A DNA stretch of 64,000 nt from Candidatus Omnitrophota bacterium (GTDB lineage: Bacteria; Omnitrophota; Gorgyraeia; Zapsychrales; Zapsychraceae), in contig JAKLDK010000001.1 of NCBI GenBank assembly GCA_022703565.1, forward strand, positions 8,017 to 72,016, written 5' to 3'. A program made the position numbers and the translations under genes. The notes under the pieces are model-generated. The model ran no database searches, was not told where the DNA came from, and worked only from the letters and a program-made list of their open reading frames with translations. This document shows, piece after piece, positions 1 to 64,000 of the stretch (positions within the stretch are counted from its first letter, which is position 1; each line of letters opens with the position of its first letter).

Positions 1-1
1 C

Positions 2-406
2 GGAAAAAGAGTTAGGGCGCCTAAGCTTTTTACGGTTACGCCCTATAAAACGCTTTATCAAATGACTTCGACTGTTAAGGCAAAGACAAAGGACAATGTT
101 TCAATGCGTGAACTCTTCAAGGCGCTCTTTCCGTCGGGTTCGGTAACCGGTGCGCCGAAGATACGGGCGATGCAAATTATTCGCGAATTGGAAAAAGAGG
201 AAAGGAAAATTTATACCGGCGCCATAGTTTATATTACGCCGCAGAATGATTTTTATTTTAATGTTCCGATTAGGACAATTTTGCTTGAAGGGAATAAAGG
301 CGAAATGGGAATTGGCGGCGGGATTGTTTGGGACTCGACACCAGAAGGCGAATGGCAAGAGGGCTTATTAAAGGCCAAATTTTTTACTGATTTGCTAAAA
401 AAATAG
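2..406 (+). CDS. Chorismate-binding enzyme C-terminal fragment (anthranilate/aminodeoxychorismate synthase component I-like); the 5' end lies upstream of the window
   Basis: The frame is open from position 2. The C-terminal motifs SGSVTGAPKIRAMQII, YTGAIVY and GIGGGIVWDS with a terminal EGLLKA are typical of the TrpE/PabB fold. Confidence 0.7.
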   Translation, partial: GKRVRAPKLFTVTPYKTLYQMTSTVKAKTKDNVSMRELFKALFPSGSVTGAPKIRAMQIIRELEKEERKIYTGAIVYITPQNDFYFNVPIRTILLEGNKGEMGIGGGIVWDSTPEGEWQEGLLKAKFFTDLLKK

Positions 407-569
407 GGGCAGACACCATTTATTGAATAAATAAAAGATTCAAGATAAGAAATCAAAGATGCCGGGACACGTTCTGAATATATTTATGAAACATGTCCGC
501 TAGCAGGGACATGAACCAGCAAAATTATAAGTTCGTGTCCCCATTCAATTAAAAGTTGTCCCTATTTTT
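399..569. repeat. Nested inverted-repeat element built on GGGACA/TGTCCC (expanded form of the 50701-50743 hairpin)
   Basis: The outer arms AAAATAGGGGCAGACACCATTTATT (about 402-428) and GTTGTCCCTATTTT (555-568) match the two arms of the terminator at 50701-50743 with 2 mismatches. Here they are separated by about 125 bp containing two further nested hairpins: GGGACACG...CGTGTCCC and CATGTCC-gctagca-GGACATG. Confidence 0.5.
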
Positions 570-996
570 CTTTTTTGTTTATAAACGGCAGAAAGAAGTC
601 GTTAATTGTTAGGCTTTTTACAGCGTGGCAGAATTTTTTGCTATCGACGGGTTTCTTGATGTAGCCATTTACGTGCAGTTTATAAGATTTCATAATATCT
701 TGATCCGAGTCGGATGTGGTTAAAACTATTACCGGAATGTTACTTAGCTCATTGCTAGTTCTAATTTCTCTTAGAACTTCATGGCCGTCTTTTTTGGGCA
801 TATTTAAATCTAAAAGAATAATATCCGGCCGAAAAGCTTCTTGATAAGGGGCTTTTTTGTATAAAAAATCAATAGCATCAACTCCGTCATTAACAACCGA
901 TAGGGTATGTTCTATTCCGCCTTCTTTGAGGGCTCTTTTGGCGATTGCGATATCAGTTTCATTGTCATCAACCAAGAGAATATGAAGTGGATTCAT
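562..996 (-). CDS. Single-domain response regulator (CheY-like receiver)
   Basis: The protein (144 aa) has the acidic pocket ILLVDDNETD, the phospho-acceptor in ILLDLNMP, and conserved T and K in IPVIVLTTS and YIKKP. Confidence 0.85.
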   Translation of the reverse strand: MNPLHILLVDDNETDIAIAKRALKEGGIEHTLSVVNDGVDAIDFLYKKAPYQEAFRPDIILLDLNMPKKDGHEVLREIRTSNELSNIPVIVLTTSDSDQDIMKSYKLHVNGYIKKPVDSKKFCHAVKSLTINDFFLPFINKKEK

Positions 997-1011
997 ACTT
1001 GAATTATAGCA

Positions 1012-1824
1012 TCAATATAAGCAGGAAACCAAGGTTAAAATACCAAAAATTACAACAAAGAATCCAAAGTTAATTTTGCGCAACAATTGAAACAAGAAAT
1101 GAATTGTCATCATTCCGACGAGGAAAGAACTTAAAAGCCCCAGCCAGGAATATTGGGCAAAAACAATTTCTTCTGAATTAGAAAAAGATTCATAAAGCAT
1201 GAGAGCAATGTTCCCTAAAAGAATAACCGGCAGGCTCATTAAATAGCTGATTCTAAGCGCTTGTTCTTTGTCGAATTTAAGAAATATAAATGTAGATACG
1301 GTTAATCCTGAGCGGGATAACCCGGGCAAAGGCGCAAAGGCCTGGACAAATCCCAAAAGGCCGGCGTCGGATATTTTTAAGTCGCTCACGGTTTTTAATC
1401 CTGTCGGCTTGGCTTTCATTTGCAGAAAACCGGTAATGATTAAGCAAGTTCCAATAAGTAGTGTAATGATATTTCCGATAGATGTTTTTTCTAGTGCGTC
1501 GGATAAGGTTTTAAGCACGATGACGCCTAATATCCCGGTAATAAAGGTAGAAACAATTAAAAAGATAAATAGTTTTTTGTTTTCGTCTGATTGTTTTTTA
1601 TAAAAGAGAAGAGTTTTTAAAAGCGATAAAACATCTTTTCGAAAATAAATAGCGGCCGCTAAAAATGTGCCCAAATGCAAGAAAAGGGCGTATTCCATAT
1701 TTTCAAATAATGTTGCCGGTTTATTAAAAAGGTGCGTGCTGGCCAAGACAATAAGCCCGTCGGAACTTAAAGGCAGCCATTCGGCAAAACCCTGGATAAT
1801 CCCCAAAACAATATTTTCTATCAT
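1012..1824 (-). CDS. uppP: Undecaprenyl-diphosphatase (BacA/UppP)
   Basis: N-terminal GIIQGFAEWLPLSSDG motif; polytopic membrane protein of 270 aa. Confidence 0.85.
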   Translation of the reverse strand: MIENIVLGIIQGFAEWLPLSSDGLIVLASTHLFNKPATLFENMEYALFLHLGTFLAAAIYFRKDVLSLLKTLLFYKKQSDENKKLFIFLIVSTFITGILGVIVLKTLSDALEKTSIGNIITLLIGTCLIITGFLQMKAKPTGLKTVSDLKISDAGLLGFVQAFAPLPGLSRSGLTVSTFIFLKFDKEQALRISYLMSLPVILLGNIALMLYESFSNSEEIVFAQYSWLGLLSSFLVGMMTIHFLFQLLRKINFGFFVVIFGILTLVSCLY

Positions 1825-1913
1825 AAATTTTCTTTCTAGTATTGAGTATTTTACCTTGTGATATCATACTCTTTCGTATAAAATGTTATAGTTATTTTAG
1901 TATAATTCCAGAT

Positions 1914-2393
1914 ATGAGCGATAAAATTAATAAGAAATTTATGAAGATGGCAATTGCCAAGGCCAAGGCCGGAATAAGAAAAGGCCAAACGCCTTTTGGG
2001 GCCTGCATTGTCAAAAAAGGTCGAGTAATAAGCTGCGAGCATAATACTGTTTGGAAAAGCTGCGATATTACGTCTCACGCGGAAGTGCATGCAATAAGAA
2101 AAGCCTGTAAAAAGCTTAAAAATATCAGCTTAGAAGGCTGTACAATCTACTCGACGTGTGAACCGTGCCCAATGTGCTTCTCAGCTTGTCACTGGGCGAA
2201 AATTTCAAAGATTGTTTATGGCGCGAGGATTAGCGATGCTAAAAAAAGCGGGTTTAATGAGCTGAATATTTCGAATAAAGTTTTAAAATCAAAAGGAAGA
2301 AGCCGGGTTAAAATTGTGCCGGATTTTATGCGGCGCGAAAATGCCGAGCTTTTTATGTTGTGGCAAAAACTAAATAAAAGCAAAATATATTAA
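1914..2393 (+). CDS. CMP/dCMP-type zinc deaminase, TadA-like tRNA adenosine deaminase
   Basis: HAEVHAI...CEPCPMCFSA zinc-binding signature. Start chosen at the ATG at 1914 (MSDKINKK) rather than the longer ORF-track start. Confidence 0.7.
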   Translation: MSDKINKKFMKMAIAKAKAGIRKGQTPFGACIVKKGRVISCEHNTVWKSCDITSHAEVHAIRKACKKLKNISLEGCTIYSTCEPCPMCFSACHWAKISKIVYGARISDAKKSGFNELNISNKVLKSKGRSRVKIVPDFMRRENAELFMLWQKLNKSKIY

Positions 2394-2407
2394 TCGGAGA
2401 TAAAGAA

Positions 2408-2836
2408 ATGAACAAAGCGTTTTTGTTGTTAAGTTTGGTTTTCCTGGCGGGATGTGTAGTGACAACTCAAGAAGCATCTCTTCCGACGATATCGGAAACA
2501 ACAGCCTTAAGGAATGAAAAGGGTTTGACGAATATTGGTAAGGTTTACGTGGGAATGACATTTAGTGAAGTCAAAACAGTAATGGGCAATGTAACTACTA
2601 TAGGATACGAAAAGAGCCCGTTGAATACCTCCGGAAACGAGGCCATTACGATAAAGAATCCTTACCGGGAAGAGACTCTGGACATTAAAGGAAAGCAATA
2701 CCTGGTAGCTTATTATTTTATTAATGTTCTAAAATCCGACGAGATGGTTTCTGACGACGAATTAATCCCGCTTGTTTTTCTAAACGATTATTTAGTCGGA
2801 AAAGGTTGGGACTTCTTTATAAAGCTTAAAAACTAG
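2408..2836 (+). CDS. Hypothetical lipoprotein
   Basis: Signal peptide with lipobox LVFLAGC; no recognisable domain. Confidence 0.5.
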   Translation: MNKAFLLLSLVFLAGCVVTTQEASLPTISETTALRNEKGLTNIGKVYVGMTFSEVKTVMGNVTTIGYEKSPLNTSGNEAITIKNPYREETLDIKGKQYLVAYYFINVLKSDEMVSDDELIPLVFLNDYLVGKGWDFFIKLKN

Positions 2837-2853
2837 AATGGCCTTGTAATTTA

Positions 2854-3804
2854 GTGAAAGATTTCTTAAGTTTTTCTAATCCGTTAATTTTTTACGATAA
2901 AATCGAGCAAAACCTCAATTGGCAAGAAGAGTTTGGCCGCAAGGCTCCGCTTAATGTTGAGATCGGCTTTGGTATGGGCGAATTCTTAGTCCGGACCGCA
3001 TTAAAGAATCCATCTAATGATTTTGTTGGAATAGAAACCGATTGGGAGAGAATTCATAAAACATTAAAACGAATCAAACGTGAATCTACTGAACAAAAAA
3101 AAGAGCTGAAGAATGTCCGTATTCTAAAAATAGACGCGCGTATTGCATTTTTGTTTTTGTTTTCCAGCCAGGCAATCGATAATATTTTTTGTCTTTTTCC
3201 TTGTCCCTGGCCTAAAAAAGAACATATTAAATATAGACTTTTTACTAATGATTTTCTATCATTAATGAACAACCGTTTGGTCAGTAAAGGCCAAATCCAG
3301 ATTGTGACTGATTCTTTTCCCTTTTATGAATGGATTCTAGGAGAGGTAAAAAATAGCGGATTCTCGGTTAAGACGGAAAAGATATCTCCTAAATTTGACA
3401 CGAAGTATGAAAGGAAATGGCAGGCCGGCGGGCAAAATGAGTTTTATGAAATAGTTTTGATTAAAGAAAAACATATTAAGGTTGAAGAGCAAAAGAGGGT
3501 AAATTTGAAAGCATATAAAATTAATAACTTTAATCCGGATAATTTTCAGTTTGAAGATAAGACTGATGCGGTGTCGGTTATTTTAAAGGATTTTGTTTTT
3601 GATTATAAAAAAGAACGGGGTACGTTTTTGTTTGTTGTCGCGGAGGATAAGCTTACGCAATACTTTAGGGTGTTAATAGATAAAAGAAAAGATGGTTGGC
3701 AAATTTGCCGGGCTGATGGGCAAAATCTTTTTCCAACGCCGGGAATTGAAATGGCCTTACAGCTTACTTTTGAAGCGGTAGAAAAGACAGCGGCTCAAAA
3801 ATGA
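2854..3804 (+). CDS. trmB: tRNA (guanine46-N7)-methyltransferase with C-terminal extension
   Basis: Methyltransf_4 motifs LNVEIGFGMGEF, FVGIE, ILKIDA and FPCPWPKK; GTG start. Confidence 0.8.
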   Translation: MKDFLSFSNPLIFYDKIEQNLNWQEEFGRKAPLNVEIGFGMGEFLVRTALKNPSNDFVGIETDWERIHKTLKRIKRESTEQKKELKNVRILKIDARIAFLFLFSSQAIDNIFCLFPCPWPKKEHIKYRLFTNDFLSLMNNRLVSKGQIQIVTDSFPFYEWILGEVKNSGFSVKTEKISPKFDTKYERKWQAGGQNEFYEIVLIKEKHIKVEEQKRVNLKAYKINNFNPDNFQFEDKTDAVSVILKDFVFDYKKERGTFLFVVAEDKLTQYFRVLIDKRKDGWQICRADGQNLFPTPGIEMALQLTFEAVEKTAAQK

Positions 3805-4616
3805 AAAAGAGCCTAACTACAATATTAATAGCAATCTTTATATTAAATTCTACAATTCTGCATGCTAAAAAAAGTGCCGGGTATAAAATTTCCTGCCGCT
3901 CGGTTATTTTTTCGAATAGTACAAAGAAAAAAAGGCTATATTCCAAAGGCGAAAATAACCGCGTTCTTCCTGCGAGCACGGTTAAGGTCATGACGGCGTT
4001 GATTGTTTTAGAAAAGCTTTCTTTAGACAAGTATGTTCGGGTAAATCAAAGCGCTACTTATGTACAGCCTTCAAAGCTTTATTTAAAGCCAGGGGAGGAA
4101 TATAAGGTAGAAGATTTGCTTTATGCCATTCTTTTAAGTTCTGCTAATGATGCTAGTGTTGTTTTGGCACAAGCAGTGGCTGGGTCGGAGCAAAATTTTG
4201 TTAATCTGATGAACGCTAAAGCCAGGCGCCTGGGTGCAAAACATACGAAGTTTGCTAATTCCAACGGGTTGCCATCAAAAGCAACGCAATATACAACCGC
4301 TTATGATATGTATCTAATCTTTAGAGAGGCTTTAAAAAAGCCTTTTTTTAGAAATGCGATTAAAAAACAATATGCTACGATTTATTCAAAGTCTGGACGG
4401 CAAATTGGACTAGCCAGCCATAATAAAATGTTATTTAAAGGATGGCGGAAACATATTTACGGCAAAACCGGCTGGACCAGAAAAGCGGGGGGATGTTTTA
4501 TTGGCATGGTAGAGAAGAACGGCGATGATTTAATAATTGGCGTTTTTGGCTGTTCCTCGAAAAGATGGAATGACATAAAATATATTACAACGAAGTATGG
4601 CGGGATAAGATTGTAA
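3801..4616 (+). CDS. D-alanyl-D-alanine carboxypeptidase (peptidase S11, PBP5-like), secreted
   Basis: Signal peptide, SxxK active site in LPASTVKVMTAL, and an SAN motif (LSSANDAS). Confidence 0.8.
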   Translation: MKKSLTTILIAIFILNSTILHAKKSAGYKISCRSVIFSNSTKKKRLYSKGENNRVLPASTVKVMTALIVLEKLSLDKYVRVNQSATYVQPSKLYLKPGEEYKVEDLLYAILLSSANDASVVLAQAVAGSEQNFVNLMNAKARRLGAKHTKFANSNGLPSKATQYTTAYDMYLIFREALKKPFFRNAIKKQYATIYSKSGRQIGLASHNKMLFKGWRKHIYGKTGWTRKAGGCFIGMVEKNGDDLIIGVFGCSSKRWNDIKYITTKYGGIRL

Positions 4617-4764
4617 GTATCTTTATATGAATAAGTTTTGATTCTTTCCCGCGTATTATGCCGGTACAAGTTTCGGGTTGAAATAATAGAATTTTGTGGT
4701 ACATTATTGGCATTGCTTTTTAAAGTTTCAGGAAGATATCTCTATATAAAAAGAAAGGAAAGAT

Positions 4765-5613
4765 ATGAACAACAATTTAAAAGTTATTATTGGTGCGGTT
4801 GTTGTTGTTTTGTTGGCGGTTGCGATGTTATATAGTAATATAAAAAGTCCGGCATTGCAGGAAATCATGAAACAGCAGGACGAAATGATTAAAATCCAAA
4901 GCCGCATGGAAGCCAAAATGACAGGTTCCAGCGCCGATAATGCTAAAGTGTATGTTTTAGAAAAGAAAGTAGAAGAATTAGAAAATAAATTAAAAGCACT
5001 CGAAACATTTTTAATGCAAGGAGGCCAGCAGCGGGCACAACAACAGCAACAGCAACAACAACCTCCGGCAGAAGATTTGTCTAAAGTTTATGACCTTCCG
5101 ATCGGTAGTTCTCCGATTCGCGGAAAACAAGACGCTCCGATTACAATTGTTGAATTTAGTGATTTCCAATGTCCGTATTGTTCTCGTTTCCATCCTGTTT
5201 CAATGGAGGTCTTAAAAGCTTTTCCGAATGATGTCAAATATGTCTTAAAGCATTTTCCTTTATCTTTTCATAAGGATGCCAAACCGGCTTCTAAAGCCGC
5301 TTTTGCTGCGAATGAACAAGGTAAATATTGGGAAATGGTCGACGCTTTATACGAAAATAATAAACAGCTAAATGAAGAAAAGTTTAAAGAAATTGCCAAG
5401 GGTTTAGGCATGGATGTTGATAAATTCATGAAAGATTTAAAAGAGAAAGATGCTCAATGGGAAGAAATGATTCAAAAGGATATGAGTTTAGGCTCGCAAT
5501 CCCAGGTACGCGGAACACCGACATTCTTTTTAAACGGCAAAAAAACAATGTCACGTGATTTAAATGGCTTTAAATCAGAGATAGAACAAATATTGCAAGG
5601 AATTAAGAAATAA
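4765..5613 (+). CDS. DsbA-like thioredoxin-fold protein with N-terminal TM anchor, coiled coil and poly-Q linker
   Basis: CxxC motif in FSDFQCPYCSRFHP; N-terminal hydrophobic helix; a run of 8 Q encoded by CAACAG repeats at 5036-5062. Confidence 0.75.
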   Translation: MNNNLKVIIGAVVVVLLAVAMLYSNIKSPALQEIMKQQDEMIKIQSRMEAKMTGSSADNAKVYVLEKKVEELENKLKALETFLMQGGQQRAQQQQQQQQPPAEDLSKVYDLPIGSSPIRGKQDAPITIVEFSDFQCPYCSRFHPVSMEVLKAFPNDVKYVLKHFPLSFHKDAKPASKAAFAANEQGKYWEMVDALYENNKQLNEEKFKEIAKGLGMDVDKFMKDLKEKDAQWEEMIQKDMSLGSQSQVRGTPTFFLNGKKTMSRDLNGFKSEIEQILQGIKK

Positions 5614-5686
5614 TATAAACAAACCAGTGCTTAATTAGCTTTTTCGATTGATAAGTTAATTAATGTCTTTAGGTAAGGAGAATAAG

Positions 5687-5947
5687 ATGGCAAGAAAAGG
5701 CGGCCTATCATCAAAATTTTATCGTGAAACAAAAGGAGTAAAAGTTACCGGTGGAGAACAGGTCACAGCCGGAAAACTTATTACTCGACGGGGAGATAAA
5801 TGGAAGCCGGGATTAAATGTTATCGGCCAGATGCACTTAACGGCAAAATGTGACGGAGAAATTTATTTTACGCGCAAAAGAAATAATTTCAAGAAAGTGG
5901 CAACTTTTGTCAATGTTCGTCCGGCTGCTAAGGCAGAGAAAAAGTAA
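5687..5947 (+). CDS. rpmA: 50S ribosomal protein L27
   Basis: MARKGG...TKGVKVTGGEQVTAGKLITRRGDKWKPGLNVIG...AKCDGEIYF follows the bL27 pattern. An AAGGAG RBS lies 8 nt upstream of the ATG at 5687. There is no upstream rplU. Confidence 0.7.
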   Translation: MARKGGLSSKFYRETKGVKVTGGEQVTAGKLITRRGDKWKPGLNVIGQMHLTAKCDGEIYFTRKRNNFKKVATFVNVRPAAKAEKK

Positions 5948-6050
5948 GTTGTGACCGTTTCTGTTTTTTTTAAGCGAAACCCAGCTCGTAATGTCGTTCA
6001 TTCTATCGGCGGGATAATTTAAGGGTCGTAATAAATTTCAAAAATAAAAT

Positions 6051-7883
6051 ATGTGCGGAATTATAGGCTATATAGGTAAAAAACAAGCAGCCCCAATTCT
6101 TATTGAAAGCCTTAGGAAATTAGAATACCGAGGTTATGACTCAAGTGGAATTGGGGTTATTTCATCTGCGGACGGAAAGATAGTTTTCCGTAAGAACAAA
6201 GGAAAGATTAATGCTTTATGCAATTTATTAAAGTTTTCTCCTTTGCCGAAAACTACCTGTGGTGTTTCGCATACCCGTTGGGCTACTCACGGCGCTCCTA
6301 ACCGTATCAATTCCCATCCCCATGTTGATGAGAGCGGCCAATTCTTGGTTGTACATAATGGTATTATCGAGAATTACGAAGTGCTTAAAGATTCTCTTAT
6401 TAAAAAAGGCCATAAATTTCTTTCCCAAACAGATACAGAAGTTGTGCCGCATTTGATTCAGGAATATTATAAAGGCGACTTTCTTGAAGCAGTTAAAAAA
6501 GCTATTTCAAAATTAAAAGGCGCGTTTGCCTTAGGAATTATTTCTTCAAATCACCCGGATGTGCTAATTGCTGTTCGTGTCGGTTCGCCTTTAATTGTTG
6601 GATTAGGAAAAGATGAGAACTTTATTGCCTCCGATGTTCCGGCGATTTTAGAACATACCAGAAGAATTATTTATCTGAAAGACGAGCAAATAGCTGTCTT
6701 AACTAAAGAGCGGGTGGATGTTTTTAATTTTGACGGGACAAAAGTAAAACCGCAAGTTCATAATGTGGAATTTAAGGTTGATTGTGTTGAGAAACAAGGC
6801 TTTGCGCATTTTATGCTTAAAGAGGTTCATGAGCAACCCCAAGTTATCCAGCACATGATAAATACCAGGATTGTTAGAAATCAGCTCAAGCTTGATGGGA
6901 TTGGCTTGTCGGATAAGCAATTAAAGAGAATTAATAATGTTGTGATTGTCGCTTGCGGTACAGCTTATCATGCGGGAATGGTCGGAAGATACGCGATAGA
7001 GCTTTTAGCAAATGTTCCGGTTGCGGTTGAGTTATCGAGTGAATTTAGGTATAGAAAACCGATAATTTCAAATAAATCATTAGTAATCGCGATCAGCCAG
7101 TCCGGTGAAACCGCGGATACTTTGGCGGCTGTACGCGAAGCCAAAAAAAGAGGCGCAAAAATCCTTTCGATTTGTAATGTTTTGGGTTCTTCTTTGTCGC
7201 GTGAGTCCGAAGGCGTTTTATATACGCATGCTGGGCCGGAAATTGGAGTTGCTTCAACAAAAGCTTATACGGCGCAAATCTGCATGCTTTATCTGTTGTC
7301 TTTGAAGCTATCCTTAGTCCATGGAACCATTCGTAGCGGTGAATTCAAATATCTGGTTAAAAAACTTAAAGAAATTCCAGCGCTATATCATCAAATTTTA
7401 AAAGACAAAAGCAATATTGCCTCAATTGCCAAGAGAAGTTCTCATTTCGGCTGTTTTCTGTTTTTAGGCCGCAATATAAATTATCCTTCTGCCTTAGAAG
7501 GAGCTTTAAAATTAAAAGAAATTTCCTATATTCCAGCAGAAGGTTATGCCGCCGGTGAAATGAAGCATGGGCCCATTGCCTTAATTGACGAATACCGCGC
7601 GGTTGTTTGCGTGGCGACCGAATCGGATATTTACGATAAAATGATTTCCAACATTCAGGAAATTCGTTCCCGAAGAGGAAAAGTAATCGCGATCGCTACC
7701 GCAGGCGACGAGCAAATAAAAAATCATGCCGCGAACGTTATTTATGTTCCTAAGACGGAACAGCTTTTTACCCCATTAACAGTGGCTATCCCGATGCAAT
7801 TGATTGCTTACTATATAGCGGTTAAGCGCGGCTGTGATGTTGACCAGCCAAGAAACCTGGCAAAATCAGTAACGGTTGAATAA
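6051..7883 (+). CDS. glmS: Glutamine--fructose-6-phosphate aminotransferase
   Basis: MCGIIGYIG N-terminal Cys amidotransferase followed by two SIS domains; 610 aa. Confidence 0.95.
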   Translation: MCGIIGYIGKKQAAPILIESLRKLEYRGYDSSGIGVISSADGKIVFRKNKGKINALCNLLKFSPLPKTTCGVSHTRWATHGAPNRINSHPHVDESGQFLVVHNGIIENYEVLKDSLIKKGHKFLSQTDTEVVPHLIQEYYKGDFLEAVKKAISKLKGAFALGIISSNHPDVLIAVRVGSPLIVGLGKDENFIASDVPAILEHTRRIIYLKDEQIAVLTKERVDVFNFDGTKVKPQVHNVEFKVDCVEKQGFAHFMLKEVHEQPQVIQHMINTRIVRNQLKLDGIGLSDKQLKRINNVVIVACGTAYHAGMVGRYAIELLANVPVAVELSSEFRYRKPIISNKSLVIAISQSGETADTLAAVREAKKRGAKILSICNVLGSSLSRESEGVLYTHAGPEIGVASTKAYTAQICMLYLLSLKLSLVHGTIRSGEFKYLVKKLKEIPALYHQILKDKSNIASIAKRSSHFGCFLFLGRNINYPSALEGALKLKEISYIPAEGYAAGEMKHGPIALIDEYRAVVCVATESDIYDKMISNIQEIRSRRGKVIAIATAGDEQIKNHAANVIYVPKTEQLFTPLTVAIPMQLIAYYIAVKRGCDVDQPRNLAKSVTVE

Positions 7884-8548
7884 TGTTATATATTGTTTCC
7901 ACTCCAATTGGAAATCTAGGCGATATTACTTTTCGGGCGGTCGAAATCTTAAAAAATGTTCAATTAATTGCGGCTGAAGACACCCGCCACACCAAGATAC
8001 TCCTCGACAAATATGAAATCAAGACTCCAATGACGAGTTATTTTGAACACAACGAATTTAAAAAGAGCGAAGTTATTTTAAAGGCACTTAAAGAGGGAAG
8101 AGATATTGCTCTTGTAACTGATGCCGGAACGCCGGGCATTAGCGATCCCGGGTATAAATTAATAAAGTTAGCAAAAGAAAATAGTATCCCGATTACGGTT
8201 ATTCCGGGTCCGGCGGCTTTGATTGCGGCTTTAAATTTATCAGGTTTTCCGTCGGATAGCTTTATCTTTGAAGGTTTTATGCCGGTTAAGTGCGGTGCCC
8301 GTCAGAAATTGCTAGATAGTTTTAAGGAGGAATGGCGCACTATAATATTTTACGAATCCCCACACAGGATAGACGAGACAATGGCTGATATCCAAGAGTG
8401 CCTGCCGGATTTTAATGTTGTGATTGCCCGTGAAATTACGAAAAAATTTGAAGAGGTCTTAAGCGGTAAGCCGGCGGAATTATCTGCTATAATCAAAAAC
8501 CACAAATTAAAAGGCGAAATAGTCATCCTTCTTAATAAGGGGAAATAA
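7883..8548 (+). CDS. rsmI: 16S rRNA (cytidine1402-2'-O)-methyltransferase
   Basis: MLYIVSTPIGNLGDITFRAVEIL...AAEDTRHT tetrapyrrole-methylase fold typical of RsmI. Confidence 0.85.
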   Translation: MLYIVSTPIGNLGDITFRAVEILKNVQLIAAEDTRHTKILLDKYEIKTPMTSYFEHNEFKKSEVILKALKEGRDIALVTDAGTPGISDPGYKLIKLAKENSIPITVIPGPAALIAALNLSGFPSDSFIFEGFMPVKCGARQKLLDSFKEEWRTIIFYESPHRIDETMADIQECLPDFNVVIAREITKKFEEVLSGKPAELSAIIKNHKLKGEIVILLNKGK

Positions 8549-8580
8549 AAGGCCTTTAGTTTTATCTGAAAATAACCAAC

Positions 8581-9561
8581 ATGAATCGAAATGAAATTAT
8601 TAAATATTTAAAAGGTGCTGACACAAAAGAGCTTTTTGCTGAGGCTGACCGGGTAAGAAAAGCTTTTGTGGGGGACAGCGTTTATTTGCGCGGGATTATA
8701 GAATTTTCCAATTATTGCTGTCAGGATTGTTTGTATTGCGGGTTAAGGAGAGAAAACAGCAAAATTACCCGTTACCGGATGACATTGGATGAAATTGTTG
8801 CCAGCGCGAAAAAGGCGGTTGAATTAAATATCCCGACGGTAGTATTGCAGTCGGGAGAAGATAATTTTTATTCGGTTGGTGATTTGTGTTCTGTTGTGAA
8901 AGAAATAAAGAAATTTAATTTAGCGGTTACAATGTCTATCGGAGAGCGTTCTTACGATGATTATTGCAAATTAAAGGAGGCCGGGGCTGATAGGTATCTT
9001 TTGCGGTTTGAAACATCGGATGAAGAATTATACGCAAAGTTAAGGCCGGGTAAGAAATTTTCTCAAAGGCTTCAATGCCTTAAATGGCTTAAAGAGCTCA
9101 AATATCAGGCCGGTTCCGGGATTATGGTTGGGCTTCCGGGGCAGTCCATGGAAAGCATTGCTGATGATATCTTGCTTTTTAAGGATTTGGATTTGGACAT
9201 GATTGGTATTGGGCCTTTTTTGCCTCATCCTAATACCCCGCTTGCTCAAAATAAAAGCATAGAATTGGATTTGGTTCTTAAGGTTATTGCCTTAACCAGG
9301 ATTGTTACCGAGAATACCCATATTCCGGCGACAACTGCGGTGGGTACTTTGGATTCCCAGGGGAGGCAAAAGGCTTTAAAATGCGGGGCGAATGTCATAA
9401 TGCCGAATATCACACCAACCAAATACCGCAAGTATTATGAAATTTATCCGGATAAGATTTGTGTTGACGAAGATGCAACCAAATGCCGCGGATGTGTTGA
9501 GGGAATGATACTCGCCTCCGGACGTAAGGTCGGGGTAGGTTTTGGCCATAGTTTAAAATAA
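8581..9561 (+). CDS. Radical SAM protein, BioB/HydE/PylB-like
   Basis: CxxxCxxC in NYCCQDCLYCGL; the ~320-aa size and layout match the biotin-synthase-like subfamily. Confidence 0.6.
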   Translation: MNRNEIIKYLKGADTKELFAEADRVRKAFVGDSVYLRGIIEFSNYCCQDCLYCGLRRENSKITRYRMTLDEIVASAKKAVELNIPTVVLQSGEDNFYSVGDLCSVVKEIKKFNLAVTMSIGERSYDDYCKLKEAGADRYLLRFETSDEELYAKLRPGKKFSQRLQCLKWLKELKYQAGSGIMVGLPGQSMESIADDILLFKDLDLDMIGIGPFLPHPNTPLAQNKSIELDLVLKVIALTRIVTENTHIPATTAVGTLDSQGRQKALKCGANVIMPNITPTKYRKYYEIYPDKICVDEDATKCRGCVEGMILASGRKVGVGFGHSLK

Positions 9562-9590
9562 GCGTATACGACGCCGGTTTAAACAATCCC

Positions 9591-9619
9591 TTGACAAGCT
9601 TTCTATTCGGTGTTATTCT
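9591..9619 (+). promoter_or_regulatory. Sigma70-type promoter of the pyr leader
   Basis: TTGACA (9591-9596), 17-bp spacer, TATTCT (9614-9619). Confidence 0.55.
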
Positions 9620-9642
9620 TTCTAACAACATTAACCTTTAAT

Positions 9643-9660
9643 TTGACCCCGAGAGGTCAA
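9643..9660 (+). promoter_or_regulatory. PyrR-binding stem-loop in the pyr leader
   Basis: TTGACC-CCGAGA-GGTCAA hairpin containing CCCGAGAGG, which resembles the PyrR binding-loop consensus UCCNGNGAGG. It lies about 18 nt after the predicted transcription start. Confidence 0.55.
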
Positions 9661-9908
9661 GAAGGCAAAAATGATGAATGTTATAACAAAAAAGAATCCG
9701 TCCCAAGTACAAGGACGGTATTTTTTTTATCCACCTTCGCAGAAACCCATGGTTTTACCTGTAGATGAATGCATATGGTTTAGGATTTATGCTTTGAGGA
9801 TGTCGCCGTTTTCAGAAAAGGTGGATAGATACCCAGCAACGCTGGGTTTGTTGGTAGGTTCCACGGCTTTAGCCGTGGGGCTCCAGCTAGTGCAAAATTT
9901 AATTTCTA

Positions 9909-9941
9909 CCCCGCAGCTTTATTGGGCTCGCGGGGTTTTTT
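9909..9941 (+). terminator. Intrinsic terminator / attenuator in the pyr leader
   Basis: CCCCGCAGC...GCTCGCGGGG stem followed by TTTTTT, about 90 nt upstream of the pyrR ATG. Confidence 0.6.
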
Positions 9942-10032
9942 GTTGAGAACGCAGTTTACGAAAATACAATGAACGTAAGCTAAGGCTTGAAATAACTCCG
10001 CAAAGCGGGGTTAAAATAACGGGAGGAATAAA

Positions 10033-10581
10033 ATGCCGGAAGATACAAAGATTATGGATAAAGACGATGTTAAGCGGGCAGTTATGCGTATCGCGCATGA
10101 AATCCTGGAGAAAAGTAAAGGCGTTGAAGATTTATGCATTATAGGTATTCGTACCCGCGGGGTAGTTTTGGCCGATAGGATAAACGAATGCATAAAGGAA
10201 ATTGAAGGCAAGAATGTGCCTTGCGGGGTTTTGGATATTACTTTATACCGGGATGATTTAACTCTTGTTGCCAATCAGCCGATTGTCCATGAAACTAAAA
10301 TAGCTTTTGATATTAGCGGTAAAAGGGTGGTTTTGGTCGACGATGTTTTATTTACCGGACGGACAATCCGTGCGGCCTTGGATGCTTTAATCGATTTTGG
10401 GCGTCCGAGCTGCATACAGCTTGCTGTTTTAGTTGACCGCGGGCACAGAGAACTTCCAATCCGTGCGGATTATGTGGGTAAAAACATTCCAACTAACCGT
10501 GACGACAATGTAAAAGTTATTCTAAAAGAAAATGACAAAAAAGAAGATCAAGTTGTAGTCGAAAAAGGAAAAATAAAATGA
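10033..10581 (+). CDS. pyrR: Bifunctional pyrimidine operon regulator / uracil phosphoribosyltransferase
   Basis: PRTase motif [21 protein letters not shown]; 182 aa; first gene of the pyr cluster. Confidence 0.9.
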
Positions 10582-11507
10582 GCCAATGGACTAAACATGA
10601 TTTATTAGATTTGGAAGATTTGTCTAAAGATGAATTGGAATTAATTCTAACAACTGCCAAATCGTTTCGGGAAGTTTCCTCGCGCGATGTCAAAAAAGTT
10701 CCGGCCTTACGAGGAAAAACGGTTGTGATGCTGTTTTTTGAGCCGTCGACGAGGACAAGGATTTCCTTTGAATTAGCGGCTAAAAGACTATCGGCCGATA
10801 CTTTAAATGTTGCGGCAAGCAGCAGCTCTTTATCCAAGGGCGAAACGATTCTTGATACTGCGAAAAATATTGAAGCGATGAATGTTGATGCTATTATCGT
10901 CAGGCATTCTTGTGCCGGGATTCCAAAGGTTTTAGCAGATAATTTAGGGCCTTCCATAATAAATGCCGGTGATGGTTGCCGGGCTCATCCAACACAGGCG
11001 CTCCTAGACATTTTTACAATGAAAGATAAGAAAGGAAGAATTGAAGGATTAAATGTCGGTATTGTCGGCGATATTCTGCATTCGCGTGTTGCCCGATGTA
11101 ATATCACGGCTTTAAATAAATTAGGGGCGAATGTAACCGTTTGTGGTCCGTCGACATTGATGCCGGTTGGAGTTGAAAAACTGGGCGTTCAAGTAAGTTA
11201 TGATGTCGATGATGTTATATCCAAAAGCGATTGCCTGATGCTTTTAAGGATTCAAAAAGAAAGACAGGAAGATAAATTTCTGCCTTCAATCCGTGAATAC
11301 GCAAAGAAATTCGGAATTAATAAAGAACGTCTTAAAAAGGCGAAGAAAGATTTGCTTATAATGCATCCCGGGCCGACGAATAGAGGCGTTGAATTAACCG
11401 CTGATGTTGCTGACGGAGAACAATCAGTCATTTTGGAGCAGGTTACAAACGGGATTGCGGTAAGAATGGCGGTTTTGTTCTTGCTTCTAGGGACAAAAGA
11501 GGAATAA
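10578..11507 (+). CDS. pyrB: Aspartate carbamoyltransferase catalytic subunit
   Basis: STRTRISFE carbamoyl-phosphate-binding motif and HPTQALLD. Confidence 0.95.
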
Positions 11508-11549
11508 ACTTGGATTAAGTTTGAGTGTAATTATTATAAGGAGAAACAA

Positions 11550-12821
11550 ATGGCACTTTTAATCAAGAATGCAATTATAGTTAATGCGGATAAGGTTGAA
11601 AAGAATCCGCAGGACATTTTAATTGAAAAAGGAATAATTGAAAAGATTGCCCCCGCAATTAAAGATACTGGCGCAAAAGTTATTGATGCCGCCGGGAAAA
11701 TGGTTCTGCCGGGGTTTATTGATTTGCATGTTCATCTGCGCGAGCCGGGAAGTGAAGACAAGGAAACTATCGAGTCTGGTTCGAAGGCTGCGGCCAAGGG
11801 TGGCTTTACGACAATTTGTTGTATGCCTAACACCAAACCGGTTTTGGATAACGCCATGGTTGTTGAAGCGGTAAGAAAGGAATCCGAGCGTGTCGGCTTG
11901 GTAAATGTTTTGGTTATAGGCGCAATTACCCGCGGACAGAAAGGCGAAGAGCTGGTTGATATGTTTGAATTAAAGGAAGCCGGATGCATTGCTTTATCTG
12001 ACGACGGATATTCTGTGAACAATGCTCAGTTGCTTCGACTGGCTTTAGAATATTCGAAAATGACTGGTCAGGTAATTATTGAACATTGCCAAGACCCGCA
12101 ATTGTTTGCAAAAGGAGTTATGAACGAAGGCTTAACCTCAACCAAACTTGGGCTTAAGGGCGATCCGGGAATTTCGGAAACTGTTATTATTGCGCGGGAT
12201 ATTGAAATTGCTAATTATCTGAACGCAAGAATTCATTTTGCGCATGTTAGTTTAAAACGTTCGCTAGAGCTAATTAGGCAGGCGAAAAAGGAGAGGATTA
12301 AAGTAACCTGTGAAGTTACGCCACATCATTTTAGTTTAACTGAAGATGAAATGAAATCGTTTAATACCAACGCTAAGGTTAACCCGCCCTTGCGTTCCAA
12401 AGAAGATATTGATGCTATAAAAAAGGCTTTAAAAGATGGTACGATTGACTGTATCGCAACAGACCATGCTCCGCATACGGTTGAAGAAAAAGAGCAGGAT
12501 TTAGACCACGCTCCTTATGGAATGATTGGATTGGAAACTGCCTTCGGCTTGGCTGTTAGCGAATTGGTTGAGACTGGAATATTGTCATGGGCAGATTTGG
12601 CTGAGAAAATGTCTTCTGGGCCAGCAAATATTTTAGGGTTGAGCAAAAAAGGAGCAATAAAAGAAGGTTTTGATGCTGATTTAGTTATAGTAGATCCTAA
12701 GGCCCAATGGATTGTTAAGGAAGAAGAATTTGCTTCTAAATCCAGAAATACTCCGTTTGTAGGCAAAAAGCTTGTTGGGCGAGTTGAAAAGACCATAAAT
12801 GCTGGAAAAGTGGTTTTTTAG
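11550..12821 (+). CDS. pyrC: Dihydroorotase
   Basis: DLHVHLREPG metal-binding motif; 423-aa amidohydrolase. Confidence 0.9.
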   Translation: MALLIKNAIIVNADKVEKNPQDILIEKGIIEKIAPAIKDTGAKVIDAAGKMVLPGFIDLHVHLREPGSEDKETIESGSKAAAKGGFTTICCMPNTKPVLDNAMVVEAVRKESERVGLVNVLVIGAITRGQKGEELVDMFELKEAGCIALSDDGYSVNNAQLLRLALEYSKMTGQVIIEHCQDPQLFAKGVMNEGLTSTKLGLKGDPGISETVIIARDIEIANYLNARIHFAHVSLKRSLELIRQAKKERIKVTCEVTPHHFSLTEDEMKSFNTNAKVNPPLRSKEDIDAIKKALKDGTIDCIATDHAPHTVEEKEQDLDHAPYGMIGLETAFGLAVSELVETGILSWADLAEKMSSGPANILGLSKKGAIKEGFDADLVIVDPKAQWIVKEEEFASKSRNTPFVGKKLVGRVEKTINAGKVVF

Positions 12822-12849
12822 CCAGAAAAAACATACCATATCTGGTGTT

Positions 12850-12919
12850 TTATCCACAGGCTATGCACAATCGGTGGATAAGTTAAAATGTGGGTTATAA
12901 TAAGTGATTATGTGGGTAA
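12850..12919. promoter_or_regulatory. Cluster of DnaA-box-like 9-mers
   Basis: TTATCCACA (perfect, 12850-12858). Reverse-strand matches at 12873-12881 (TTATCCACC), 12889-12897 (TAACCCACA) and 12911-12919 (TTACCCACA). An AT-rich tract with an ATGGTAT...ATACCAT palindrome follows. Confidence 0.4.
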
Positions 12920-13027
12920 TTTATAAATATAGTGGTATGTATATACCATTAAATATACTAAATAAATGGTTGAAGTGGAATGACAGACCAGTAGAAAACG
13001 TTACCTTTTCTTAGGATAGGAGTAGAT

Positions 13028-13504
13028 TTGATGAGAACGCAACAGATAACAATATCGGTAATCGGTGGTCATGACGTAAAGAAGGACGTGGAACAATTAG
13101 CCCATAATATTGGTGAAATAATAGCTAGAGTGGGTGCGGTACTTGTATGTGGAGGTCTTTTTGGCGTTATGGAGGCGGCTGCAAAAGGTGCAAAAAAGGC
13201 TGGAGGAACTACAATTGGCATACTTCCTGGAAAAGAAAAATCTGATGCGAATAAATATATTGACATAGCTCTGCCAACTTCAATAGGTTATTCCAGAAAC
13301 GTGATTGTGGCCTGTTCTGCGGATATCATAATTGCGCTTCCTGGTAGCCATGGTACCCGCTGCGAAATTTCCTACGGGTTTGTTTATAATAGACCGATAT
13401 TGGACATGGGAAATTGGAACATAAAAGGCATGATAAAGCCAAAGGATCTTAAAGATTTGGAAGCTAAATTAAAGAAATTGATAAAGGAATTAAAAAGTGT
13501 TTAA
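13028..13504 (+). CDS. LOG-family / TIGR00725 Rossmann-fold nucleotide-binding protein
   Basis: VCGGLFGVMEAAAKGAKKAGGTTIGILP and the PGSHGTRCE pattern of the LOG superfamily. Confidence 0.65.
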   Translation: MMRTQQITISVIGGHDVKKDVEQLAHNIGEIIARVGAVLVCGGLFGVMEAAAKGAKKAGGTTIGILPGKEKSDANKYIDIALPTSIGYSRNVIVACSADIIIALPGSHGTRCEISYGFVYNRPILDMGNWNIKGMIKPKDLKDLEAKLKKLIKELKSV

Positions 13505-13534
13505 AAAAATGAATGTTTTGTTATATTATAAGCC

Positions 13535-14365
13535 ATGCCGGAATTACCAGAAGTTGAGACAATTAGAAGAGATTTGAAAACAGTTCTTGTTGGCCTAAAA
13601 ATCAAAAAGGTCAATGTTTACGATAAAAGGGTTATTTTCAAAAAAACTCCGCAGCAATTCTCCAGCCTATTAATAAATAAACGAATATTAGATATAGATA
13701 GAAGAGGCAAAGCGTTAATTCTTAAACTTTCTTCCGGGCTTTTTGTGGCGGTTCAATTAAAAATGACTGGGCAGTTAATCTACACCAAAGAAGATTTTAA
13801 AAGTGCTCTTAATTGTAAAGAGACAAAATTAAGCTTAAAGCTTTCAAACGGTAAATTTTTAAACTATAATGACCAAAGGATATTTGGAAAATTTATATTG
13901 GAGCGAGATTTAAGTTCATTGCCATACTTTAGTAAATTAGGAGTTGAACCGCTAGGGGAAAGTTTTACCTTAAAATGGCTGCAAGAAAAATTGCGTGCTA
14001 AAAAAACTCCGATAAAGCATTTTTTGATGGATCAAAGCAATATTGCAGGTATTGGAAATATATATGCTTCGGAAATATTGTTTGAATCTAAGATAAATCC
14101 GAGAAGGTTGGCGAACGGTTTGTCGGCAAAAGAAACAGGGTTAATATTTAAGGCGACAAAAGATATTCTTACTTGTGCGGTTAAAAATCGCGGCACAAGT
14201 TTTCGTGATTACCGTGATGCGTCGGGCAAGAAGGGCAATTATATTAAATATCTTCAGGTGTATGGGCGGGAAAGTGAAAAATGTTTTAGATGTAACGGTG
14301 CAATAAGCAGAATAAGTCAGCAGGGACGCAGCACTTTTTATTGTTCAAAATGCCAAGGAGAATGA
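13535..14365 (+). CDS. mutM: Formamidopyrimidine-DNA glycosylase
   Basis: MPELPEVETIRR N-terminus with the catalytic Pro2 and a C-terminal Cys4 zinc finger (CFRCNG...CSKCQ). Confidence 0.9.
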   Translation: MPELPEVETIRRDLKTVLVGLKIKKVNVYDKRVIFKKTPQQFSSLLINKRILDIDRRGKALILKLSSGLFVAVQLKMTGQLIYTKEDFKSALNCKETKLSLKLSNGKFLNYNDQRIFGKFILERDLSSLPYFSKLGVEPLGESFTLKWLQEKLRAKKTPIKHFLMDQSNIAGIGNIYASEILFESKINPRRLANGLSAKETGLIFKATKDILTCAVKNRGTSFRDYRDASGKKGNYIKYLQVYGRESEKCFRCNGAISRISQQGRSTFYCSKCQGE

Positions 14366-14366
14366 G

Positions 14367-15041
14367 ATGAAAGAAAGAATCAAAATTGATGTTAGTATCT
14401 TGGTTGGCGTAATCCTCGCCTCTTCGTTGCTTTTTTTCTTTAAGGGGCTATATCCGCAAGACAACCTTACGGAAAATGTCTTAGATTTCTTAGGTATAAT
14501 TACAATAATAAAAGGCGTGCTTTTGCGAATGGCGGCCCGCGGGCACAAAATGACCTTCTCGGATAAGAGCGAACAGCTTGTCACGACGGGGCCGTATGCC
14601 TTTACCCGCAATCCGATGTATTTCGGAAGCTTTTTAATCGGATTGGGATTCGTATTGATTCTTTGGCCCTGGTGGATGATGTTTTTATATATGTATCTTT
14701 TTTACATAAGATTTAATAAGGAAATGCTAAAAGAAGAAAAATATTTGAAAGAAAAATTTGGTGCACAATATGAACGTTATTGCAAGGAAGTCCCCAGAAT
14801 TCTTCCTTTAATGGGCAAATGGTTTAAGGTCAAGGCGCGGGAAGTAACAAATCTGGTCGAGGCTTTTAGCACCAAGGAAAAGATGGGCTTATTGACCTGG
14901 CCGATTTTAGCGATTTTCTTAGAGGTGATAAAAGAAATAATAGTTTATGGCAAAGTGGACATTGTAAACACTCTAATAATTTTCTTAGGCGGGTATATCT
15001 TTTTCGCGATAGTTTTTTGTTTAAGATACGTAATTAAATAA
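14367..15041 (+). CDS. Isoprenylcysteine carboxyl methyltransferase (ICMT)/PEMT-family membrane methyltransferase
   Basis: FTRNPMYFGSFLIGLG motif, multiple TM helices, and the ICMT C-terminal pattern. Confidence 0.65.
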   Translation: MKERIKIDVSILVGVILASSLLFFFKGLYPQDNLTENVLDFLGIITIIKGVLLRMAARGHKMTFSDKSEQLVTTGPYAFTRNPMYFGSFLIGLGFVLILWPWWMMFLYMYLFYIRFNKEMLKEEKYLKEKFGAQYERYCKEVPRILPLMGKWFKVKAREVTNLVEAFSTKEKMGLLTWPILAIFLEVIKEIIVYGKVDIVNTLIIFLGGYIFFAIVFCLRYVIK

Positions 15042-15042
15042 A

Positions 15043-15813
15043 ATGTTAAAAGTTCAGTTTAAAACTAAGATTGTTTCAAATAAAAAAATCTGCCCCAAGT
15101 ATTTTTCTTTGGTTTTAGATAAGAAGTTTAGTAAAAAAGAGATATCTGCCGGACAATTTCTTAATATCAAAGTTTCCGACGGATTAAAGCCTTTGTTCCG
15201 CCGGCCGTTCTCAATCTCTCGATTTAAGGATAACCTGGAAGTGTTGTATGAGCCGGTAGGCGAGGGCACAAAAATATTATCGCAAAAAGAGCCGGGAGAA
15301 ATTCTGGATGTTTTAGGCCCGCTCGGAAATAACTTTATCAAACCAGAAAAAGATGTGAAACAGATAGTTTTTATCGCCGGAGGCGTAGGAGTGGCTCCGT
15401 TTATTGGTTTTTCCGATGATTTGAAATCGTTCAAAGGCAATAAAATTATTCTCTTCGGGGTAAGAACAAAAGAACACACGTTTAATTTAGATGTTTTTAG
15501 AAATAACGGATTTAGAGTGTTTATTTCGACGGATGATGGGAGCAAGGGCGTAAAGGGCCGTGTTAGCGAACTATTTAGCAAAATTGATGTAAATGAAAAG
15601 GGAACTATTTGTTATGTTTGCGGACCGAAGCCGATGATGCGCTCGGCGCAAGACTTTGTGATAAAGAATAATTTGTCTGCGCAGGGGTCTTTTGAGGAAG
15701 TTATGGCCTGCGGAATAGGTACATGCCGTGGATGTGTAATAAAAACAAAAAGCGGATTTAAAACAGTTTGTAATGACGGGCCGGTTTTTGATTTAAAAGA
15801 AATTATATTTTAG
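15043..15813 (+). CDS. pyrK: Dihydroorotate dehydrogenase electron-transfer subunit
   Basis: FAD/NAD-binding ferredoxin-reductase fold with a C-terminal 2Fe-2S Cys cluster (CGIGTCRGC...C). Confidence 0.75.
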   Translation: MLKVQFKTKIVSNKKICPKYFSLVLDKKFSKKEISAGQFLNIKVSDGLKPLFRRPFSISRFKDNLEVLYEPVGEGTKILSQKEPGEILDVLGPLGNNFIKPEKDVKQIVFIAGGVGVAPFIGFSDDLKSFKGNKIILFGVRTKEHTFNLDVFRNNGFRVFISTDDGSKGVKGRVSELFSKIDVNEKGTICYVCGPKPMMRSAQDFVIKNNLSAQGSFEEVMACGIGTCRGCVIKTKSGFKTVCNDGPVFDLKEIIF

Positions 15814-15826
15814 AGGAGGCAAGGAA

Positions 15827-16180
15827 ATGTTTAGCGCGATATCTCTTGGAATAGCAACCGGGCTTCTCGGTGGGATATTTGGAATCGGCGGCGGAAGCAT
15901 AATGATTCCGGTGTTGATTATGTTTTGTGGCCTGACCCAACATCAGGCGCAAGGGACATCTTTAGCGGCAATGTTGCCTCCGGTTTTTATTTTAGCTGTG
16001 TGGAAATACCACCAGGCGCATAATATTAAATGGGATGTGGCGATGTGGATTGCCTTAGGAATTGTTTTAGGCGGGTTGATTGGCGGGATGATTGTTCAGG
16101 GCGTGCCGGATGCAAGCTTAAAAAAAGCTTTCGGAATATATTTAGTAATAATTGGAATTAAAATAGCATTCTTCAAATGA
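15827..16180 (+). CDS. Half-size TSUP (TauE/SafE-like) membrane protein, 117 aa
   Basis: GGIFGIGGGSIMIPVL motif. Only one 4-TM repeat is present, whereas TSUP proteins normally have two. Lies between pyrK and pyrD. Confidence 0.55.
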   Translation: MFSAISLGIATGLLGGIFGIGGGSIMIPVLIMFCGLTQHQAQGTSLAAMLPPVFILAVWKYHQAHNIKWDVAMWIALGIVLGGLIGGMIVQGVPDASLKKAFGIYLVIIGIKIAFFK

Positions 16181-17091
16181 AAGAAATAAATTTAAAAGTA
16201 AAAATCGGCGATTTTGAATTTCAGAATCCAATAACAGTGGCTTCCGGAACGTTTGGTTATATCGAGAAATATATGGATGATGCTAAATTAAGGAAGCTTG
16301 GGGCAATTGTTCCGAAAACCATAACTTTAAATCCACAGGATGGCAATCCCGCTCCTAGGATTGTAGAGACAGCGTCGGGGATGATAAATTCAATCGGGAT
16401 TGAAAATGAAGGCGTAGATTCGTTTATTGAAAATAAATTGCCAAAATTACAAAAGATCGGCATACCGATTATTGTCAGTATTTCCGGTAAAACCAAAGAT
16501 GAATTCTTGAGAATTGCCGAAAAGTTAAATAAATGTGATATTGCTTTCCTGGAACTTAATTTGTCTTGTCCCAACCTCGGGCATAAAAAATTAGTTGCGC
16601 AAGATTCCCAGGCAACCTTTGATACAATCAAGGCTGTAAAAGAAGTTTCAAAAGCAAGAATAATTGCTAAGCTATCTCCCAATGTAACTGATATCTCTGA
16701 GATAGCATTGTCGGCAGAGGAAGGAAAGGCCGATGCTTTAAGCTTGGTTAATACTTTCTGGGCGATGGCTATTGATATTAAAAAAAGAATCCCTTTAATT
16801 GGCAATGTTACCGGCGGGCTTAGCGGCCCGGCGATAAAACCGATCGCGCTTTCTATGGTGTATAAGGTAAGGCAGGTTACAAGGATTCCGATTATTGCTA
16901 TGGGCGGGATTATGGATTATAAAGATGCCTTGGAATTTATTATTGCCGGTGCGACTTTTGTCGCAGTTGGAACGGCGAATTTTATTAATCCGAATGCGCC
17001 ATTAGAAATTCTGAAAGGGATAAAAGAATATTTAAAGGAAAACAATATTTCTGATATTAACCAATTAATAGGAAGTCTAAAAACTAAATGA
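16177..17091 (+). CDS. pyrD: Dihydroorotate dehydrogenase catalytic subunit (class 1B)
   Basis: ITVASGTFGY motif and a conserved Cys in NLSCPN; pairs with pyrK. Confidence 0.9.
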   Translation: MKEINLKVKIGDFEFQNPITVASGTFGYIEKYMDDAKLRKLGAIVPKTITLNPQDGNPAPRIVETASGMINSIGIENEGVDSFIENKLPKLQKIGIPIIVSISGKTKDEFLRIAEKLNKCDIAFLELNLSCPNLGHKKLVAQDSQATFDTIKAVKEVSKARIIAKLSPNVTDISEIALSAEEGKADALSLVNTFWAMAIDIKKRIPLIGNVTGGLSGPAIKPIALSMVYKVRQVTRIPIIAMGGIMDYKDALEFIIAGATFVAVGTANFINPNAPLEILKGIKEYLKENNISDINQLIGSLKTK

Positions 17092-17843
17092 ATAGCGCAA
17101 AGGCAAAATTAATTGTCGCTTTGGATGTTGATACTTTTGATGAAGCCAGAAGCTTGGTCGATAAATTAAGCGATGTCGTCGATATCTTTAAGGTTGGAAT
17201 CCAGCTTTTTACTTCGAGTGGGCCGAGCATAGTTTTTTATATTTTGGATAAGGGTAAAGATGTTTTCTTGGATTTGAAGTTTCATGATATTCCTAACACG
17301 GTTGCTAACGCGGTCAAGGCTGTGGTTAATTTAAACCAGATTTCTAACGTCGAAGTTTCCGGCGGAAAAAGTAAAAAGAAAAAACGTGGAAATATTGTTT
17401 TGTGTACATTGCATGTTATGGGCGGAGAAGAAATGCTAAAAAAAGCAGTTGAATCGGTAACCGCTCAAGCAGAGAAAATACAAGCAGTTAAGCCGGCTTT
17501 GGTCGGAATTACTGTCTTGACAAGTGATGCCCAAACCGATAATATTCAAGCTATTATTTTGGAAAGAGCGAGGTTGGCTAAAACCTGCGGGTTAGACGGT
17601 GTTGTGGCTTCAGGCCAGGAGGCATCTTTAATTCGACGAGAAATGGGCGACAATTTTATAATAGTTACTCCGGGAATAAGGCCGTCAGGCGCGGATGTGG
17701 GAGACCAAAAAAGAGTAGTTACTCCTTCTTTGGCGATAAAAGAAGGAAGCAATTATTTGGTTGTCGGCCGTCCGGTTGTAAAAGCAATGGACCCACATGT
17801 GGTCGCATTTGAAATATTAAATGAAATGAAAAAGGCTAATTAA
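17088..17843 (+). CDS. pyrF: Orotidine-5'-phosphate decarboxylase
   Basis: LIVALDV and DLKFHDIPNTV motifs; carries a lysine-rich insertion (GGKSKKKKRG). Confidence 0.85.
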   Translation: MNSAKAKLIVALDVDTFDEARSLVDKLSDVVDIFKVGIQLFTSSGPSIVFYILDKGKDVFLDLKFHDIPNTVANAVKAVVNLNQISNVEVSGGKSKKKKRGNIVLCTLHVMGGEEMLKKAVESVTAQAEKIQAVKPALVGITVLTSDAQTDNIQAIILERARLAKTCGLDGVVASGQEASLIRREMGDNFIIVTPGIRPSGADVGDQKRVVTPSLAIKEGSNYLVVGRPVVKAMDPHVVAFEILNEMKKAN

Positions 17844-17858
17844 TAAAGGGAGCAAAAA

Positions 17859-18470
17859 ATGGCGCAACAAATTCAGGAATTAATTAATAAGATCAAACAA
17901 GAAGGAATTGAGGCGGCGGAGCAGAAAAGTAAAGAGTTAGATCTCCAGGCGCAAGCTAAGGCTCAAAAAATTATCGATGAAGCAAAGATTAATGCCCAAA
18001 AGATTGTCCAGGATGGAAAAAAAGAAATTGAGCAAATGAAAATAACAACGCAAGCCGCGTTAAAACAATCTTCCAGAGATATGCTTTTGACGTTAAAAAA
18101 AGAGATCGAAAATGTTTTAAAGAAAATTACTCAAAAGAATGTAAACGATAGTTTGACGCCAGATAGCCTGTCAAGAATCTTGGGCAGCATTGCGGAAAAA
18201 ACTTTTAGCGAGCAAAAAGAGAACGTAGATATAAAGGTATTGTTATCGCAAACAGATTTGGAAAGCCTTAAGAATGGAATTATTGCTAAATTGCAAAAGG
18301 AGCTTAAGGGAAAAATAGTTTTTCAGTCGCGAGACGATATCTCTAAAGGTTTCGCAATTAGCTTTGATTCTGGAAAATCCAGTTTTGATTTTAGCGATAA
18401 AAGCTTGGCTGATTATATCGCGGGTTTTGTAAATGAAGAAGTAGCCAAAATTATTAAAGAGGCCATATAA
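17859..18470 (+). CDS. atpE: V/A-type ATP synthase subunit E
   Basis: A 203-aa charged helical protein with the subunit-E pattern, in first position of the V-ATPase operon. Confidence 0.65.
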   Translation: MAQQIQELINKIKQEGIEAAEQKSKELDLQAQAKAQKIIDEAKINAQKIVQDGKKEIEQMKITTQAALKQSSRDMLLTLKKEIENVLKKITQKNVNDSLTPDSLSRILGSIAEKTFSEQKENVDIKVLLSQTDLESLKNGIIAKLQKELKGKIVFQSRDDISKGFAISFDSGKSSFDFSDKSLADYIAGFVNEEVAKIIKEAI

Positions 18471-18475
18471 ATAAA

Positions 18476-19036
18476 ATGAGCCGTAAATATTATTATTTTA
18501 TTGCCAGTTTACCTTTGTTGGAATTTGAAGGGAAATTATTGATTAGTGCCGCCGACTTTTTGAACGATAGCAAAAGGATTTTGGTTGAAAAGGATTTTAT
18601 TGTCATTCAGGAGTTGCTCAATAATTCAATCTCCGATAGCTCTTTGGCTAATGATTTTGTTAAGAAGTGGAGCGATTTTCTGCATTTGCTTAATAATGAA
18701 ATGGCTGCTTTTAGGGCGGAACGATGGGGAAAGAATCCGGTAGATTTTGTAAAAGGCGAAAGGAAAAAAGATCCGTATTTTATAAGTTTGTTGAATCAGG
18801 CAGCCGAGGCAATTAACCCTCTTGAGGCAGAAAAAGTTTTAGATAAAGCAAAATGGTTGTTTTTAGATGAAATATCTTTTGGGCATTATTTTGATTTTGA
18901 GGGTGTTATTGCTTATGCTATAAAATTGCAAATATTGTCACGTTACGCAAAGTATAATTCCGAAGAATACAAGCCCTTATATAGTGAATATGAATCTTCG
19001 GCCAAAGAAGAAAAACAATATGAATTATCAGCTTAA
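18476..19036 (+). CDS. Conserved hypothetical protein of minimal V-type ATPase operons (possibly a divergent C or F subunit)
   Basis: A 186-aa protein between subunits E and A, in the same position as the uncharacterised gene in Chlamydia/Spirochaete atpE-x-A-B-D-I-K operons. Confidence 0.4.
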   Translation: MSRKYYYFIASLPLLEFEGKLLISAADFLNDSKRILVEKDFIVIQELLNNSISDSSLANDFVKKWSDFLHLLNNEMAAFRAERWGKNPVDFVKGERKKDPYFISLLNQAAEAINPLEAEKVLDKAKWLFLDEISFGHYFDFEGVIAYAIKLQILSRYAKYNSEEYKPLYSEYESSAKEEKQYELSA

Positions 19037-19050
19037 CTAAGGAGTTAATT

Positions 19051-20799
19051 GTGTCAGAACAAATAAGATTAGGCGAGGTTGTTGGAGTAAACGGAAATAT
19101 GGTTGTTGCTCGTTTTGATGAAAAGGTTATGCAAAACGAAGTTGCCTATGTTGTCGTAGGTAATGAAAAGCTTAAAGCTGAAGTTATCCGGGTAAGAGGA
19201 GATAAAGCTGATTTGCAGGTGTTTGAAGACACGGTGGGGATAAGAATTGGAAGTAAAGTGGAATTTACCAATGCTCTTTTAAGCGTAGAATTGGGGCCGG
19301 GTTTATTAGGGCAGATATTCGACGGATTGCAAAATCCTCTTCCTCGTTTGGCGGAAAAACACGGATTTTTCTTAAAAAGAGGCGAATATTTAGAGGCGCT
19401 TGATTATGCAAAAGAATGGGAGTTCACGCCTTCGGTCAAGGTGAATGACATTGTCCGCTCCGGAGATAAATTAGGAGAAGTTGATGAATTTATATTCAAG
19501 CATTCGATTATGGTACCATTTAATTTTCAAGGAAAGTTTGAGGTGGTTGAGATTGCGAGCAAAAGGAATTATAAAATAAAGGATGTAATCGCCAAGTTAA
19601 AAGATGAGGAAGGCAAAGTACATTCAGTGACAATGGTGCAGAATTGGCCGGTTAAGATTGCGATTAAAGCTTACGCCGAGAAGTTACAGCCAGAAGTTCC
19701 GTTGGTAACAAAAATACGAATTATCGATACTCTTGTGCCTGTTGCCGTCGGAGGGACATTTTGTACCCCGGGGCCGTTTGGCGCGGGAAAAACTGTTTTA
19801 CAGCATCTTTTAAGCCGGCATGCGGAGGTGGATATTGTAATTATTGCGGCTTGCGGAGAACGCGCGGGAGAAGTTGTTGAAATATTAGAAGAATTCCCTC
19901 ATTTGGTTGATCCCAGGACAAAGCGCACTTTAATGGATAGGACAATTATTATTTGCAATACCAGCTCAATGCCTGTTGCTGCCCGGGAATCAAGCGTTTA
20001 TACGGCGGTAACAATGGCTGAATATTATAGGCAAATGGGATTCAATGTGTTTTTGTTGGCCGATTCAACTTCGCGCTGGGCGCAGGCAATGCGGGAGATG
20101 TCCGGCCGTCTTGAAGAAATTCCCGGCGAAGAAGCTTTTCCGGCATATTTGGAATCGCGTATCGCGTCATTTTATGAAAGAGCGGGATTAGTAAGATTGC
20201 GCAACGGCAAGACGGGATCTATTACAATTGGCGGGGCAGTTTCTCCGGCGGGCGGAAATTTTGAAGAACCGGTAACCCAAGCAACACTCAAGGTTGTCGG
20301 GGCTTTTCACGGTCTTTCGCGCGACCGGGCTAATGCCCGGCGTTATCCGGCGGTAGATCCTTTGGAAAGCTGGAGCAAGTATAAAAGCTTTATTGACCAG
20401 AATAAAATCGCTAAAGCCATTAAGACTTTACATAAAGGCCATAGCGTTGAACAGATGATGAAGGTCGTAGGAGAAGAAGGAACGGCTATTGAAGATTTTA
20501 TTACTTACCTCAAAGGCGAGTTTTTTGACAGCGTTTATTTGCAGCAGAATGCTTTTGATAAAACAGATGAAGCGACTAATGCCGAGAGGCAAAGCTATGT
20601 TTTTAACACAATTGAAAAGATTTTAGATAATGAATTTAATTTTGATGGCAAAGATAATGCCCGACGTTATTTTCAGCAATTAAGGCAAATGTTCATTACT
20701 TGGAATTCAAATGAATTCATGTCGAGTGAGTTTAAGAAGCAAGAAGGAATTATAAACGATAAAATTAAGTCCGAAAACGTTGAAGAAATAAAATTGTAA
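19051..20799 (+). CDS. atpA: V/A-type ATP synthase catalytic subunit A
   Basis: Walker A motif GPFGAGKTV and a non-homologous insertion region; 582 aa. Confidence 0.9.
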   Translation: MSEQIRLGEVVGVNGNMVVARFDEKVMQNEVAYVVVGNEKLKAEVIRVRGDKADLQVFEDTVGIRIGSKVEFTNALLSVELGPGLLGQIFDGLQNPLPRLAEKHGFFLKRGEYLEALDYAKEWEFTPSVKVNDIVRSGDKLGEVDEFIFKHSIMVPFNFQGKFEVVEIASKRNYKIKDVIAKLKDEEGKVHSVTMVQNWPVKIAIKAYAEKLQPEVPLVTKIRIIDTLVPVAVGGTFCTPGPFGAGKTVLQHLLSRHAEVDIVIIAACGERAGEVVEILEEFPHLVDPRTKRTLMDRTIIICNTSSMPVAARESSVYTAVTMAEYYRQMGFNVFLLADSTSRWAQAMREMSGRLEEIPGEEAFPAYLESRIASFYERAGLVRLRNGKTGSITIGGAVSPAGGNFEEPVTQATLKVVGAFHGLSRDRANARRYPAVDPLESWSKYKSFIDQNKIAKAIKTLHKGHSVEQMMKVVGEEGTAIEDFITYLKGEFFDSVYLQQNAFDKTDEATNAERQSYVFNTIEKILDNEFNFDGKDNARRYFQQLRQMFITWNSNEFMSSEFKKQEGIINDKIKSENVEEIKL

Positions 20800-20808
20800 G
20801 GAAAAAAC

Positions 20809-22104
20809 ATGCAAAAAGTATACAGCCAAATATCACAAATAGTAGGAGATGTTATTACGGTTGAGGCGGAAGATGTGGGATACCGGGAGCTGGCTGAAGT
20901 AAGGACTCCGCAGGGAATTTCACTCGCGCAAGTAATCCGTCTGGATGGCAAAAAAGTCTATCTGCAGGTTTTAACCGGCAGCCGGGGTATTTCAACCAAT
21001 GACAAGGTAAGGTTCTTGAAGCATCCGATGAAAGTTTCCTGCTCGGAGAATTTAAAAGGGAGAATATTTACCGGAAGCGGTACCCCGCGCGATAATGGCC
21101 CGGAATTAACTGATAATTTAATCGCGATAGGCGGGCCGTCGGTAAATCCGGTAAAGAGAATTGTTCCCCATGAGATGATTCGTACCGGAATACCGATGAT
21201 TGATTTGTTTAATTCTTTGGTTGTTTCGCAAAAACTTCCGATATTCTCAGTTGCGGGCGAGCCGTACAATCCTTTGCTGGCCCGTATCGCGATGCAAGCG
21301 GAGGTTGATTTGATTATTTTAGGCGGAATGGGATTAAAATATGACGACTATTTGTTTTTTAAAAATACATTTGAAAAACACGGGTCGCTATCAAAGACAA
21401 TAATGTTTGTTCATACTGCATCCGACCCGACGGTAGAATGCTTGCTTGTGCCGGACATGGCCTTAGCTGTTGCTGAACAATTTGCTCAGGAAGGAAAAAA
21501 GGTTTTGGTTTTGCTGACCGACATGACAAATTTCTGCGATTCATTAAAAGAAATCGCGATTACGATGGAGCAAATTCCTTCCAATCGCGGTTATCCGGGA
21601 GATCTTTATAGCCAGTTAGCTTCTCGGTATGAAAAAGCAGTTGATTTTAAAGGTTCGGGCTCAATAACAGTTTTAGCGGTAACAACAATGCCGGGAGACG
21701 ATGTTACTCATCCCGTTCCGGATAATACCGGATATATTACCGAGGGGCAGTTTTATTTACGCGGCGGGCACATTGAGCCATTCGGAAGCTTGAGCCGTCT
21801 TAAACAAAAAGTAAATGACCGCACCCGATCTGATCATCGGGCAATTATGGACCGGATGATTCAGTTCTTTGCTGATTACCGTGAAACATTAGAAAAGCGT
21901 TCTTTAGGATTTCGTATGAGCGCTTGGGATAATAAACTTTTAGACTTCGGAAAAAGATTTGAGACGGAATTAATGGATTTATCCGTTAATATTCCAATAG
22001 AGCAAGCCTTAGATATTTGCTGGAAAATATTGTCCGATATATTTGAACCGGCGGCGGTTGGTATTAAAGAATCGTTGCTAAAAGAATATTGGCCGAAGAA
22101 ATAA
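20809..22104 (+). CDS. atpB: V/A-type ATP synthase subunit B
   Basis: A 431-aa non-catalytic subunit with a degenerate P-loop region and strong F1/V1 alpha/beta-fold similarity. Confidence 0.9.
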
Positions 22105-22108
22105 GAAA

Positions 22109-22726
22109 ATGGCGAAAATTAAATATACAAAAGGTGAATTAAAGAAACAAAGAGATGATTTGTCTTTGTTTAGCCATTATCTGCCGACATTGCAGCTTAA
22201 GAAGCAGCAACTGCAGCTAAAGATATTAGAAATCCGTCGGCTGATAGAAGAAAGAAAGGCCGCCTTTGCAGAATCAAATAAGTCAATTTTAAAGTGGATA
22301 GGATTATTATCCGATGCTAGAACGTCGATACTCTCTTGGATCAAGCCGGTCAAGATTTTATATTCCGAGGATAATATTGCCGGAGTTGATGTTTGGGTTT
22401 ACAAAGATGTTGTTTTCAAAGAAAAAGATTACGATTGTTATTCAACGCCTTTCTGGGTAGATAAGGCCATTGAAGCGTTACAGCAAAAGATGAAATTATT
22501 GGTTGAGATAGAACTTTTAAATAAACAAATATCAGTGTTAGGCGAGGAATTACGCATTACAACCCAGCGGGTTAATTTATTTGAAAAAGTAAAAATACCG
22601 GAATCGGTGGATAATATCCGTAAGATTAGAATATATTTGGGTGATCAAATGGCGAATGCTGTCGGTATAAGTAAAGTTGCGAAGAAAAAGACGCAAACGA
22701 GGGAAGCCTTAGAGGCCGCGGTATGA
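22109..22726 (+). CDS. atpD: V/A-type ATP synthase subunit D
   Basis: A 205-aa coiled-coil central stalk protein immediately after subunit B. Confidence 0.7.
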   Translation: MAKIKYTKGELKKQRDDLSLFSHYLPTLQLKKQQLQLKILEIRRLIEERKAAFAESNKSILKWIGLLSDARTSILSWIKPVKILYSEDNIAGVDVWVYKDVVFKEKDYDCYSTPFWVDKAIEALQQKMKLLVEIELLNKQISVLGEELRITTQRVNLFEKVKIPESVDNIRKIRIYLGDQMANAVGISKVAKKKTQTREALEAAV

Positions 22727-24513
22727 TTGTAAAAATGAAGAAAATACATTTAATTGTGCAAGAAAAAGACTCGAAGAGAGCGCTTAAGAATCTTGCTCTC
22801 TTGGGGGTTGTTCACGTCGAGCATTTAGAGGTCTTGACCGGAGAACCCTTGTCTAACATCAATCAGAATATTGACAAAATAAATAAAGCGATACAAATAT
22901 TAGGCCAAATTTCTGAAGCAAAGCCGGTTAAACAGGAAGTGTTGCCCAGAGAGAAAGTTGAATTAACTGTTGATGAAATATTAAAAAATAGCGAGCAAAT
23001 TGAGAAGCTAAAAGATAACCAGCAAAAAAGGCAGAAGCTCATAGATTATTGGAAAGCTTGGGGAGATTTTAATCTGGGGGATATTAATCTCATAAAAGAG
23101 AAAGGTTTAACTGTTTCTTTGTACGAGCTACTGTCCAGCCAGATGAAGCAGATTCCTACAGATGTTTTGGTTGAGAAAATAAGTATTTCCGGTGCGATTC
23201 ATTATTGTCTGGTTGTTTCTCGAGGAGAAATCATATTGCCGGGAGTTGTTGTTAATTTGCCGGCGCAAAGCCTAAATGATATGATTCGCGAACAAAAAGA
23301 AGAGCAAGAATTAATTGTTAATAAAGAAAATGATATTAAAGCGAAGCTGGTTTATAAAGATTTATTGCAAGATGCTTTATTGCAGAACCTTGATTTAAAG
23401 AGCTTTGAAGAAGCAAATGCCGGAATGCAGAAAGATGGGGTTTTAAGTGTGCTTAAAGGCTATTGTCCTATTCACAAAGAAAGTCTTTTGCGCGATGAAG
23501 CTGTAAAGAACAAGTGGGGATTATTGCTCGAAGAGCCAGAGGCTACAGATAATGTCCCGACGCTATTACAGAATAACCGATTTATCGAATTGGTGAAACC
23601 GGTTTTTGATTTTATGGGAATTGTTCCCGGATATCATGAGGCTGATGTTAGCTTTTGTTTTCTTTTGTTCTTCTCGATGTTTTTTGGGATTCTTATCGGA
23701 GACGCCGGGTATGGAGCAATATTTTTTGGCTTGACTTTTTACTTTCATCAGAAATTAAAGAATCAAGTAACAGATAAAAAACCATTTTATTTAGTTTATT
23801 TCTTAAGCTTTTGCGCAATTGCTTGGGGCCTTTTTACCGGAACATTTTTTGGCGCTTCTTTGTTTGGAAAATATGTTAAGCCGGTTATTCCGTGGCTGAC
23901 CGATGAGCGTAAAATGCAGTTTCTTTGTTTTTTAATCGGCTCTATTCATCTAACAATAGCTCATGTGTGGAGGGCTTTAAGAAAAGGCAAGTCACTTTTG
24001 GTTTTGTCTGACGTCGGATGGATTGTAATTATCTGGTCGGCGTTTTTTTATGCCCAGCAATTTATTCTAAATACCGCAGTACCGGCTTTTGTTAATCCGG
24101 CGGTTGGCATAGCTTTCTTAATCATCGTTGCATTTAGTCAAACTTTGGCTGATATTAAAAAAGATATTCCGGCATTTGTTATTGGAATAATGTTAACGGT
24201 TTTATCTGTTATTAGCACATTGATAGATGTAATTTCATATATCCGTCTTTTTGCCGTCGGGCTTGCCGGGTTGTTCTTGGCGGAATCTTTTACTCAAATG
24301 GCGCTGGGGATTGGTTTTAGAAACTTCTTTTTAGGATTGGGAACTATTGCCGTTTTGGTTTTGGGCCATATGCTAAATGTTATTTTGGGTGTTTTAGCGG
24401 TAATGGTGCACGGCCTTCGGCTTAACATCCTTGAGTTTTCCGGGCATTTAGGATTGGAGTGGAGCGGAAGGGCGTACAATCCATTCCGACAACAATATCA
24501 ACAAAAAACGTAA
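22723..24513 (+). CDS. atpI: V/A-type ATP synthase subunit I (a-subunit)
   Basis: Hydrophilic N-terminal half and polytopic C-terminal half; conserved Arg in HGLRLNILEF. Confidence 0.8.
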   Translation: MIVKMKKIHLIVQEKDSKRALKNLALLGVVHVEHLEVLTGEPLSNINQNIDKINKAIQILGQISEAKPVKQEVLPREKVELTVDEILKNSEQIEKLKDNQQKRQKLIDYWKAWGDFNLGDINLIKEKGLTVSLYELLSSQMKQIPTDVLVEKISISGAIHYCLVVSRGEIILPGVVVNLPAQSLNDMIREQKEEQELIVNKENDIKAKLVYKDLLQDALLQNLDLKSFEEANAGMQKDGVLSVLKGYCPIHKESLLRDEAVKNKWGLLLEEPEATDNVPTLLQNNRFIELVKPVFDFMGIVPGYHEADVSFCFLLFFSMFFGILIGDAGYGAIFFGLTFYFHQKLKNQVTDKKPFYLVYFLSFCAIAWGLFTGTFFGASLFGKYVKPVIPWLTDERKMQFLCFLIGSIHLTIAHVWRALRKGKSLLVLSDVGWIVIIWSAFFYAQQFILNTAVPAFVNPAVGIAFLIIVAFSQTLADIKKDIPAFVIGIMLTVLSVISTLIDVISYIRLFAVGLAGLFLAESFTQMALGIGFRNFFLGLGTIAVLVLGHMLNVILGVLAVMVHGLRLNILEFSGHLGLEWSGRAYNPFRQQYQQKT

Positions 24514-24539
24514 TAAACAATAAATTGAAGGAGAGTATT

Positions 24540-25007
24540 ATGGAAACAGTGGGCATGATAAGTAATTTTAAAGATTTAGGGGTTGCGGCGGTGTTAGTTT
24601 TCTCGGCGATGGGTTCATGTTTTGGTGTTTTGGCAGCTGGAACAGCTTCCGTAGGAGCATGGAAAAAAGGTTTTGTCCGCAATAAGCCGGCGCCGTTTAT
24701 TCCATTGTTAGCATTTATCGGCGCACCGTTGTCTCAAACATTTTATGGCATGATCTTAATGAATAAAATTGCTGATGTGGTTTCGCAAGGAGCTTCATAT
24801 TTATGGTTTATTGGGGCTTTGGCTGGAATTGCAATCGGGTTAAGCGCAGCATCTCAAGGAAAAATTGGCGCAGCGGCGGCTGATGCTATGGGAGAATCGG
24901 AAAAGGGTTTTACCAATTATATTGCGGCCTTGGGTATTATTGAATCGGTTGCAATTTTCGTCATGGTTTTTTCTCTGCAAGTTATCAAAAAGTTGGCTGG
25001 GATATAA
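24540..25007 (+). CDS. atpK: V/A-type ATP synthase proteolipid subunit K (c-subunit)
   Basis: Hydrophobic hairpin repeats with GxGxGxG packing motifs. Start set at the ATG at 24540, which follows a GAAGGAGAG RBS; the ORF-track start overlaps atpI. Confidence 0.75.
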   Translation: METVGMISNFKDLGVAAVLVFSAMGSCFGVLAAGTASVGAWKKGFVRNKPAPFIPLLAFIGAPLSQTFYGMILMNKIADVVSQGASYLWFIGALAGIAIGLSAASQGKIGAAAADAMGESEKGFTNYIAALGIIESVAIFVMVFSLQVIKKLAGI

Positions 25008-25295
25008 AGGAGAAGCAGCTCCAAAAAGTTGTTCTTTAGAAAATTTGACTGTGGAAGACTTTTAGTGTAATATATCGCAGCTCTTTTATAATGAATTGTT
25101 TTTTGGGCGGTTATCCCCGTTAAGCTAAAACTTAACGAGGACTCGCCAATATTAAACTTTGATGGGCTCAGCCCTGCTTTTTCAATAAGAAGATGGAAAG
25201 AAAGCAGGATCATTTCTTCCTTTGATTCTTTAGGGAAGAAATGACTGGTAGAGCCGATTCAATATTTGACAATTTAAGATTATTACTAGATTTAT

Positions 25296-25368
25296 GGGCG
25301 GTTAGCTCAGCTGGTAGAGCTCCTGACTTACATTCAGGAGGCCGTAGGTTCGAGTCCTGCACCGCCCA
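25296..25368 (+). tRNA. tRNA-Val (anticodon TAC)
   Basis: A 73-nt cloverleaf: acceptor GGGCGGT/ACCGCCC, D-stem GCTC/GAGC, anticodon stem CCTGA/TCAGG with loop CTTACAT, T-loop TTCGAGT. No CCA is encoded. Confidence 0.9.
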
Positions 25369-25453
25369 TTATTTATATCTTTTGTACGGCAAAGTTTTTC
25401 TTTACAAAGTAAAAGATTTTTAATAAACTAATGCGATTTTTCAATTTAGTTTT

Positions 25454-25528
25454 GGGCTCGTAGTGTAGCTTGGTTAACATGTCAGCTTGTCACGCTGAAG
25501 ATCGCGAGTTCGAATCTCGTCGAGCCCG
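25454..25528 (+). tRNA. tRNA-Asp (anticodon GTC)
   Basis: A 75-nt cloverleaf: acceptor GGGCTCG/CGAGCCC, anticodon stem TCAGC/GCTGA with loop TTGTCAC, T-loop TTCGAAT. Confidence 0.9.
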
Positions 25529-25537
25529 TAAATATTA

Positions 25538-25570
25538 AAGCCCCCATTTTTATGGGGGCTTTTTATTTGT
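25538..25570. terminator. Bidirectional intrinsic terminator
   Basis: AAAGCCCCCAT-TTTT-ATGGGGGCTTTTTATTT hairpin flanked by A/T runs on both sides. It sits between the tRNAs (+) and the convergent membrane-protein gene (-). Confidence 0.8.
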
Positions 25571-25593
25571 AAGATGGTCAACAAGAGGTAAGT

Positions 25594-27213
25594 TTATTTG
25601 TCGGATTTCTTCCTATGTAAGATTTTTATTCCGTAATTCCATGCCCAACCAGGAGGGTTTATCCAGTCTCCGAATTTGGCTACTACTTCGAAATTGTCTT
25701 CAATATATTTACCAATTAAAGGGCAATATGTTTGGCCAAGAACGCCTAAGCCTGTTTCGGCTGAATTGATTCGATTTGATAAAACAATCCAATTAATTTT
25801 ATTTTTTTCGAGCTCTGATAGTATGCCTTTTTCTTGTTCTTCGGTTATTTTAATATGGTCGAAAAAAATTAATTGTTTTGTCGGGCTTCTTTTTTCTAGA
25901 AGATAATATAGCAAAGGATCGTAGGGCAAGGCAAGAAATGAGTCGTTGCTCTTTAGATTAGATTGTAAAAAAAGAGTTGTTACGTTTAAGGTATTTACCC
26001 AAGAAGGGTCATTATAAACAAATACCCGCCCGCGTTTGGCAATGATATAGCGGTCATTGTCTAAGGTTTTCTTGAAATAATTGCCTGTAATAATAAAGTG
26101 GCTAACAAGAATAAGAATAATCGTTGCGAAAGAGAGTTTTTGAATATTTTTTGGAAATGAATTTAAAGCAAAATTAAGAATAATAAAAGAAATCATTATT
26201 CCGACGGCTTCGGACCAGATAGTTCTGTAGGCTACTCCGCTTAACAACAGTTCATGTAACAACACAATATAAAAAATTATAAGTATTGTCAGATAAAGGA
26301 ATATTTTCTTCCCTTCAAGGGAGGCGAGCCTGTCTTTGATTAATAAATAAATACAACGACTTGCAAATAAAGCCAGGGCTAAATGCCAAAGAATGCCGAA
26401 TGAAACATCTTTGGCATTAAATAGCATTACGGCAAAATATGTTTTGATGCCTTGAAATAAACCGATGCTATGCGGTTGGTCGCCGGAAAGATAAGGAAGG
26501 CATTGGCGGATATAATAGATAGGCAGGTTAAAAAAAAGTTTCTTATATCCGAAGAACATGATTAAAGGAGAAACAACGAGTAGGCATAAATAGAACAAGG
26601 GCTTTAATTTGTTTTTTGGAGTTTTGTTGATATGGTCGGTTAAGGCGACTGCAATAAAAGATATAAATAGAGTAGCTAGGCCAAAATTTAATTTTATGAA
26701 AGATAGTGTTAATGTCGATGCCAGGCTAAAAAACAAATATTTCAAATTAGCGCGTTCAATATATAGAAAGATGAAATAAAGAGAAAGCAGGATAAAAACA
26801 ATTGCTCCGTCGTGGTTGTAGGTAAAGAAGAATGTATGCCTAAAAAGATAAAACCAGCATGCGGCGAAAAATCCAATGATTGAGCTAGTAACAAGTTGTA
26901 AGCTAAGAAAGATAAGAACACCAGAAGCGATAACTAAAATTGTTTGTCCTAACAAAATGCTCGATATTTTTATTCCAAAAAGCTTAAAAAACATGCTGTA
27001 GTAATAAGGCATCAAGGGGCCGTATACCCACCAATAATCTTGATAAGCCTTGGCGCCGTGTAAGGTTTGTTCAAAAGCGTACAGATCGCGTCCGTGATCT
27101 CCGGTTGAAAGAATTTGTTGTTGCTCGGTTTGCGGCAGATATACTGCACATCCGACAGCAATAACCAAAATAAAGAAGAATGTTTTTAAGTTAATTCTTT
27201 TGAGAGTTTTCAT
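25594..27213 (-). CDS. Polytopic membrane protein, putative GT-C-fold glycosyltransferase (family uncertain)
   Basis: 539 aa with at least 10 predicted TM helices. The first extracytoplasmic loop has a D/E-rich motif (TGDHGRDLYAFE) and there is a C-terminal soluble domain, as in GT39/GT83-like enzymes. Confidence 0.3.
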   Translation of the reverse strand: MKTLKRINLKTFFFILVIAVGCAVYLPQTEQQQILSTGDHGRDLYAFEQTLHGAKAYQDYWWVYGPLMPYYYSMFFKLFGIKISSILLGQTILVIASGVLIFLSLQLVTSSIIGFFAACWFYLFRHTFFFTYNHDGAIVFILLSLYFIFLYIERANLKYLFFSLASTLTLSFIKLNFGLATLFISFIAVALTDHINKTPKNKLKPLFYLCLLVVSPLIMFFGYKKLFFNLPIYYIRQCLPYLSGDQPHSIGLFQGIKTYFAVMLFNAKDVSFGILWHLALALFASRCIYLLIKDRLASLEGKKIFLYLTILIIFYIVLLHELLLSGVAYRTIWSEAVGIMISFIILNFALNSFPKNIQKLSFATIILILVSHFIITGNYFKKTLDNDRYIIAKRGRVFVYNDPSWVNTLNVTTLFLQSNLKSNDSFLALPYDPLLYYLLEKRSPTKQLIFFDHIKITEEQEKGILSELEKNKINWIVLSNRINSAETGLGVLGQTYCPLIGKYIEDNFEVVAKFGDWINPPGWAWNYGIKILHRKKSDK

Positions 27214-27314
27214 GGATTTAATATCTACATATGTATTAGTTGTATTATATAATGCTATTGACTATAATTAATTAAATTTTAAGATTAATTAATTTCTTAG
27301 GAAAGGAACAGGAA

Positions 27315-27635
27315 ATGGCAACAATTGATGATTTTAGAAAAATAGAGCTTGTGATCGGAGAGGTAAAGGAAGTTAAAGACCATCCCAATGCCGATAAGCT
27401 TTTTGTGGTAAAAGTTGATACGGGAAAAGAAATAAGGCAAGTAGTCGCCGGCATAAAAAAGTCTTATAAGCCGGAAGATTTAGTTGGTCGCCAAGTTGTT
27501 TTGGTCAGCAATTTGGACCCGGCTGTAATTAGAGGCGAAGAATCGCAAGGAATGATTTTAGCGGCGTCTGATGAGAATGGCATTTGTGTTTTGCAGCCGG
27601 ATAAAAAGGTTACCTTAGGTAGTATTGCCAAATAA
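27315..27635 (+). CDS. tRNA-binding domain protein (CsaA/Trbp111/EMAP-like)
   Basis: IELVIGEVKEVKDHPNADKLFVVKVDTG...VVAGI...VLVSNL matches the OB-fold tRNA_bind (Myf) domain; 106 aa. Confidence 0.75.
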   Translation: MATIDDFRKIELVIGEVKEVKDHPNADKLFVVKVDTGKEIRQVVAGIKKSYKPEDLVGRQVVLVSNLDPAVIRGEESQGMILAASDENGICVLQPDKKVTLGSIAK

Positions 27636-27714
27636 ATCATGGTTGTTTTAAGCGAGGCCTTATCTTTGTCCAGTCCAGCCCATAAATTTTCATTACAATT
27701 TATCGGAGAAGAAA

Positions 27715-28203
27715 ATGTATAAAGATTTTCCGGAATTTGTAACATCGGAGGCTTGCCTTCAATGTGACGGCTGCTGCCGATTCTCGGACGATAAAAGTGT
27801 ATGGCGTCCGAAAGTTGGCAAAGAAGAACTGACGGATAGCATAAGGAACGATATTGGCGAAGAATTTTGTTTAAGGACTATTGACAAAAACAATCAAGCG
27901 CAATGTGTTTTCTTCCGTGAAACAAATAACAAATGTTCCATTTATCCGAATCGGCCTTTTGACTGCCGGCTTTATCCGTTTGTTTTGCTAAAAGAAAAGA
28001 ATAGGCGATTTTTATCTGTGCATAAAATGTGCCCGTATGTTTCTTCTAAACATAATTCTGAAGAATTTAAAAAGGCTGTTTGCGAAATAAAAAAGTATAT
28101 GAATGGTAAAAGTATAAAAATTTTTGTTTCTCAGAACCGACACCTCTTCGGTGAATATGTCAACTACAGAAACGAATTAGAAGTGTTATTTGAAATCGAA
28201 TAG
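27715..28203 (+). CDS. YkgJ-family Cys-cluster protein (putative Fe-S/Zn-binding, UPF0153)
   Basis: CLQCDGCC plus CVFF...CSIYPNRPFDCRLYPF, characteristic of the YkgJ CxxCxxCC family. Confidence 0.65.
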   Translation: MYKDFPEFVTSEACLQCDGCCRFSDDKSVWRPKVGKEELTDSIRNDIGEEFCLRTIDKNNQAQCVFFRETNNKCSIYPNRPFDCRLYPFVLLKEKNRRFLSVHKMCPYVSSKHNSEEFKKAVCEIKKYMNGKSIKIFVSQNRHLFGEYVNYRNELEVLFEIE

Positions 28204-29094
28204 ATGCCAAAAGATATTTTAAAAGAAAAGGCGTTGGTTGAGAAATATTTAAAGAAGCACGAGCATAGCTTAGCTGCTTTTTCTTTTGTTAATATTTTTA
28301 TATGGCAGGACTATTTTGCTTTTGATGTTAGAGAACTCGACGGGAATTTATGTGTTTTTGCGAAGAATATTGTCGGCGAATTCTTATATTTGCCGCCTTT
28401 GGGTAATTCTATCAGCCCAAAAGCGGTCGAAGTTTCTTTTGAGCGGATGAGAAAGAATAATAAGAATAGTGGTGTTAGCCGAATTGAGAATTTTGCAGAC
28501 ACAACGCTATTTGATGTAAATCAATATAAGATTTATAAAAAGAGTGAAGACTACATTTATCTTTCCAGCGATATTGCCGATTTGAAAGGGAATGCTTATA
28601 AGTCGAAACGCTCTTCATGTAATCAATTTGTTAAAAATAATAATTATGAGCTTGCGAGTTATGAGGATTCGATGAGGGGCGAGTGTTTGGCCTTGTATCA
28701 AAAGTGGGCAAGGGGAAGAAAGAGTAGCTATTCCGACGGAGTATATCAACAAATGATTGATGAGAATGAAAAAGTACATTCGCTTGTTTTCGATTATCAC
28801 CAGGAGCTTAATATGTTTTCCCGGGTGGTGTTGATTGCCGGGAGAATTGAAGGCTATACTTTCGGATATGAAATAAATAAAGATATGTTTTGTATTTTGC
28901 TTGAGGTCACAAATCTGAAGATAAACGGATTGGCGACATTCATATTTTCTAGCACTTGCCAATTGTTAGGCAAAAAATATAAATATATTAATGCGATGGA
29001 TGATTTTGGGATGGATAATATTAAAAAAGTTAAGATGTCTTTTCACCCGGTAAAATTATTGCCGGCCTATAACATGACAGAAAGTAAATGTTAA
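28204..29094 (+). CDS. DUF2156 / MprF C-terminal-domain-like protein (putative aminoacyl-tRNA-dependent aminoacyltransferase)
   Basis: A 296-aa standalone protein with size and motif distribution consistent with the tandem-GNAT fold of aminoacyl-PG synthase C-domains and VlmA-type transferases. Assigned by pattern only. Confidence 0.35.
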   Translation: MPKDILKEKALVEKYLKKHEHSLAAFSFVNIFIWQDYFAFDVRELDGNLCVFAKNIVGEFLYLPPLGNSISPKAVEVSFERMRKNNKNSGVSRIENFADTTLFDVNQYKIYKKSEDYIYLSSDIADLKGNAYKSKRSSCNQFVKNNNYELASYEDSMRGECLALYQKWARGRKSSYSDGVYQQMIDENEKVHSLVFDYHQELNMFSRVVLIAGRIEGYTFGYEINKDMFCILLEVTNLKINGLATFIFSSTCQLLGKKYKYINAMDDFGMDNIKKVKMSFHPVKLLPAYNMTESKC

Positions 29095-29906
29095 TGACAG
29101 GGGTTAATGAAACAGAATTCTTCTTTTTCGATGTGGAAACAACTGGTTTAGCGCCGGATTTTGGAGATAGAGTGGTTGAGTTTGCGTTTATCCGTACGCT
29201 CGGGAAGAAGGAAATAGAACGGTTTGAAACGCTAATAAACCCAATGCGTCCGATTTCTTGGCAAGCTTCTTTAGTTAACGGAATAACGGATACGATGGTG
29301 TCTTCTTCGCCACAGGCCGGCGACGTAATAAATAGAATTCTCAAGGGATTGCGCGGAGCGTGCTTGGTTGGGCATAATCTAAGATTTGATTTGAACTTTT
29401 TAAAAGCCGAATTCGCTCATGCCAAAAAAGAATTTATTTTAGAGGAGCATACAATCGATACAGTCAAATTATCTCGCGGGATATTGCCGCAATTGGGGCG
29501 GTATTCTTTGTCTCATGTTGCGTCATTCTTGGGAATCAACGACGCGCAGAAACATCGGGCTATGGCCGATGTTGTTATGACTAAAGATATCTTTTTCCGA
29601 TTATTGGAAATCGCGAAAGAGAAGAATATCGAATCTTTAGCGCAGATAATAAACTTGTTTGGCACGCAAAAAACCATTCGGCAGCGTAAAAAAGAAAAAG
29701 AAGAAATTATTAATAAAGCGATTAAGTCAAATTTTGATGTTGAAATTATATATTTTGGTACAACCAACGGAGCAACTGTTCGAAAGGTAAAGCCGCTCGA
29801 TATTTGTGGTTCGGGTAGAGAAAAGGCAATGATCGGTTTTTGCCACTTGCGCAATGAAGAGAGAAGTTTTAGGCTGGATAGGATAATTCAGGTAAAAGCG
29901 GGTTAA
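29088..29906 (+). CDS. DEDDh 3'-5' exonuclease (DnaQ/RNase T-like) fused to a C-terminal WYL domain
   Basis: Exo I FFDVETTGL, Exo II VGHNLRFDLNFL, Exo III HRAMADV. The C-terminal ~90 aa (VEIIYFGTTNGATVRKVKPLDI...AMIGFCHLRNEERSFRLDRIIQVK) match the WYL domain, including the RxFRLDRI hallmark. Confidence 0.7.
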   Translation: MLMTGVNETEFFFFDVETTGLAPDFGDRVVEFAFIRTLGKKEIERFETLINPMRPISWQASLVNGITDTMVSSSPQAGDVINRILKGLRGACLVGHNLRFDLNFLKAEFAHAKKEFILEEHTIDTVKLSRGILPQLGRYSLSHVASFLGINDAQKHRAMADVVMTKDIFFRLLEIAKEKNIESLAQIINLFGTQKTIRQRKKEKEEIINKAIKSNFDVEIIYFGTTNGATVRKVKPLDICGSGREKAMIGFCHLRNEERSFRLDRIIQVKAG

Positions 29907-29980
29907 GTGAAAAGAACTTTCTTGGCTTTAATGGGACGAAATGCCATGCTGTTCTGTTTTATAATTAAACAAATATAGGA

Positions 29981-30009
29981 TTGCCGTTAACAGGACTTCT
30001 TTGTATAAT
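29981..30009 (+). promoter_or_regulatory. Sigma70-type promoter
   Basis: TTGCCG, 17-bp spacer, TATAAT (30004-30009), upstream of the coiled-coil protein gene. Confidence 0.5.
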
Positions 30010-30018
30010 TAATTTATT

Positions 30019-31017
30019 ATGAATTCCAAATTAATACTTTTATTAATAATATTCCTTCTCATCGTAATTTCTCCATCTTTAATTTTTTCTCAAGAAACAA
30101 ACACCGATTTATTGCTAAGAGAGCAGAGTTTAGCGGTTGACTCAAGCCCTGTTGGATTAGAAGATTTTAGCATGATGAAAATTCAAGTCGGTGAATTGCT
30201 GCAGGAGAACCAAACATTAGAAGTGCAATATAAATGGCTTAAGGAAGAAATAGAAAACTTAGATAAAGCAATAAAAGATGAAACGGAGAATCTAGGGCGG
30301 ATTAAGAATGATTTTGGGTTGAAAAATGCTTCCGGTGAAACCATCGTGCCTACTACGTACGATCAGGTTGAAACCGAGCTGCTTTTGCAGGAAAGCCAGA
30401 AAAATGCCTTAAATCTCAAGGCGATCGATTCTGATAGCGTTAGTAAGCTTTGGGAATTAAAATTGGCTGATTTACAGTATCAGAAAAGGCAATTGGAATT
30501 AGAAGTAAAAATGGCTTCGTTGACTTGTAAAGAAAATCTGGATAAGCGGAAAGAGGAATTAACTGCTTTAAATAAGATTTTGCAGGATAATTTATCCCAG
30601 GCGGAGGCATTAAAAAAGCAAATTAGCGAGATGGAAAAGAAAGCGGATGTTTCTCCGCAACAGTTAAGCGAATATAAAATAATCAACAAAAGGTTAGAAG
30701 CGCAAATTGAAGAAAAGAAGCGCGAGATTGGTTATTTTGAGCGTGAGAATAAATTATTTGAGGATAAAAAGAATTATATTGCGAAGTCACTAGATTATGA
30801 TTTAGAAAAAGTAAAAGAGCAGAAACTGATTTTAGAGAATTTAATTAAAGATTTAGAAAAACAATATAAGGGTATAAATCAAATGGTTAAAGCTTCAATC
30901 GTTAATCAAAAGCAAATCAATGACTATACCCAAGAATTTATCAATATTGATAAAGAAAATCAAAAATTACGCCAAGAGATAGAAGCTGCGCAGAAGAAAA
31001 TTGACGAGTCAAAATAA
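30019..31017 (+). CDS. Secreted coiled-coil protein
   Basis: Signal peptide followed by about 300 aa of heptad-rich, E/K/Q-rich sequence. Confidence 0.5.
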   Translation: MNSKLILLLIIFLLIVISPSLIFSQETNTDLLLREQSLAVDSSPVGLEDFSMMKIQVGELLQENQTLEVQYKWLKEEIENLDKAIKDETENLGRIKNDFGLKNASGETIVPTTYDQVETELLLQESQKNALNLKAIDSDSVSKLWELKLADLQYQKRQLELEVKMASLTCKENLDKRKEELTALNKILQDNLSQAEALKKQISEMEKKADVSPQQLSEYKIINKRLEAQIEEKKREIGYFERENKLFEDKKNYIAKSLDYDLEKVKEQKLILENLIKDLEKQYKGINQMVKASIVNQKQINDYTQEFINIDKENQKLRQEIEAAQKKIDESK

Positions 31018-31166
31018 TCTTGGTATGGGCATTATGGTAAGGTTACAGGGATATATCGCAAGATGTATCCCTAAATTATTTTGGCTTTTTAAGGTAAAAT
31101 AAGATACAATTGTTATCTAATAATATAAGTATTAATTTATATTCCTAATTTTTAAAGGAGATTGCT

Positions 31167-31652
31167 ATGGATGAAATTTTAGAAGTCCTATCGAACGACG
31201 CAAGAATTACACCGGCAGAAATTGCTAAATTGACTAAAAGAAATGTTAATGATGTTAAGAAGGCAATAAAAAATTATGAAAAGAACGGGACTATCGTAAA
31301 GTATAAGGCGATTATCAATCAAGGAATGCTAAAGGAAGAAAAAGAGCGGGTCAGGGCTTTAATTGAGGTCAGTATTCTTCCGCAAAAAGACGTAGGTTTT
31401 GATTATATCTCGGAGAGGATTTATAGTTTTCCGGAAGTGTCCAGCTGTTATTTGGTTTCCGGAACGTATGATTTATTGGTTGTTGTTGAAGGAAGTAGCC
31501 TGCAAGATGTTTCGGAATTTATTTCCTCAAAATTAGCTCCAATGCAAAATGTTAGAAGTACCGCGACGCATTTCTTACTCAAGAAATATAAAGAGGACGG
31601 ACAAATATTTAAAAGAAGCACACAAAGTAAACGATTAAATATCTCATTTTAA
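31167..31652 (+). CDS. Lrp/AsnC-family transcriptional regulator
   Basis: N-terminal HTH (LDEILEVLSNDARITPAEIAK) plus a C-terminal RAM domain; 161 aa. Confidence 0.8.
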   Translation: MDEILEVLSNDARITPAEIAKLTKRNVNDVKKAIKNYEKNGTIVKYKAIINQGMLKEEKERVRALIEVSILPQKDVGFDYISERIYSFPEVSSCYLVSGTYDLLVVVEGSSLQDVSEFISSKLAPMQNVRSTATHFLLKKYKEDGQIFKRSTQSKRLNISF

Positions 31653-31654
31653 AA

Positions 31655-32815
31655 ATGGAAATTAAATTATCAAAAAAAGTTGAACAGTTAGCTCCCTCAG
31701 GAATCCGCGCATTCTTTGATTTGGTTTTGGGAATGAAGGACGTTATTTCTTTGGGCGTGGGTGAGCCGGATTTTGTTACGCCCTGGAATATCCGGGAAAA
31801 AGCTATTTTTTCGCTCGAGCAAGGGTATACCTCTTATACCTCGAATAAAGGGATGATTGAGCTAAGAAAACAAATCGCATTGTTCTTGGAAAATCGTTAT
31901 GGGGTAAGATATGACCCGGAAGAAGAAATTCTAATCACGGTGGGGGTGAGCGAAGCATTAGATTTAGCAATGCGCGCTTTAATTAACCCAGGCGACAAGG
32001 TTATAATTCCTGAGCCTGCTTATGTTGCTTATACGGCCGATGTTGATTTGGCATATGGTAAAGCGGTTAGGATTGAAACAGAATCTCCCAATGGTTTTAA
32101 ATTAACTCCGCAAATGATTTCTAAAGAAGCGAAAAAGGGAGTTAAAGGTTTGTTGCTGAATTATCCTGCAAATCCGACGGGTGTTTCTTATACCAAAACA
32201 GAATTGGAAGATATTGCGAAAATAATTAAGAAATATAACATGTTCATTATTACCGACGAAGTTTATGACGAGCTTACTTATGATTTTTCGCATACACCAT
32301 TTCCTTCGCTTAAGGGAATGAAAGAGCATACTGTCTATATGAATGGTTTTTCCAAGGCTTACGCGATGACTGGTTTTCGTATTGGTTATGTTTGTGGCCC
32401 CAAGAAAGTTATTTCAGCGATGACTAAAATTCATCAATATACAATGCTCTGTGTTCCGATAACAGCACAGATGGCGGCAATGGAGGCTTTGAAAAACGGG
32501 TATAAAAGTGTTCAGGAAATGAAAAGAGAATATAGAAGAAGGCGGGAATTCATCGTCGATGCTTTAAATGGCCTTGGGTTAAAATGCCATATGCCGCAAG
32601 GCGCTTTTTATGTCTTCCCGTCGATTAAATCAACGAAAGAAAGTTCAGTTGATTTTGCTAAAAATCTATTGTTAAGTCAAAAGGTCGCGGTAGTTCCGGG
32701 TACTGCTTTCGGGGCAGCTTATGACGGATATGTCCGCATGGCTTATGCTGCGAGTTATGATAATTTAAAGGAAGTAGCCGTGAGAATAAAGAAATACCTT
32801 GATTCCAAGAAATAA
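31655..32815 (+). CDS. PLP-dependent aminotransferase class I (aspartate/aromatic aminotransferase family)
   Basis: PLP-lysine motif SKAYAMTGFRIGY; 386 aa; adjacent to the Lrp regulator. Confidence 0.85.
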   Translation: MEIKLSKKVEQLAPSGIRAFFDLVLGMKDVISLGVGEPDFVTPWNIREKAIFSLEQGYTSYTSNKGMIELRKQIALFLENRYGVRYDPEEEILITVGVSEALDLAMRALINPGDKVIIPEPAYVAYTADVDLAYGKAVRIETESPNGFKLTPQMISKEAKKGVKGLLLNYPANPTGVSYTKTELEDIAKIIKKYNMFIITDEVYDELTYDFSHTPFPSLKGMKEHTVYMNGFSKAYAMTGFRIGYVCGPKKVISAMTKIHQYTMLCVPITAQMAAMEALKNGYKSVQEMKREYRRRREFIVDALNGLGLKCHMPQGAFYVFPSIKSTKESSVDFAKNLLLSQKVAVVPGTAFGAAYDGYVRMAYAASYDNLKEVAVRIKKYLDSKK

Positions 32816-32820
32816 TTATT

Positions 32821-33219
32821 ATGCAAAACGACATTGAATTAAAAAACATGGACTTTGAAATTAGTTTTTATGAGAAAATAATTTCATTTAGCCCGAATTT
32901 TACTGAGGCCCTAATAGCTTTAGGTGATTTGTATACTAAAAAAGGCTTGTATTTAAAAGGCCTTACAATCGACCAGAAATTAGCGTCGCTTTGTCCGGAT
33001 GATCCGATTGTTTTGTATAATTTGGGCTGCAGCTATTCGTTATTAAACGAGGTTGATAAAGCGCTTTTGGTTATAAAAGAGGCGATTAAAATAGGTTATG
33101 ATGATTTTGAATTCCTTTCAAAAGACGAAGATTTGGGTAATTTACAAAAAGACGAACGATTTGTCCAATACTTCCTTTCCTTGAAGAAAAAAAGAACTGT
33201 TAAGCAAAAGAAGACATGA
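32821..33219 (+). CDS. TPR-repeat protein
   Basis: TPR signatures (ALIALGDLYTKKGLY, LYNLGCSYSLLNEVDKAL). Confidence 0.6.
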   Translation: MQNDIELKNMDFEISFYEKIISFSPNFTEALIALGDLYTKKGLYLKGLTIDQKLASLCPDDPIVLYNLGCSYSLLNEVDKALLVIKEAIKIGYDDFEFLSKDEDLGNLQKDERFVQYFLSLKKKRTVKQKKT

Positions 33220-35123
33220 GTTCTATTTCCAAATCCGAAGATGTTAGCGTAAAATTTGTGGCCAAAGGTATTTATGACGAGAAAAGACAATATATCCGCC
33301 TTTCCAGTGTCTTTCCGGTAGCTTTTCGTATAATTCTTCCTGATAAAAAGAAAAACGAGATGAATTGGCAGCAGGGATATACCTGTAATGTCAGTAACGG
33401 TGGAATCTGCGTTGAAACAAATGCGGTTGATAATATTACTGAGAAATTATTAAATGCGGCTGAAAATTATGTTGATATCCGGCTTAGCATTCCTCTAAGG
33501 CAAGCTCCGATTGAAGCAAGTGCTAAGCTTATATGGAGCAGGTGTGATATAGTACACGATACAAAAAAGTATTTCTTCGGGTTAAAGTTTGAAGAAATTT
33601 CTCCACGGGATTTAAGAAAAGTTGTTTGGCATGCCAAAGTGCATAAATATGCGGCTCGAGCGTCATTTTTATTAGGAATAATATTGGTGATTAGTTTATC
33701 TGCCAGTTTCTTATATAATCAAAAATTGCGGTACGAAAATAAGATGATAGTATCAGCCTTGGTTAATCTAGAGGAGAAGACGGGCCGGATGGCCCAGAGT
33801 TACGAGGTGACACAAAAGCAAGCTTTAGACAAAGAAAAAGAGTTACAGTCGGTAAGCGAAAGCGATTTAACCAGCAAGAAAAGATTAGAGAATGAATATG
33901 AAGATTTAGTAAAAAGATTAAATCAGCAGGCAGATAGCATGGATATCCTGGATAGGAAAAAGCAGGGCTTGCAAAAAACAATTTCGCAAAAAATGTATTT
34001 GTGGTTAAAAAATCACCAAAGTTATACGACGGGATTGGTCTTGAGCTTTGAAGGTAAAGATAAGATTGTTAAAGACTGGTCCTTTATTTATGACCAAGCT
34101 TTGGCGGTTTGCGTCTTTCTACTTTATGATGATACCAAAAGTGCTCGGGATATTTTGAATTTCTTTACGCGTGAATTAACCAACGATTTTAACGGATTTA
34201 ATAATGCGTTCTTTTACGATTCTGGCGATATCTCGGAATTTACCGTTCATTGCGGGCCGAATATTTGGCTGGGGATTGCAGCCTTGCAGTATGTGAAAAA
34301 AACATCGGATTACTATTACCTTGATTTAGCGAAAAGAATTGCCGATTGGCTTATTGAAATTCAAGAGGGTGATCCCGAAGGTGGGCTTAAAGGTGGCCCA
34401 ACTGTTTTTTGGTTTTCAACCGAGCATAATTTAGACGCGTATGCTTTTTTAAATATGCTTTATAATGAAACAGAAGAAGAGAAATACGGAATTGCCCGGG
34501 ATAAAATAAAGTCCTGGCTTAACAATCATGCCATGGTTCCGCATGACAGAGATTACAGCTCACCGCCTATAAATCGAGGCCGAGGCGATGCCACAATTGC
34601 AACCGATACTTTTGCCTGGGCTTTGGCTTCATTGGGCCCGCAGGAGTTGAAAGATATGGGAATGGACCCGGAAGAGATAATGAAGTTTGCCGAGGAGAAT
34701 TGCAGTGTTGCGACGAATTATGTCCGGCCCAGCGGAATAGTTGTGAATGTTAAAGGTTTTGATTTCTCAAAAGTGGCGAATATGCCCCGTGGCGGGCTTG
34801 TTTCTCCGGAATGGACATCGCAAATGATTGTGTCATTTAGGATGCTGAGCCGTTATTTTAAGAAAAACGGAGATGATTTAAAAGCAGAATATTATGCCCA
34901 AAAAGCAAATATTTATTTAAATGAATTAAATAAAATAGTTATTTCTAGTGCGTCGCCGACGGGTCGTGGCGAAGGATGCCTTCCTTATGCGACCAAGGAA
35001 AATGCTGATACCGGGCATGGTTGGAATACTCCCAACGGGAATAATACTTGCTCGATTGCCGGAACAGCTTATATGGTAATGGCGATAAAAGATTTCAATC
35101 CGCTCTCGTTAGAGCAAAATTAA
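33216..35123 (+). CDS. PilZ domain - TM - coiled coil - (alpha/alpha)6-barrel-like domain protein
   Basis: N-terminal PilZ motifs RQYIR and NVSNGGICV; a TM helix (ASFLLGIILVISL); a coiled coil; and a C-terminal ~400 aa with a W/G/A-rich six-hairpin glycosidase/epimerase-like pattern (GPNIWLGIAALQY, DQALAV). Confidence 0.55.
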   Translation: MSSISKSEDVSVKFVAKGIYDEKRQYIRLSSVFPVAFRIILPDKKKNEMNWQQGYTCNVSNGGICVETNAVDNITEKLLNAAENYVDIRLSIPLRQAPIEASAKLIWSRCDIVHDTKKYFFGLKFEEISPRDLRKVVWHAKVHKYAARASFLLGIILVISLSASFLYNQKLRYENKMIVSALVNLEEKTGRMAQSYEVTQKQALDKEKELQSVSESDLTSKKRLENEYEDLVKRLNQQADSMDILDRKKQGLQKTISQKMYLWLKNHQSYTTGLVLSFEGKDKIVKDWSFIYDQALAVCVFLLYDDTKSARDILNFFTRELTNDFNGFNNAFFYDSGDISEFTVHCGPNIWLGIAALQYVKKTSDYYYLDLAKRIADWLIEIQEGDPEGGLKGGPTVFWFSTEHNLDAYAFLNMLYNETEEEKYGIARDKIKSWLNNHAMVPHDRDYSSPPINRGRGDATIATDTFAWALASLGPQELKDMGMDPEEIMKFAEENCSVATNYVRPSGIVVNVKGFDFSKVANMPRGGLVSPEWTSQMIVSFRMLSRYFKKNGDDLKAEYYAQKANIYLNELNKIVISSASPTGRGEGCLPYATKENADTGHGWNTPNGNNTCSIAGTAYMVMAIKDFNPLSLEQN

Positions 35124-35150
35124 AATGATGTTGATATCAAAAGGACAGAG

Positions 35151-35567
35151 ATGAAGTCATATCGGGAAGAGTTAGTTTTTGAGACACCTCATCGGCGGGA
35201 TTATATTAATATTACCTCTCAGGTTGAGAAGGCTTTACAAAAAAGTAAAATCAAAGAAGGTTTATGTTTGGTCAACGCGATGCACATAACGGCGAGTGTT
35301 TATATTAATGATGATGAAGACGGCTTGATTCATGATTATGATGAATGGCTAGAGAAATTAGCCCCGCACGAGCCGGTGTCAAAATACCGGCATAATACCG
35401 GAGAAGACAATGCCGATGCTCATATGAAAAGGCAGGTTATGGGGCGGGAAGTTGTGGTGGCGATAACCGACGGAAAACTTGACTTCGGGCCGTGGGAGCA
35501 GATATTTTATGGTGAATTCGACGGACGGAGGAAAAAGAGGGTTCTAATTAAGATTATTGGCGAATAG
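35151..35567 (+). CDS. yjbQ: YjbQ-family protein (UPF0047; secondary thiamine-phosphate synthase-like)
   Basis: 138 aa with the [15 protein letters not shown] and [11 protein letters not shown] motifs. Confidence 0.8.
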
Positions 35568-35577
35568 ATTGTGGTGG

Positions 35578-35607
35578 TCCCGACGCTCGCTTGTGCTTCG
35601 GTCGGGA
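35578..35607 (+). terminator. Possible terminator hairpin after yjbQ
   Basis: TCCCGAC, 16-nt loop, GTCGGGA; the downstream U-tract is weak. Confidence 0.35.
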
Positions 35608-35664
35608 TTAATTCGGCCAAATGATTTATGTTCGTTACCGCTCCATAAATCATGGCCTCATTAA

Positions 35665-35733
35665 CAGATATTTTACGGTGAATTTGACGGCCGCCGCAAG
35701 AAACGGGTATTAATAAAAATTATCGGAGAATAA
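35665..35733 (+). pseudogene. Relic of the 3' end of a second yjbQ allele (22 codons plus stop, no start)
   Basis: Encodes [22 protein letters not shown], identical to the intact yjbQ C-terminus 166 nt upstream, yet 15 of 23 codons differ and every change is synonymous. It is preceded by an in-frame TAA. Confidence 0.75.
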
Positions 35734-35758
35734 TTTCTAATAATCAGGAGAGGAAAAG

Positions 35759-36664
35759 ATGAGTATAATTGCGTTGGGAACAATTGCTATTGATAACATA
35801 AAAGTTGATTCTATCGACAAAAGAAATCTTTTAGGCGGGTCAGCCGCGCACTTTGCGATGAGCGCTAGATTTTTTACTAAAGTAAGTTTAGCCGGTATTG
35901 TTGGGACGGATTTTCCAAAAGAACATTTTAAGTTATTTGCGGATAAAAAGATTGATATCTCGGCGGTAGTCAGAAAAGAAGGTAAAACGTTTTGCTGGCA
36001 TGGCGAATATAAAAAAGGTGATTATAATCACGCAATTACGTTAAAGACCGAGCTGGGGGTTATTACCGAGTACAAGCCCAAATTAACTTTAGTGCAAAAA
36101 AATATGCCAAATGTTTTTTTAGCGAATCTGGACCCGGAAAGCCAGTTAGCTTTTTTAAGCGAAATGAAAAATCCGAAAATGGTCGGGTTAGACAGCATGA
36201 ATTTGTGGATTGCCAATAACCGTCCGACTCTGATGAAATTAATCAAAAAAGTTGATATATTTTTTGTTAACGACGGAGAAGCTTGCCAATTGACCAATGA
36301 GCACAATTGCATAAAAGCTATAAATGCATTAAGAAAGCTGGGGCCTAAATATATTATTCTTAAAAAAGGCGAACATGGTGTTTTGGTTTGTGGGAATAAA
36401 ACTTTATTTTCTTTTCCGGCCTATCATGTCGAGCGGGTTATTGACCCAACCGGAGCCGGAGATACTTTTGCCGGTGGAGTAATGGGGTATTTAAGTAAAG
36501 CCGGGAAGATAAATGAAAAAATATTAAAAGAAGCAACTCTTTATGCGACCACGTTCTCTTCTTTTAATGTTGAAGGCTTCGGAATGGAACGGACAGCACG
36601 GTTGAGCCCAAAGGACGTTAAGGCTCGTCTAAACAAATTGATAAAATTTATTTCGCCTAAATAA
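35759..36664 (+). CDS. PfkB-family carbohydrate/nucleoside kinase
   Basis: DPTGAGDTFAGGVMGYL PfkB signature 2 and an N-terminal GG motif; 301 aa. Confidence 0.8.
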   Translation: MSIIALGTIAIDNIKVDSIDKRNLLGGSAAHFAMSARFFTKVSLAGIVGTDFPKEHFKLFADKKIDISAVVRKEGKTFCWHGEYKKGDYNHAITLKTELGVITEYKPKLTLVQKNMPNVFLANLDPESQLAFLSEMKNPKMVGLDSMNLWIANNRPTLMKLIKKVDIFFVNDGEACQLTNEHNCIKAINALRKLGPKYIILKKGEHGVLVCGNKTLFSFPAYHVERVIDPTGAGDTFAGGVMGYLSKAGKINEKILKEATLYATTFSSFNVEGFGMERTARLSPKDVKARLNKLIKFISPK

Positions 36665-36674
36665 AGGAAAAATA

Positions 36675-37598
36675 ATGGGAAAAAAAGAAACTATTAAAAC
36701 ACGCTCCGGAGTTGTAGCTATCGTCGGGAGGCCTAATTCCGGGAAATCGACTTTATTAAATAATATTCTAGGTGAAAAAGTAGCGATTGTATCTAAAGTC
36801 CCGCAAACAACCCGAAATCAAGTGCGCGGGATTTATACTGATGAGCGCGGGCAAATTGTTTTTATTGATACCCCGGGGGTGCATAGTTCACGGGATAATC
36901 TCGATAAATTTATGAACAAGGCCTCTATGTCTACCTTGGATGATGCGGATTGTATTATTTATCTGGTTGATGTTAGCCGCCGTATCGGGGATGAAGAAAT
37001 GCGGATTTTAGAAAAAGTAAAAGAGGTCAAGAAACCGGTAATTTTAGCTTTGAATAAGGTTGATTTAGGACAAGATAGAATTACAGATTATATTTCGATG
37101 TGGGAAGAGGCCAAAGGTATGATTGTTCAGGAAATGAAGAAGTTCTCATTAATTATTATATCCGGCGAGAAGAAACGAAATCTTGATACTTTGTTGGATG
37201 TTATTTTTAGCCATTTGCCCGAGGGTCCATTACTGTATCCGGAAGATATTGTTTGTGATGTTCCGCAAAAAATGGTTATGGCCGATATTATCCGCGAAAA
37301 GCTATTTCAAGAATTGCGAGAGGAAGTTCCGCATTCTCTGGGCGTTTTAATTGAGCAGGTGCAGCCGCGTAAAAAAAAGACGCTTTTTGTTAAGGCTTTG
37401 GTTTTGGTTGAAAGGGCGAACCAGAAAGAAATTGTTATTGGCAAAAACGGCCAGATGTTAAAGAAAATCGGAACGCAAGCCCGAGTGGAATTAGAAGAGC
37501 TTTTAGATTCCAAGGTTTTTCTGGAAATTTATGTGAAGGTTCATGAAAAGTGGCGTGATGATACGTATATGTTAAAAGATTCCGGATACTCTCTTTAA
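36675..37598 (+). CDS. era: GTPase Era
   Basis: G1 GRPNSGKST, G3 DTPG, G4 NKVD, and a C-terminal KH domain (KVFLEIYVKV). Confidence 0.9.
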   Translation: MGKKETIKTRSGVVAIVGRPNSGKSTLLNNILGEKVAIVSKVPQTTRNQVRGIYTDERGQIVFIDTPGVHSSRDNLDKFMNKASMSTLDDADCIIYLVDVSRRIGDEEMRILEKVKEVKKPVILALNKVDLGQDRITDYISMWEEAKGMIVQEMKKFSLIIISGEKKRNLDTLLDVIFSHLPEGPLLYPEDIVCDVPQKMVMADIIREKLFQELREEVPHSLGVLIEQVQPRKKKTLFVKALVLVERANQKEIVIGKNGQMLKKIGTQARVELEELLDSKVFLEIYVKVHEKWRDDTYMLKDSGYSL

Positions 37599-37633
37599 AG
37601 AACGAAAAACATCTAAATTGCGCGAAAAAAAAT

Positions 37634-38296
37634 ATGGCACGAATCTTATCTGCAAGGCAAATAAAGAAGCTGGACGAAATAGCGATGGAGAAATGCAGTA
37701 TCCCCTCAATTGTGTTAATGGAAAATGCTGGTAGAAAAGTTGCAGAAGAAATGTTTAACCTAGCGAAGAAAGTAAAAAATGTTTGTGTTTTTTGTGGTGT
37801 AGGAAATAATGGCGGGGATGGTTTTGTTGCTGCCCGGTATTTAGGGGAAAAAGATATTAAGGCGGACTGTTTTGTAATTGGGAAAGTAAAAGACCTAAAA
37901 AGTGATGCGGCAACAAATTATAGGATATTAAAGAAGTTAGGTTATAAAACATTTGCAATTGATTCGGCCGCCCGTTTTGTGCTCGAAAAATTAAAGAAAG
38001 CCGATGTTATTGTTGATGCGATATTTGGCGTGGGATTAAATCGAGAGGTTGGCGAGCCATTTAAAAGTATTATTAATTTGATAAACAAATCGAAAAAGAA
38101 AGTTATTTCGATTGATGTTCCTTCGGGATTAGATGCGACAACCGGAAAGCTATGGGGCGCTTGCGTGAAGGCTGATAGAACAATAACCTTTTCTTGTGCC
38201 AAAAAAGGGTTCTATATTAATTCCGGGAGGCAATATACCGGAAAAGTAATAATTGCAGATATAGGAATTCCGAAGAAGTTATATTTTAAGGTTTGA
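37634..38296 (+). CDS. NAD(P)H-hydrate epimerase (YjeF N-terminal domain)
   Basis: VFCGVGNNGGDGFVAARYL motif; 220 aa; no fused C-terminal dehydratase domain. Confidence 0.8.
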   Translation: MARILSARQIKKLDEIAMEKCSIPSIVLMENAGRKVAEEMFNLAKKVKNVCVFCGVGNNGGDGFVAARYLGEKDIKADCFVIGKVKDLKSDAATNYRILKKLGYKTFAIDSAARFVLEKLKKADVIVDAIFGVGLNREVGEPFKSIINLINKSKKKVISIDVPSGLDATTGKLWGACVKADRTITFSCAKKGFYINSGRQYTGKVIIADIGIPKKLYFKV

Positions 38297-38297
38297 T

Positions 38298-38960
38298 ATG
38301 GCTGTTACAAATAAAAACATTGGTGTCGTGATAAAGCTTTTAAGAAAAGGGATTGAACGATTTGAGGATCCGTCGGTAACTATGGTCGGGAGAAAATATC
38401 GTGATCCTTATTTGGTTTTGATTTCATGTATTTTGAGTTTGCGGACCAAAGACGAAACAACCATTCCGGCTTCGATGAGATTGTTTAATTTGGCAAAAGA
38501 CCCTAGAGCTATGTTAACCTTATCTGCTGAAAGAATTGAGAAGGCTATTTATCCGGTTGGATTTTTTCGCGTTAAAACGAGAAATATTTTAAGTATCAGC
38601 CAGAGCATTGTCCATGATTTTGGCGGAAAAGTTCCGGATGACTTGGATAAATTGCTTACTTTAAAAGGAGTGGGAAGAAAGACGGCCAACTTGGTTTTGA
38701 CCGAAGGCTTTAACAAGCTCGGCATTTGCGTCGACACTCACGTACATAGGATTTCTAACCGGATGGGCTATGTTAAGACAAAAACTCCTAATGAGACAGA
38801 GAATATATTAAGAAAACAATTGGCAGAGCAGTATTGGATTGAGTATAATGCGCTCTTAGTGGTATGGGGACAGAATATTTGCCGGCCTATTTCACCTTTT
38901 TGTTCAAAATGTCTTATTGAAAAATATTGCAAAAAAGAAGGCGTTATAAATAGCCGATAG
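38298..38960 (+). CDS. nth: Endonuclease III
   Basis: HhH-GPD LKGVGRKTANLVL, catalytic Asp (VDTHVHR), and a C-terminal 4Fe-4S cluster CX6CX2CX5C. Confidence 0.85.
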   Translation: MAVTNKNIGVVIKLLRKGIERFEDPSVTMVGRKYRDPYLVLISCILSLRTKDETTIPASMRLFNLAKDPRAMLTLSAERIEKAIYPVGFFRVKTRNILSISQSIVHDFGGKVPDDLDKLLTLKGVGRKTANLVLTEGFNKLGICVDTHVHRISNRMGYVKTKTPNETENILRKQLAEQYWIEYNALLVVWGQNICRPISPFCSKCLIEKYCKKEGVINSR

Positions 38961-38970
38961 AGTATTTTTT

Positions 38971-40269
38971 ATGAAATTCTTTATTTATTTTTCAGAATTA
39001 CTTGACTATAAGGTTTATGATTCCAAGGGAATGTATTTAGGGCAAATCCATGATTTGTCAATGCACATTACCGAGGAAATTTTCCCCCGCACGATAGGTG
39101 TTGTTGTCCGGCGGGGATTTTTGTTTAAAGAATATGTTAATGTCCCGATTGAGGTTGTTGAGCCGTATTATGAAGGTAAAATAAAGCTAAAGATAAAAAC
39201 GGCTGATTTAAAGTTTGTGAAAAAACAAATTCGTTGTGATTTTTCTCTCTCCCGGGATATCCTGGATCAACAAGTGGTTGATACTGACGGCCATAAGGTA
39301 GTCCGGGTTAATGATGTTCATTTGTTGATTGTTGAGAATATATTATACTTGGCGCATGTTGATGTGGGGACAAAAGGAATAATCCGCCGTCTGGGGTGGA
39401 CTAATGTAGTCAGAGGTGTCGTCGAATTCTTTATTCCCAATACTAATTATTTTAAGCAAGAAAAATTGATTTCTTGGAAAAACACCCATCCGATTCATAT
39501 TGGCCCCAAAAAGAATCTTTTACAAACTGATATTGCCCGTCAGAAATTAGCGCGCATACCGGTTGCTGAACTCGCGGATATTATGGAAGAGCTGGATATT
39601 TTTGAGAAATTGGCTTTATTTAAAACTTTTAGTGTGGAAATGCAGCGGGTTGTTTTCGCGGATATGTCGATACAGGAGAAAGAAGAGTTGATTGACCAGC
39701 TTGATGACCGGGAAGCGAGCAGCCTTTTGGAAAATATCCCTTCGGATGAAGCAACTGACCTTTTGCACAGTATCTCGCGAGATAAATCTACAAATTTAAT
39801 GCGATTAATGCATTCCCAATCTTCAAAAAAGCTACATAAGCTTTTGGGCTTTGAACAAAATACTGCCGGCGGGTTAATGACGACCGAATATTTATCTTTA
39901 CCGCAAAATGCATTGGTTAAAGACGCACTAGATAAAATAAAAGAGAATGCCGACCAGAGTAAATTTCCGGGAAATATAAATAGTATATATTTGGTGGATG
40001 AACAGAGTAGGCTTGTTGGGACGACAATTCTCCGCAGGTTTATTAATTCTGACCCGCAATCGTCACTGAGCAGCACTTGCCTTAATTCTAATGTTTCGGT
40101 TAAGACCGAAGATACGATTGAGGAAATAGCGTTGTTGATAGAAAAATATAAGTTTATATCAATCCCGGTTGTTGATGAAAACAATATTTTACAAGGGGTT
40201 ATAACTACCGACGATGTTATGGAAGAGCTGATTTCTTTGGCTTGGAAGAAATACAAAGATCAATTATAA
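38971..40269 (+). CDS. Soluble 2xPRC-barrel - MgtE_N - CBS-pair protein (MgtE cytoplasmic sensor module without a pore domain)
   Basis: Two PRC-barrel-like repeats (KVYDSKGMYLGQIHDL and QVVDTDGHKVVRVNDV), then the MgtE_N helical domain (ELADIMEELD...), then tandem CBS (TAGGLMTTEY..., ITTDDVMEEL). No TM segments. Confidence 0.7.
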   Translation: MKFFIYFSELLDYKVYDSKGMYLGQIHDLSMHITEEIFPRTIGVVVRRGFLFKEYVNVPIEVVEPYYEGKIKLKIKTADLKFVKKQIRCDFSLSRDILDQQVVDTDGHKVVRVNDVHLLIVENILYLAHVDVGTKGIIRRLGWTNVVRGVVEFFIPNTNYFKQEKLISWKNTHPIHIGPKKNLLQTDIARQKLARIPVAELADIMEELDIFEKLALFKTFSVEMQRVVFADMSIQEKEELIDQLDDREASSLLENIPSDEATDLLHSISRDKSTNLMRLMHSQSSKKLHKLLGFEQNTAGGLMTTEYLSLPQNALVKDALDKIKENADQSKFPGNINSIYLVDEQSRLVGTTILRRFINSDPQSSLSSTCLNSNVSVKTEDTIEEIALLIEKYKFISIPVVDENNILQGVITTDDVMEELISLAWKKYKDQL

Positions 40270-40271
40270 AA

Positions 40272-41534
40272 ATGTTCAAAAACATATTAAATAAAATTAA
40301 AAGTTCAAAAATATTTAGGAACCTATTTTTCTTTTTTGCTGTTATGGGCCCTGGGGTAATTACGGCTAATGTTGATAATGATGCCGGCGGTATCGCTACC
40401 TATTCTTTGGCCGGAGCCCATTTTGGATATTCTTTGGTGTGGTCTATTCTGCCGATTACAATCGCGTTAATTATCGTGCAGGAGATGTGCGCTCGAATGG
40501 CAGTTGCCACAGGGAAAGGATTGGCTGATCTTATTCGCGAGAATTACGGGGTGAAGGTAACGTTTTATCTCATGGTTGTTTTGTTTTTTGTTAATTTGTC
40601 GAACGTAATGGCTGAGTTTGCCGGAATAGCTATAAGTTTGGAAATATTTAATGTCAGCCGATGGTTTTCTGTTCCTATCTCGGCGTTTTTGGTGTGGATT
40701 TTAATTGTTAAAGGAAATTATAAGTCGGTTGAAAAAATATTTTTGTTTGCCTGCCTTTTTTATGTTGCCTATATTATTTCCGGATTTTTAGCCAAGCCCG
40801 ACTGGAATAATGTTATTCACCAGTCAGTCTCGCCGACAATTGATTGGAATGTCGCTTATCTTGTGATGTTGGTCGGGCTCGTTGGAACAACGATAGCCCC
40901 CTGGATGCAGTTTTATCTGCAATCTTCCGTTGTGGAAAAAGGCGTTACCGCCGAAGAATACAAAAATACGAAACTGGATGTTATTGAGGGCGGAATAATC
41001 GCACCGTTAGTTGCGTTTTTTATTGTTCTTTCTTGTGCGGCGACATTGTTTAATTCGGGAATAAAAATTGAATCTGCGGCTGATGCCGCTTTGGCCTTAA
41101 AACCTTTGGCTGGGAAATATGCCAGTTGGCTTTTCGCTTATGGTCTTTTCAATGCTTCAATATTCGCCGCATCCGTTTTACCGTTGTCAACTTCTTACAG
41201 CATTTGCGAAGGTATGGGCTGGGATACTGGGATTGATAAAAGGTTTAATGAAGCTCCGCATTTCTTTTGGCTGTATACGATAATGATTGTAATTGGTGCG
41301 AGCGTAATTCTAATTCCTAATTTTCCTTTACTTAAGGTTATGTATTTTTCGCAAGTAGGAAACGGTGTTCTTTTGCCTGTTATTTTAATTTATATGGCTC
41401 GGCTAATAAATAATAAAGAGATAATGGGTGATTTTGTTAATTCCCGCCGGATGAATATTATAACTTGGATTACGGTATGGCTCGTAATTATATTAACTCT
41501 TGCCATGGTTTTCTTCACGCTGACTCAAGGTTAA
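40272..41534 (+). CDS. NRAMP/SLC11-family transporter with NRMT-type (Mg2+) binding-site substitutions
   Basis: Start taken at the ATG at 40272 (MFKN...); the ORF-track TTG start at 40242 overlaps the upstream CDS. NRAMP TM1 GPG...TYSLAGAHFGY. Canonical DPGN is replaced by DAGG. Canonical TM6 GA(T/V)VMPHN is replaced by GTTIAPWM, so the selectivity Met becomes Ala and the Ala becomes Thr. Confidence 0.7.
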   Translation: MFKNILNKIKSSKIFRNLFFFFAVMGPGVITANVDNDAGGIATYSLAGAHFGYSLVWSILPITIALIIVQEMCARMAVATGKGLADLIRENYGVKVTFYLMVVLFFVNLSNVMAEFAGIAISLEIFNVSRWFSVPISAFLVWILIVKGNYKSVEKIFLFACLFYVAYIISGFLAKPDWNNVIHQSVSPTIDWNVAYLVMLVGLVGTTIAPWMQFYLQSSVVEKGVTAEEYKNTKLDVIEGGIIAPLVAFFIVLSCAATLFNSGIKIESAADAALALKPLAGKYASWLFAYGLFNASIFAASVLPLSTSYSICEGMGWDTGIDKRFNEAPHFFWLYTIMIVIGASVILIPNFPLLKVMYFSQVGNGVLLPVILIYMARLINNKEIMGDFVNSRRMNIITWITVWLVIILTLAMVFFTLTQG

Positions 41535-41583
41535 ACGCGTAATTTTATAAAAAACAATAAAAAAATTTGCATTATTAATTTAA

Positions 41584-41605
41584 TTGTGATAAAAATGTAT
41601 CACAA
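41584..41605. promoter_or_regulatory. Perfect 8-6-8 palindrome TTGTGATA-aaaatg-TATCACAA (candidate operator)
   Basis: Exact inverted repeat containing TGTGA...TCACA half-sites, in an AT-rich gap between the NRAMP gene and a downstream terminator. Confidence 0.4.
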
Positions 41606-41688
41606 TATAAATATTAAATTTGTAAGTTAAAATAATTTGTCGCAAAGAAAGGAAGAAAGAAGAGAATAAAATGAGATTTTAATTTCAA

Positions 41689-41727
41689 GGAGCCAGTAAC
41701 CATAGATTTTTGGGGCTCCTTTTTTTA
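41689..41727 (+). terminator. Intrinsic terminator
   Basis: GGAGCC, 17-nt loop, GGGCTCC, followed by TTTTTTTATTT. Confidence 0.8.
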
Positions 41728-41756
41728 TTTCTTTTTTGCTTTATAAAAGGTCAGAA

Positions 41757-42755
41757 ATGGGAAAAATAGTTGGAATAACATATGATTTAAAAGAGGACTG
41801 GAAGTTTAAAGAGGGCGATCCTAAGGATGCCAATGCCGAATTAGACCAGCCCAAAACAATCGATGCTATCGAAAAAGCATTGATTTCCAGCGGGCATAAA
41901 GTAAAACGCCTCGGAAATGCCTTTAATCTTTTAAAGCAAATAAATGATTTGGGAGTCGATATTGTTTTTAATATCGCCGAAGGGCATCGTGGGCGCAACC
42001 GTGAGTCGCAAGTCCCGAATATTTTAGAGATGTATGACATTCCTTTTGTCGGAGCAGACGCTTTAACGCTGGGGTTGACGCTGGATAAGATTGTAGCGAA
42101 AAAAATGTTTATTTCTGAAGGAATTCCCACTCCTAAGTTTTTTGCGGCTACAGGAAAAGAAGATTTGAAGAAATTAAATACAATTGGATATCCGTTGATT
42201 GTAAAAACAAAACACGAAGGCTCGTCAAAAGGTATTGATAAAAATGCCCGAGTCGAGAGTTTGGAGGCTTTAAAGGCTCGTGTAAAATATATTAATGAAA
42301 ATTATCATCAGGTGGCATTAGTTGAGGAATTTATCCGCGGTACGGAGGTAACTGTTCCGGTTATGGGTAATGATAATCCGGAAGCGATGCCGGTTGTTCA
42401 AGTCTGCATGGACAATAGCGTTGAGCTCGGCGACAAATTCTATTCTTTTGAAAGATTAAGCGTGCAAGCCGCAACTTTAACTTATGTTTGTCCTGCAAAA
42501 ATATCAAAAAAATTAGAAAAACAACTACAAGAAATTGCATTAAGAGTCTATAATTGTGTTGGATGCAGAGATTTTGGCAGAGTTGATTTTAGGATTGATG
42601 AAAAAAACAATCCTTACGTTTTGGAAATAAATCCTTTGCCATGCTTAATTCCGGAAGATACTTTTGGTATTTTCCCGCCGACAATCGGCTTGACATATAA
42701 TGATATTGTGAACAAGATTTTAGATAATGCTTTAAAGCGTTACAATATTTTATAG
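41757..42755 (+). CDS. ATP-grasp ligase of the D-alanine--D-alanine ligase family
   Basis: Ddl-like N-domain. ATP-grasp motifs IGYPLIVKTKHEGSSKGI, EEFIRGTEVTVPVMGN and GRVDFRID...PYVLEINPLPCL. Start at the ATG at 41757. Confidence 0.75.
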   Translation: MGKIVGITYDLKEDWKFKEGDPKDANAELDQPKTIDAIEKALISSGHKVKRLGNAFNLLKQINDLGVDIVFNIAEGHRGRNRESQVPNILEMYDIPFVGADALTLGLTLDKIVAKKMFISEGIPTPKFFAATGKEDLKKLNTIGYPLIVKTKHEGSSKGIDKNARVESLEALKARVKYINENYHQVALVEEFIRGTEVTVPVMGNDNPEAMPVVQVCMDNSVELGDKFYSFERLSVQAATLTYVCPAKISKKLEKQLQEIALRVYNCVGCRDFGRVDFRIDEKNNPYVLEINPLPCLIPEDTFGIFPPTIGLTYNDIVNKILDNALKRYNIL

Positions 42756-42762
42756 GAGAATA

Positions 42763-43950
42763 ATGGGCCCGTTAAAAGGATTTAATAATAAAACTCAGGA
42801 AAGCATCCCCGCAGAAAGAAACACAATAAACCTTACCAGAAAAGAATCCCGTTTTATTGATTTTTACGAAGAAGCAACAGCGCTTGATTGGGAAGATTGG
42901 CGTTGGCAACTTAGAAATAGAATTACGACCGAAGAACAGCTTTCTAAAATAGTTGGCTTGGTCGATGAAGAAAAAGCCGGGATAGAAGGCTGCGGTAAAA
43001 AGCTTAACATGGCGATTACCCCATATTTTGCATCACTCATGGATCCTAAAAACCCTAATTGTCCGGTTCGATTGCAATGTGTCCCCCGAGGTGCGGAGTT
43101 ACAAGTGGCCGAGGATGAAATGATTGACCCTTGCGGAGAAGAAAAAGATTCTCCCGTAGAGGGATTGGTGCACCGTTATCCGGACCGTGTTTTATTCCTG
43201 GTTAGTGAAATGTGTGCGACATATTGCCGTCATTGTACCCGCTCCAGAATTGTTGGCGAAGGAAAAAGAAAGCTTGGCCCCAAAACATATAAAAAAGCTT
43301 ATGATTATATACGCGCAAACAAAAATATCCGCGATGTCTTAATTTCCGGCGGAGATCCTCTTTTATTAAGCGATGAAGTATTGGAAGATATCATTAAAAA
43401 TATCAAAGAAATTCCGCATGTTGAAATGGTTAGAATCGGTACTCGAGTGCCGGTTACTTTGCCGCAGAGAATCACGGAAGATTTAGTTAAGATGCTTAAG
43501 AAATATTCTCCGATTTGGATGAGCATTCATTTTAATCATTATAAAGAAATTACCAAGCGTGTTAAATATGCCTGTGAAATGTTGGCTGATAACGGGATTC
43601 CTTTAGGAAGCCAAACAGTTTTGTTAAAAGGCATTAATGATGCTCCGTCGGTAATGAAGAAATTAATGCATGAACTTTTGCAGATTAGGGTTAGGCCGTA
43701 TTATATTTATCAATGTGACCCTATTGTTGGCTCAAAACACTTCAGGACGAAAGTTTCGACCGGAATTAATATTATGGAAAACCTTCGTGGACATACTACC
43801 GGCTATGGCGTTCCTACCTATGTAATTGATGGCCCTGGCGGAGGGGGCAAAATTCCCATAGCTCCGAATTATATCGTTTCTTATGAAAAAGGGCATTGTA
43901 TTATAAGAAACTTTAAGGGTGAGCAGTATCATTATAACGACCCGCTTTAA
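42763..43950 (+). CDS. kamA: Lysine 2,3-aminomutase (KamA-family radical SAM)
   Basis: Radical SAM CATYCRHCTRS, GGDPLLL motif, KamA-type N-terminal WEDWRWQLRNRI. At 395 aa it is full-length KamA rather than the shorter EpmB. Confidence 0.8.
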   Translation: MGPLKGFNNKTQESIPAERNTINLTRKESRFIDFYEEATALDWEDWRWQLRNRITTEEQLSKIVGLVDEEKAGIEGCGKKLNMAITPYFASLMDPKNPNCPVRLQCVPRGAELQVAEDEMIDPCGEEKDSPVEGLVHRYPDRVLFLVSEMCATYCRHCTRSRIVGEGKRKLGPKTYKKAYDYIRANKNIRDVLISGGDPLLLSDEVLEDIIKNIKEIPHVEMVRIGTRVPVTLPQRITEDLVKMLKKYSPIWMSIHFNHYKEITKRVKYACEMLADNGIPLGSQTVLLKGINDAPSVMKKLMHELLQIRVRPYYIYQCDPIVGSKHFRTKVSTGINIMENLRGHTTGYGVPTYVIDGPGGGGKIPIAPNYIVSYEKGHCIIRNFKGEQYHYNDPL

Positions 43951-43995
43951 GTATTAGATATAATATAAGCCATACCTATTGTTAAAATCAAATCG

Positions 43996-44026
43996 TTGAC
44001 AAAAAAACTATCCCTATGCTATTATA
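43996..44026 (+). promoter_or_regulatory. Sigma70-type promoter of rpsU
   Basis: TTGACA (43996-44001), 18-bp spacer with a TGc extended element, TATTAT (44020-44025). Confidence 0.5.
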
Positions 44027-44163
44027 TCCCGTCTTTAAGGCATAAAAGCTGGGCAAAAATTGAAGTTATTGCCAGAGAACATTATAAAAAAGATTTACTT
44101 TCGGTTTAAACCTAATATAATATTGGCGCATTTAAGATAAAAAGAAAAAGGCGGTGAATTTAA

Positions 44164-44328
44164 ATGATAGAAGTAAAAATATCGGACAGTATGAATTTTG
44201 AAAAGGCAATGCGCATTTTCAAAAAAGCTTGTCAGAAAGACGGTTTTATGATGGAACTAAAAGATCGTAGATATTACAGCAAGCCATCTGAAAAAAAACG
44301 TCATAAGATGAAGAAAAAAATCAGATAA
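44164..44328 (+). CDS. rpsU: 30S ribosomal protein S21
   Basis: A 54-aa basic protein, MIEVKISDSMNFEKAMRIFKKACQKDGFMMELKDRRYYSKPSEKKRHKMKKKIR, matching the bS21 pattern (FK+aC.K.G...E...R.YEKPS..+R). Not in the ORF track because it is under 60 aa. Confidence 0.75.
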   Translation: MIEVKISDSMNFEKAMRIFKKACQKDGFMMELKDRRYYSKPSEKKRHKMKKKIR

Positions 44329-44332
44329 TTAA

Positions 44333-44361
44333 CGGGGAGCCTTAGGCTCCCTTATTTTTTT
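44333..44361 (+). terminator. Intrinsic terminator after rpsU
   Basis: GGGGAGCC-TTA-GGCTCCC followed by TTATTTTTTT. Confidence 0.8.
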
Positions 44362-44412
44362 CAATTCGTTTTTCCCACGAGAAGAATATAACCACAAAAT
44401 AAGGGCAATTTT

Positions 44413-45969
44413 ATGCTAAAGGTAAAAAGGGCTTTAATCAGTGTTTCTGATAAAACAGGTATAATTAAATTTGCGCAAGGCTTACAATCTTTAGGGGTAG
44501 AGATTTTATCTACCGGCGGTACAGCCAGCAAATTGCGAGAAAGCGGAATAAAAGTTATTGATGTTTCTGACTATACCGGATTTCCGGAAATGATGGATGG
44601 GCGGGTTAAAACACTACATCCCAAGGTTCATGCCGGAATATTAGCCGTACGTGATAATCCGGAGCATATGGCGAAGCTGAAAGAATTAAACATCGGATTG
44701 ATTGATATGGTGGTTGTAAATTTGTATCCCTTTGAAAGTGTGATTCAAAAGAAAAAAGTAAGTTTAGATGAAGCAATTGAAAATATTGACATCGGTGGTC
44801 CGGCGATGTTGCGTTCAGCCGCTAAGAATTTTAAACATGTCGCGGTTATTTGCAATCCGTTGCGTTATCAAAGCACATTAGATGAGTTAAATAAAAATAA
44901 CGGTCTTTTATCTGACTCGGTTTTATTTAATTTGTCGGTCGAAGCGTTTCAGCATACCGCTCGTTATGACGGAATTATTTCCAGCTTTTTAAGCAAGCGT
45001 TTAGGCGGGGATGAATTTTCCAGCCTGCCTAAAGAGATTCAGCTTAAATTTGCCAAGGTGCAAGATTTGCGCTATGGCGAGAATCCGCACCAAAAAGCCT
45101 CATTCTACCGTGATTTCGAAAGCAAGAAAGGTTTGGCTGATTTAAAGCAATTAAACGGAAAAGAATTGTCTTACAATAATATCTTAGATTTGAATGCTGC
45201 CATTGATTGTGTCAAAGATTTTGAAAACCCGGTCGCGGTTGTTATTAAACATAATAATCCTACTGGGATTTGTGAAGATAAGAATTTAGCTTCGGCTTTT
45301 AAAAAAGCTTTAGCTTGTGACCCGATTTCAGCGTTTGGCGGGATTATTGGATTTAATAAACAGGTTGATTTGCCGACTGCGCAAGCAATTTTCAAGAGCG
45401 GTTTCATGGAATGCGTAATTGCCCCGTCTTTCGATAAGGATGCTTTAGAAGTTTTAAAGGGAAAAAAGAATCTAAGGGTTGTTGAGGTTGATTTCAGCTC
45501 TTTGTCGGATAAGGATTTTGATTTTAAGCGAGTGCATGGCGGAATGTTGCTGCAGGAAAAAGACGCGCTACTTATTACTCAAAAAGAATTAAAGCCTGTG
45601 ACTAAGAGTAAACCGACGAAGAAACAAATTGAAGATATATTATTTGGCTGGAAGGTAATAAAGAATATTAAGTCTAACGCGATTGTTTTAGTTAAAGATA
45701 AAAAGGCTGTTGGAATCGGTTGCGGAAACACGTCAAGAGTAGAAAGTGTTAATGTCGCAATCAGGAAAGCCGGCAAATTGGCCAAAGATTCTATTTTGGT
45801 CTCAGAGGCGTTTATTCCGAAAATGGACAATGTCCAATTGGCGGTAAAAGCCAAGGTGAAAGTAATTGTGCAAACCGGCGGATCTATTGCTGATGAGGAA
45901 GTTATAAAGGCCGCGGACAAAGCGAAACTGGTCATGGTTTTTACCGGAGTTAGGCATTTTAAGCATTAA
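44413..45969 (+). CDS. purH: Bifunctional AICAR transformylase / IMP cyclohydrolase
   Basis: MGS-like N-domain (ALISVSDKTGI) plus the AICARFT domain; 518 aa. Confidence 0.9.
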   Translation: MLKVKRALISVSDKTGIIKFAQGLQSLGVEILSTGGTASKLRESGIKVIDVSDYTGFPEMMDGRVKTLHPKVHAGILAVRDNPEHMAKLKELNIGLIDMVVVNLYPFESVIQKKKVSLDEAIENIDIGGPAMLRSAAKNFKHVAVICNPLRYQSTLDELNKNNGLLSDSVLFNLSVEAFQHTARYDGIISSFLSKRLGGDEFSSLPKEIQLKFAKVQDLRYGENPHQKASFYRDFESKKGLADLKQLNGKELSYNNILDLNAAIDCVKDFENPVAVVIKHNNPTGICEDKNLASAFKKALACDPISAFGGIIGFNKQVDLPTAQAIFKSGFMECVIAPSFDKDALEVLKGKKNLRVVEVDFSSLSDKDFDFKRVHGGMLLQEKDALLITQKELKPVTKSKPTKKQIEDILFGWKVIKNIKSNAIVLVKDKKAVGIGCGNTSRVESVNVAIRKAGKLAKDSILVSEAFIPKMDNVQLAVKAKVKVIVQTGGSIADEEVIKAADKAKLVMVFTGVRHFKH

Positions 45970-45978
45970 GTTTTTTAT

Positions 45979-47346
45979 ATGAAGCTTCAGGAAATTGATT
46001 CTTATTTAAATTCTTTCGTTAATTTTGAACGGCAATTACATTGCCTTTCCGGAAAAGATTTTTGTTTTGAAAGAATTTGCGCTCTTCTTAATCTGCTCAA
46101 TAACCCTCAGCAAAATTTTAATTGTGTCCATGTCGCTGGGTCAAAAGGCAAGGGTTCGACCGCTGTTTTTATTGCCAATATTTTATCAGCCGCCGGATAC
46201 AAAGTTGGGTTGTTTACATCTCCACATCTGTATGATTACAAAGAAAGAATTAGGATCTTGGATAAAAAGAGATCGTGTCCAGACAACAATGCTTTTTGCG
46301 GACTAATTCAGAATAAAGGATTGCTAAGAATATTGAATGACATCAGCCCTATTGTAGATAAATTTATTAAAACAAAGCTCGGGCAGGGGCTGACTTATTT
46401 TGAGATGTTAACTGCAATTGCTTTTGTTTATTTTTCCAAGGAAAGAATTGATATCGCTGTGCTGGAAACAGGGCTAGGGGGCAGGCTAGATGCAACCAAC
46501 GTCGGTAATTCAATTGTTTGTGCCATAACTCCAATAGGATTGGAACATACATCAATTTTAGGGCAGAACATATCAATGATTGCAAAAGAAAAAGCGGCAA
46601 TCATTAAATCAACGACGAAGAAAGCCGTTATTGCTCCGCAGAAAAAGGAAGCTTTGAGAGTAATTTTGAACCGATGCAAGCTTTTTAAAATTAAGCCGAA
46701 GCTTGTCGGGAAAAACATAAAGACGGCTTTAATTAAGCGTGATTTAAAAGAGCAAACTTTTAGCTATAAAAATCAAAATACTAATTATTCCAAACTAGTT
46801 ATAAAACTTTTAGGCCCGCATCAAATAAGCAACGCTAGTGTCGCAGTAGGAGTTATTGATGAACTTAAGTCTTTAGGATATAAAATTAGAGAAAAAGACA
46901 TTCCCGTCGGGTTAAAGCAGGCTATTTGGCCGTTGCGCTATGAAATTGTTTGGGGCAAAAGAATGTTTGTTTTAGATTCGGCGCACACAACAGAATCGGC
47001 CCGAAGTCTAAGCGAAACATTCAGGGAAATATTACCCGGGAAATTAGTCACGCTTGTTTTTGGTACTTCAGCCGATAAAGACGTAAAAGGCATTTGCTGG
47101 AATTTAAATAATATTGTAAAAAGGGTTATTGTGACCAAGGCGCATCATCCGCGGGCACTTGATTTTAGCTTAAAAGAATTAAAAGGATATTTTAAGGAAA
47201 AACTTATTTTGAAAACGGATGATTTAAGTGAGGCCATAAGAACTGCTTTAGAAAATACTCCCAAAGAAGACGTGATCCTAATTACCGGTTCAATATATTT
47301 TGCGGCGGAAGCAAGGAAAGTTTTAAAAAAGACCTATCATGTATAA
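45979..47346 (+). CDS. folC: Folylpolyglutamate synthase / dihydrofolate synthase (Mur-ligase family)
   Basis: P-loop VAGSKGKGST and Mur ligase middle/C domains; 455 aa. Confidence 0.8.
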   Translation: MKLQEIDSYLNSFVNFERQLHCLSGKDFCFERICALLNLLNNPQQNFNCVHVAGSKGKGSTAVFIANILSAAGYKVGLFTSPHLYDYKERIRILDKKRSCPDNNAFCGLIQNKGLLRILNDISPIVDKFIKTKLGQGLTYFEMLTAIAFVYFSKERIDIAVLETGLGGRLDATNVGNSIVCAITPIGLEHTSILGQNISMIAKEKAAIIKSTTKKAVIAPQKKEALRVILNRCKLFKIKPKLVGKNIKTALIKRDLKEQTFSYKNQNTNYSKLVIKLLGPHQISNASVAVGVIDELKSLGYKIREKDIPVGLKQAIWPLRYEIVWGKRMFVLDSAHTTESARSLSETFREILPGKLVTLVFGTSADKDVKGICWNLNNIVKRVIVTKAHHPRALDFSLKELKGYFKEKLILKTDDLSEAIRTALENTPKEDVILITGSIYFAAEARKVLKKTYHV

Positions 47347-48739
47347 ATATAAAAATTTTGACGATACTATTGCGGCAATTTCTACTCCGTCGGGAATAGG
47401 CGGGATTGGAATTGTCCGTTTGAGCGGAAAAGAAGCGGTAGCTATTACGGATAAAGTTTATTTTTCTGCGAAAGGAAAATTATCAAAATTTCCAACGCAT
47501 ACTGTGCATTGGGGCAATATTGTTGATAAAGGCAAAGGGGGCGAAAATATAATTGATGAAGTTCTGGTTACAATTATGCGCGCACCTCGCAGCTATACCA
47601 AGGAGAATGTCGTCGAGATAAGTTGCCATGGTGGCACAGCGGTATTAAGAAGCATACTTAATTTGATAGTAAGAAATGGCGCTAGGTTGGCCGAGCCGGG
47701 CGAATTTACGAAAAGGGCCTTTCTTAACGGGCGGATTGATTTAACTCAAGCTGAGGCTGTTTTAGATATTATACAAGCGAAGAGCGACGCTTTCTTGCGG
47801 TTAAGCAATAATCAGCTTAAAGGAGAATTGGCTCAGGAAATAGATGCTTTAAGAGAAAAGCTTTTGAGCGCTTATACGGATATTGAAGCCTTTGTAAACT
47901 TTCCCGAGGAAGAAATTGATAAGAAGCAGAAAACACAAATAGCAAAAGAAATCAAAGATGTTAAAAGCAGAATCGAAGAGCTTTTGGCTACTTCCCGGCA
48001 AGGGCAGCTTTTAAAAGAGGGGGTTCGCATTGTTATTTGTGGCAAGCCGAATGTCGGAAAGTCTTCGCTTTTAAATGTTTTGTTAAGGCATCAACGGGCA
48101 ATCGTCTCTGACATTCCCGGCACCACGCGGGATATTATTGAGGAAACAGCACAAATCAAAGGGATCCCTTTTCAGATTATTGATACCGCCGGAATTTTAA
48201 ATCCGAGGAATGCTGTCGAGCGCGAAGCAATTAAAAGAAGCCATTTGAATATTGAATCTGCTGATTTGTTGTTGGCCATGTTTGATATTAATGGCAAGCT
48301 AACAAAAGAAGATGAAAATATTATCAAAAAAGTGCGGGGAAAGAATTTCTTAATTGTTTTAAATAAATGTGATTTACCGGTAAAGTTTAACCTTTCTAAA
48401 ATTGAAGAAATATTTGGTAAAGATAAAATTGTTAAAATATCTGCCCTTAAAAAGTCCAATATCTCTCAACTGCAAAACAAGATTGTTTCTTTGGTTTTGC
48501 AGGGAGAAGAAATTGACAGCCATAAAGTATATGTTAGCAACTTAAGGCATGTTGAATCGCTGCAAAAAAGCGACAATGCAGTAAATCAGGCTTTAGTTGC
48601 CCTCGAGGGAGAAATGCCTCTGGAGTTTGTTTCGGAGGAAATTAAGGCGGCGGTAAACTACTTGGACAATATTACCGGGCGTAACATTGATATTGATTTA
48701 TTAGATAATATATTTTCCCGTTTTTGTATCGGAAAATAA
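47339..48739 (+). CDS. mnmE: tRNA modification GTPase MnmE
   Basis: N-terminal formyl-THF-binding domain (AAISTPSGIGGIGIVRLSG), G domain GKPNVGKSSLLN, and a C-terminal CIGK motif. Confidence 0.9.
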   Translation: MYKYKNFDDTIAAISTPSGIGGIGIVRLSGKEAVAITDKVYFSAKGKLSKFPTHTVHWGNIVDKGKGGENIIDEVLVTIMRAPRSYTKENVVEISCHGGTAVLRSILNLIVRNGARLAEPGEFTKRAFLNGRIDLTQAEAVLDIIQAKSDAFLRLSNNQLKGELAQEIDALREKLLSAYTDIEAFVNFPEEEIDKKQKTQIAKEIKDVKSRIEELLATSRQGQLLKEGVRIVICGKPNVGKSSLLNVLLRHQRAIVSDIPGTTRDIIEETAQIKGIPFQIIDTAGILNPRNAVEREAIKRSHLNIESADLLLAMFDINGKLTKEDENIIKKVRGKNFLIVLNKCDLPVKFNLSKIEEIFGKDKIVKISALKKSNISQLQNKIVSLVLQGEEIDSHKVYVSNLRHVESLQKSDNAVNQALVALEGEMPLEFVSEEIKAAVNYLDNITGRNIDIDLLDNIFSRFCIGK

Positions 48740-48743
48740 GAAA

Positions 48744-49529
48744 TTATTTTGTTTCTTCGGTTTCTTGCGGCTCTTCGGGGCTGTCTTCTGGCTCGTTTTC
48801 TATTTTTGGTAAATTCATCTCACCGCTAATAATCGCCTTTTCCAGAGAAAGAAGTTTCTTGGCCAAATCTTTATTTCCCATCACTGCTTTAAATTTCTCG
48901 TTTTTCATCAGGGCCGGGAAGTCTTTATTGACTATTTGCTGGCGAGTCATTTCGTCTTGCATTAAACTTTGCAATGATTCGTCATTTATTAAGTCTTTAA
49001 TTTCTTCATTCTTTTCTAAGTTGGCGCGCATTTGCGGATTCTCTAAAGCAACGAGAAGAGTGTCTAGGTCTTTTGTCGCAGAAGTTATTTTGTCTCCAGT
49101 CATAGCGTCGATAAAAGCATAGCTTCTTGATTGTGTTATATTGGACTTAATTATATTCAGCCAATTATTGTTTAAAGGTATCAAGGTGATTAATACTAAT
49201 GTTAGCCCCAGCATTGCACCTGACCATAAAACGCTGAATATGGCACCGCCCAAACGGCTTAACCAGGAAATAAAACTTTCTTTAGCTAAATATTTCTTAT
49301 ACATTCCGTAAGAAATCAGAAAGAGAATATTTAAAATAATGGGCGCGAAAATACTAATAACTAAGGCTATAAAAATATTGTTGGTTTTAGAGTAATAAAA
49401 GAAGCTGGCAATTACGCCGATTGTAAGAGAAACAGGCCCTATCAGGCTATAAATAAAACCCTTGAATGCGCCGATTGCAAAAAATATCGATAAACAAATT
49501 ACTACAACTGTATCAGTAATTGAACCCAA
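48744..49529 (-). CDS. cvpA: CvpA-family membrane protein with an acidic C-terminal tail
   Basis: The N-terminal ~170 aa have four TM helices with the CvpA pattern (FAIGAFKGFI). The C-terminal half is coiled-coil and ends in an EPEDSPEEPQETEE tail. Confidence 0.6.
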   Translation of the reverse strand: MGSITDTVVVICLSIFFAIGAFKGFIYSLIGPVSLTIGVIASFFYYSKTNNIFIALVISIFAPIILNILFLISYGMYKKYLAKESFISWLSRLGGAIFSVLWSGAMLGLTLVLITLIPLNNNWLNIIKSNITQSRSYAFIDAMTGDKITSATKDLDTLLVALENPQMRANLEKNEEIKDLINDESLQSLMQDEMTRQQIVNKDFPALMKNEKFKAVMGNKDLAKKLLSLEKAIISGEMNLPKIENEPEDSPEEPQETEETK

Positions 49530-49985
49530 AGCAACCCTCCTTTAAGTATTATTTCTATTATATTTTTTAGTATAACATTGGTTTTTTAGGTAAGCAATAC
49601 CCTTTATTTAATTGAAATTGCAGGTGTATTTTTATAAAGAATTGCGAACAAAGGAGATACGTTATTGGTTGTTGTTATTAATTTATTTATTAATATTTTT
49701 GCCCGAGGCATTGCTTTTATTACTTTTATGTTTGTAATGCAAGAAAGCGGTTCCTTTGAAAAGAAACACAATGCCACGGTGTTATTTGTCAGGAGCTTTC
49801 AAAAATTATCCTGAGGATAGATTTCCTTATATATCTCCCATGGGAAAGATTAAAAGTCTTTTTCAGCGAATAATAAAAATTAAAGAAGAAAGAATTTTAT
49901 TTGATATTTAAACATTTAGTAATACAATAAACCTAGCAATATCAGAAATTATTATATTTTTAGACAAAACGGAATTTTAAGAAAA

Positions 49986-50318
49986 ATGCCAACCCTAACA
50001 GTATCAGATAAAAGAAGAGAAGAACGAGTCGGTTGCTTTGTCCCGGTAGTCGGAAAAGAAGGCAGTGTTTTTGATCAGACTCAGACAGTAGATTTTAGCC
50101 GCGGCGGATTAGGTTTTATCTCCAAGAAAGAAATTCCTTTAAATAAAGAAATAGCGATTGAAATTAATTTAGGCGCAGAAGAAGATCCTGTTTTCGTAAT
50201 TGGCCAGGTTTGTTGGATTCGTCCGGTATTGAATTCTGATAGATTTAGGATAGGAATTAATTTTAAGGATGTTTTGCGCGGTTCTAAGGCTCGGCTTAAA
50301 GAGTATTTTGACAGATAA
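49986..50318 (+). CDS. Single-domain PilZ protein
   Basis: RREERV (RxxxR) and DFSRGGLGF (DxSxGG) c-di-GMP-binding motifs; 110 aa. Confidence 0.75.
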   Translation: MPTLTVSDKRREERVGCFVPVVGKEGSVFDQTQTVDFSRGGLGFISKKEIPLNKEIAIEINLGAEEDPVFVIGQVCWIRPVLNSDRFRIGINFKDVLRGSKARLKEYFDR

Positions 50319-50336
50319 AATTAAGGGAGAATTTTA

Positions 50337-50684
50337 ATGGCGGTAGATGCTAATAAGGTTGAAGATAAGCGTTTTTTTGAGAGATTTCCTGCTAGTTATC
50401 CTGCCCGGGTAAAAGGTACTTTAGACCAATTTGGAGATAATGTTTATTTAAGGGATGCCTCAGCCCAAGGCGCACATATTAGCGCCCGAGGGCCTTTTTA
50501 TTTTAACGACAATGTTACTGTTGAAGTTGATTTGATGGATGGCAAAGATCCGATGACAATAAGAGGCAAAGTTGTTTGGGCTAAACCAAGCAGCAATGAG
50601 TATTGGGATATCGGTTTAAAATTCCACGAAATAAGCTTAATGAATATGTCTAGGGTTTACGGGCAATTCATGAGTTCCACATAG
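50337..50684 (+). CDS. Single-domain PilZ protein
   Basis: KRFFERF (RxxxR) and DASAQGAHI motifs; 115 aa; paralogue of the preceding gene. Confidence 0.75.
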   Translation: MAVDANKVEDKRFFERFPASYPARVKGTLDQFGDNVYLRDASAQGAHISARGPFYFNDNVTVEVDLMDGKDPMTIRGKVVWAKPSSNEYWDIGLKFHEISLMNMSRVYGQFMSST

Positions 50685-50700
50685 TTTTTTGAATATAAAA

Positions 50701-50743
50701 AATAGGGACAGACACCATTTATTAAATAGTGTCTGTCCCTATT
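50701..50743 (+). terminator. Intrinsic terminator with a 15-bp perfect stem
   Basis: AATAGGGACAGACAC, 13-nt loop, GTGTCTGTCCCTATT, then a T-rich tail. The same sequence is the compact form of the element at 399-569. Confidence 0.8.
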
Positions 50744-50822
50744 TATTTAATAAAGTTTTTTGTCTTGAGGTAATAATTTTTCTAAGCTAGAATAGCTCGT
50801 TAAATAATAAATCAAACAGCCT

Positions 50823-53537
50823 ATGCCAGTAAAAAATAATCTTTATTCATATCGTTCAGACGGAATTAGTTTTGTATCCAAAAAAGGTACGCAATTAAGG
50901 ACGCTATATTTCCCTTTGTGCGGGACTAGCGCGAAAAGCCTTAAGTCTTCGATAACGCCTCTTCTTTCCGGTGATATTAAAACTGACAAGAATCATTTCT
51001 TGACCAAGCCTTTATCGACGGAAGACTTGCGAAATACTGTGCGGAATTTTTATGTTAATGTCGCGGACAAAGGCGCGGTGTCATTGTCTCAAATTGGAGA
51101 GATTGAAAATGCTACGATTGAAGCCGGCCAGCTCTGGCATAAGTTGATTAGAAAATTCCCGAAGGAAGGAATAAGGATAGAGGCCGTTAATTTTGTGCCG
51201 GTAACGGATGATAACGTTGAATTAATGCGAGTTAAAATTACCAATATCTCGTCAGATAAAATAAAAATTAACCCTACGGCCAGTATTCCGATTTTTGCCC
51301 GGACATTAGCCAATAAACATGACCACGAAAATGTCACGTCTCTTTTAAACCGAATCGAACAGCTTTCAATTGGCGTTGTTGTCGAGCCGACGATGATTTT
51401 TAACGAAGAAGGCCACCGGGCGGCGGATAGTATTTATTATGTCTTTGGTGCTACTGAATCTGGTGAACTGCCCAAGGGAACTTTTCCGACGGTTAATTCG
51501 TTTTATGGCGATAGCGGAACAGCGGATAGCCCGGAAGCTATTGTAAAAAATAGTATTCCTATGAGCTTATCTAGCGAGGAATTACATGGCCGTGAAGCTA
51601 TGGGAGCTGTTTGTTTTAACCCGGTACAATTATTAGCCAATGAATCGAGAGAATATTTTATTATCATCGGTATTGCCAGGAATAAAGAAGAAGCAATCCA
51701 AGTGTTTGAGAAATATAATTCGCTTGAGAAGCATGACCGAGAGCTTGAGGTATGCAAGGATTTCTGGTTGAATAAATCAAAAGCGATTTCCTTTGAAACT
51801 GGTAATAAAGAATTCAATAGCTGGATGCGCTGGGTTTGCTTGCAGCCGATACTAAGGAGAATATTCGGCTGTTCTTTTTTGCCCGACCATGATTATGGCA
51901 AAGGCGGACGCGGTTGGCGCGATATTTGGCAGGATTTGCTTTCGTTGATTCTAATTGAACCGGAAAATATCCGCACAACATTAATAAATAATTTTGCTGG
52001 TATTAGAATCGACGGGACAAACGCCACAATTATTGGCGCAGAGCCGGGGGAATTTATCGCCGACAGGAATAATATTGTCCGGGTCTGGATGGACCATGGA
52101 GTTTGGCCCTTCTTAACAACTCTTTTATATATTGATCAGACCGGTGATTTTGATATCTTGCTTGAAGAACAGACATATTTTCGCGATAGGCAGCTTTCGC
52201 GTACTCTTAAAAAAGATGAGAGTTGGAATCCGCGTTATATCAACCGCTTAACTGATGAAAATAAACAGATTTATAAGGCAACTATCCTCGAGCATTTGAT
52301 TTTGCAAAATATTGTGCAGTTCTTTAATGTCGGCGAGCATAATATTACCCGTTTGGAAGGTGCGGATTGGAATGACGGATTGGATATGGCATATGAACGG
52401 GGCGAGAGCATTGCTTTTATGAGTTTTTATGGCGGAAATCTTTTAAGAATTGCGGATTTGCTTGAGAATTTGGCGAAAGCTAAGAAAATTGATTCCATAT
52501 CTTTGACGGAAGAAATGGCTGTTTTGTTTGATTCTTTAAATGAGGGAATTGATTACGATAATATTGAGGAAAAGAAGAAATTGTTATTTGAGAAGTATTT
52601 TAATTCGGTCGAGCCTTATGTGAGCGGGCGAAAAAAGGAAATAAAGATTAGCGCTTTGGTAAGCGATTTAAGGAAAAAGGGAACTTGGGTTTTTGAGCAT
52701 ATTCGAAAGAATGAAAAAATAAAGCTTAAAATAGACGGCCGTGAATACGTCTGGTTTAATGGTTATTATGATAACAAAGGTTCTCGGGTTGAGGGTAAGG
52801 TCTATGAAAGCATTCGCATGACTTTGACCGGCCAGGTTTTTCCGATAATGAGCATGCTCGCGAATGAAGAAGAAATAAAACAAGTCGTAGATAGTGTTGA
52901 TAAATTGCTTAAAGATAAGAATTTATCCGGGATTAGATTAAACACTGATTTCAAATTAACGCATTATTTAAATTTAGGCCGAGCTTTTGGTTTTGCTTAT
53001 GGGACAAAAGAAAATGGTTCATTTTTTAGCCATATGAATGTGATGTATGCTTATGGCTTATATTCTCGGGGATTTGCTCATGAAGGTTATAAAATATTGA
53101 AATCAATTTACGAAATGTGCATGGATACGGATAGAAGTAAAATTTATCCCGGAATTCCGGAATACTTTGATTCTCTGGGACGTGGGATGTACCATTATTT
53201 AACCGGTTCGGCCAGTTGGTTTGTTTTAACAAAATTAACACAGAGCTTTGGTATGCGCGGAGAAAAGGGCGATTTGATTATTAACCCTAAACTGGTCAAA
53301 GAAGAATTCGGCGATAAAGGAATTGCATCCATTACAACAAAGTTTGCCGGAAAGAAAATAACGGTTGAATTTGTTAATAAAGAGAAATTGGATTATGGCG
53401 ATTATAACATTGCTGAGGTCAAACTAAACGGTAGCAAAATAGATTTTGAGCGGATAGATCCTAATTGTATCAGAATTTCCCGCAGCATAATCCTCAAAGA
53501 AGAAACAAGCTGTAAATTTACTGTAATTTTGTCTTAG
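50823..53537 (+). CDS. Cytoplasmic (alpha/alpha)6-barrel glycoside phosphorylase/hydrolase, GH94-like
   Basis: 904 aa with no signal peptide. GADWNDGLD at about residue 515 matches the position and sequence of the GH94 catalytic-acid motif. The size matches laminaribiose/cellodextrin phosphorylases. Family assigned by pattern only. Confidence 0.5.
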   Translation: MPVKNNLYSYRSDGISFVSKKGTQLRTLYFPLCGTSAKSLKSSITPLLSGDIKTDKNHFLTKPLSTEDLRNTVRNFYVNVADKGAVSLSQIGEIENATIEAGQLWHKLIRKFPKEGIRIEAVNFVPVTDDNVELMRVKITNISSDKIKINPTASIPIFARTLANKHDHENVTSLLNRIEQLSIGVVVEPTMIFNEEGHRAADSIYYVFGATESGELPKGTFPTVNSFYGDSGTADSPEAIVKNSIPMSLSSEELHGREAMGAVCFNPVQLLANESREYFIIIGIARNKEEAIQVFEKYNSLEKHDRELEVCKDFWLNKSKAISFETGNKEFNSWMRWVCLQPILRRIFGCSFLPDHDYGKGGRGWRDIWQDLLSLILIEPENIRTTLINNFAGIRIDGTNATIIGAEPGEFIADRNNIVRVWMDHGVWPFLTTLLYIDQTGDFDILLEEQTYFRDRQLSRTLKKDESWNPRYINRLTDENKQIYKATILEHLILQNIVQFFNVGEHNITRLEGADWNDGLDMAYERGESIAFMSFYGGNLLRIADLLENLAKAKKIDSISLTEEMAVLFDSLNEGIDYDNIEEKKKLLFEKYFNSVEPYVSGRKKEIKISALVSDLRKKGTWVFEHIRKNEKIKLKIDGREYVWFNGYYDNKGSRVEGKVYESIRMTLTGQVFPIMSMLANEEEIKQVVDSVDKLLKDKNLSGIRLNTDFKLTHYLNLGRAFGFAYGTKENGSFFSHMNVMYAYGLYSRGFAHEGYKILKSIYEMCMDTDRSKIYPGIPEYFDSLGRGMYHYLTGSASWFVLTKLTQSFGMRGEKGDLIINPKLVKEEFGDKGIASITTKFAGKKITVEFVNKEKLDYGDYNIAEVKLNGSKIDFERIDPNCIRISRSIILKEETSCKFTVILS

Positions 53538-53688
53538 AAATAATTTATAAAACAAAAAATAGGTGCTAAAGCGAGTGCTTTAATCTCTTTGGCAAATAAA
53601 TATATTATATGTTATACTTCAATTCCAACAGAAGAAAACGCTTTCTTTGGATTAAAAAATAAAAAACAATATTTTAGGAGGAAAAGAG

Positions 53689-56600
53689 ATGTTTAAGAAA
53701 GTAATTTTATTGGTTTTAGGGTTAGTTTTACTTTTATCGGCCAATGTTTTTGCCCAAAACATGTTTTCAAATGCTGATTTCTCTAACGGCGTAAATGGTT
53801 GGTCAACAGTTGGATATCCGTTTTATGCTATTGTCAGAGCGCCAAATTATGCTGCGGAAAACACAATAACAACAGTTTCTGACCGCGATTATTTCGCAGA
53901 AATTTATCAGGTAATTACTCCTTTTACCGCCGGCGATCCGGTTTATATGACCGCTGAAATAAAAACACAGCTAGATCCAGGTTCAAGTGCTAGCGGTGGA
54001 ATTATCGTTGAATTTCTAAATGCTTCAAATAATGTTTTAAATACAATTACAACATCTGTTGTTGGCAATACGAATTGGAATACAGTTTATGTTACCGGAA
54101 CAGCTCCGGCGGGAACTGTTAAAATCAGAGCTGGTGCTTTTGTTTTTGCGGCGGAAGATGATAGTGCTGCTTTAAACGGAAAAGTTAGTGTTGATAATTT
54201 ATTTATTGATAATATTCAAGCTCCGGGCGGCGGGCTTATTACAAACCCAGGTTTTGAATCACAAATAAGCGGATGGACAACAGGCGTTGGCTCGTATCCC
54301 TTTATTGCTTCAACCGCACAAACTCATTCCGGAGTTTATTCTGCATATGATGCTGTTAATAGTGTGAGTGGAGATTATTGGGGATTTATTTATCAAACTC
54401 CGACGGTTCCAGTGGGCGGTACGATTTATGCTTCAGCGTGGGGAAAAACCGAGATTAGCCCTCTTTCATCAGCAGTTGGCGGATTAATAGTTCAATTTTT
54501 AAATTCAAGCGGAGTTCTAATTTCAAAATTAGAATCAAAAATTGGCGGAAATACTGATTGGCATCAGCTTTATGTTTCAGGAACAGTGCCTGTTGGTACC
54601 GTAACAATTAAAGTTGGTGGATATCTTTGGGCCGCAAATGGTGATAGCGCCGCTCTTGGCGGTAAAGTATATATTGATGATTTCGCGGTCTCAACAACTC
54701 CAATTCCTCCGCCGCAGCAACCGCAGGAATTAATTAATTCTGATTTTGAAAATGGAGTTAATGATTGGGCTTGGATTTACCGTCCTTTTGTGGCAAGCAC
54801 AACTGCGCATACTGGAATTTATTCAGCAAAACATAATATTGGCAACACGACGGGCCCGAATGATTATTTAGCCGAAATTTATCAGGAAATTCCTTTTACT
54901 GCCGGAAATGTTGCTTATTTGACCGGCTGGGTTAAGACAAATATAAATCCTGCAAGGACTGCGGTAGGTGGTATTAAGGTTCAATTTGTTGATGCTGCTG
55001 GTACGTTAATTGGTGCGGCTTCTCAGGCTGATCGTGACGGAATCAATGATTGGACGCTTCTTTACGTAAATGCTGTAGCTCCGACTGGAACAGCTAAGGT
55101 TAGAATTAGTGCCTTTGCTTGGGCGGATAACAATCAAGGCACAGTTAACGGGGATGTTTTTATAGACGGCCTGGCATTCTCCAATACTCCGCCGAGTTCA
55201 CTGCTTCTAAATTCAAGCTTTGAAAGCGATATGGCAGGATGGACACAAGATGCAACCGGATATCCGATGACAGCTGTAACCGAAGAACATCGTACTGGCG
55301 CAAAATCAGCAAAGACAACGATTCAGCTTCCCGGGGGAAGTTCTGATTTCTGGTCGAGAATCTATCAGGAATTTACAATTGTTCCGGGACAAGCTTTATA
55401 CGCAACAGCTTGGGCGAAGACCGCGATTAATCCGTCTTCGACGGGAACTGCTGGCTTGAAAATAGAATTCTTTAACGGTACTACTCCGACGGGATCGGTT
55501 ACTTCAAATACTGTTGGTGGGCAAGCCGGATGGACATATCTTTATGCTTTTGCAACCGCACCAGCTGGAACAACAAAGGCTCGCATCAGCCCTTTTGTTA
55601 GTTGCCCTCGCGCAACAGCAAATTTAGGCGGAAATGTTTATTTTGATGATGTTTATGGTTCATTCGACCAGCTTCCTCCCCCGGCATTTAGGACAGCTTT
55701 GATCAACGCTAGTTTTGATGACGGAAGTGGGCTAGGAGGATGGACGGACCTTTATGGTTTACCGACGACGCTAGATTCTATAAATTCTTATTCAATTCCA
55801 TATTCGGCAAAAAAGACATTCGCGCAAATTCCGGATCAGGATTATTACACTACTGTCTATCAAGATATTTACTATAATGCAAATGGTACGCCATTTCCGA
55901 CGGCAAGAAATGTGTATTTAGCTGCTTATATTAAGACGGCAATTAATCCTTTGGCAAATGCTTCGGGTGGAATTGCGCTTGAATATTTTGATGAAAGCGG
56001 CGAAGCTTACACAATAGATACTGATCAGGTTAGTGCAAACAATGATTGGCGGCAGCTTTATGTTTCCGGAACGATTCCAGCGGGGGCAACCAAAGTGAGA
56101 GTTTTGGGATTTGCGTTTGCTCCGTTAGGTGAAACTTTAGCTGATAACGGAATTGTTAATTTTGATAATTTTAACTTTTCCTATAACTACATTCCGGAAC
56201 AAGTTCAAACATCGTTGTTGAATGTTGGATTTGAAAACGGATTGAATGATTGGGATCAGTTAAATCGTTTAGCCGGAATTACACAAGCTCCGGTTCATGG
56301 AGGGAACTATTCTTCATATTTTGACATTCAGGTTGATTTAGTAGATCCTCAAGATTATTATGGAACATTGTCACAAGATATTGCTGTTTTACCTGGGAAG
56401 ATAGTAGAAGCCAGCGCTTGGGTTAGTACGGATATTTACCCGCTTACAAATGCTCAAGCCGGTATAAAATTACAATTTATTGACGGCAATGGACAGGCAA
56501 TTGGTCCGGAATATACAAACGGAATTGGCGGCAATACCGGGTGGACTCAACTAAGTTTGGTCCGAACTGCTCCGGCACAAACAGCTAAAGTTCGGTATAT

Positions 56601-57135
56601 TTTATTCTTGTATGCGGAAGGCCTTTCGGCAATTAACGGAGATAGGGCTTACTATGATGACGCTTCTTTGCTTATCCGTAATGCTCCTGGCCCAGGATGC
56701 TTTTTAGCTGAAACTCCGATTACCTTATCAGATGGCTCAACTAAGCCTATTGAAGAAATAAAAATAGGCGATATGGTTATGGCTTACAATGAAGAGACAA
56801 AGACATTAGAAACTAATGAAGTAACAACAATTTTCAATCATGACAAGGAAGATGTTTATTTGCTGGTCAACGGTACTCTTAAGGTTACTCCGGTTCACCG
56901 TGTTTTAACTAAAGGCGAGTGGAAGGAAATCGGTACATTGGCTGTAGGCGATACCTTAACCGATATGAAAGGCAATGATGTTCTTATTGCTTCAATAGAA
57001 AAAGTTAACGAAAAGGTCGATATCTATAATTTTGAAGTATCGCCTCTTCATACCTACATAGCTGGCGGATTTATAGTTCACAATAGAAAACTAAACTATA
57101 CAATAGCTTTTGGCGATGGGAATGGAACTCGTTAA
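53689..57135 (+). CDS. Secreted protein with six tandem CBM4/9-like carbohydrate-binding modules and a C-terminal Hint (bacterial intein-like) domain
   Basis: Signal peptide. Six ~165-aa repeats each open with N-x-x-F-E/S-x-G-x-x-G/D-W and close with a V-x-h-D-D/N-h motif. The final 145 aa are CFLAETPITLSDG...VTPVHRVL...GGFIVHN followed by a 16-aa tail: Cys1, a TxxH-like block, and terminal His-Asn with no +1 nucleophile. Confidence 0.75.
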   Translation: MFKKVILLVLGLVLLLSANVFAQNMFSNADFSNGVNGWSTVGYPFYAIVRAPNYAAENTITTVSDRDYFAEIYQVITPFTAGDPVYMTAEIKTQLDPGSSASGGIIVEFLNASNNVLNTITTSVVGNTNWNTVYVTGTAPAGTVKIRAGAFVFAAEDDSAALNGKVSVDNLFIDNIQAPGGGLITNPGFESQISGWTTGVGSYPFIASTAQTHSGVYSAYDAVNSVSGDYWGFIYQTPTVPVGGTIYASAWGKTEISPLSSAVGGLIVQFLNSSGVLISKLESKIGGNTDWHQLYVSGTVPVGTVTIKVGGYLWAANGDSAALGGKVYIDDFAVSTTPIPPPQQPQELINSDFENGVNDWAWIYRPFVASTTAHTGIYSAKHNIGNTTGPNDYLAEIYQEIPFTAGNVAYLTGWVKTNINPARTAVGGIKVQFVDAAGTLIGAASQADRDGINDWTLLYVNAVAPTGTAKVRISAFAWADNNQGTVNGDVFIDGLAFSNTPPSSLLLNSSFESDMAGWTQDATGYPMTAVTEEHRTGAKSAKTTIQLPGGSSDFWSRIYQEFTIVPGQALYATAWAKTAINPSSTGTAGLKIEFFNGTTPTGSVTSNTVGGQAGWTYLYAFATAPAGTTKARISPFVSCPRATANLGGNVYFDDVYGSFDQLPPPAFRTALINASFDDGSGLGGWTDLYGLPTTLDSINSYSIPYSAKKTFAQIPDQDYYTTVYQDIYYNANGTPFPTARNVYLAAYIKTAINPLANASGGIALEYFDESGEAYTIDTDQVSANNDWRQLYVSGTIPAGATKVRVLGFAFAPLGETLADNGIVNFDNFNFSYNYIPEQVQTSLLNVGFENGLNDWDQLNRLAGITQAPVHGGNYSSYFDIQVDLVDPQDYYGTLSQDIAVLPGKIVEASAWVSTDIYPLTNAQAGIKLQFIDGNGQAIGPEYTNGIGGNTGWTQLSLVRTAPAQTAKVRYILFLYAEGLSAINGDRAYYDDASLLIRNAPGPGCFLAETPITLSDGSTKPIEEIKIGDMVMAYNEETKTLETNEVTTIFNHDKEDVYLLVNGTLKVTPVHRVLTKGEWKEIGTLAVGDTLTDMKGNDVLIASIEKVNEKVDIYNFEVSPLHTYIAGGFIVHNRKLNYTIAFGDGNGTR

Positions 57136-57159
57136 GAGTATTTTGTAGCGATTGGCAAA

Positions 57160-57188
57160 GGAGGCTTGAAAAAGCCTCCTTTTTTTTG
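57160..57188 (+). terminator. Intrinsic terminator
   Basis: GGAGGCTT-gaaa-AAGCCTCC followed by TTTTTTTTT. Confidence 0.85.
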
Positions 57189-57231
57189 GCTAAATAAGGC
57201 TTTAATAGGCGCCTATAAGTATAATTATTAG

Positions 57232-57260
57232 TTGACTTAAGATATATAAGACCTTATAAT
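57232..57260 (+). promoter_or_regulatory. Consensus sigma70 promoter of the ABC transporter operon
   Basis: TTGACT, 17-bp spacer, TATAAT (57255-57260). Confidence 0.65.
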
Positions 57261-57336
57261 TGCGCGTAAATATTTTTTGGCGCATTGTTGTCCATTTTTT
57301 TTATTAGGAATATATCTTTTTGAAATAAAGGATGTT

Positions 57337-58659
57337 ATGAAAAAAATAGTCAGTATAATTATTGTTTTTATTCTGTTTGTTAGTCTTGCCATTTTTCTCA
57401 ACAAAGGTAATAAAAAAGATAATCAAAAAAGAATAGTCTTGTGGCATTGGATGACTGACCGCGACAAAGCCCTGCAGGAATTATCCAGACAATATAAAGA
57501 ACTAACTGGCGTCGAAATCGATGTCGAATTATACGCCCCTTCAAAAGTTTATGCCCGAAAAATTACTGCTGCTGCTCAAGCTAAAGTCCTGCCGGATATA
57601 TACGGGATTCTAGATACAAAAGAAACTTTTGCAAATTATATTAAAAGCGGGCTTGTGGCTGATTTAACTGAGGAATTTAAGAAAAATAATTCAGCTTTGG
57701 AAAAAACATTCTTTCCTAAAGCGCTCGATGTTAACAGGTTTAAAGAGGGGAATATTTATGATATTTCTCCCGGTATTTACGGAGTGCCGCTAGATATAAC
57801 CATTATTCAGATGTTATATAACAAGAATCTTTTAGCTAAGGCTGGATTTAAGAACCCTCCGAATAATTTTGCTGAATTCGTAACGCAGTTGAAAGCTTTA
57901 AAGCGAATCGGAATAAACGGTCTGGTTTCCGGTTGGGGTGAATTATGGTTAATTGATTGCTTCGCTTTAAATTATGCTTTTAACATTATGGGCGAAGAAA
58001 AGATTATGGCTACCTTTAGAGGCGAAATCCCGTATACTGACCCGGACTGGATAACGGTTTTCGGTTTGTTTAAAACTCTCAAAGATATCGGCGGGTTGGC
58101 GGAAGGAATTATTACCAAGGAAAATAAATATGCCGAACAAGATTTTGCTTTAGAACGCGCGGCTTTTGCTTTTAATGGTTCCTGGTGTTTAAATGTTTAC
58201 AATAAAATGAATCCCAGCCTTGTTTATAGCGCAATGCTTCCTCCGGCGATAAATGCGGATAAACCGATGATGATTTGGGGTGGAGCCGGATCTTCTTTTG
58301 TTGTGAACAATAATTCTAAGAGCAAAGAAAAAGCCATTACTTTCTTAAAATGGTTATCGGCTAAAGATCAGCAGGCTTATTTGTCAAAAGAAACGCAAAA
58401 TTTGCCGGCGAATAAAGATTCTTTGGTCGACATTCCGGATGTATTGGCTGGTTTTGCAAAAGTAATGGATAATACCACTCATCCGACAATATGGAAATAC
58501 AATGAAAATTCTCTTGTTGCCGAGCGGTTTGATAAGGGAATCCAGTCTATAATTTTAGGGGATAAAACTCCTGAGCAGGTTGGACAAGAAGTTCAAGAAG
58601 AAAAAGAAAAGCAAATAGCGAGAGAAAAACGTCGGCAGCAAAGAAAACAAAATAATTAA
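57337..58659 (+). CDS. ABC transporter substrate-binding protein (carbohydrate, SBP family 1)
   Basis: N-terminal signal anchor plus the family-1 extracellular solute-binding fold (MalE-like). Start at the ATG at 57337. Confidence 0.75.
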   Translation: MKKIVSIIIVFILFVSLAIFLNKGNKKDNQKRIVLWHWMTDRDKALQELSRQYKELTGVEIDVELYAPSKVYARKITAAAQAKVLPDIYGILDTKETFANYIKSGLVADLTEEFKKNNSALEKTFFPKALDVNRFKEGNIYDISPGIYGVPLDITIIQMLYNKNLLAKAGFKNPPNNFAEFVTQLKALKRIGINGLVSGWGELWLIDCFALNYAFNIMGEEKIMATFRGEIPYTDPDWITVFGLFKTLKDIGGLAEGIITKENKYAEQDFALERAAFAFNGSWCLNVYNKMNPSLVYSAMLPPAINADKPMMIWGGAGSSFVVNNNSKSKEKAITFLKWLSAKDQQAYLSKETQNLPANKDSLVDIPDVLAGFAKVMDNTTHPTIWKYNENSLVAERFDKGIQSIILGDKTPEQVGQEVQEEKEKQIAREKRRQQRKQNN

Positions 58660-59579
58660 TGAAATACGAAAAAGTAAGAAATTTAGTAATCCGGGACTAT
58701 CTAATAAATTTCTCTTTTGCTTTGCCGGCAATTGCGATCTTCAGCATTTTTTATATTATTCCTTTCTTTGAAGTTTTCCGCCTATCTTTGATGGACTGGA
58801 ACGGAACTTTCCCTCCGGCCGAATTTATTGGCCTGGAAAATTTTAGCGAGCAATTTCATGATAATCTTTGGTGGGGCTCGATGCTTCACGCGGGATTTAT
58901 TACGCTTATTGCTTTGACCTTGCAAAATGTTTTAGCTTTTGCCTTAGCCTTGGCTTGTGACCGGGAAATAAAAGCAAAACGATTTTATCAGGTAATGTTT
59001 TTTATCCCGCCGGTCTTATCGGAAGTTGTCGTCGGGCTTATTTGGCAATGGATTCTTTATTTCGGGATGCAGGGCGGCGAGCATATCGGGCTTTTAAACC
59101 ACTTTTTGGCAAAGACCGGTTTACCGAATTTGGTGCATAACTGGCTTTCTGACCCGAAAACCGCATTGCCTTGTATTGCGATTGTGCACGCTTGGAAAGG
59201 TTTCGGTTGGGGATTTATTATGTTGTTGGCGGGATTGCAAACAATTGATAAGCAGCTTTATGAAGCGGCTAAGGTTGATGGCGCTGGTAATTGGCACGTT
59301 TTTCGTCATATTACCGTGCCGATGATGATGCCGATTATTGTGGTTGTTATGATTCTTACAGTTTTAGGCTCGATGCAGGTGTTTGTTTTGATTCTAGCAA
59401 TGGTGGGAGAAGGCGGATTGGCGGATTATACCAGCGTCCCAGTCTTAAAAATTCTGGGCTCGATGAATGGCGCGAAAAGATTTGGTTATGCTTGCTCGCA
59501 AGCTATATCGTTTGGGTTAATTTTGGTTTGTGTTTCGGCATTTTTTAAAATTATTTCTAACAGGACTAAACAGGCATAA
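58659..59579 (+). CDS. ABC transporter permease (MalF-like)
   Basis: 6-TM BPD_transp_1 fold with an EAA-type loop (AAKVDGAGNWHVFRHITVPMM). Confidence 0.8.
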   Translation: MKYEKVRNLVIRDYLINFSFALPAIAIFSIFYIIPFFEVFRLSLMDWNGTFPPAEFIGLENFSEQFHDNLWWGSMLHAGFITLIALTLQNVLAFALALACDREIKAKRFYQVMFFIPPVLSEVVVGLIWQWILYFGMQGGEHIGLLNHFLAKTGLPNLVHNWLSDPKTALPCIAIVHAWKGFGWGFIMLLAGLQTIDKQLYEAAKVDGAGNWHVFRHITVPMMMPIIVVVMILTVLGSMQVFVLILAMVGEGGLADYTSVPVLKILGSMNGAKRFGYACSQAISFGLILVCVSAFFKIISNRTKQA

Positions 59580-59581
59580 GA

Positions 59582-60427
59582 ATGAGAACAGTAAATTATC
59601 AGGCGATTAATACTTTGAAATCAGTTGTTATTCATTCTTTTTTGATTTCGGTTGCGATGACCTGTATTTTTCCTATTTTCTGGATGGTGCGTTCTTCTTT
59701 GATGACACCGTCTACAATATTCTCGGATAAGTCTTTTATTCCCAAGGAAATACATTTTGAGAATTATTATTTTGCTTGGATGGAGGGCGGTTTTGGAGCG
59801 TACTTCCTAAATAGTGTTTTATATACTACAACCGTTGTTGTGGGGATTGTTATTATTGCTTCATTAGCGGCATATGCGTTTTCTCGCCTACAATTTCCGG
59901 GGAAGAACTTCTTTTTTTATATGTTTGTCGGCGCGATGATGATTCCACTCCCGGGGAGTTTCGTTCCGCTTTATGTGTTAATGAATAAGCTGGGGTTGCT
60001 TAATTCCCGGCTAGGTTATATACTTTGTATGATTAATGTCGGACTTTCCTTAAGCATCCTTATTTTAAAAACATTTTTTGATAAGATGCCTTCTGATTTA
60101 GAGGAAGTGGCAAAAATCGACGGTTGCAGCCGTTTGGGGATTTGGTGGCATGTGGTGCTTCCTTTGGCTCGGCCGGCAATTGCGGTAATTGTTATTTTTA
60201 ATTCTTTGAATGTTTGGAACGAATATATCTTGGCAATGCTTTTGTTAAATGACAAAGCCAAGATGCCTCTACAGATTGGTATAATGCAGTTTCAAGGTGC
60301 ATATAGCGTCGATTATCATCTTTTGATGGCCGGACTGACAATCGCGGCTGTGCCGATAGTTTTGATATATCTAGCTATGCAAAAACATATTATTAAAGTA
60401 CTAGCCTCAGGAGCGGATCTCGGTTGA
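59582..60427 (+). CDS. ABC transporter permease (MalG-like)
   Basis: EAA loop EVAKIDGCSRLGIWWHVVLPLARPAI. No ATPase gene is adjacent. Confidence 0.8.
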   Translation: MRTVNYQAINTLKSVVIHSFLISVAMTCIFPIFWMVRSSLMTPSTIFSDKSFIPKEIHFENYYFAWMEGGFGAYFLNSVLYTTTVVVGIVIIASLAAYAFSRLQFPGKNFFFYMFVGAMMIPLPGSFVPLYVLMNKLGLLNSRLGYILCMINVGLSLSILILKTFFDKMPSDLEEVAKIDGCSRLGIWWHVVLPLARPAIAVIVIFNSLNVWNEYILAMLLLNDKAKMPLQIGIMQFQGAYSVDYHLLMAGLTIAAVPIVLIYLAMQKHIIKVLASGADLG

Positions 60428-62832
60428 GACAACAAAAACATAAAATCATAATTCTCGCGTTTCTTTTCTTAACCTTTTCTAATTTTGTACTTGCCGAAGA
60501 AAAACCAGAAAAAAAAGAAGACGTTATTACTAGGGCGACTCCTAAGGTTAACCTAGACAAAGGCCTGCAGACTCCGGAAGGCCAAGATATTCCTAAGGAG
60601 CCGGAAATTTCTTCTCAAGAATTAATTAAACAATTATGGGAAGCTAATGCTAAAAACGATTTGGCTCAGGTCGAAGAACTAACTGCAAAATGTTTAAGCA
60701 TTTTTGATAAGACTGCCCGAGAGCAGCAGGCTCTTTTAAAAGGTTTTCCGGCTAGAGGCGAAGAAAGTTTTTATCAAGAATTAAATGATACAGGAGGGTG
60801 TTTATTCGTTCATGCCGAAGAATTAAGAGATTTTGGGAAAAAAGATGAGGCTATTAAAGAATGCCAAAATGTGATTGATAATTATGGCTGGTCGCAGCAA
60901 TGGGACCCTTCCCGCGGGGCTTGGTGGTCGGTTGCTGAAAAATGTTCGGAACTAATCGCCGATTATAATTACGACGAGAAAACAGAAGAAGCTAAGGAAG
61001 TGAAACAGATAATTGTAAAGCCGGTTCTTTATAATTACGGCAAAACCCAGGTTGTTGACTATACAAAATATGGCCGTTTTAAAGATGTCGGAAAACCTAC
61101 CTACAAATATTCTATCGCTGATATCGAAGGGTTGTCTGCCGCAGCAGGAGAGGGTATTTACCCTAATACTAGTGATATTTATAACAATCCTCGCTACAAG
61201 GAAGTTAAGGCCGCTGGCAGGTTGGAAGGTTCCCAGTGGGATTATGTTCGTACGCCGGATTTAGAAGCGGCATATTTTAAGTGGGCTACAGCTCCGGAGC
61301 CTTGGGGAGTTAAGCTTTTTTATATGGGATTGATTTTTGAGAAGGCACAGATGTGGCACGAAGCCTTAAAGGCTTATCATGCGATTGTAGTACATTTTCC
61401 AAAGACGATTGCCTGGACTTATTGGCAGACGCCGTGGTATCCTGCCCAAGCCGCGATTGCTAAAATAAGATATTTGTTGAGAATCCATCCGGAATTAAAT
61501 TTGCAAGAAAAATGGATGAAAGTTGAAGTGGTAAACGGTTTTGATAATGATTCGCAAAATGATATTTTTATAACTTATCCCGGAAAAATAATTAAAAAGA
61601 ATTTAATCGAAATAGCAAAAGAGAAATTTAACATTGGGCGAAAAGTTTTTCTGGGTAAAGTAAAGAGAAGATTAGGCGAAGGAAAAGTCCGGCTGGTGCA
61701 ATACGAAAATAATCACTGGCAGCTTATTGTTGATGGGAAGCCGTATATTGTTAAGGGAATTACTTATGCCCCAACAAAGATAGGAGAATCTCCCGACAAA
61801 GGTACTCTAAAGAATTGGATGGACCAGGATACCAATAATAATGGCAAAGCCGATGGCCCTTATGATGCTTGGGTTGATCAAAACAAAAACAATATTCAAG
61901 ATGATAATGAGCCTACTGTCGGTGATTTTAAAATCATGAAAGATATGGGGGCAAACACCATCCGTGTTTATGAGCAGCCGAATTTTAAAATTAATAAGAA
62001 GTTAATGAATGAAATGTTCGCGAATTATGGTATCAGGGTTATTTTGGGTAATTTCTTGGGTAAATATGCGATTGGGTCAGGAGCGAGTTGGAGTGAAGGG
62101 ACCGATTACGATAATCCGGAGCATAAAAAAAATATGATGGAAGATGTTAGGAAAATGGTTATGGACCATAAAGATGAACCATATTTGCTGATGTGGTTGC
62201 TTGGCAATGAAAATAATTATGGAGTCGCAAGCAACGCTGATAAAAAACCGGAAAGTTATTTTAAATTTGTTAATGAAGTTGCACAAATGATAAAAACAAT
62301 TGATCCTAATCATCCGGTTGCAGTAAACAATGGGGATACTCTTTATTTGGATGTATTCGCCAGGCATTGCCCAGATGTTGATATTTTTGCTGGAAATATT
62401 TATCGTGGTGACTATGGTTTCGGTTCTTTCTGGGAACAAGTTTTTGGCTCGAGTGGAAAAGCGGCTTTGGTTACAGAATATGGTTGCCCGGCTTTTGCCA
62501 AACATTTATTGCCCGAAGAAAGGGAAGAAGCCCAGGCAGAATATCACCGCGGGAATTGGCTGGATATTGTTGATAATAGTGCCGGTTATAAAAATGGCGT
62601 TGGTAATGCTTTAGGTGGAGTTGCTTTTGAATGGCTGGATGAGTGGTGGAAAAATTATCAGCCTTTTAGGCATGATCGAAAAAGCGATGCTATCGGGCCT
62701 TTCCCTGGGGGGTATTATTTTGAGGAATGGTTTGGATTGATTGGCCAGGGGAATGGACAGAATAGCCCATTTTTGCGTCAGCCAAGAAAAGTGTTTTATA
62801 CCTATAAGGAGCTTTGGAATACTGACAATTAA
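60424..62832 (+). CDS. Secreted clan GH-A TIM-barrel glycosidase (GH5/GH2-like) with an N-terminal helical repeat domain
   Basis: Signal peptide. Beta1 motif DFKIMKDMGANTIRVY; acid/base LLGNENNYG; nucleophile ALVTEYGCP about 90 aa downstream. A D-x-D-x-N-G-x-x-D Ca-loop-like segment (DQDTNNNGKADGPYD). The N-terminal ~125 aa are homologous to the repeats in the next gene. Confidence 0.6.
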   Translation: MRQQKHKIIILAFLFLTFSNFVLAEEKPEKKEDVITRATPKVNLDKGLQTPEGQDIPKEPEISSQELIKQLWEANAKNDLAQVEELTAKCLSIFDKTAREQQALLKGFPARGEESFYQELNDTGGCLFVHAEELRDFGKKDEAIKECQNVIDNYGWSQQWDPSRGAWWSVAEKCSELIADYNYDEKTEEAKEVKQIIVKPVLYNYGKTQVVDYTKYGRFKDVGKPTYKYSIADIEGLSAAAGEGIYPNTSDIYNNPRYKEVKAAGRLEGSQWDYVRTPDLEAAYFKWATAPEPWGVKLFYMGLIFEKAQMWHEALKAYHAIVVHFPKTIAWTYWQTPWYPAQAAIAKIRYLLRIHPELNLQEKWMKVEVVNGFDNDSQNDIFITYPGKIIKKNLIEIAKEKFNIGRKVFLGKVKRRLGEGKVRLVQYENNHWQLIVDGKPYIVKGITYAPTKIGESPDKGTLKNWMDQDTNNNGKADGPYDAWVDQNKNNIQDDNEPTVGDFKIMKDMGANTIRVYEQPNFKINKKLMNEMFANYGIRVILGNFLGKYAIGSGASWSEGTDYDNPEHKKNMMEDVRKMVMDHKDEPYLLMWLLGNENNYGVASNADKKPESYFKFVNEVAQMIKTIDPNHPVAVNNGDTLYLDVFARHCPDVDIFAGNIYRGDYGFGSFWEQVFGSSGKAALVTEYGCPAFAKHLLPEEREEAQAEYHRGNWLDIVDNSAGYKNGVGNALGGVAFEWLDEWWKNYQPFRHDRKSDAIGPFPGGYYFEEWFGLIGQGNGQNSPFLRQPRKVFYTYKELWNTDN

Positions 62833-62972
62833 CTGCCTTATTTTGTAGTTTAAACCATTTTTCTGCGTTAAAATGTTTCCAAATTAAGCTATTGGCAAAA
62901 TACAAAAAAATGTTGTATACTTCTTTTTATAGTAAACTGTTATTAATATCATAAATAGATAGGAGGAGTTTT

Positions 62973-63821
62973 ATGAAGAAAATTCTAACGGTCCTGGCAT
63001 TGTGTTTATTTGTCGCGACTATGGCTCAAGCCGCGGTTAATTTCGGAGATTATCGCTCAGAGACATTAACCACAAAAGCTTGGGGAGCTTTAGCCCAAGG
63101 TGACACACAAGCCGTGCTTGCTTACACCAACAAATGCCTTGAATTATATGCCGAGCAAGCAAAAAAAATGCAAGATAGCCTTACCGAATATCCTGCCGGA
63201 GAAAAAGATAAAATTTTTAGTTTTTGGGCCTTAAATGATGTGGCTACGTCTCTTTTTGTCCAGGGAGAGGCTTTCCGTCGAGCGAACATGAAGAATGAAG
63301 CTGTAGAAGCCTTCAAGAAAATTGTAAACGAATATTCTTACGGACAAACTTGGGATACAAATGGATGGTTTTGGAAGCCGGCTGAAGCAGCGAAAGAAAA
63401 GTTAGCGATGCTGGAATCAGGCGTTTTCTTAGATTTCGGCGATTATACTTCGTCTTTTATTACTGGCCAAGCCTGGAAAGCTTTAGAAGAAAATAAATTG
63501 GATGCAGTATTATCTTATACTAATAAGGTAATTGAACTTTATGCCCCAAAAGCAAAAGAAATGCAAGCGTCTTTGACCGAATATCCTTGGCAATCCCGCG
63601 AGCAAATATTTAATTTTTGGGCATTGAATGATGTCGGCACATCTTATTTTATTCAAGGAAAAGCTTTTGATGCCGCTGGAAAAAAAGCAGAAGCAAAAAC
63701 TGCTTATCAAACGTTAATTGATAATTATTTTTACGCACAATGCTGGGATCCAAAAGGATGGTTCTGGAAGCCTGCAGAAGCAGCACAAGAAGCAATTGAC
63801 GCGATCGGCGAAGTTAAATAA
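62973..63821 (+). CDS. Secreted protein composed of two tandem copies of a ~125-aa TPR-like helical domain
   Basis: Signal peptide. The two repeats share YTNK(C/V), LTEYP, FWALNDV(A/G)TS, NY(S/F)Y(G/A)Q(T/C)WD and GWFWKPAEAA. A third copy is at the N-terminus of the upstream glycosidase. Confidence 0.6.
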   Translation: MKKILTVLALCLFVATMAQAAVNFGDYRSETLTTKAWGALAQGDTQAVLAYTNKCLELYAEQAKKMQDSLTEYPAGEKDKIFSFWALNDVATSLFVQGEAFRRANMKNEAVEAFKKIVNEYSYGQTWDTNGWFWKPAEAAKEKLAMLESGVFLDFGDYTSSFITGQAWKALEENKLDAVLSYTNKVIELYAPKAKEMQASLTEYPWQSREQIFNFWALNDVGTSYFIQGKAFDAAGKKAEAKTAYQTLIDNYFYAQCWDPKGWFWKPAEAAQEAIDAIGEVK

Positions 63822-63841
63822 AAGTTGACATCGTTAAAATT

Positions 63842-63890
63842 TTGGTCTAACATCTTATCTCATTGATTTGATGTTAGACCAATTTTTTTT
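63842..63890 (+). terminator. Intrinsic terminator with a 13-bp perfect stem
   Basis: TTGGTCTAACATC, 15-nt loop, GATGTTAGACCAA, then TTTTTTTT. Confidence 0.85.
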
Positions 63891-63933
63891 GAAAAATTCC
63901 GCTGAAAATAAATTATTAAGGAAAGGTTTTGGT

Positions 63934-64000
63934 ATGAAGAAGTGTGCAATTGCAGCATTTTTATTATTATTTCTAGTCGGATGTAAAGGGCAAGCCGGAG
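63934..64000 (+). CDS. Lipoprotein, N-terminal fragment (continues beyond the window)
   Basis: MKKCAIAAFLLLFLVGCKG lipobox after a GGAAAGG RBS. Confidence 0.45.
   Translation, partial: MKKCAIAAFLLLFLVGCKGQAG

Follow-up and report, generated by a model that had tools for sequence, protein, structure and literature searches.

In Escherichia coli K-12 the gene icd continues into prophage e14, at whose far end a displaced fragment, icdC, is found (PMC13626634). The sequences of icd and icdC differ mostly at synonymous positions, and a chimeric gene is restored by recombination between them (PMC13626634, citing Hill et al. 1989 and Campbell et al. 1992). With e14, as with phage 21, the functional icd gene ends in codons borne by the element and the displaced C-terminal fragment persists beyond the insert as a direct repeat, an arrangement that the locus described here resembles. 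The scale is different. Prophage e14 is about 15 kb in length and has its own integrase, whereas our insert is about 166 nt, codes only for 22 restoring codons and consists otherwise of a hairpin repeat unit.

Two other groups of sequences provide useful comparisons. CIMEs, for example those at the 3′ end of fda in Streptococcus thermophilus, are att-flanked, recombinase-less elements that occupy a conserved gene at its 3′ end and are presumably mobilized in trans. They are kilobases long and visibly derived from ICEs. There is no such known parent element for our locus or for its counterpart in a second lineage, and the junction positions differ between these two. REP and BIME sequences, together with the palindrome-associated elements derived from IS200/IS605, are short, strand-specific, imperfect palindromes of intergenic spacers that abut stop or start codons. 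They are sometimes clustered in both orientations, conserve structure over sequence and carry short motifs at the hairpin foot, all properties shared with the hairpin family considered below. No REP is known to carry a copy of a gene end.

The DNA analysed, hereafter the window, is a 64-kb stretch from a metagenome-derived genome bin of Candidatus Omnitrophota. The feature under study is of a known kind, a gene-end duplicate left by a gene-restoring foreign insertion, and is unusual in its size of approximately 166 nt, in the undescribed repeat family that it contains and in its occurrence in two distant lineages. The components, all on the forward strand, are as follows.

35151..35567, + strand: yjbQ coding sequence (UPF0047 or 'secondary thiamine-phosphate synthase' family), 138 amino acids, from the list of open reading frames and a match to PF01894 (E = 2.8e-38)
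35499..35567, + strand: copy 1, the translated yjbQ 3′ end, 22 codons and TAG, from codon comparison and repeat search
35499..35509 and 35665-35675, + strand: 11-nt block CAGATATTTTA shared by both copies, from the codon-by-codon comparison
35568..35575, + strand: 8-nt spacer ATTGTGGT from the yjbQ stop to hairpin 1; the equivalent in the second composite (L091), CAGAGAAA, is of equal length and unrelated sequence
35576..35664, + strand: 89-nt two-hairpin unit, from folding, covariance models and family alignment
35576-35609, + strand: hairpin 1
35610-35614, + strand: linker AATTC
35615-35657, + strand: hairpin 2
35658-35664, + strand: tail TCATTAA
35665..35733, + strand: ghost, the untranslated second yjbQ 3′ end, 22 codons and TAA, from codon comparison and repeat search
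35734..35758, + strand: native-looking yjbQ-pfkB spacer with ribosome-binding site AGGAGAGG, ahead of pfkB (35759-36664)

Codon comparison confirms what a sequence-only reading of this DNA had claimed, that the last 22 codons and the stop of yjbQ recur 166 nt downstream with the same translation. A separate repeat search recovers the same pair over 68 nt with 78% identity and a start-to-start spacing of 166. The 22-residue translations of copy 1 and ghost are identical, with no amino-acid difference, and the nucleotide sequences differ at 16 positions in 15 codons. The earlier counts, with no non-synonymous change among them, therefore stand, except that the 15 codons comprise 14 sense codons and the stop (TAG in copy 1, TAA in the ghost). 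The copy-1-type sequence is CAGATATTTTATGGTGAATTC. The longest identity between the copies is the 11-nt block CAGATATTTTA, the first mismatch falling at nucleotide 12 of the repeat. This block, located at the start of both copies, is a candidate crossover site or 'core' and the only att-like direct repeat at the locus, where a search for such repeats had been suggested.

How did the two ends come to differ? When 16 random substitutions were simulated, none of 200,000 trials was all-synonymous, and the analytic chance that all 16 are silent is 0.208^16, about 1.2e-11. By the Nei-Gojobori method there are 14 synonymous differences on 14 synonymous sites, which represents saturation, and no replacements on 52 non-synonymous sites. 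The distance between copy 1 and ghost, 16/69, is typical of that separating the yjbQ ends of different taxa (mean 17-19). Because the differences are silent only, saturated and of a between-taxa magnitude, the two ends come from different lineages and are alleles long separated under purifying selection. In-situ tandem duplication followed by drift is ruled out, with p about 1e-11 under random substitution. The simulation thereby upholds two earlier propositions, that neutral decay of a recent duplicate cannot give silent-only divergence and that the segments are alleles which diverged under purifying selection. The protein itself displays approximately 80% amino-acid identity across phyla and its last 22 residues are near-invariant among the sequences compared, so that any two yjbQ alleles are expected to differ there silently only. 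The lack of any replacement on the 52 non-synonymous sites limits the time since the ghost fell silent to less than about 6% neutral divergence.

An artefact, whether a drifted in-situ tandem duplication or an assembly chimera of two strains, might be suspected given that the window is metagenome-derived. Drift is opposed by the probability given above. With respect to assembly, the locus matches a separate JGI contig, Ga0116241_10001866, identically over 6417 bases, and the sister composite described below is found in three assemblies from different sources (NCBI, Logan and ENA), two of which differ at 4 positions in 4810 nt. Moreover the 77% identity between the copies is far outside strain-level variation. 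We consider an artefact scarcely credible.

The reading frame also bears out the observation that the downstream copy follows an in-frame TAA and is devoid of a start codon. The TAA, directly 5′ of the ghost, is supplied by the tail of the hairpin unit, there is no ATG, GTG or TTG in the ghost frame, and that frame is +1 with respect to yjbQ because the spacer between the copies is 97 nt. For these reasons the ghost lies outside any longer open reading frame and is untranslated.

The closest syntenic genome is L162 (GCA_015232535.1), in which YjbQ and PfkB are 91% and 69% identical, respectively, to the window proteins and the gene order aminotransferase-TPR-PilZ-yjbQ-pfkB-era-yjeF_N is conserved. 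A PfkB search of the protein collection for a closer relative of the window organism found none above 69%. In L162 there is a single yjbQ end, then 21 nt, then pfkB, while in the window the ghost stop is 25 nt from pfkB. One end and 21 nt in L162 thus corresponds to the ghost and 25 nt in the window, which identifies the extra material as a 166-nt insertion. As a direct repeat bounds the insert, two readings of it are possible, copy 1 with the spacer or the spacer with the ghost. The single end in L162, 21 nt from pfkB, supports the initial suggestion of recombination with foreign DNA or of an element that brought its own restoring end. The pair of copies is absent from relatives, and the alignment with related genomes proposed at that stage does reveal a single yjbQ end in relatives, but the orthologue is too diverged to show which copy is ancestral.

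The 97-nt spacer between the copies consists of 8 nt and the 89-nt two-hairpin unit. One point of the sequence-only reading requires correction here, since a single hairpin had been noted where there are two. Far from being a remnant, the spacer of about 100 bp holds a complete member of a covarying family of two-hairpin repeats. The window unit folds with a predicted energy of −34.6 kcal/mol (z = −2.5) and is 79% identical to L091 positions 903-1012. In hairpin 2, five of the 14 stem pairs are doubly substituted between the window and L091, and every differing pair (5/5) is compensatory and still paired. Covariance-model matches for the unit score 102 and 83 bits. Models built from the window and L091 units were then used to find further units, which occur in L112, L139, L142/L144 and at a second site in the L091 contig (L165); L142/L144 has three, in orientations −, + and +. 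In total, the roughly 0.37 Mb of PfkB-anchored loci contain about 8 distinct units of the family, and the covariance search of 0.46 Mb of loci from other phyla returned no unit.

In the family alignment, of 7-8 distinct units, 18 of 20 pairs covary with double changes and 97% of cells are paired; when the partner was slid as a control the paired fraction was 31-46%. G.T pairs outnumber A.C by nine to one, which indicates a fold specific to one strand, whether RNA or single-stranded DNA. The AATTC linker, a TTCG..GCTC loop and the TCATTAA tail are conserved motifs, and the tails abut or overlap gene ends, namely the pfkB stop (L142, L139), the ileS ATG (L142) and the purH GTG (L165). Searched against Rfam 15 at the gathering score the whole window gives two tRNAs only, and at E≤10 the unit regions of the window and L091 give nothing credible. 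The family is structured and covarying, has no Rfam match and is undescribed; a literature search on Omnitrophota repeats found nothing specific.

Further searches give an indication of how the unit is distributed. No repeats of the 97-nt spacer were found by blastn within the window. In phage and plasmid collections the sole match to the spacer was one of 39 nt in a Vibrio phage, attributable to chance, and pattern scans of viral contigs for the hairpin motif gave none, or one chance match rejected by the covariance model. Compared to REP and BIME sequences the family is of low copy, with one clear unit in 64 kb, to which the covariance search with filters off adds a single weak match (9939-10012, 22.5 bits). 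It lacks the GTAG/CGTC tag of REPs, and no Y1 transposase or RAYT gene was seen within the 64-kb window. The linker-tail pairing of AATTC, sought by analogy with the guide and cleavage-site pairing of IS608, is inconsistent across the aligned members. Beside the other family members (L142, L139, L165 and L112) there are no ghosts of neighbouring genes, and around family members there are no target-site duplications.

A second composite is present in Omnitrophica WOR_2 RIFCSPHIGHO2_02_FULL_52_10 (L091/L165/L167), the PfkB of which is 58% identical to that of the window. The order in L091 is yjbQ stop, 8 nt, a homologous two-hairpin unit, a nested insertion, a yjbQ-end ghost and pfkB. The nested insertion, 211 nt flanked by an 8-nt duplication AAATTTGA, separates the hairpin unit from the ghost. 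The latter is 5′-truncated with two replacement changes at its border, and a 13-residue end is legible. Relatives of L091 without the composite have PfkB identities of 95% (L169), 94% (unlabelled), 89% (L172), 88% (L170), 85% (L088/L089) and 84% (L090). Those with sequence (L169, L172, L170, L088/L089 and L090) have a single yjbQ end 6-55 nt before pfkB; for the 94% relative there are gene calls only, with a yjbQ-pfkB gap of about 151 nt. Overall, yjbQ is directly upstream of pfkB in about 37 loci from metagenomes and genomes. Across these junctions a ghost occurs at just two, and these are the same two that carry the hairpin unit (exact p = 1/666).

The hairpin units of the window and L091 have changed at about a third of the freely varying stem positions, yet both ghosts are near-undecayed. 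Units of old relationship combined with near-intact ghosts imply that the insertions are younger than the split between the units, and independent. Old units with fresh ghosts would fit a module that keeps moving and displaces a new resident end every time it inserts. In the window the ghost begins at codon 117. The L091 ghost begins about 17 nt further 3′, near codon 122-123; TTTGA is all that is shared, and a later deletion is possible. Consequently either the junction is not strictly site-specific or L091 has been trimmed, with the loss of some 17 nt. Both left insert boundaries follow GGGAG (TGGGAG|CAG in the window, GGGGAG|TTTGA in L091), which we note post hoc as a hint of what might be a sequence-directed, single-strand mechanism.

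Is the ghost maintained by selection, for example as a structured pfkB 5′ leader, as a recombination arm for cassette spread or through recoded translation? The window and L091 ghosts differ silently over their last 14 codons, with 7 nt differences and no amino-acid change, as such maintenance would predict. Nevertheless the same pattern is equally explained if each ghost is a recently displaced functional end. The TAA immediately 5′, the missing start codon and the +1 frame argue against a coding role, the L091 ghost is truncated at its 5′ end, has two border replacements and is parted from the unit by the nested insertion, and a ghost is absent from most relatives. We judge selection on the ghost to be very improbable.

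Judged by the features of the e14/icd arrangement, the window has a copy of the 3′ end on each side of the insert with mainly synonymous differences (a 69-nt repeat with 16 silent differences), and there are empty sites in relatives, L162 for the window and L169, L170, L172 and L088-L090 for L091. The integrase is absent; neither in the 166-nt insert, whose open reading frame content is the 22 codons only, nor within ±3 kb is there a recombinase or transposase gene.

Partial copies of yjbQ are also seen in other contexts. L171 carries a 132-nt tandem duplication of the ribosome-binding site and the first 38 yjbQ codons, giving a 182-residue protein; the copies differ at 11 of 114 nt, eight of the changes being silent and three conservative. 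A search of viral contigs for yjbQ gave one phage contig. In the phage contig L163 a full yjbQ is flanked by two serine recombinase genes; a capsid gene and a Mu-F-like gene are also present, and an inverted 5′ yjbQ fragment lies at the contig end. In the Omnitrophota bin L004, a full yjbQ is accompanied by an HTH gene and by an inverted fragment from the 5′ part of yjbQ. Taken with the window and L091 composites, the partial copies of L171, L163 and L004 make yjbQ look like a recurrent target for recombination or integration, although a literature search on yjbQ as an attachment site yielded nothing specific.

These loci are relevant to another explanation, that the insert is the relic of a large, integrase-bearing prophage or genomic island which integrated at the yjbQ 3′ end, brought a restoring end along and has since been deleted almost entirely, down to 97 nt. 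The class is well known from e14 and phage 21 at icd, and such elements use yjbQ elsewhere, in the L163 phage contig and, with a similar layout, in L004. The L163 and L004 elements, though, use a different site (codon 42-47) in inverted orientation. Two distant lineages would also have to keep the same complete folded unit at the same 8-nt distance and nothing else of the element, and the hairpin family occupies ordinary intergenic spacers as well. A decayed large element is, in our view, quite improbable.

Which copy is then the resident? L162 differs from copy 1 of the window at 12/69 positions and from the ghost at 10/69, values that are within noise. Codon usage had been advanced as a guide, but both window copies are typical in codon usage and GC3 and there is no discrimination. 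Nearest-neighbour comparison of the two copies with 108 yjbQ ends points clearly to neither a donor nor a resident. Over the last 42 nt in L091 the ghost differs at 2 positions from L170 and 8 from L169, and copy 1 at 5 and 7, again within noise; L172 has 7 differences from each L091 copy, and the distances to L088-L090 are likewise within noise. The sequence 3′ of the L091 ghost stop, AACGAGTT, aligns with the native spacer starts of L170 (AAACGAG) and L169 (CGCGAGTT), while the 8 nt following the copy 1 stop do not match the native spacer starts of relatives. This native-like sequence would be consistent with a resident ghost and would also be expected with a crossover at the 3′ edge of the homology.

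We favour copy 1 and the hairpin unit as the incoming part and the ghost as the probable resident for two reasons. A donor in which the unit lies 8 nt after an intact yjbQ would be viable, whereas one with the unit fused to codon 117 would not, and the icd/icdC precedent has the same polarity.

The opposite polarity, with copy 1 resident and the hairpin unit and ghost incoming, could arise by a crossover at the 3′ edge of the homology or by homology-facilitated illegitimate recombination, with its anchor in pfkB or further downstream and an illegitimate join at the unit tail. The direct repeat makes both polarities structurally alike. In L091, copy 1 differs from L169 at 9/69 positions, as the background predicts (pfkB nucleotide identity 89%), and the ghost is further away (11/51); copy 1 has the ..GD* ending in common with L088/L089, and a TGA microhomology is readable at the junction of tail and ghost. 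On the other hand this polarity needs a donor in which the hairpin unit is followed directly by yjbQ codons 117-138, inviable unless a composite pre-existed. The L091 ghost is only 2/42 from the native L170 end, the displaced resident end is distal in the icd/icdC precedent, and the informative sites are too few for either direction. We regard this arrangement as unlikely.

With copy 1 taken as incoming, a mechanism can be outlined, and on balance it is probable that a small foreign module recombined into the resident yjbQ 3′ end by a single crossover at or near CAGATATTTTA. Such a module would begin with a diverged yjbQ end that runs from codon 117 to the stop, followed by the 8-nt spacer and the 89-nt two-hairpin unit. 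A Campbell-type insertion of about 166 nt, through one crossover in or near that block, would leave the module-borne copy 1 to complete YjbQ and would shift the resident end 166 nt downstream, together with the native spacer and pfkB, to persist as the untranslated ghost. Such an insertion would be tolerated because yjbQ is never inactivated. The strong synonymous divergence of the repeats may then guard the insert from deletion by repeat recombination. Movement may have been unit-wise and helped by an enzyme encoded elsewhere. Several observations weigh against this account. No circular or free form of the module was seen, the composite is found in two lineages only, there is no recombinase gene in or near the insert, the ghosts start at different codons and the other family members have no ghost beside them.

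Several other processes share some of these features. Homology-facilitated illegitimate recombination, like the insert, has one junction in homology and the other at short or no homology and can create a partial duplication from diverged DNA; it does not predict two independent events that end at the same unit tail, nor the perfect association of unit and ghost. Integron attC sites, like the unit, are folded and strand-specific, measure 60-140 nt, keep their structure while the sequence varies and fit closely between open reading frames. That assignment was rejected as the R″/R′ core (RYYYAAC / GTTRRRY) is absent, the unit is built of two separate hairpins and the L142 units do not share one orientation. 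A diversity-generating retroelement was also rejected. All substitution types are present between the copies, A is found at no more than 4 or 6 of the 16 differing positions, according to which copy serves as template, no amino acid is changed, and there is no reverse transcriptase gene in the yjbQ neighbourhood. Translational bypass was considered and rejected.

A bolder proposal, which we put forward tentatively and think doubtful, is that the module of about 170 nt is a complete, non-coding and non-autonomous mobile element that homes into the yjbQ 3′ end in Omnitrophota, with the hairpins and TCATTAA tail as the putative recognition or cleavage site of a trans-acting HUH-type or tyrosine recombinase. 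If true, it would represent a previously undescribed kind of miniature 'target-restoring' insertion element.

What does the locus mean in a wider context? The principle of integrating into a conserved gene and supplying a replacement end can work at about 170 nt without a gene on board. Inserts of this size would escape annotation pipelines and island finders. Should the targeting by the module prove autonomous, it would provide a natural, minimal and scarless insertion cassette. For the Omnitrophota, a poorly sampled and uncultivated phylum, the yjbQ-end duplicate represents a clean marker of horizontal exchange.

Palindromic repeats other than the two-hairpin unit, the structured repeat between the yjbQ stop codon and the ghost (the untranslated second copy of the yjbQ 3′ end), also accumulate between yjbQ and pfkB, and this spacer is a hot spot for them. 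Long palindromes rich in GTAAG/CTTAC occupy the spacer at five loci (L098, L106, L111, L113 and L119), and two other spacers, L082:1998-2161 and L120:2360-2500, have motifs in common, for example CTCGCAATGACACAA and GAAGCAATC.

Further insertions are present in the spacer of L091, the Omnitrophica WOR_2 RIFCSPHIGHO2_02_FULL_52_10 locus that also carries a two-hairpin unit and a ghost. A nested insertion of approximately 211 nt (L091:1011-1237) separates the unit from the ghost. It has an 8-nt direct repeat, AAATTTGA, at both flanks, imperfect terminal inverted repeats (GCCTCTTTGGA and TCCAAAGAATC) and an interior of G- or C-rich palindromes, and looks like a MITE. Between ghost and pfkB (L091:1284-1407) the spacer is 121 nt, compared to 13 nt in L169, a relative with 95% PfkB identity and a single yjbQ end. 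The extra 105 nt or so form a long hairpin, GTTCATCCGTCTT...AAGACGGATGAAC, which is a third independent insertion within this spacer. For the insert that holds the two-hairpin unit, GGGAG precedes the boundary in both cases, at 35493-35498 in the window (TGGGAG|CAG) and at L091:835-840 (GGGGAG|TTTGA). Noted post hoc, this coincidence could point to a target pentanucleotide.

At three places two-hairpin units occupy entire intergenic spacers:

L142:1031-1375, two-hairpin units
L139:3397-3513, two-hairpin unit
L165:10962-11052 (same genome as L091), two-hairpin unit

Their TCATTAA-type tails overlap codons of the neighbouring genes: the pfkB stop in L142 and L139, the ileS ATG in L142 and the purH GTG in L165. 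The stretch from hairpin 2 to the ileS or purH start codon retains no Shine-Dalgarno sequence. In the window, the two-hairpin model also scores weakly, at 22.5 bits (E about 0.002), within an intergenic gap (9939-10012, minus strand), perhaps on a second, degenerate copy and perhaps by chance. The plus strand holds 55 of the 59 window ORFs of at least 110 aa (1-64000); within two ORFs, of 1148 aa (53689-57132) and 282 aa (62973-63818), tandem repeats show in the protein sequence.

Partial yjbQ copies occur at other loci. In L171 (3001-3549) the ribosome-binding site and yjbQ codons 1-38 are duplicated in tandem (132 nt), which results in a YjbQ of 182 aa (P0020). The duplicated 5′ ends differ at 11 of 114 nt, eight differences being silent and three conservative. 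This is a 5′-end counterpart to the window ghost, one that lacks a spacer element. The phage-like contig L163 (3881-6658; IMG/VR UViG_3300010351_001608), with GP7 capsid and Mu-F-like genes, has a complete yjbQ between two serine recombinase genes; at the contig end, yjbQ codons 1-42 recur as a fragment in inverted orientation. This points to an element that interrupts the yjbQ of its host whilst bringing a whole replacement copy. The layout of L004 (3001-3927; Omnitrophota HK-STAS-OMNI-4) matches, with a full yjbQ, then an HTH_3 gene on the opposite strand and, in inverted orientation, a fragment with codons 1-47 of yjbQ (68-70% identical), but a recombinase is absent from the stretch covered.

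Among genome contig matches L002-L081, YjbQ of Omnitrophota shares 75-86% amino acid identity with YjbQ from Planctomycetota, Chloroflexota, Desulfobacterota, Acidobacteriota and even archaeal bins. So high an identity across phyla implies that YjbQ is extremely constrained, often transferred, or both.

Follow-up and report, generated by a model that had tools for sequence, protein, structure and literature searches.

A known type of nrmT operon in a Candidatus Omnitrophota bacterium: an NRMT-type transporter gene behind a gene for a pore-less, PRC-bearing MgtE-like partner

Most nrmT genes adjoin a gene for an MgtE cytoplasmic domain, and Shin et al. (2014, PLoS Genet 10:e1004429, PMC4072509), who reported this association, speculated that the MgtE-like neighbour exerts feedback regulation from the cytoplasm, listing metal chaperone activity as an alternative role for it. 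In their single co-expression test, with Acp2976/Acp2977 of A. capsulatum, rescue was unchanged. The A. capsulatum NrmT, whose gene adjoins that of a partner and lacks an M-box, remedied a defect in Mn2+ transport and restored Mg2+ only poorly; Ca_c0685 and Ca_c3329 transport alone, and NRMTs alone complement Mg2+ auxotrophy (PMC4072509). Purified EleNRMT also transports alone, and it carries Mn2+ as well as Mg2+; in vitro, the isolated protein lacks stability and its apparent affinity is low (PMC8806188). The NRMT signature consists of DxxG in α1 and TxxA/T in α6, replacing DxxN and AxxM, and is accompanied by loss of the proton-pathway histidines on α6b and by uncoupled transport; T224, G58 and A227 of EleNRMT are important for Mg2+, and NRMT-site swaps introduced into EcoDMT gained no Mg2+ transport (PMC8806188). 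The association has been known for a decade, yet EleNRMT was characterised, both structurally and functionally, in the absence of the partner. Shin et al. is the only publication on NrmT with an MgtE-like partner that our literature search found; the later NRAMP papers searched do not discuss the partner.

The window, that is, the whole 64,000-nt stretch of Candidatus Omnitrophota contig JAKLDK010000001.1 analysed here, contains a genuine two-gene unit of this kind, in which a pore-less copy of the MgtE sensing domains precedes a magnesium-type NRAMP relative (NRMT). Both open reading frames lie on the + strand: the NRMT-associated MgtE-like partner, or sensor, at 38971–40269 (432 aa, soluble, with a tandem-PRC/MgtE_N/CBS-pair architecture) and the NRMT-type SLC11/NRAMP transporter at 40272–41534 (420 aa from the ATG at 40272). 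An earlier note on this DNA had the two genes overlapping by a few nucleotides, which holds only if the transporter starts at the TTG at 40242 chosen by gene callers (430 aa, 28-nt overlap) and fails with the ATG at 40272, which homologue N-termini favor and which lies 2 nt past the TAA stop of the partner. On the other side, the stop of the upstream nth gene is only 10 nt from the partner ATG. A promoter-like site inside the 3′ end of nth (TTGGCA-18-TATAAT, 38820–38849, + strand) is unverified and may be due to chance; the match has no statistical weight because the region holds fewer such sites than its shuffled versions, and promoter and terminator scans gave no signal exceeding shuffled expectation. 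The seven other membrane ORFs of the window (BacA, a PEMT/ICMT-like protein, a V-ATPase-I-like protein, a PMT_2 glycosyltransferase, CvpA and two ABC permeases) were screened and include neither a detached MgtE pore nor another Mg2+ transporter.

The transporter matches the Pfam Nramp profile (PF01566) over its entire length (positions 1–357 of 357, 338.7 bits) and has nine hydrophobic segments by a simple scan. Its match to EleNRMT (7qia; E = 1.7e-113, 383 bits, 45% identity over 404 ungapped residues) far exceeds that to the best canonical NRAMP, DraNramp (2.2e-28, 103 bits), and it scores 155 with the NCBIfam MntH model, under the cut-off of 430; by these similarity scores (383 bits versus about 100 or less), it sides with NRMT and not with MntH, as the earlier note had supposed. 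The motifs on which that supposition was built, DAGG in TM1 and GTTIAPW in TM6, are present as described and identical to EleNRMT at D55, G58, T224 and A227: in the TM1 metal-site motif N-D-A-G-G (40377–40391, + strand) D37 and G40 correspond to D55 and G58, and in the TM6 motif G-T-T-I-A-P-W (40884–40904, + strand) T206 and A209 correspond to T224 and A227. EleNRMT residues E133 and Q379 are conserved as well, and both α6b proton-pathway histidines are replaced, the P-H...L-H-S of DraNramp aligning with P-W211...L-Q217-S, in which W211 takes the place of the first His. GTTIAPW, which was not among the two patterns used to find the 80 related loci, occurs in 78 of them. NRMT motifs alone do not guarantee the Mg2+ specificity of a given pair, because the A. 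capsulatum NrmT behaved as a Mn2+ transporter.

For the upstream gene, Pfam, TIGR00400 and hydropathy agree in bearing out the earlier description of a cytoplasmic part of MgtE with added PRC barrels and no membrane domain. Pfam assigns PRC to residues 5–65 (27.9 bits), MgtE_N to residues 197–296 (63 bits) and a CBS match of 56.7 bits, and gives no match to PF01769, the five-helix pore of MgtE; TIGR00400 (NCBIfam mgtE) scores 146 bits, under its cut-off of 232.75, and aligns only over profile positions 21–255 of 450, the cytoplasmic half; and the protein has no hydrophobic segment, its maximum 19-residue Kyte-Doolittle mean being 1.26. The PRC-barrel fold (PF05239) is present in tandem. Barrel 1 (38971–39225, + strand, residues ~1–85) and barrel 2 with a helical insert (39238–39528, + strand, residues ~90–186), the best-conserved part of the partner, together make up about 45% of its 432 residues, adding ~190 N-terminal residues to the MgtE module. 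This module consists of the helical MgtE_N domain (PF03448; 39529–39858, + strand, residues ~187–296), which holds D259 and D263, and of the CBS pair (39859–40233, + strand, residues ~297–421, placed by Pfam and PDB alignments), which holds D415 and E418. Foldseek comparison with MgtE cytoplasmic domains yields TM-scores of 0.79–0.83, normalised to target length, at 25–28% identity. In the literature searched, PRC barrels are not linked with MgtE, and we found no report of the partner's N-terminal tandem PRC.

The same order of domains, tandem PRC followed by MgtE_N and CBS, is found in proteins of 595–611 aa that align with partner residues 3–418 at 28–29% identity; two of five match PF01769, and four of five have five C-terminal hydrophobic segments. 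Because these ~600-aa MgtE channels carry PRC-MgtE_N-CBS in cis, the partner is a pore-less version of this PRC-bearing channel subclass. The two PRC-MgtE loci that were fetched (P0449 and P0484) have no NRMT neighbour, and the idea that the PRC barrels are an NRMT-specific docking device is weakened because full-length MgtE channels share the tandem PRC module. No sensor-NRMT fusions occur in the 150 best representatives of the PRC module, which reach 611 aa at most. Lone tandem PRC proteins of ~200 aa were considered as a split variant and set aside: of the two checked, one (L169) looks frameshifted and the other (L168), of doubtful status, ends 74 nt before the end of its contig.

Some, and only some, of the MgtE ligand positions are kept. 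Alignment with T. thermophilus MgtE (2yvy/2yvx) places its D91 (Mg4) at D259, D95 (Mg6) at D263, D247 (Mg4) at D415 and D250 (Mg5) at E418, while E59, D226, E258 and D259 are lost, being replaced by V227, K394, K426 and K427. Family-wide, the D263 position is the sole near-invariant one (67 of the 69 diverse homologues retain it); the D91 equivalent varies between D and S, and that of D247 among D, N and S. The MgtE ATP site, formed by Y170, R187, D188, N203 and F227, corresponds to S338, R355, R356, L371 and F395 of the window partner, and its conservation in the family is partial: the Arg is found in 56 of 69 members and the Tyr, absent from the window partner, in 59 of 69.

The window has no Rfam match at the gathering threshold, and the region 38000–41800 has none at E ≤ 1, M-box (RF00380) included; riboswitch regulation of this locus is ruled out because neither the M-box nor another Rfam family lies near the genes. 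In six Geobacterales loci (L020, L021, L023, L035, L036 and L070), an M-box does precede the partner gene, with scores of 128–146 bits for complete copies and 57.6 bits for the L020 copy, which is cut by the contig end; the orthologous pairs under its control are ~60% identical to the window pair. It is conceivable, if on balance unlikely, that in the window organism Mn2+ or some other divalent cation, and not Mg2+, is what the pair handles and senses; the missing M-box, the failure of the EcoDMT swaps to confer Mg2+ transport, the Mn2+ transport of EleNRMT and the Mn2+ rescue by the likewise M-box-less A. capsulatum NrmT favor this reading. The conservation of all three Mg2+-relevant EleNRMT residues (T224, G58 and A227), the match of the near-invariant D263 to an MgtE Mg2+ site and the M-box control of the Geobacterales orthologues argue for Mg2+ instead.

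We posit that the locus represents the known nrmT operon type, in which an NRMT carrier would be joined by a soluble regulatory subunit, the pore-less PRC-MgtE gating module; we give this reading about an even chance. The downstream NRMT would import Mg2+, and probably Mn2+ too, without proton coupling, as EleNRMT does. At high cytoplasmic Mg2+, cations would bridge acidic residues of the MgtE_N and CBS domains, by analogy with MgtE, and the bridged module would clamp shut and bind the cytoplasmic face of the NRMT, blocking uptake; at low Mg2+, the module would open and release the carrier. From the same analogy we infer that the partner could regulate the NRMT in trans, that it would do so through direct contact and inhibition at high Mg2+, and that Mg2+ would be the ion sensed. 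In favor of this reading are the NRMT identity of the transporter, the synteny of the two genes in both directions and in Eggerthellaceae, the retained ligand positions and the occurrence of the same module in cis; the M-box upstream of the Geobacterales pairs provides a link to magnesium, and the same role was proposed by Shin et al. in 2014. Other observations speak against it: NRMTs transport without the partner, co-expression in A. capsulatum had no effect on Mg2+ rescue, several MgtE ligand positions are lost and two relatives keep the partner with no NRMT at the locus. Alternatively, the partner might not be an inhibitory gate at all but assist the transporter, for instance as a metal chaperone, by aiding its assembly or stability, or as an activator that high-affinity uptake requires. 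The chaperone role listed by Shin et al., the instability and low apparent affinity of EleNRMT alone in vitro and a tight operon arrangement that fits a stoichiometric complex are consistent with this proposal; we nonetheless think it quite improbable, as rescue was not improved by the partner in the one test made, NRMTs complement Mg2+ auxotrophy by themselves and the homologous MgtE module is an inhibitory gate.

The survey of genomes proposed in the earlier note revealed a pairing very strongly conserved across many phyla. In all 70 NRMT loci with at least 1400 nt of upstream sequence, the partner gene lies directly upstream on the same strand, with a median gap of 28 nt; these loci come from Omnitrophota, Syntrophales, Geobacterales, Nitrospirota, Binatia, Planctomycetota, Acidobacteriota, Zixibacteria, Ignavibacteria, Eubacteriales and others. 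Conversely, an NRMT gene is adjacent in 71 of 73 partner loci, directly downstream in 70 and divergent in one; two syntenic relatives, L094 and L099, keep an intact partner with no NRMT at the locus. In Eggerthellaceae, a gene for a 450-aa PRC/MgtE_N/CBS protein lies 3–4 nt upstream of the genes for proteins that share 91–92% identity with the crystallised EleNRMT. The two NRMT-less loci, together with the use of PRC barrels as generic protein-protein modules (RimM, the RC-H subunit, CdpB), could mean that the partner targets another transporter or enzyme, or is a general Mg2+- or nucleotide-responsive CBS regulator, and that adjacency reflects co-regulation only; adjacency in 70/70 and 71/73 loci across phyla is far above what is usual for mere co-regulation, and fusion of the module to a Mg2+ pore in relatives points the same way, making this explanation very doubtful. 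Since it matches the first ~420 residues of PRC-MgtE channels of ~600 aa, the partner ORF might be suspected of being what a disrupted mgtE left behind, a functionless 5′ piece in decay, but its conservation as an ORF in its own right all but refutes this: it is intact and full-length beside the NRMT in 70 of 70 loci, its homologues form at least 120 full-length clusters at 50–68% identity (~30% across phyla), stop at the same place and always have the NRMT next, no pore remnant lies between the window genes, which are 2 nt apart, and no MgtE pore domain was found among the other membrane ORFs of the window. The partner is not a recently broken mgtE; a disrupted mgtE was one of the outcomes that the earlier note had weighed against its own proposal.

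Taken a step further, the regulatory-subunit reading would make the PRC-MgtE_N-CBS module a detachable gate, fused to its pore in one lineage and pore-less in hundreds of genomes, where it would dock in a Mg2+-dependent manner on an NRMT of the LeuT fold; we consider this tentative, at somewhat less than even chance. If it is true, a channel gate has been re-used in trans on an unrelated carrier, the PRC barrels are integral to the gate, and the properties of EleNRMT in vitro (low affinity, uncoupled, unregulated) are those of half of the native machine. The strict pairing, approaching 100% in both directions across phyla and extending to Eggerthellaceae relatives of the crystallised protein, together with the occurrence of the same module with an MgtE pore in cis, makes a testable case for NRMTs as regulated two-subunit transporters; if they are, this bears on how Mg2+ homeostasis is understood wherever NRMT is used, as it is in many anaerobes and uncultivated phyla. 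The advance is incremental, and this is not a new kind of system. What is added here are the tandem PRC barrels, the in-cis PRC-MgtE link, the retention of some ligand positions, the M-box contrast and the two relatives that lack an NRMT.

Because both the pairing and the idea of regulation were published in 2014, the window locus adds one more ordinary case to a system already described. Like the nrmT operons at the Ca_c0685 locus and Acp2976/Acp2977, it has an MgtE cytoplasmic-domain homologue immediately upstream of an Nramp-related transporter; unlike the M-box-regulated nrmT operons of Shin et al. (2014), it has no M-box, and whereas their text speaks of a 'small protein' and makes no mention of an N-terminal tandem PRC barrel, the window partner has 432 aa, nearly half of them in tandem PRC. 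The transporter has the same metal-site residues as EleNRMT of Eggerthella lenta (7QIA/7QIC/7QJI/7QJJ; Ramanadane et al. 2022, eLife 11:e74589) and has likewise lost the histidines; EleNRMT was studied alone, and we did not find the upstream PRC/MgtE_N/CBS gene of its close relatives in the text of that paper. The partner shares the MgtE_N and CBS-pair module with T. thermophilus MgtE (2YVX/2ZY9; cytoplasmic domains 2YVY, 2OUX, 8GPV and 8GPS) but differs from MgtE in having no pore, in lacking the acidic plug-helix residues (E258/D259 being K426/K427) and in carrying two PRC barrels. The archaeal tandem PRC proteins CdpB1/CdpB2 (8QZO, 8ONW), which act in FtsZ-based cell division, are 16% identical to the partner and lack MgtE_N and CBS. 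The PRC-MgtE channels, represented by P0449 and P0484, share the partner's domain order and continue from it into the MgtE pore.

The sensor gene (38971-40269, + strand, 432 aa) and the co-directional transporter gene (40242 or 40272 to 41534, + strand) lie within a long + strand series of housekeeping genes, preceded by era, a YjeF_N gene and nth, the last separated from the sensor ATG by only 10 nt. The overlap of a few nucleotides described in the earlier note exists if the transporter begins at a TTG at 40242, but not if it begins at the ATG at 40272, which lies 2 nt past the sensor TAA and is better matched by homologue N-termini; the two genes are tightly linked whichever start is used. 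Just downstream, 41736-43950 encodes an ATP-grasp (D-Ala-D-Ala-ligase-like) protein and then a KamA-like (lysine-2,3-aminomutase-like) radical-SAM enzyme; the same two genes follow the sensor in the metagenome loci L094 and L099 and are therefore a conserved neighbour. GC skew is positive in all 2-kb bins of the window (1-64000), with cumulative skew climbing monotonically throughout, and all genuine-looking ORFs of the listed 36-46 kb stretch are on the + strand, a picture that fits one replichore read along its leading strand. The sole Rfam matches in the window are two + strand tRNA genes (25296-25368 and 25454-25528), near which a 596-aa membrane ORF (22723-24513) weakly matches V-ATPase subunit I.

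The transporter is a full-length Nramp-family protein (338.7 bits, Pfam) whose top match among all PDB sequences is EleNRMT, the crystallised Eggerthella lenta NRMT (7QIA; E=1.7e-113, 383 bits, 404 residues aligned ungapped, 45% identity). It does not side with MntH: canonical NRAMPs reach 103 bits at most in the same comparison. All residues singled out in the EleNRMT study (D55, G58, T224, A227, E133 and Q379) are retained, which fits the DxxG-TxxA/T signature of the NRMT clade (Ramanadane et al. 2022, PMC8806188), and both α6b histidines of the proton pathway are replaced, by W211 and Q217. The EleNRMT match and the retained residues thus show that the NRMT-type motifs had been read correctly.

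In the sensor, Pfam recognizes a PRC barrel (residues 5-65), MgtE_N (197-296) and CBS; the claim of more than one PRC barrel is borne out, though the second falls under the Pfam threshold by sequence. The NCBIfam mgtE model aligns over profile positions 21-255 of 450 only, scoring under its cut-off, and nowhere does the protein reach the hydrophobicity needed for a membrane helix. Residues 188-421 can be aligned to MgtE cytoplasmic domains of known structure; the AlphaFold model (pLDDT 80.6) superposes on these, Foldseek giving TM-scores (normalised by target length) of 0.79-0.83. The sensor is whole rather than the remnant of a broken mgtE: full-length homologues (~428 aa, 50-68% identity) fill at least 120 database clusters, the named ones mostly from Omnitrophota, and neither an MgtE pore nor CorA is found among the other membrane ORFs of the window. 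Its C-terminal tail, SLAWxKYKxxL (residues 422-432; 40234-40266), is highly conserved within Omnitrophota-type homologues, 42 sequences having no change at W425 or Y428, and shows no conservation across phyla; where MgtE has acidic plug-helix residues, the tail has basic and aromatic ones.

The pairing extends well beyond this locus. An NRMT-alignment scan, with one genome per species, yielded at least 592 relatives, and the best 80 were examined. Seventy of these loci include 1400 nt or more upstream of the NRMT gene, and every one has a sensor homologue immediately before that gene on the same strand, a count that describes this NRMT subclade and not all PF01566 outgroup proteins, since the sample was picked by two NRMT peptide patterns and similarity ranking. 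Intergenic distances have a median of 28 nt, and the sensor is intact over its full length, PRC region included, in 68 of the 70, being truncated in L026 and frameshifted in L060. In the latter, a Spirochaetota MAG (2687-3891), it is spread across three reading frames, suggesting a frameshift or faulty assembly. The loci come from Omnitrophota, Syntrophales, Geobacterales, Nitrospirota, Binatia, Planctomycetota, Acidobacteriota, Zixibacteria, Ignavibacteria, Aminicenantes, Eubacteriales and others. Conversely, among 80 metagenome loci from a sensor-alignment scan, 73 have at least 300 nt downstream; NRMT directly follows the sensor in 70 of these and adjoins it in 71. The one addition, L134 (1235-3781), with NRMT upstream on the opposite strand, is the sole divergent arrangement seen. 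The observation of a pore-less MgtE-type sensor beside an NRMT is confirmed.

One link to magnesium comes from Geobacterales, where an M-box directly precedes the sensor gene, not the NRMT gene, in six of 28 related loci scanned (L020 1-92; L021 1991-2157; L023 2433-2598; L035 2434-2600; L036 2430-2596; L070 649-868, ~330 nt before the sensor start). Scores are 128-146 bits for the five complete copies and 57.6 bits for the L020 copy, cut by the contig end. M-boxes are absent from the remaining 22 loci and from the window, whose sensor-NRMT locus is a typical representative without a riboswitch, from a lineage not yet cultivated. When the Mg2+ sites of T. thermophilus MgtE (Maruyama et al. 2018) were transferred to the sensor via the PDB alignment, four residues proved retained (D91 as D259, D95 as D263, D247 as D415, D250 as E418) and four lost (E59 to V227, D226 to K394, E258 to K426, D259 to K427). 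D263 alone is near-invariant (67 of 69 diverse homologues), the D259 position being D/S and the D415 position D/N/S, and the ATP-site residues (Tomita et al. 2017) are only partly retained. This pattern is compatible with a divalent-cation sensor without proving one.

The earlier note proposed that the soluble sensor regulates the NRAMP-derived pore in trans. We posit, at roughly even chances, that the sensor acts in trans as a Mg2+-responsive inhibitory subunit, the most likely mechanism; we infer each of its parts, namely physical contact with the NRMT, direction of effect and sensed ion. Several observations count against it. NrmT transporters are active without the partner, and rescue by the A. 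capsulatum pair was unchanged by co-expression, the transporter acting as a Mn2+ importer (Shin et al. 2014, PMC4072509). MgtE ligand residues are, as noted, incompletely conserved. Finally, L094 (2498-3793; contig Ga0163144_10002366) and L099 (907-2196; Ga0214923_10016160) preserve the order era, nth, sensor, ATP-grasp, KamA-like with intact sensors of 431 and 429 aa and no NRMT gene, spacers of ~300 and 110 nt standing at its expected place; the sensor therefore persists after the neighbouring transporter is lost.

The origin of the sensor bears on its role. Searched alone against 1.84 billion representatives, the tandem PRC region gave 948 matches at E<=1e-3, most complete-looking ones having the sensor architecture (~410-450 aa). 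Five (P0449, P0473, P0480, P0484, P0510) are 595-611 aa long, with N-terminal tandem PRC followed by MgtE_N-CBS. Four of them carry five hydrophobic segments at the C-terminus, and the MgtE pore model PF01769 scores on two. A rough neighbour-joining tree, weak evidence in itself, has these channels branching basally to the pore-less sensors and in part within them. Because they share its module, the NRMT partner is a pore-less form of this PRC-bearing MgtE subclass, which strengthens the case for the module as a gate for a Mg2+ pathway. A dedicated NRMT-docking purpose for the PRC barrels becomes less likely, as no NRMT lies near the two such genes whose loci were fetched (L166 2615-4429; L167 1603-3390).

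Neither the pairing nor the proposed mechanism is new to the literature: Shin et al. 2014 found most nrmT genes adjoined by one for the MgtE cytoplasmic domain and suggested feedback regulation. Text searches found no mention of the partner in the EleNRMT structure paper or in the later NRAMP papers searched for it, and in the literature searched no paper joining "PRC-barrel" with "MgtE" and no mention of the ~600-aa architecture. New, to a modest degree, are the tandem PRC barrel, the finding that PRC-MgtE channels contain the same module, how strict the synteny is, and the partner beside close EleNRMT relatives. In Eggerthellaceae contigs L082 (2645-5416) and L084 (2644-5296), which have no M-box and carry a convergent Rrf2-family regulator gene just downstream, a gene for a 450-aa PRC/MgtE_N/CBS protein stands 3-4 nt upstream of one for a transporter 91-92% identical to EleNRMT.

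Follow-up and report, generated by a model that had tools for sequence, protein, structure and literature searches.

A 64,000-nucleotide stretch of DNA from a Candidatus Omnitrophota bacterium (the window) contains a gene coding for an ATP-grasp ligase that resembles the D-alanine-D-alanine ligases (Ddl), followed at once by a gene coding for a short-form lysine 2,3-aminomutase of the KamA family; we put at about 60% the probability that the two form one operon, encoding a two-step pathway. In the first step KamA, acting by radical SAM/PLP chemistry, would turn free l-lysine into (3S)-beta-lysine, as indicated by the conservation of its residues and by its identity, in the 60% range, to a solved enzyme. 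In the second step the ligase, referred to as type A1, would use ATP to form an acyl-phosphate and join it to an amine, beta-lysine being one of the two partners; the fold, the conserved catalytic residues and the gene linkage point to this reaction. The product would be a beta-lysine-containing amide, in the form of a dipeptide, an isopeptide or a short oligomer. Judged from sequence, the pair most likely serves to join the beta-lysine made by KamA into a small amide or peptide at the expense of ATP, and a literature search found no description of a ligase-KamA pairing.

Both genes are on the forward strand, where the original prediction had placed them (Table 1). The ATG at 41757 is taken as the start of the ligase gene, since the protein then begins like all homologues, with MGKIVG.TYDLK; a longer ORF starting with TTG at 41736 is unsupported. 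The last letter of the ligase gene, closing its TAG stop codon, is 42755, and KamA begins with the ATG at 42763, so that the spacer is 7 nt long; the close spacing noticed earlier is therefore correct, while the 8 bp then reported is the difference between the two coordinates. The KamA ribosome-binding site overlaps the ligase stop codon and, together with the short spacer, suggests co-translation of the two genes as one operon; in the three-gene loci of relatives the genes abut or overlap, as in locus L031. An Nramp gene precedes the pair and rpsU/purH follow it; the housekeeping and translation genes of the window include era, rpsU and mnmE, and the ligase gene is not in a mur/fts neighbourhood.

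Table 1. Features of the ligase-KamA locus and of its upstream intergenic region (positions in the window).
Feature	Position	Strand	Basis
Perfect palindrome TTGTGATA-N6-TATCACAA, intergenic, upstream of the pair	41584..41605	.	Direct sequence reading
G+C-rich hairpin GGAGCC...GGCTCC, then T7	41689..41726	+	Sequence; 30 nt before the ligase ATG
Ddl-like ATP-grasp ligase (type A1), 332 aa	41757..42755	+	Pfam, NCBIfam, AF2 model, residue mapping, tree
AGGAGA ribosome-binding site of the KamA gene, overlapping the ligase stop codon	42754..42759	+	Direct sequence reading
Short-form lysine 2,3-aminomutase (KamA/AblA-like), 395 aa	42763..43950	+	NCBIfam, PDB 2A5H alignment, residue census

According to its AF2 model (pLDDT 93.8), the window ligase has the three-domain ATP-grasp fold of Ddl/VanA (EC 6.3.2.4; TM about 0.8). 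Indeed, the closest solved folds are Ddl (TM 0.75-0.81, 20-25% identity) and the best 50 PDB matches of the fold search are all Ddl/Van (TM 0.69-0.81). The protein also matches the Pfam model Dala_Dala_lig_C (PF07478, 1.8e-38) and generic ATP-grasp models; Dala_Dala_lig_N (PF01820), instead, is undetected in it and is absent from the precomputed Pfam annotation of 120 homologues, unlike in canonical Ddls, which carry it. The best Ddl score in NCBIfam is 185.2 bits versus a cut-off of 243, and for the Ddl, Ddl-Ser and Ddl-Lac/Van models the ligase is under the cut-off in all the 25 best of 62 matching families. Annotation pipelines differ on the homologues, named only “ATP-grasp domain-containing protein” by NCBI and D-alanine-D-alanine ligase by JGI.

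The residues separate what the ligase shares with Ddl from what it has lost. The ATP/Mg and acyl-phosphate machinery is retained: K97, K144, E180, E187, R255, D257, E270 and N272 occur in each of the 83 orthologues, and E15 in 6/6 A1 sequences in a local-pair alignment, the 83-sequence alignment being mis-aligned at this position. The D-Ala pocket, in E. coli DdlB numbering, is changed throughout the same 83 orthologues, with H63 replaced by Glu in all of them, K215 by Ile, Val, Thr or Leu in 82, S281 by Asp in 80 (and by Glu in 2 more) and L282 by Val, Ala or Thr in 80; Y216 is changed to Thr, Ala or Ser, and G276 to Ser or Cys, in 80-83 of 83. These six residues reportedly have roles in the D-Ala pocket, and seven canonical Ddls retain H63, K215, Y216, G276 and L282, with Ser at position 281 in four and Gly in three. 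The window ligase, about 27-28% identical to Ddl/VanA, shows H63E, S281D and L282V and has lost K215 and Y216; the replacing residues are E75, G79-R80-N81-R82-E83-S84 (GRNRES, resulting from a two-residue insertion) and D301. The full set of D-Ala-specific residues, which the original prediction had named, together with the gene being the organism's only ddl, as a sign of coincidental adjacency, is thus not carried, H63, K215, S281 and L282 all being replaced. The phylogeny against Ddl that it had proposed gave a concordant result: in a neighbour-joining tree of 321 columns, sampling 6 canonical Ddls, the Ddl clade was recovered in 100/100 bootstraps and the window ligase fell outside it, in a separate A1 clade, also with 100/100. 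By every criterion tried, i.e. score, N-terminal domain, residues and tree, the sequence is that of an enzyme other than a D-Ala-D-Ala ligase, as had been anticipated. The ligase is probably active; A1 has no conserved Lys at the position of the catalytic K215, and this loss could result in altered chemistry or in reduced activity.

The KamA protein contains the Pfam domains LAM_C and Radical_SAM and passes the TIGR00238 KamA family model (353 bits, cut-off 199). Among the more specific NCBIfam models the AblA equivalog gives the best score, 520.7 bits, which is about 5 bits short of the cut-off of 525.4, since the alignment extends no further than position 361 of the 417 in the model; the models for glutamate aminomutase and arginine aminomutase score 471 and 418 bits, respectively, and that for EpmB gives 241.7 bits where 369.3 would be required. 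The protein aligns to residues 5-369 of the Clostridium subterminale enzyme (PDB 2A5H; E 7e-144, 60%-range identity) and retains the CxxxCxxC motif (C125, C129 and C132 equivalents), the PLP-binding K337 and the equivalents of R134, D293 and D330, which are said to bind lysine, both Asp being reportedly replaced by Lys and Asn in glutamate 2,3-aminomutase. Of 75 Omnitrophota orthologues, 70-75 retain the Cys triad and K337; among aligned residues, R134 is found in 75/75, D293 in 73/73 and D330 in 70/70. Residues and model scores together indicate a lysine-specific enzyme. Relative to the 416-aa clostridial enzyme the protein lacks about the last 47 residues, its end corresponding to residue 369, and the zinc site is absent, with Ala in place of Cys268 and no equivalents of Cys375/377/380; the tail following the PLP lysine has 26-35 aa in all Omnitrophota orthologues whose sequence is complete there (5 loci, ending earlier, were left out), versus 79 aa in the clostridial enzyme. 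Thus, of the “full-length” aminomutase described previously, the catalytic core is complete, while the C-terminal zinc segment is missing. The only other lysine-related match in the scanned window proteins is a stand-alone LPG_synthase_C protein (28204-29094).

A relative is encoded in at least 552 GTDB species of Omnitrophota. KamA is downstream of the ligase in 75/75 evaluable species loci of the phylum, so that the gene pair, whose conservation the original prediction had proposed to check, is indeed maintained; a second ligase paralog is inserted between the two in 43/80 loci. Since the surroundings of the pair show broad synteny throughout Omnitrophota, adjacency within this phylum alone is weak evidence and the case rests on gene fusions and on clusters from outside the phylum. 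An M20 peptidase upstream in the three-gene loci is an ordinary deacylase of the ArgE/DapE family, and it is not counted in the module because two unrelated genes separate both.

Natural ATP-grasp-KamA fusion proteins occur in about 11 clusters; their KamA half carries D293Q, which probably implies a different amino acid substrate. In locus L091 KamA is found together with three ATP-grasp modules. A cluster of ligase A, ligase B, a GNAT acetyltransferase and KamA is present in locus L097 and recurs in 52 of the 53 metagenome loci that could be evaluated, which have G+C contents of 0.28-0.73 and unrelated flanks. Some of the low-G+C loci resemble Bacteroidota, such as L126 with its T9SS-tail protein. 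The GNAT of these clusters, of about 155 aa, has a weak resemblance to RimI. Paralogous double ligases devoid of KamA, adjoining a Peptidase_S58 gene, were also identified; the ligase superclade is thus not exclusively a beta-lysine family. As conservation and gene fusion show, the adjacency is far beyond chance, and functional coupling of the ligase to KamA is strongly supported by these comparisons. The proposal that the ligase works with KamA on beta-lysine is thereby supported in silico, by the linkage in Omnitrophota, by the linkage in unrelated genomes and by the fusions.

We rather favor the view that the Omnitrophota pair is a reduced version of this wider operon, itself undescribed, whose product would probably be an N-acetylated beta-lysine di- or tripeptide. 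In the A1 ligase the residues holding the carboxylate of the second D-Ala (K215, S281 and L282) are lost and a near-invariant Asp is gained; on this ground it may be speculated that a cationic amine occupies the nucleophile site, for instance beta-lysine or lysine, presented by its beta- or epsilon-amino end, or a different amine. The most plausible role of the product is that of a cytoplasmic solute or of a cationic metabolite, since the clusters are surrounded by housekeeping genes and accompanied by neither a conserved transporter nor natural-product tailoring genes. A broader proposal, which we hold as tentative and somewhat short of an even chance, is that beta-lysine peptides or amides are an unrecognised class of compounds in Omnitrophota and, in the four-gene form, in many other bacteria, made by a dedicated superclade of Ddl-derived ligases; A1 would be a specialised, isopeptide-forming or cation-accepting type, and the product a core metabolite of the cell's physiology, whether a solute, a polyamine substitute or an EpmA-independent beta-lysyl modification of macromolecules.

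Other explanations of the locus have been considered. The ligase might be the housekeeping D-Ala-D-Ala ligase, placed beside KamA by inherited synteny of no functional meaning. The region is indeed syntenic across the phylum and the organism makes peptidoglycan, the window comprising genes for a D-Ala-D-Ala carboxypeptidase as well as glmS and uppP; among solved families Ddl is the nearest, the JGI label agrees with it, and no second ddl-like gene is present within the 64-kb window, nor a canonical Ddl in any examined flank of the relatives' loci. Moreover, according to a preprint K01921 is present in all of 176 complete Omnitrophota genomes, the gene being unspecified, and published KO- or COG-level calls of ddl in Omnitrophota may refer to this very ligase gene. 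However, every curated Ddl threshold is failed, the N-terminal Ddl domain is undetected, the six pocket residues are replaced in nearly all orthologues, the tree places the ligase outside the Ddl clade and the gene lies beside KamA instead of mur/fts genes; in addition, relatives are fused to KamA or tandem-duplicated beside it in unrelated genomes, which is unexpected for a cell-wall enzyme. A housekeeping role is thus very unlikely.

It is also unlikely, though to a lesser degree, that the ligase puts beta-lysine on a macromolecule, either as an analogue of EpmA acting on EF-P or another protein, or on a peptidoglycan precursor in the manner of Asl(fm). ATP-grasp enzymes are known to modify proteins (RimK, LysX, TTL) as well as peptidoglycan precursors (the D-aspartate ligase Aslfm), the A1 acceptor pocket no longer appears suited to the carboxylate of a free alpha-amino acid, and the clusters lie among housekeeping and translation genes with no conserved transporter. 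Against this, KamA is LAM/AblA-like by score and far below the EpmB cut-off, and no efp, epmA or mur gene is recurrent beside the 45 flank-clustered metagenome loci of at least 8 kb, nor was any observed in the inspected Omnitrophota loci, so that beta-lysylation of EF-P was rejected; furthermore, the cluster that looks ancestral has two or three ligase modules and a GNAT, which would suit the stepwise building of a small peptide better than the modification of a single protein. Finally, KamA could feed lysine fermentation or the synthesis of the osmolyte Nε-acetyl-beta-lysine, with the ATP-grasp gene as an unrelated passenger. Its narrow miss of the AblA cut-off and the GNAT of the wider cluster would agree with this; nevertheless, neither the window nor three Pfam-annotated Omnitrophota relatives have a GNAT next to the pair, and no AblB-type model was reported for the small GNAT of the wider cluster. 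Among the approximately 46 window proteins scanned, no Pfam acetyltransferase or AblB-type GNAT, no lysine-fermentation domains (beta-lysine 5,6-aminomutase, kdd, kce, kal) and no epmA/efp domains were reported. A passenger would not be linked to KamA as consistently as the ligase is, gene fusions included, and this explanation has hardly any probability.

Ligation of beta-lysine into a small amide thus remains the preferred reading, and it can be set beside several described systems. In the Nε-acetyl-beta-lysine pathway of methanogens (AblA/AblB) the same type of aminomutase acts first and the product of the adjacent gene next; here, however, the partner is an ATP-grasp ligase instead of the AblB acetyltransferase, KamA is devoid of the C-terminal segment and the wider cluster combines two ligases with a non-AblB GNAT of far smaller size. 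EpmB/EpmA (YjeK/PoxA) likewise combine a KamA-family aminomutase with an ATP-dependent enzyme that activates the carboxylate of beta-lysine and transfers it to an amine; unlike the window ligase, for which ATP-grasp catalysis via acyl-phosphate is predicted, EpmA is a paralogue of class II lysyl-tRNA synthetases and proceeds via an adenylate, and the flank-clustered loci show no efp linkage. In the synthesis of N-acetylglutaminylglutamine amide (Ngg/AsnO) and of NAAG (RIMKLA/NAT8L), a GNAT and one or more ATP-grasp ligases produce a small N-acetylated di- or tripeptide solute; these systems are the best analogy for the A-B-GNAT-KamA cluster, but their ligases are RimK/cyanophycin-synthetase-like and use alpha-amino acids (Gln, Asp, Glu), no aminomutase is involved and the reduced pair of the window lacks the GNAT. 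Carnosine synthase (CARNS1/ATPGD1) is an ATP-grasp enzyme that ligates beta-alanine to the amine of an amino acid, which shows the chemistry proposed for the window ligase to be feasible; the enzyme is eukaryotic and much larger, and its beta-amino acid is not made by an aminomutase. ATP-grasp ligases have also been recruited for small non-ribosomal amides, as in the Ddl-like MysD and in the bacterial L-amino-acid ligases BacD/YwfE, RizA and TabS; these belong to secondary-metabolite clusters of narrow distribution, and none is known to be linked to KamA.

Beta-lysine has three established fates, being acetylated by AblB, transferred to EF-P by EpmA or fermented; antibiotics made by NRPS are a fourth. 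The ATP-grasp route, if true, would be a fifth and would point to a substantial gap in annotated metabolism, extending over at least 552 Omnitrophota species and a broad set of other bacteria with G+C contents from 0.28 to 0.73. The label of D-alanine-D-alanine ligase given to these genes by some pipelines can inflate or falsify the calls of peptidoglycan pathways in uncultured phyla. The ligases are also candidate biocatalysts for the formation of beta-peptide bonds, and the S58 peptidases (DmpA/BapA-type) beside the paralogous clusters hint at a natural turnover of beta-peptides; to our knowledge, the physiological substrates of these peptidases have long been unknown.

The intergenic region upstream of the pair contains two further elements, whose membership in the module is uncertain. 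The hairpin, with a fold z-score of -2.06, may terminate transcription of the preceding Nramp gene or act as an attenuator. A search of the region with Rfam gave no family at the gathering thresholds and chance-level matches at E up to 10, and the intergenic length in relatives varies from 6 to 280 nt, with no conserved spacing; a riboswitch or leader was therefore rejected, on account of the Rfam result, the modest z-score and the variable length. Promoter and terminator scans gave counts equal to the shuffled expectation. The second element, the perfect palindrome, is a candidate operator.

The window has a low G+C content (about 0.38) with nearly all coding on the + strand, and the nearest named homologues all belong to Candidatus Omnitrophota MAGs. 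ORFs, stop and start positions and domain matches confirm the location and identity originally predicted for a Ddl-like ATP-grasp ligase gene and an adjacent KamA-family aminomutase gene (see table). The ATG start of the ligase agrees with the N-terminus MGK.VG.TYDLK, conserved in every homologue, and an AGGAGA motif overlaps its TAG stop, 5′ of the KamA start. The pair is preceded by an MgtE_N/CBS protein, an Nramp transporter and a 222-nt spacer, whose palindrome and hairpin gave no Rfam match and whose spacing is not kept in relatives, and is followed by rpsU (44164-44328), purH, folC and mnmE. On the sequence evidence the two genes form an operon, in which an aminomutase of the lysine 2,3 type is joined by an ATP-grasp enzyme whose catalytic machinery is intact but whose substrate pocket has been rebuilt. 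The MgtE_N protein, which also contains CBS and PRC-barrel domains and is devoid of a membrane domain, overlaps the Nramp gene start (38971-41534); this second pair lies directly 5′ of ligase and KamA in a subset of Omnitrophota loci (e.g. L013, L015, L027, L037).

Positions of the gene pair and its 5′ elements in the window, and of related arrangements in other loci (L, locus or contig of a relative; P, homologous protein or cluster)
Feature	Position	Strand	Remarks
Palindrome, perfect 8-N6-8, TTGTGATA...TATCACAA	41584-41605		between Nramp and ligase gene
G+C-rich hairpin + T7 run	41689-41726		ends 30 nt before ligase start codon
ATP-grasp ORF, 332 aa	41757-42755	+	ATG start; TAG stop ends 42755
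KamA-family ORF, 395 aa	42763-43950	+	starts seven bases after ligase stop
Fusion proteins, 690-718 aa, ATP-grasp then KamA-family module	L089 5959-10157 (P0412)		also P0299, P0408-P0417
Four-gene cluster: ligase A, ligase B, about 155-aa GNAT, lysine-type KamA	L097 7001-11226; 36 loci among L098-L177		e.g. L105 7001-10833, L141 7001-10659; variants in 16 more

The 395-aa protein matches the LAM_C and Radical_SAM Pfam domains and passes the KamA-family model (353 bits, cut-off 199); the AblA lysine 2,3-aminomutase equivalog gives 520.7 bits against a cut-off of 525.4, and the glutamate (471), arginine (418) and EpmB (242 bits) models score lower. Residues 31-395 align to 5-369 of the C. subterminale enzyme (PDB 2A5H, E 7e-144), whose numbering is used here; the protein has the CxxxCxxC triad, R134, D293, D330 and K337, the PLP lysine. 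In lysine 2,3-aminomutase the two Asp bind the lysine epsilon-ammonium group, and they are Lys/Asn in glutamate 2,3-aminomutase; given D293 and D330, the enzyme most probably acts on free L-lysine and yields beta-lysine. The protein had been described as full-length, which holds for the catalytic core but not for the C-terminal zinc segment: it stops at the equivalent of residue 369 and Ala replaces Cys268, therefore the inter-subunit zinc site is missing. Cys268 occurs in none of 75 Omnitrophota orthologues, and behind the PLP lysine all those complete there have 26-35 further residues, compared with 79 in the clostridial enzyme; the loss is thus a feature of the clade.

The ATP-grasp protein appears from several lines of sequence evidence to be Ddl-like, but not a Ddl. 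Pfam detected the C-terminal Ddl domain only, with no Dala_Dala_lig_N match. At 185 bits the protein falls short of even the top NCBIfam Ddl model (cut-off 243), and the other Ddl/Van models listed are likewise sub-threshold; in keeping with this, PGAP names the homologues only “ATP-grasp domain-containing protein”, while JGI calls them D-alanine-D-alanine ligase. The AlphaFold prediction (pLDDT 93.8) adopts a Ddl fold, with TM 0.75-0.81 but only 20-25% identity to solved Ddl/Van structures. The protein was aligned with six canonical Ddls and E. coli DdlB, whose sequence is consistent with the PDB matches. In DdlB numbering, the residues for nucleotide and Mg binding and for catalysis are retained (E15, K97, K144, E180, E187, R255, D257, E270, N272), while those shaping both D-Ala sites are not. 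Among 83 orthologues of this window-type ligase (A1), H63 is Glu in all, K215 is I/V/T/L in 82, and S281 is replaced by Asp in 80 and by Glu in 2; Y216 becomes T/A/Q/S/L, G276 S/N/C and L282 V/A/T, and the GEDG motif of Ddl is replaced by G-R-N-R-E-S, with a two-residue insertion. A1 is about 28% identical to Ddl. In a neighbour-joining tree of 321 columns with 100 bootstraps, canonical Ddl (100/100) separates from a superclade comprising A1 with the window protein (100/100), the paralogue group A2, a metagenomic group A and a group B.

With one genome scanned for each GTDB species, relatives occur in at least 552 species, and the best 80 of these are all Omnitrophota. In many of the locus-bearing representative MAGs (L009-L088) the record title reads “uncultured Planctomycetales bacterium”, and in L070 “Candidatus Margulisiibacteriota”, probably through taxonomic mislabelling. 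Among the best 80 loci, KamA lies 3′ on the same strand in all 75 whose sequence reaches that far; a contig end cuts the remaining five. The two-gene form of the window is found in 35 of the 80 loci, and in 43 a second paralogue, A2, is inserted between A1 and KamA with abutting or overlapping frames (e.g. L031: 5001-5993, 5994-6995, 6992-8179); two are unclassified. Because synteny extends to the genes further out (era, yjeF_N, nth, or M20, PAC2, HAD 5′; ychF-like, purH 3′), adjacency inside the phylum is suggestive and by itself insufficient for coupling.

An exhaustive representative search returned 884 clusters at E<1e-30, many of 600-720 aa with two Ddl-like modules. In P0299 and about eleven such clusters in all, the ATP-grasp module is fused to a KamA-family domain, displaying the same ligase-aminomutase logic. 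The KamA half carries Gln at the lysine-binding Asp293 (D293Q), and these fusions probably handle an amino acid other than lysine; their 5′ neighbours, coding for RaSEA-like radical SAM and GntC/VioD-like PLP enzymes, suggest a different, possibly arginine-derived, beta-amino acid. On the high-G+C contig L091, a KamA of the lysine type precedes a double-ligase fusion and then a third ligase, and L097 (7001-11226) contains ligase A, ligase B, a 159-aa GNAT and KamA, in this order. A metagenome scan with type-A ligases of the L097 kind returned 80 loci (G+C 0.28-0.73), with KamA inside the cluster in 52; in 27 of the 28 others the sequence stops no more than 335 bp from the last gene of the cluster, and L134 is the sole true exception. 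A-B-GNAT-KamA is the commonest layout (36 loci), the other 16 being variants (A-B-KamA, KamA-A, A-GNAT-KamA). The flanks consist of unrelated, lineage-dependent housekeeping genes (recG, thyX, gpsA, plsY, NAD kinase), with no conserved transporter, regulator or efp among them. This linkage across different genomes and contexts, together with the natural fusions, is strong evidence that these ligases and the aminomutase share a pathway, and backs the functional pairing put forward in the original prediction. In the same superclade, fused double Ddl-like proteins (669-675 aa) lie directly 5′ of a Peptidase_S58 gene (DmpA/BapA-type aminopeptidase) at L092 (8001-11126) and L094 (7001-10116), where KamA is absent; such a pair might serve the synthesis and turnover of an unusual peptide.

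The window also carries an S11 carboxypeptidase, glmS and uppP, and with this gene content the organism clearly makes D-Ala-ended peptidoglycan, so that either a true Ddl is located elsewhere or the window ligase does that job. Published ddl calls in Omnitrophota are at the KO/COG level and could mean the window-type gene. Residues, score thresholds, phylogeny and fusions are all contrary to a housekeeping Ddl, which is very improbable. Modification of a macromolecule, either EF-P or a peptidoglycan precursor, is less improbable but still unlikely. Nor are the established fates of beta-lysine supported as an account of the window KamA, since no AblB-type GNAT, EpmA or fermentation domain is reported for any window protein scanned.

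In the shared ligase-aminomutase pathway, KamA would make (3S)-beta-lysine, and A1 would form an acyl-phosphate and condense it with an amine, beta-lysine being one putative partner. A2 and the metagenomic A and B keep K215, and A2 and A also S281; unlike them, A1 no longer has the cationic and hydroxyl residues that hold the D-Ala2 carboxylate and has gained an Asp, and its acceptor might therefore present a positive charge there, rather than a carboxylate. The distal amino group of (beta-)lysine is one speculative candidate, a di- or polyamine another. N-acetylglutaminylglutamine amide and N-acetylaspartylglutamate are made by a GNAT and an ATP-grasp enzyme; by analogy, the ancestral-looking four-gene cluster could make an N-acetylated beta-lysine di- or tripeptide. 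In Omnitrophota, B and GNAT appear to have been lost and A duplicated, the window lineage keeping A1 alone. A core metabolite fits better than an antibiotic, given the housekeeping setting and the occurrence in nearly the whole phylum.

Neither enzyme superfamily is new, and ATP-grasp ligases commonly carry out chemistry of the proposed kind; the novelty seems to lie in the pathway, in which a superclade of Ddl-derived ligases would be devoted to a 2,3-aminomutase product. The module has two or three genes throughout Omnitrophota and four elsewhere; the four-gene cluster seems to represent a widespread pathway that has not been described, with the window pair as a reduced form. No description of it was found in the full-text literature searched, a body that leaves most subscription journals out of scope.

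Elsewhere in the window, a CxxCxxCC zinc/iron-chelating-domain protein is followed without gap by a stand-alone soluble LPG_synthase_C protein, an aminoacyl transferase resembling the MprF C-terminus (27715-29094); CxxCxxCC/Rv0495c genes also occur 3′ of the ATP-grasp/KamA cluster in L091 (12994-14220). A secreted-looking protein of 1148 aa (53689-57135) has repeated modules of about 170 aa and a terminal Hint/PT-HINT domain, and Hint-domain proteins also flank the L004 locus (2631-4721). The window further comprises a V/A-type ATPase operon (A, B, D, I, c subunits; 17859-25007) followed by two tRNA genes (25296-25528), and three separate PilZ-domain proteins (33216-35123, 49986-50318, 50337-50684).
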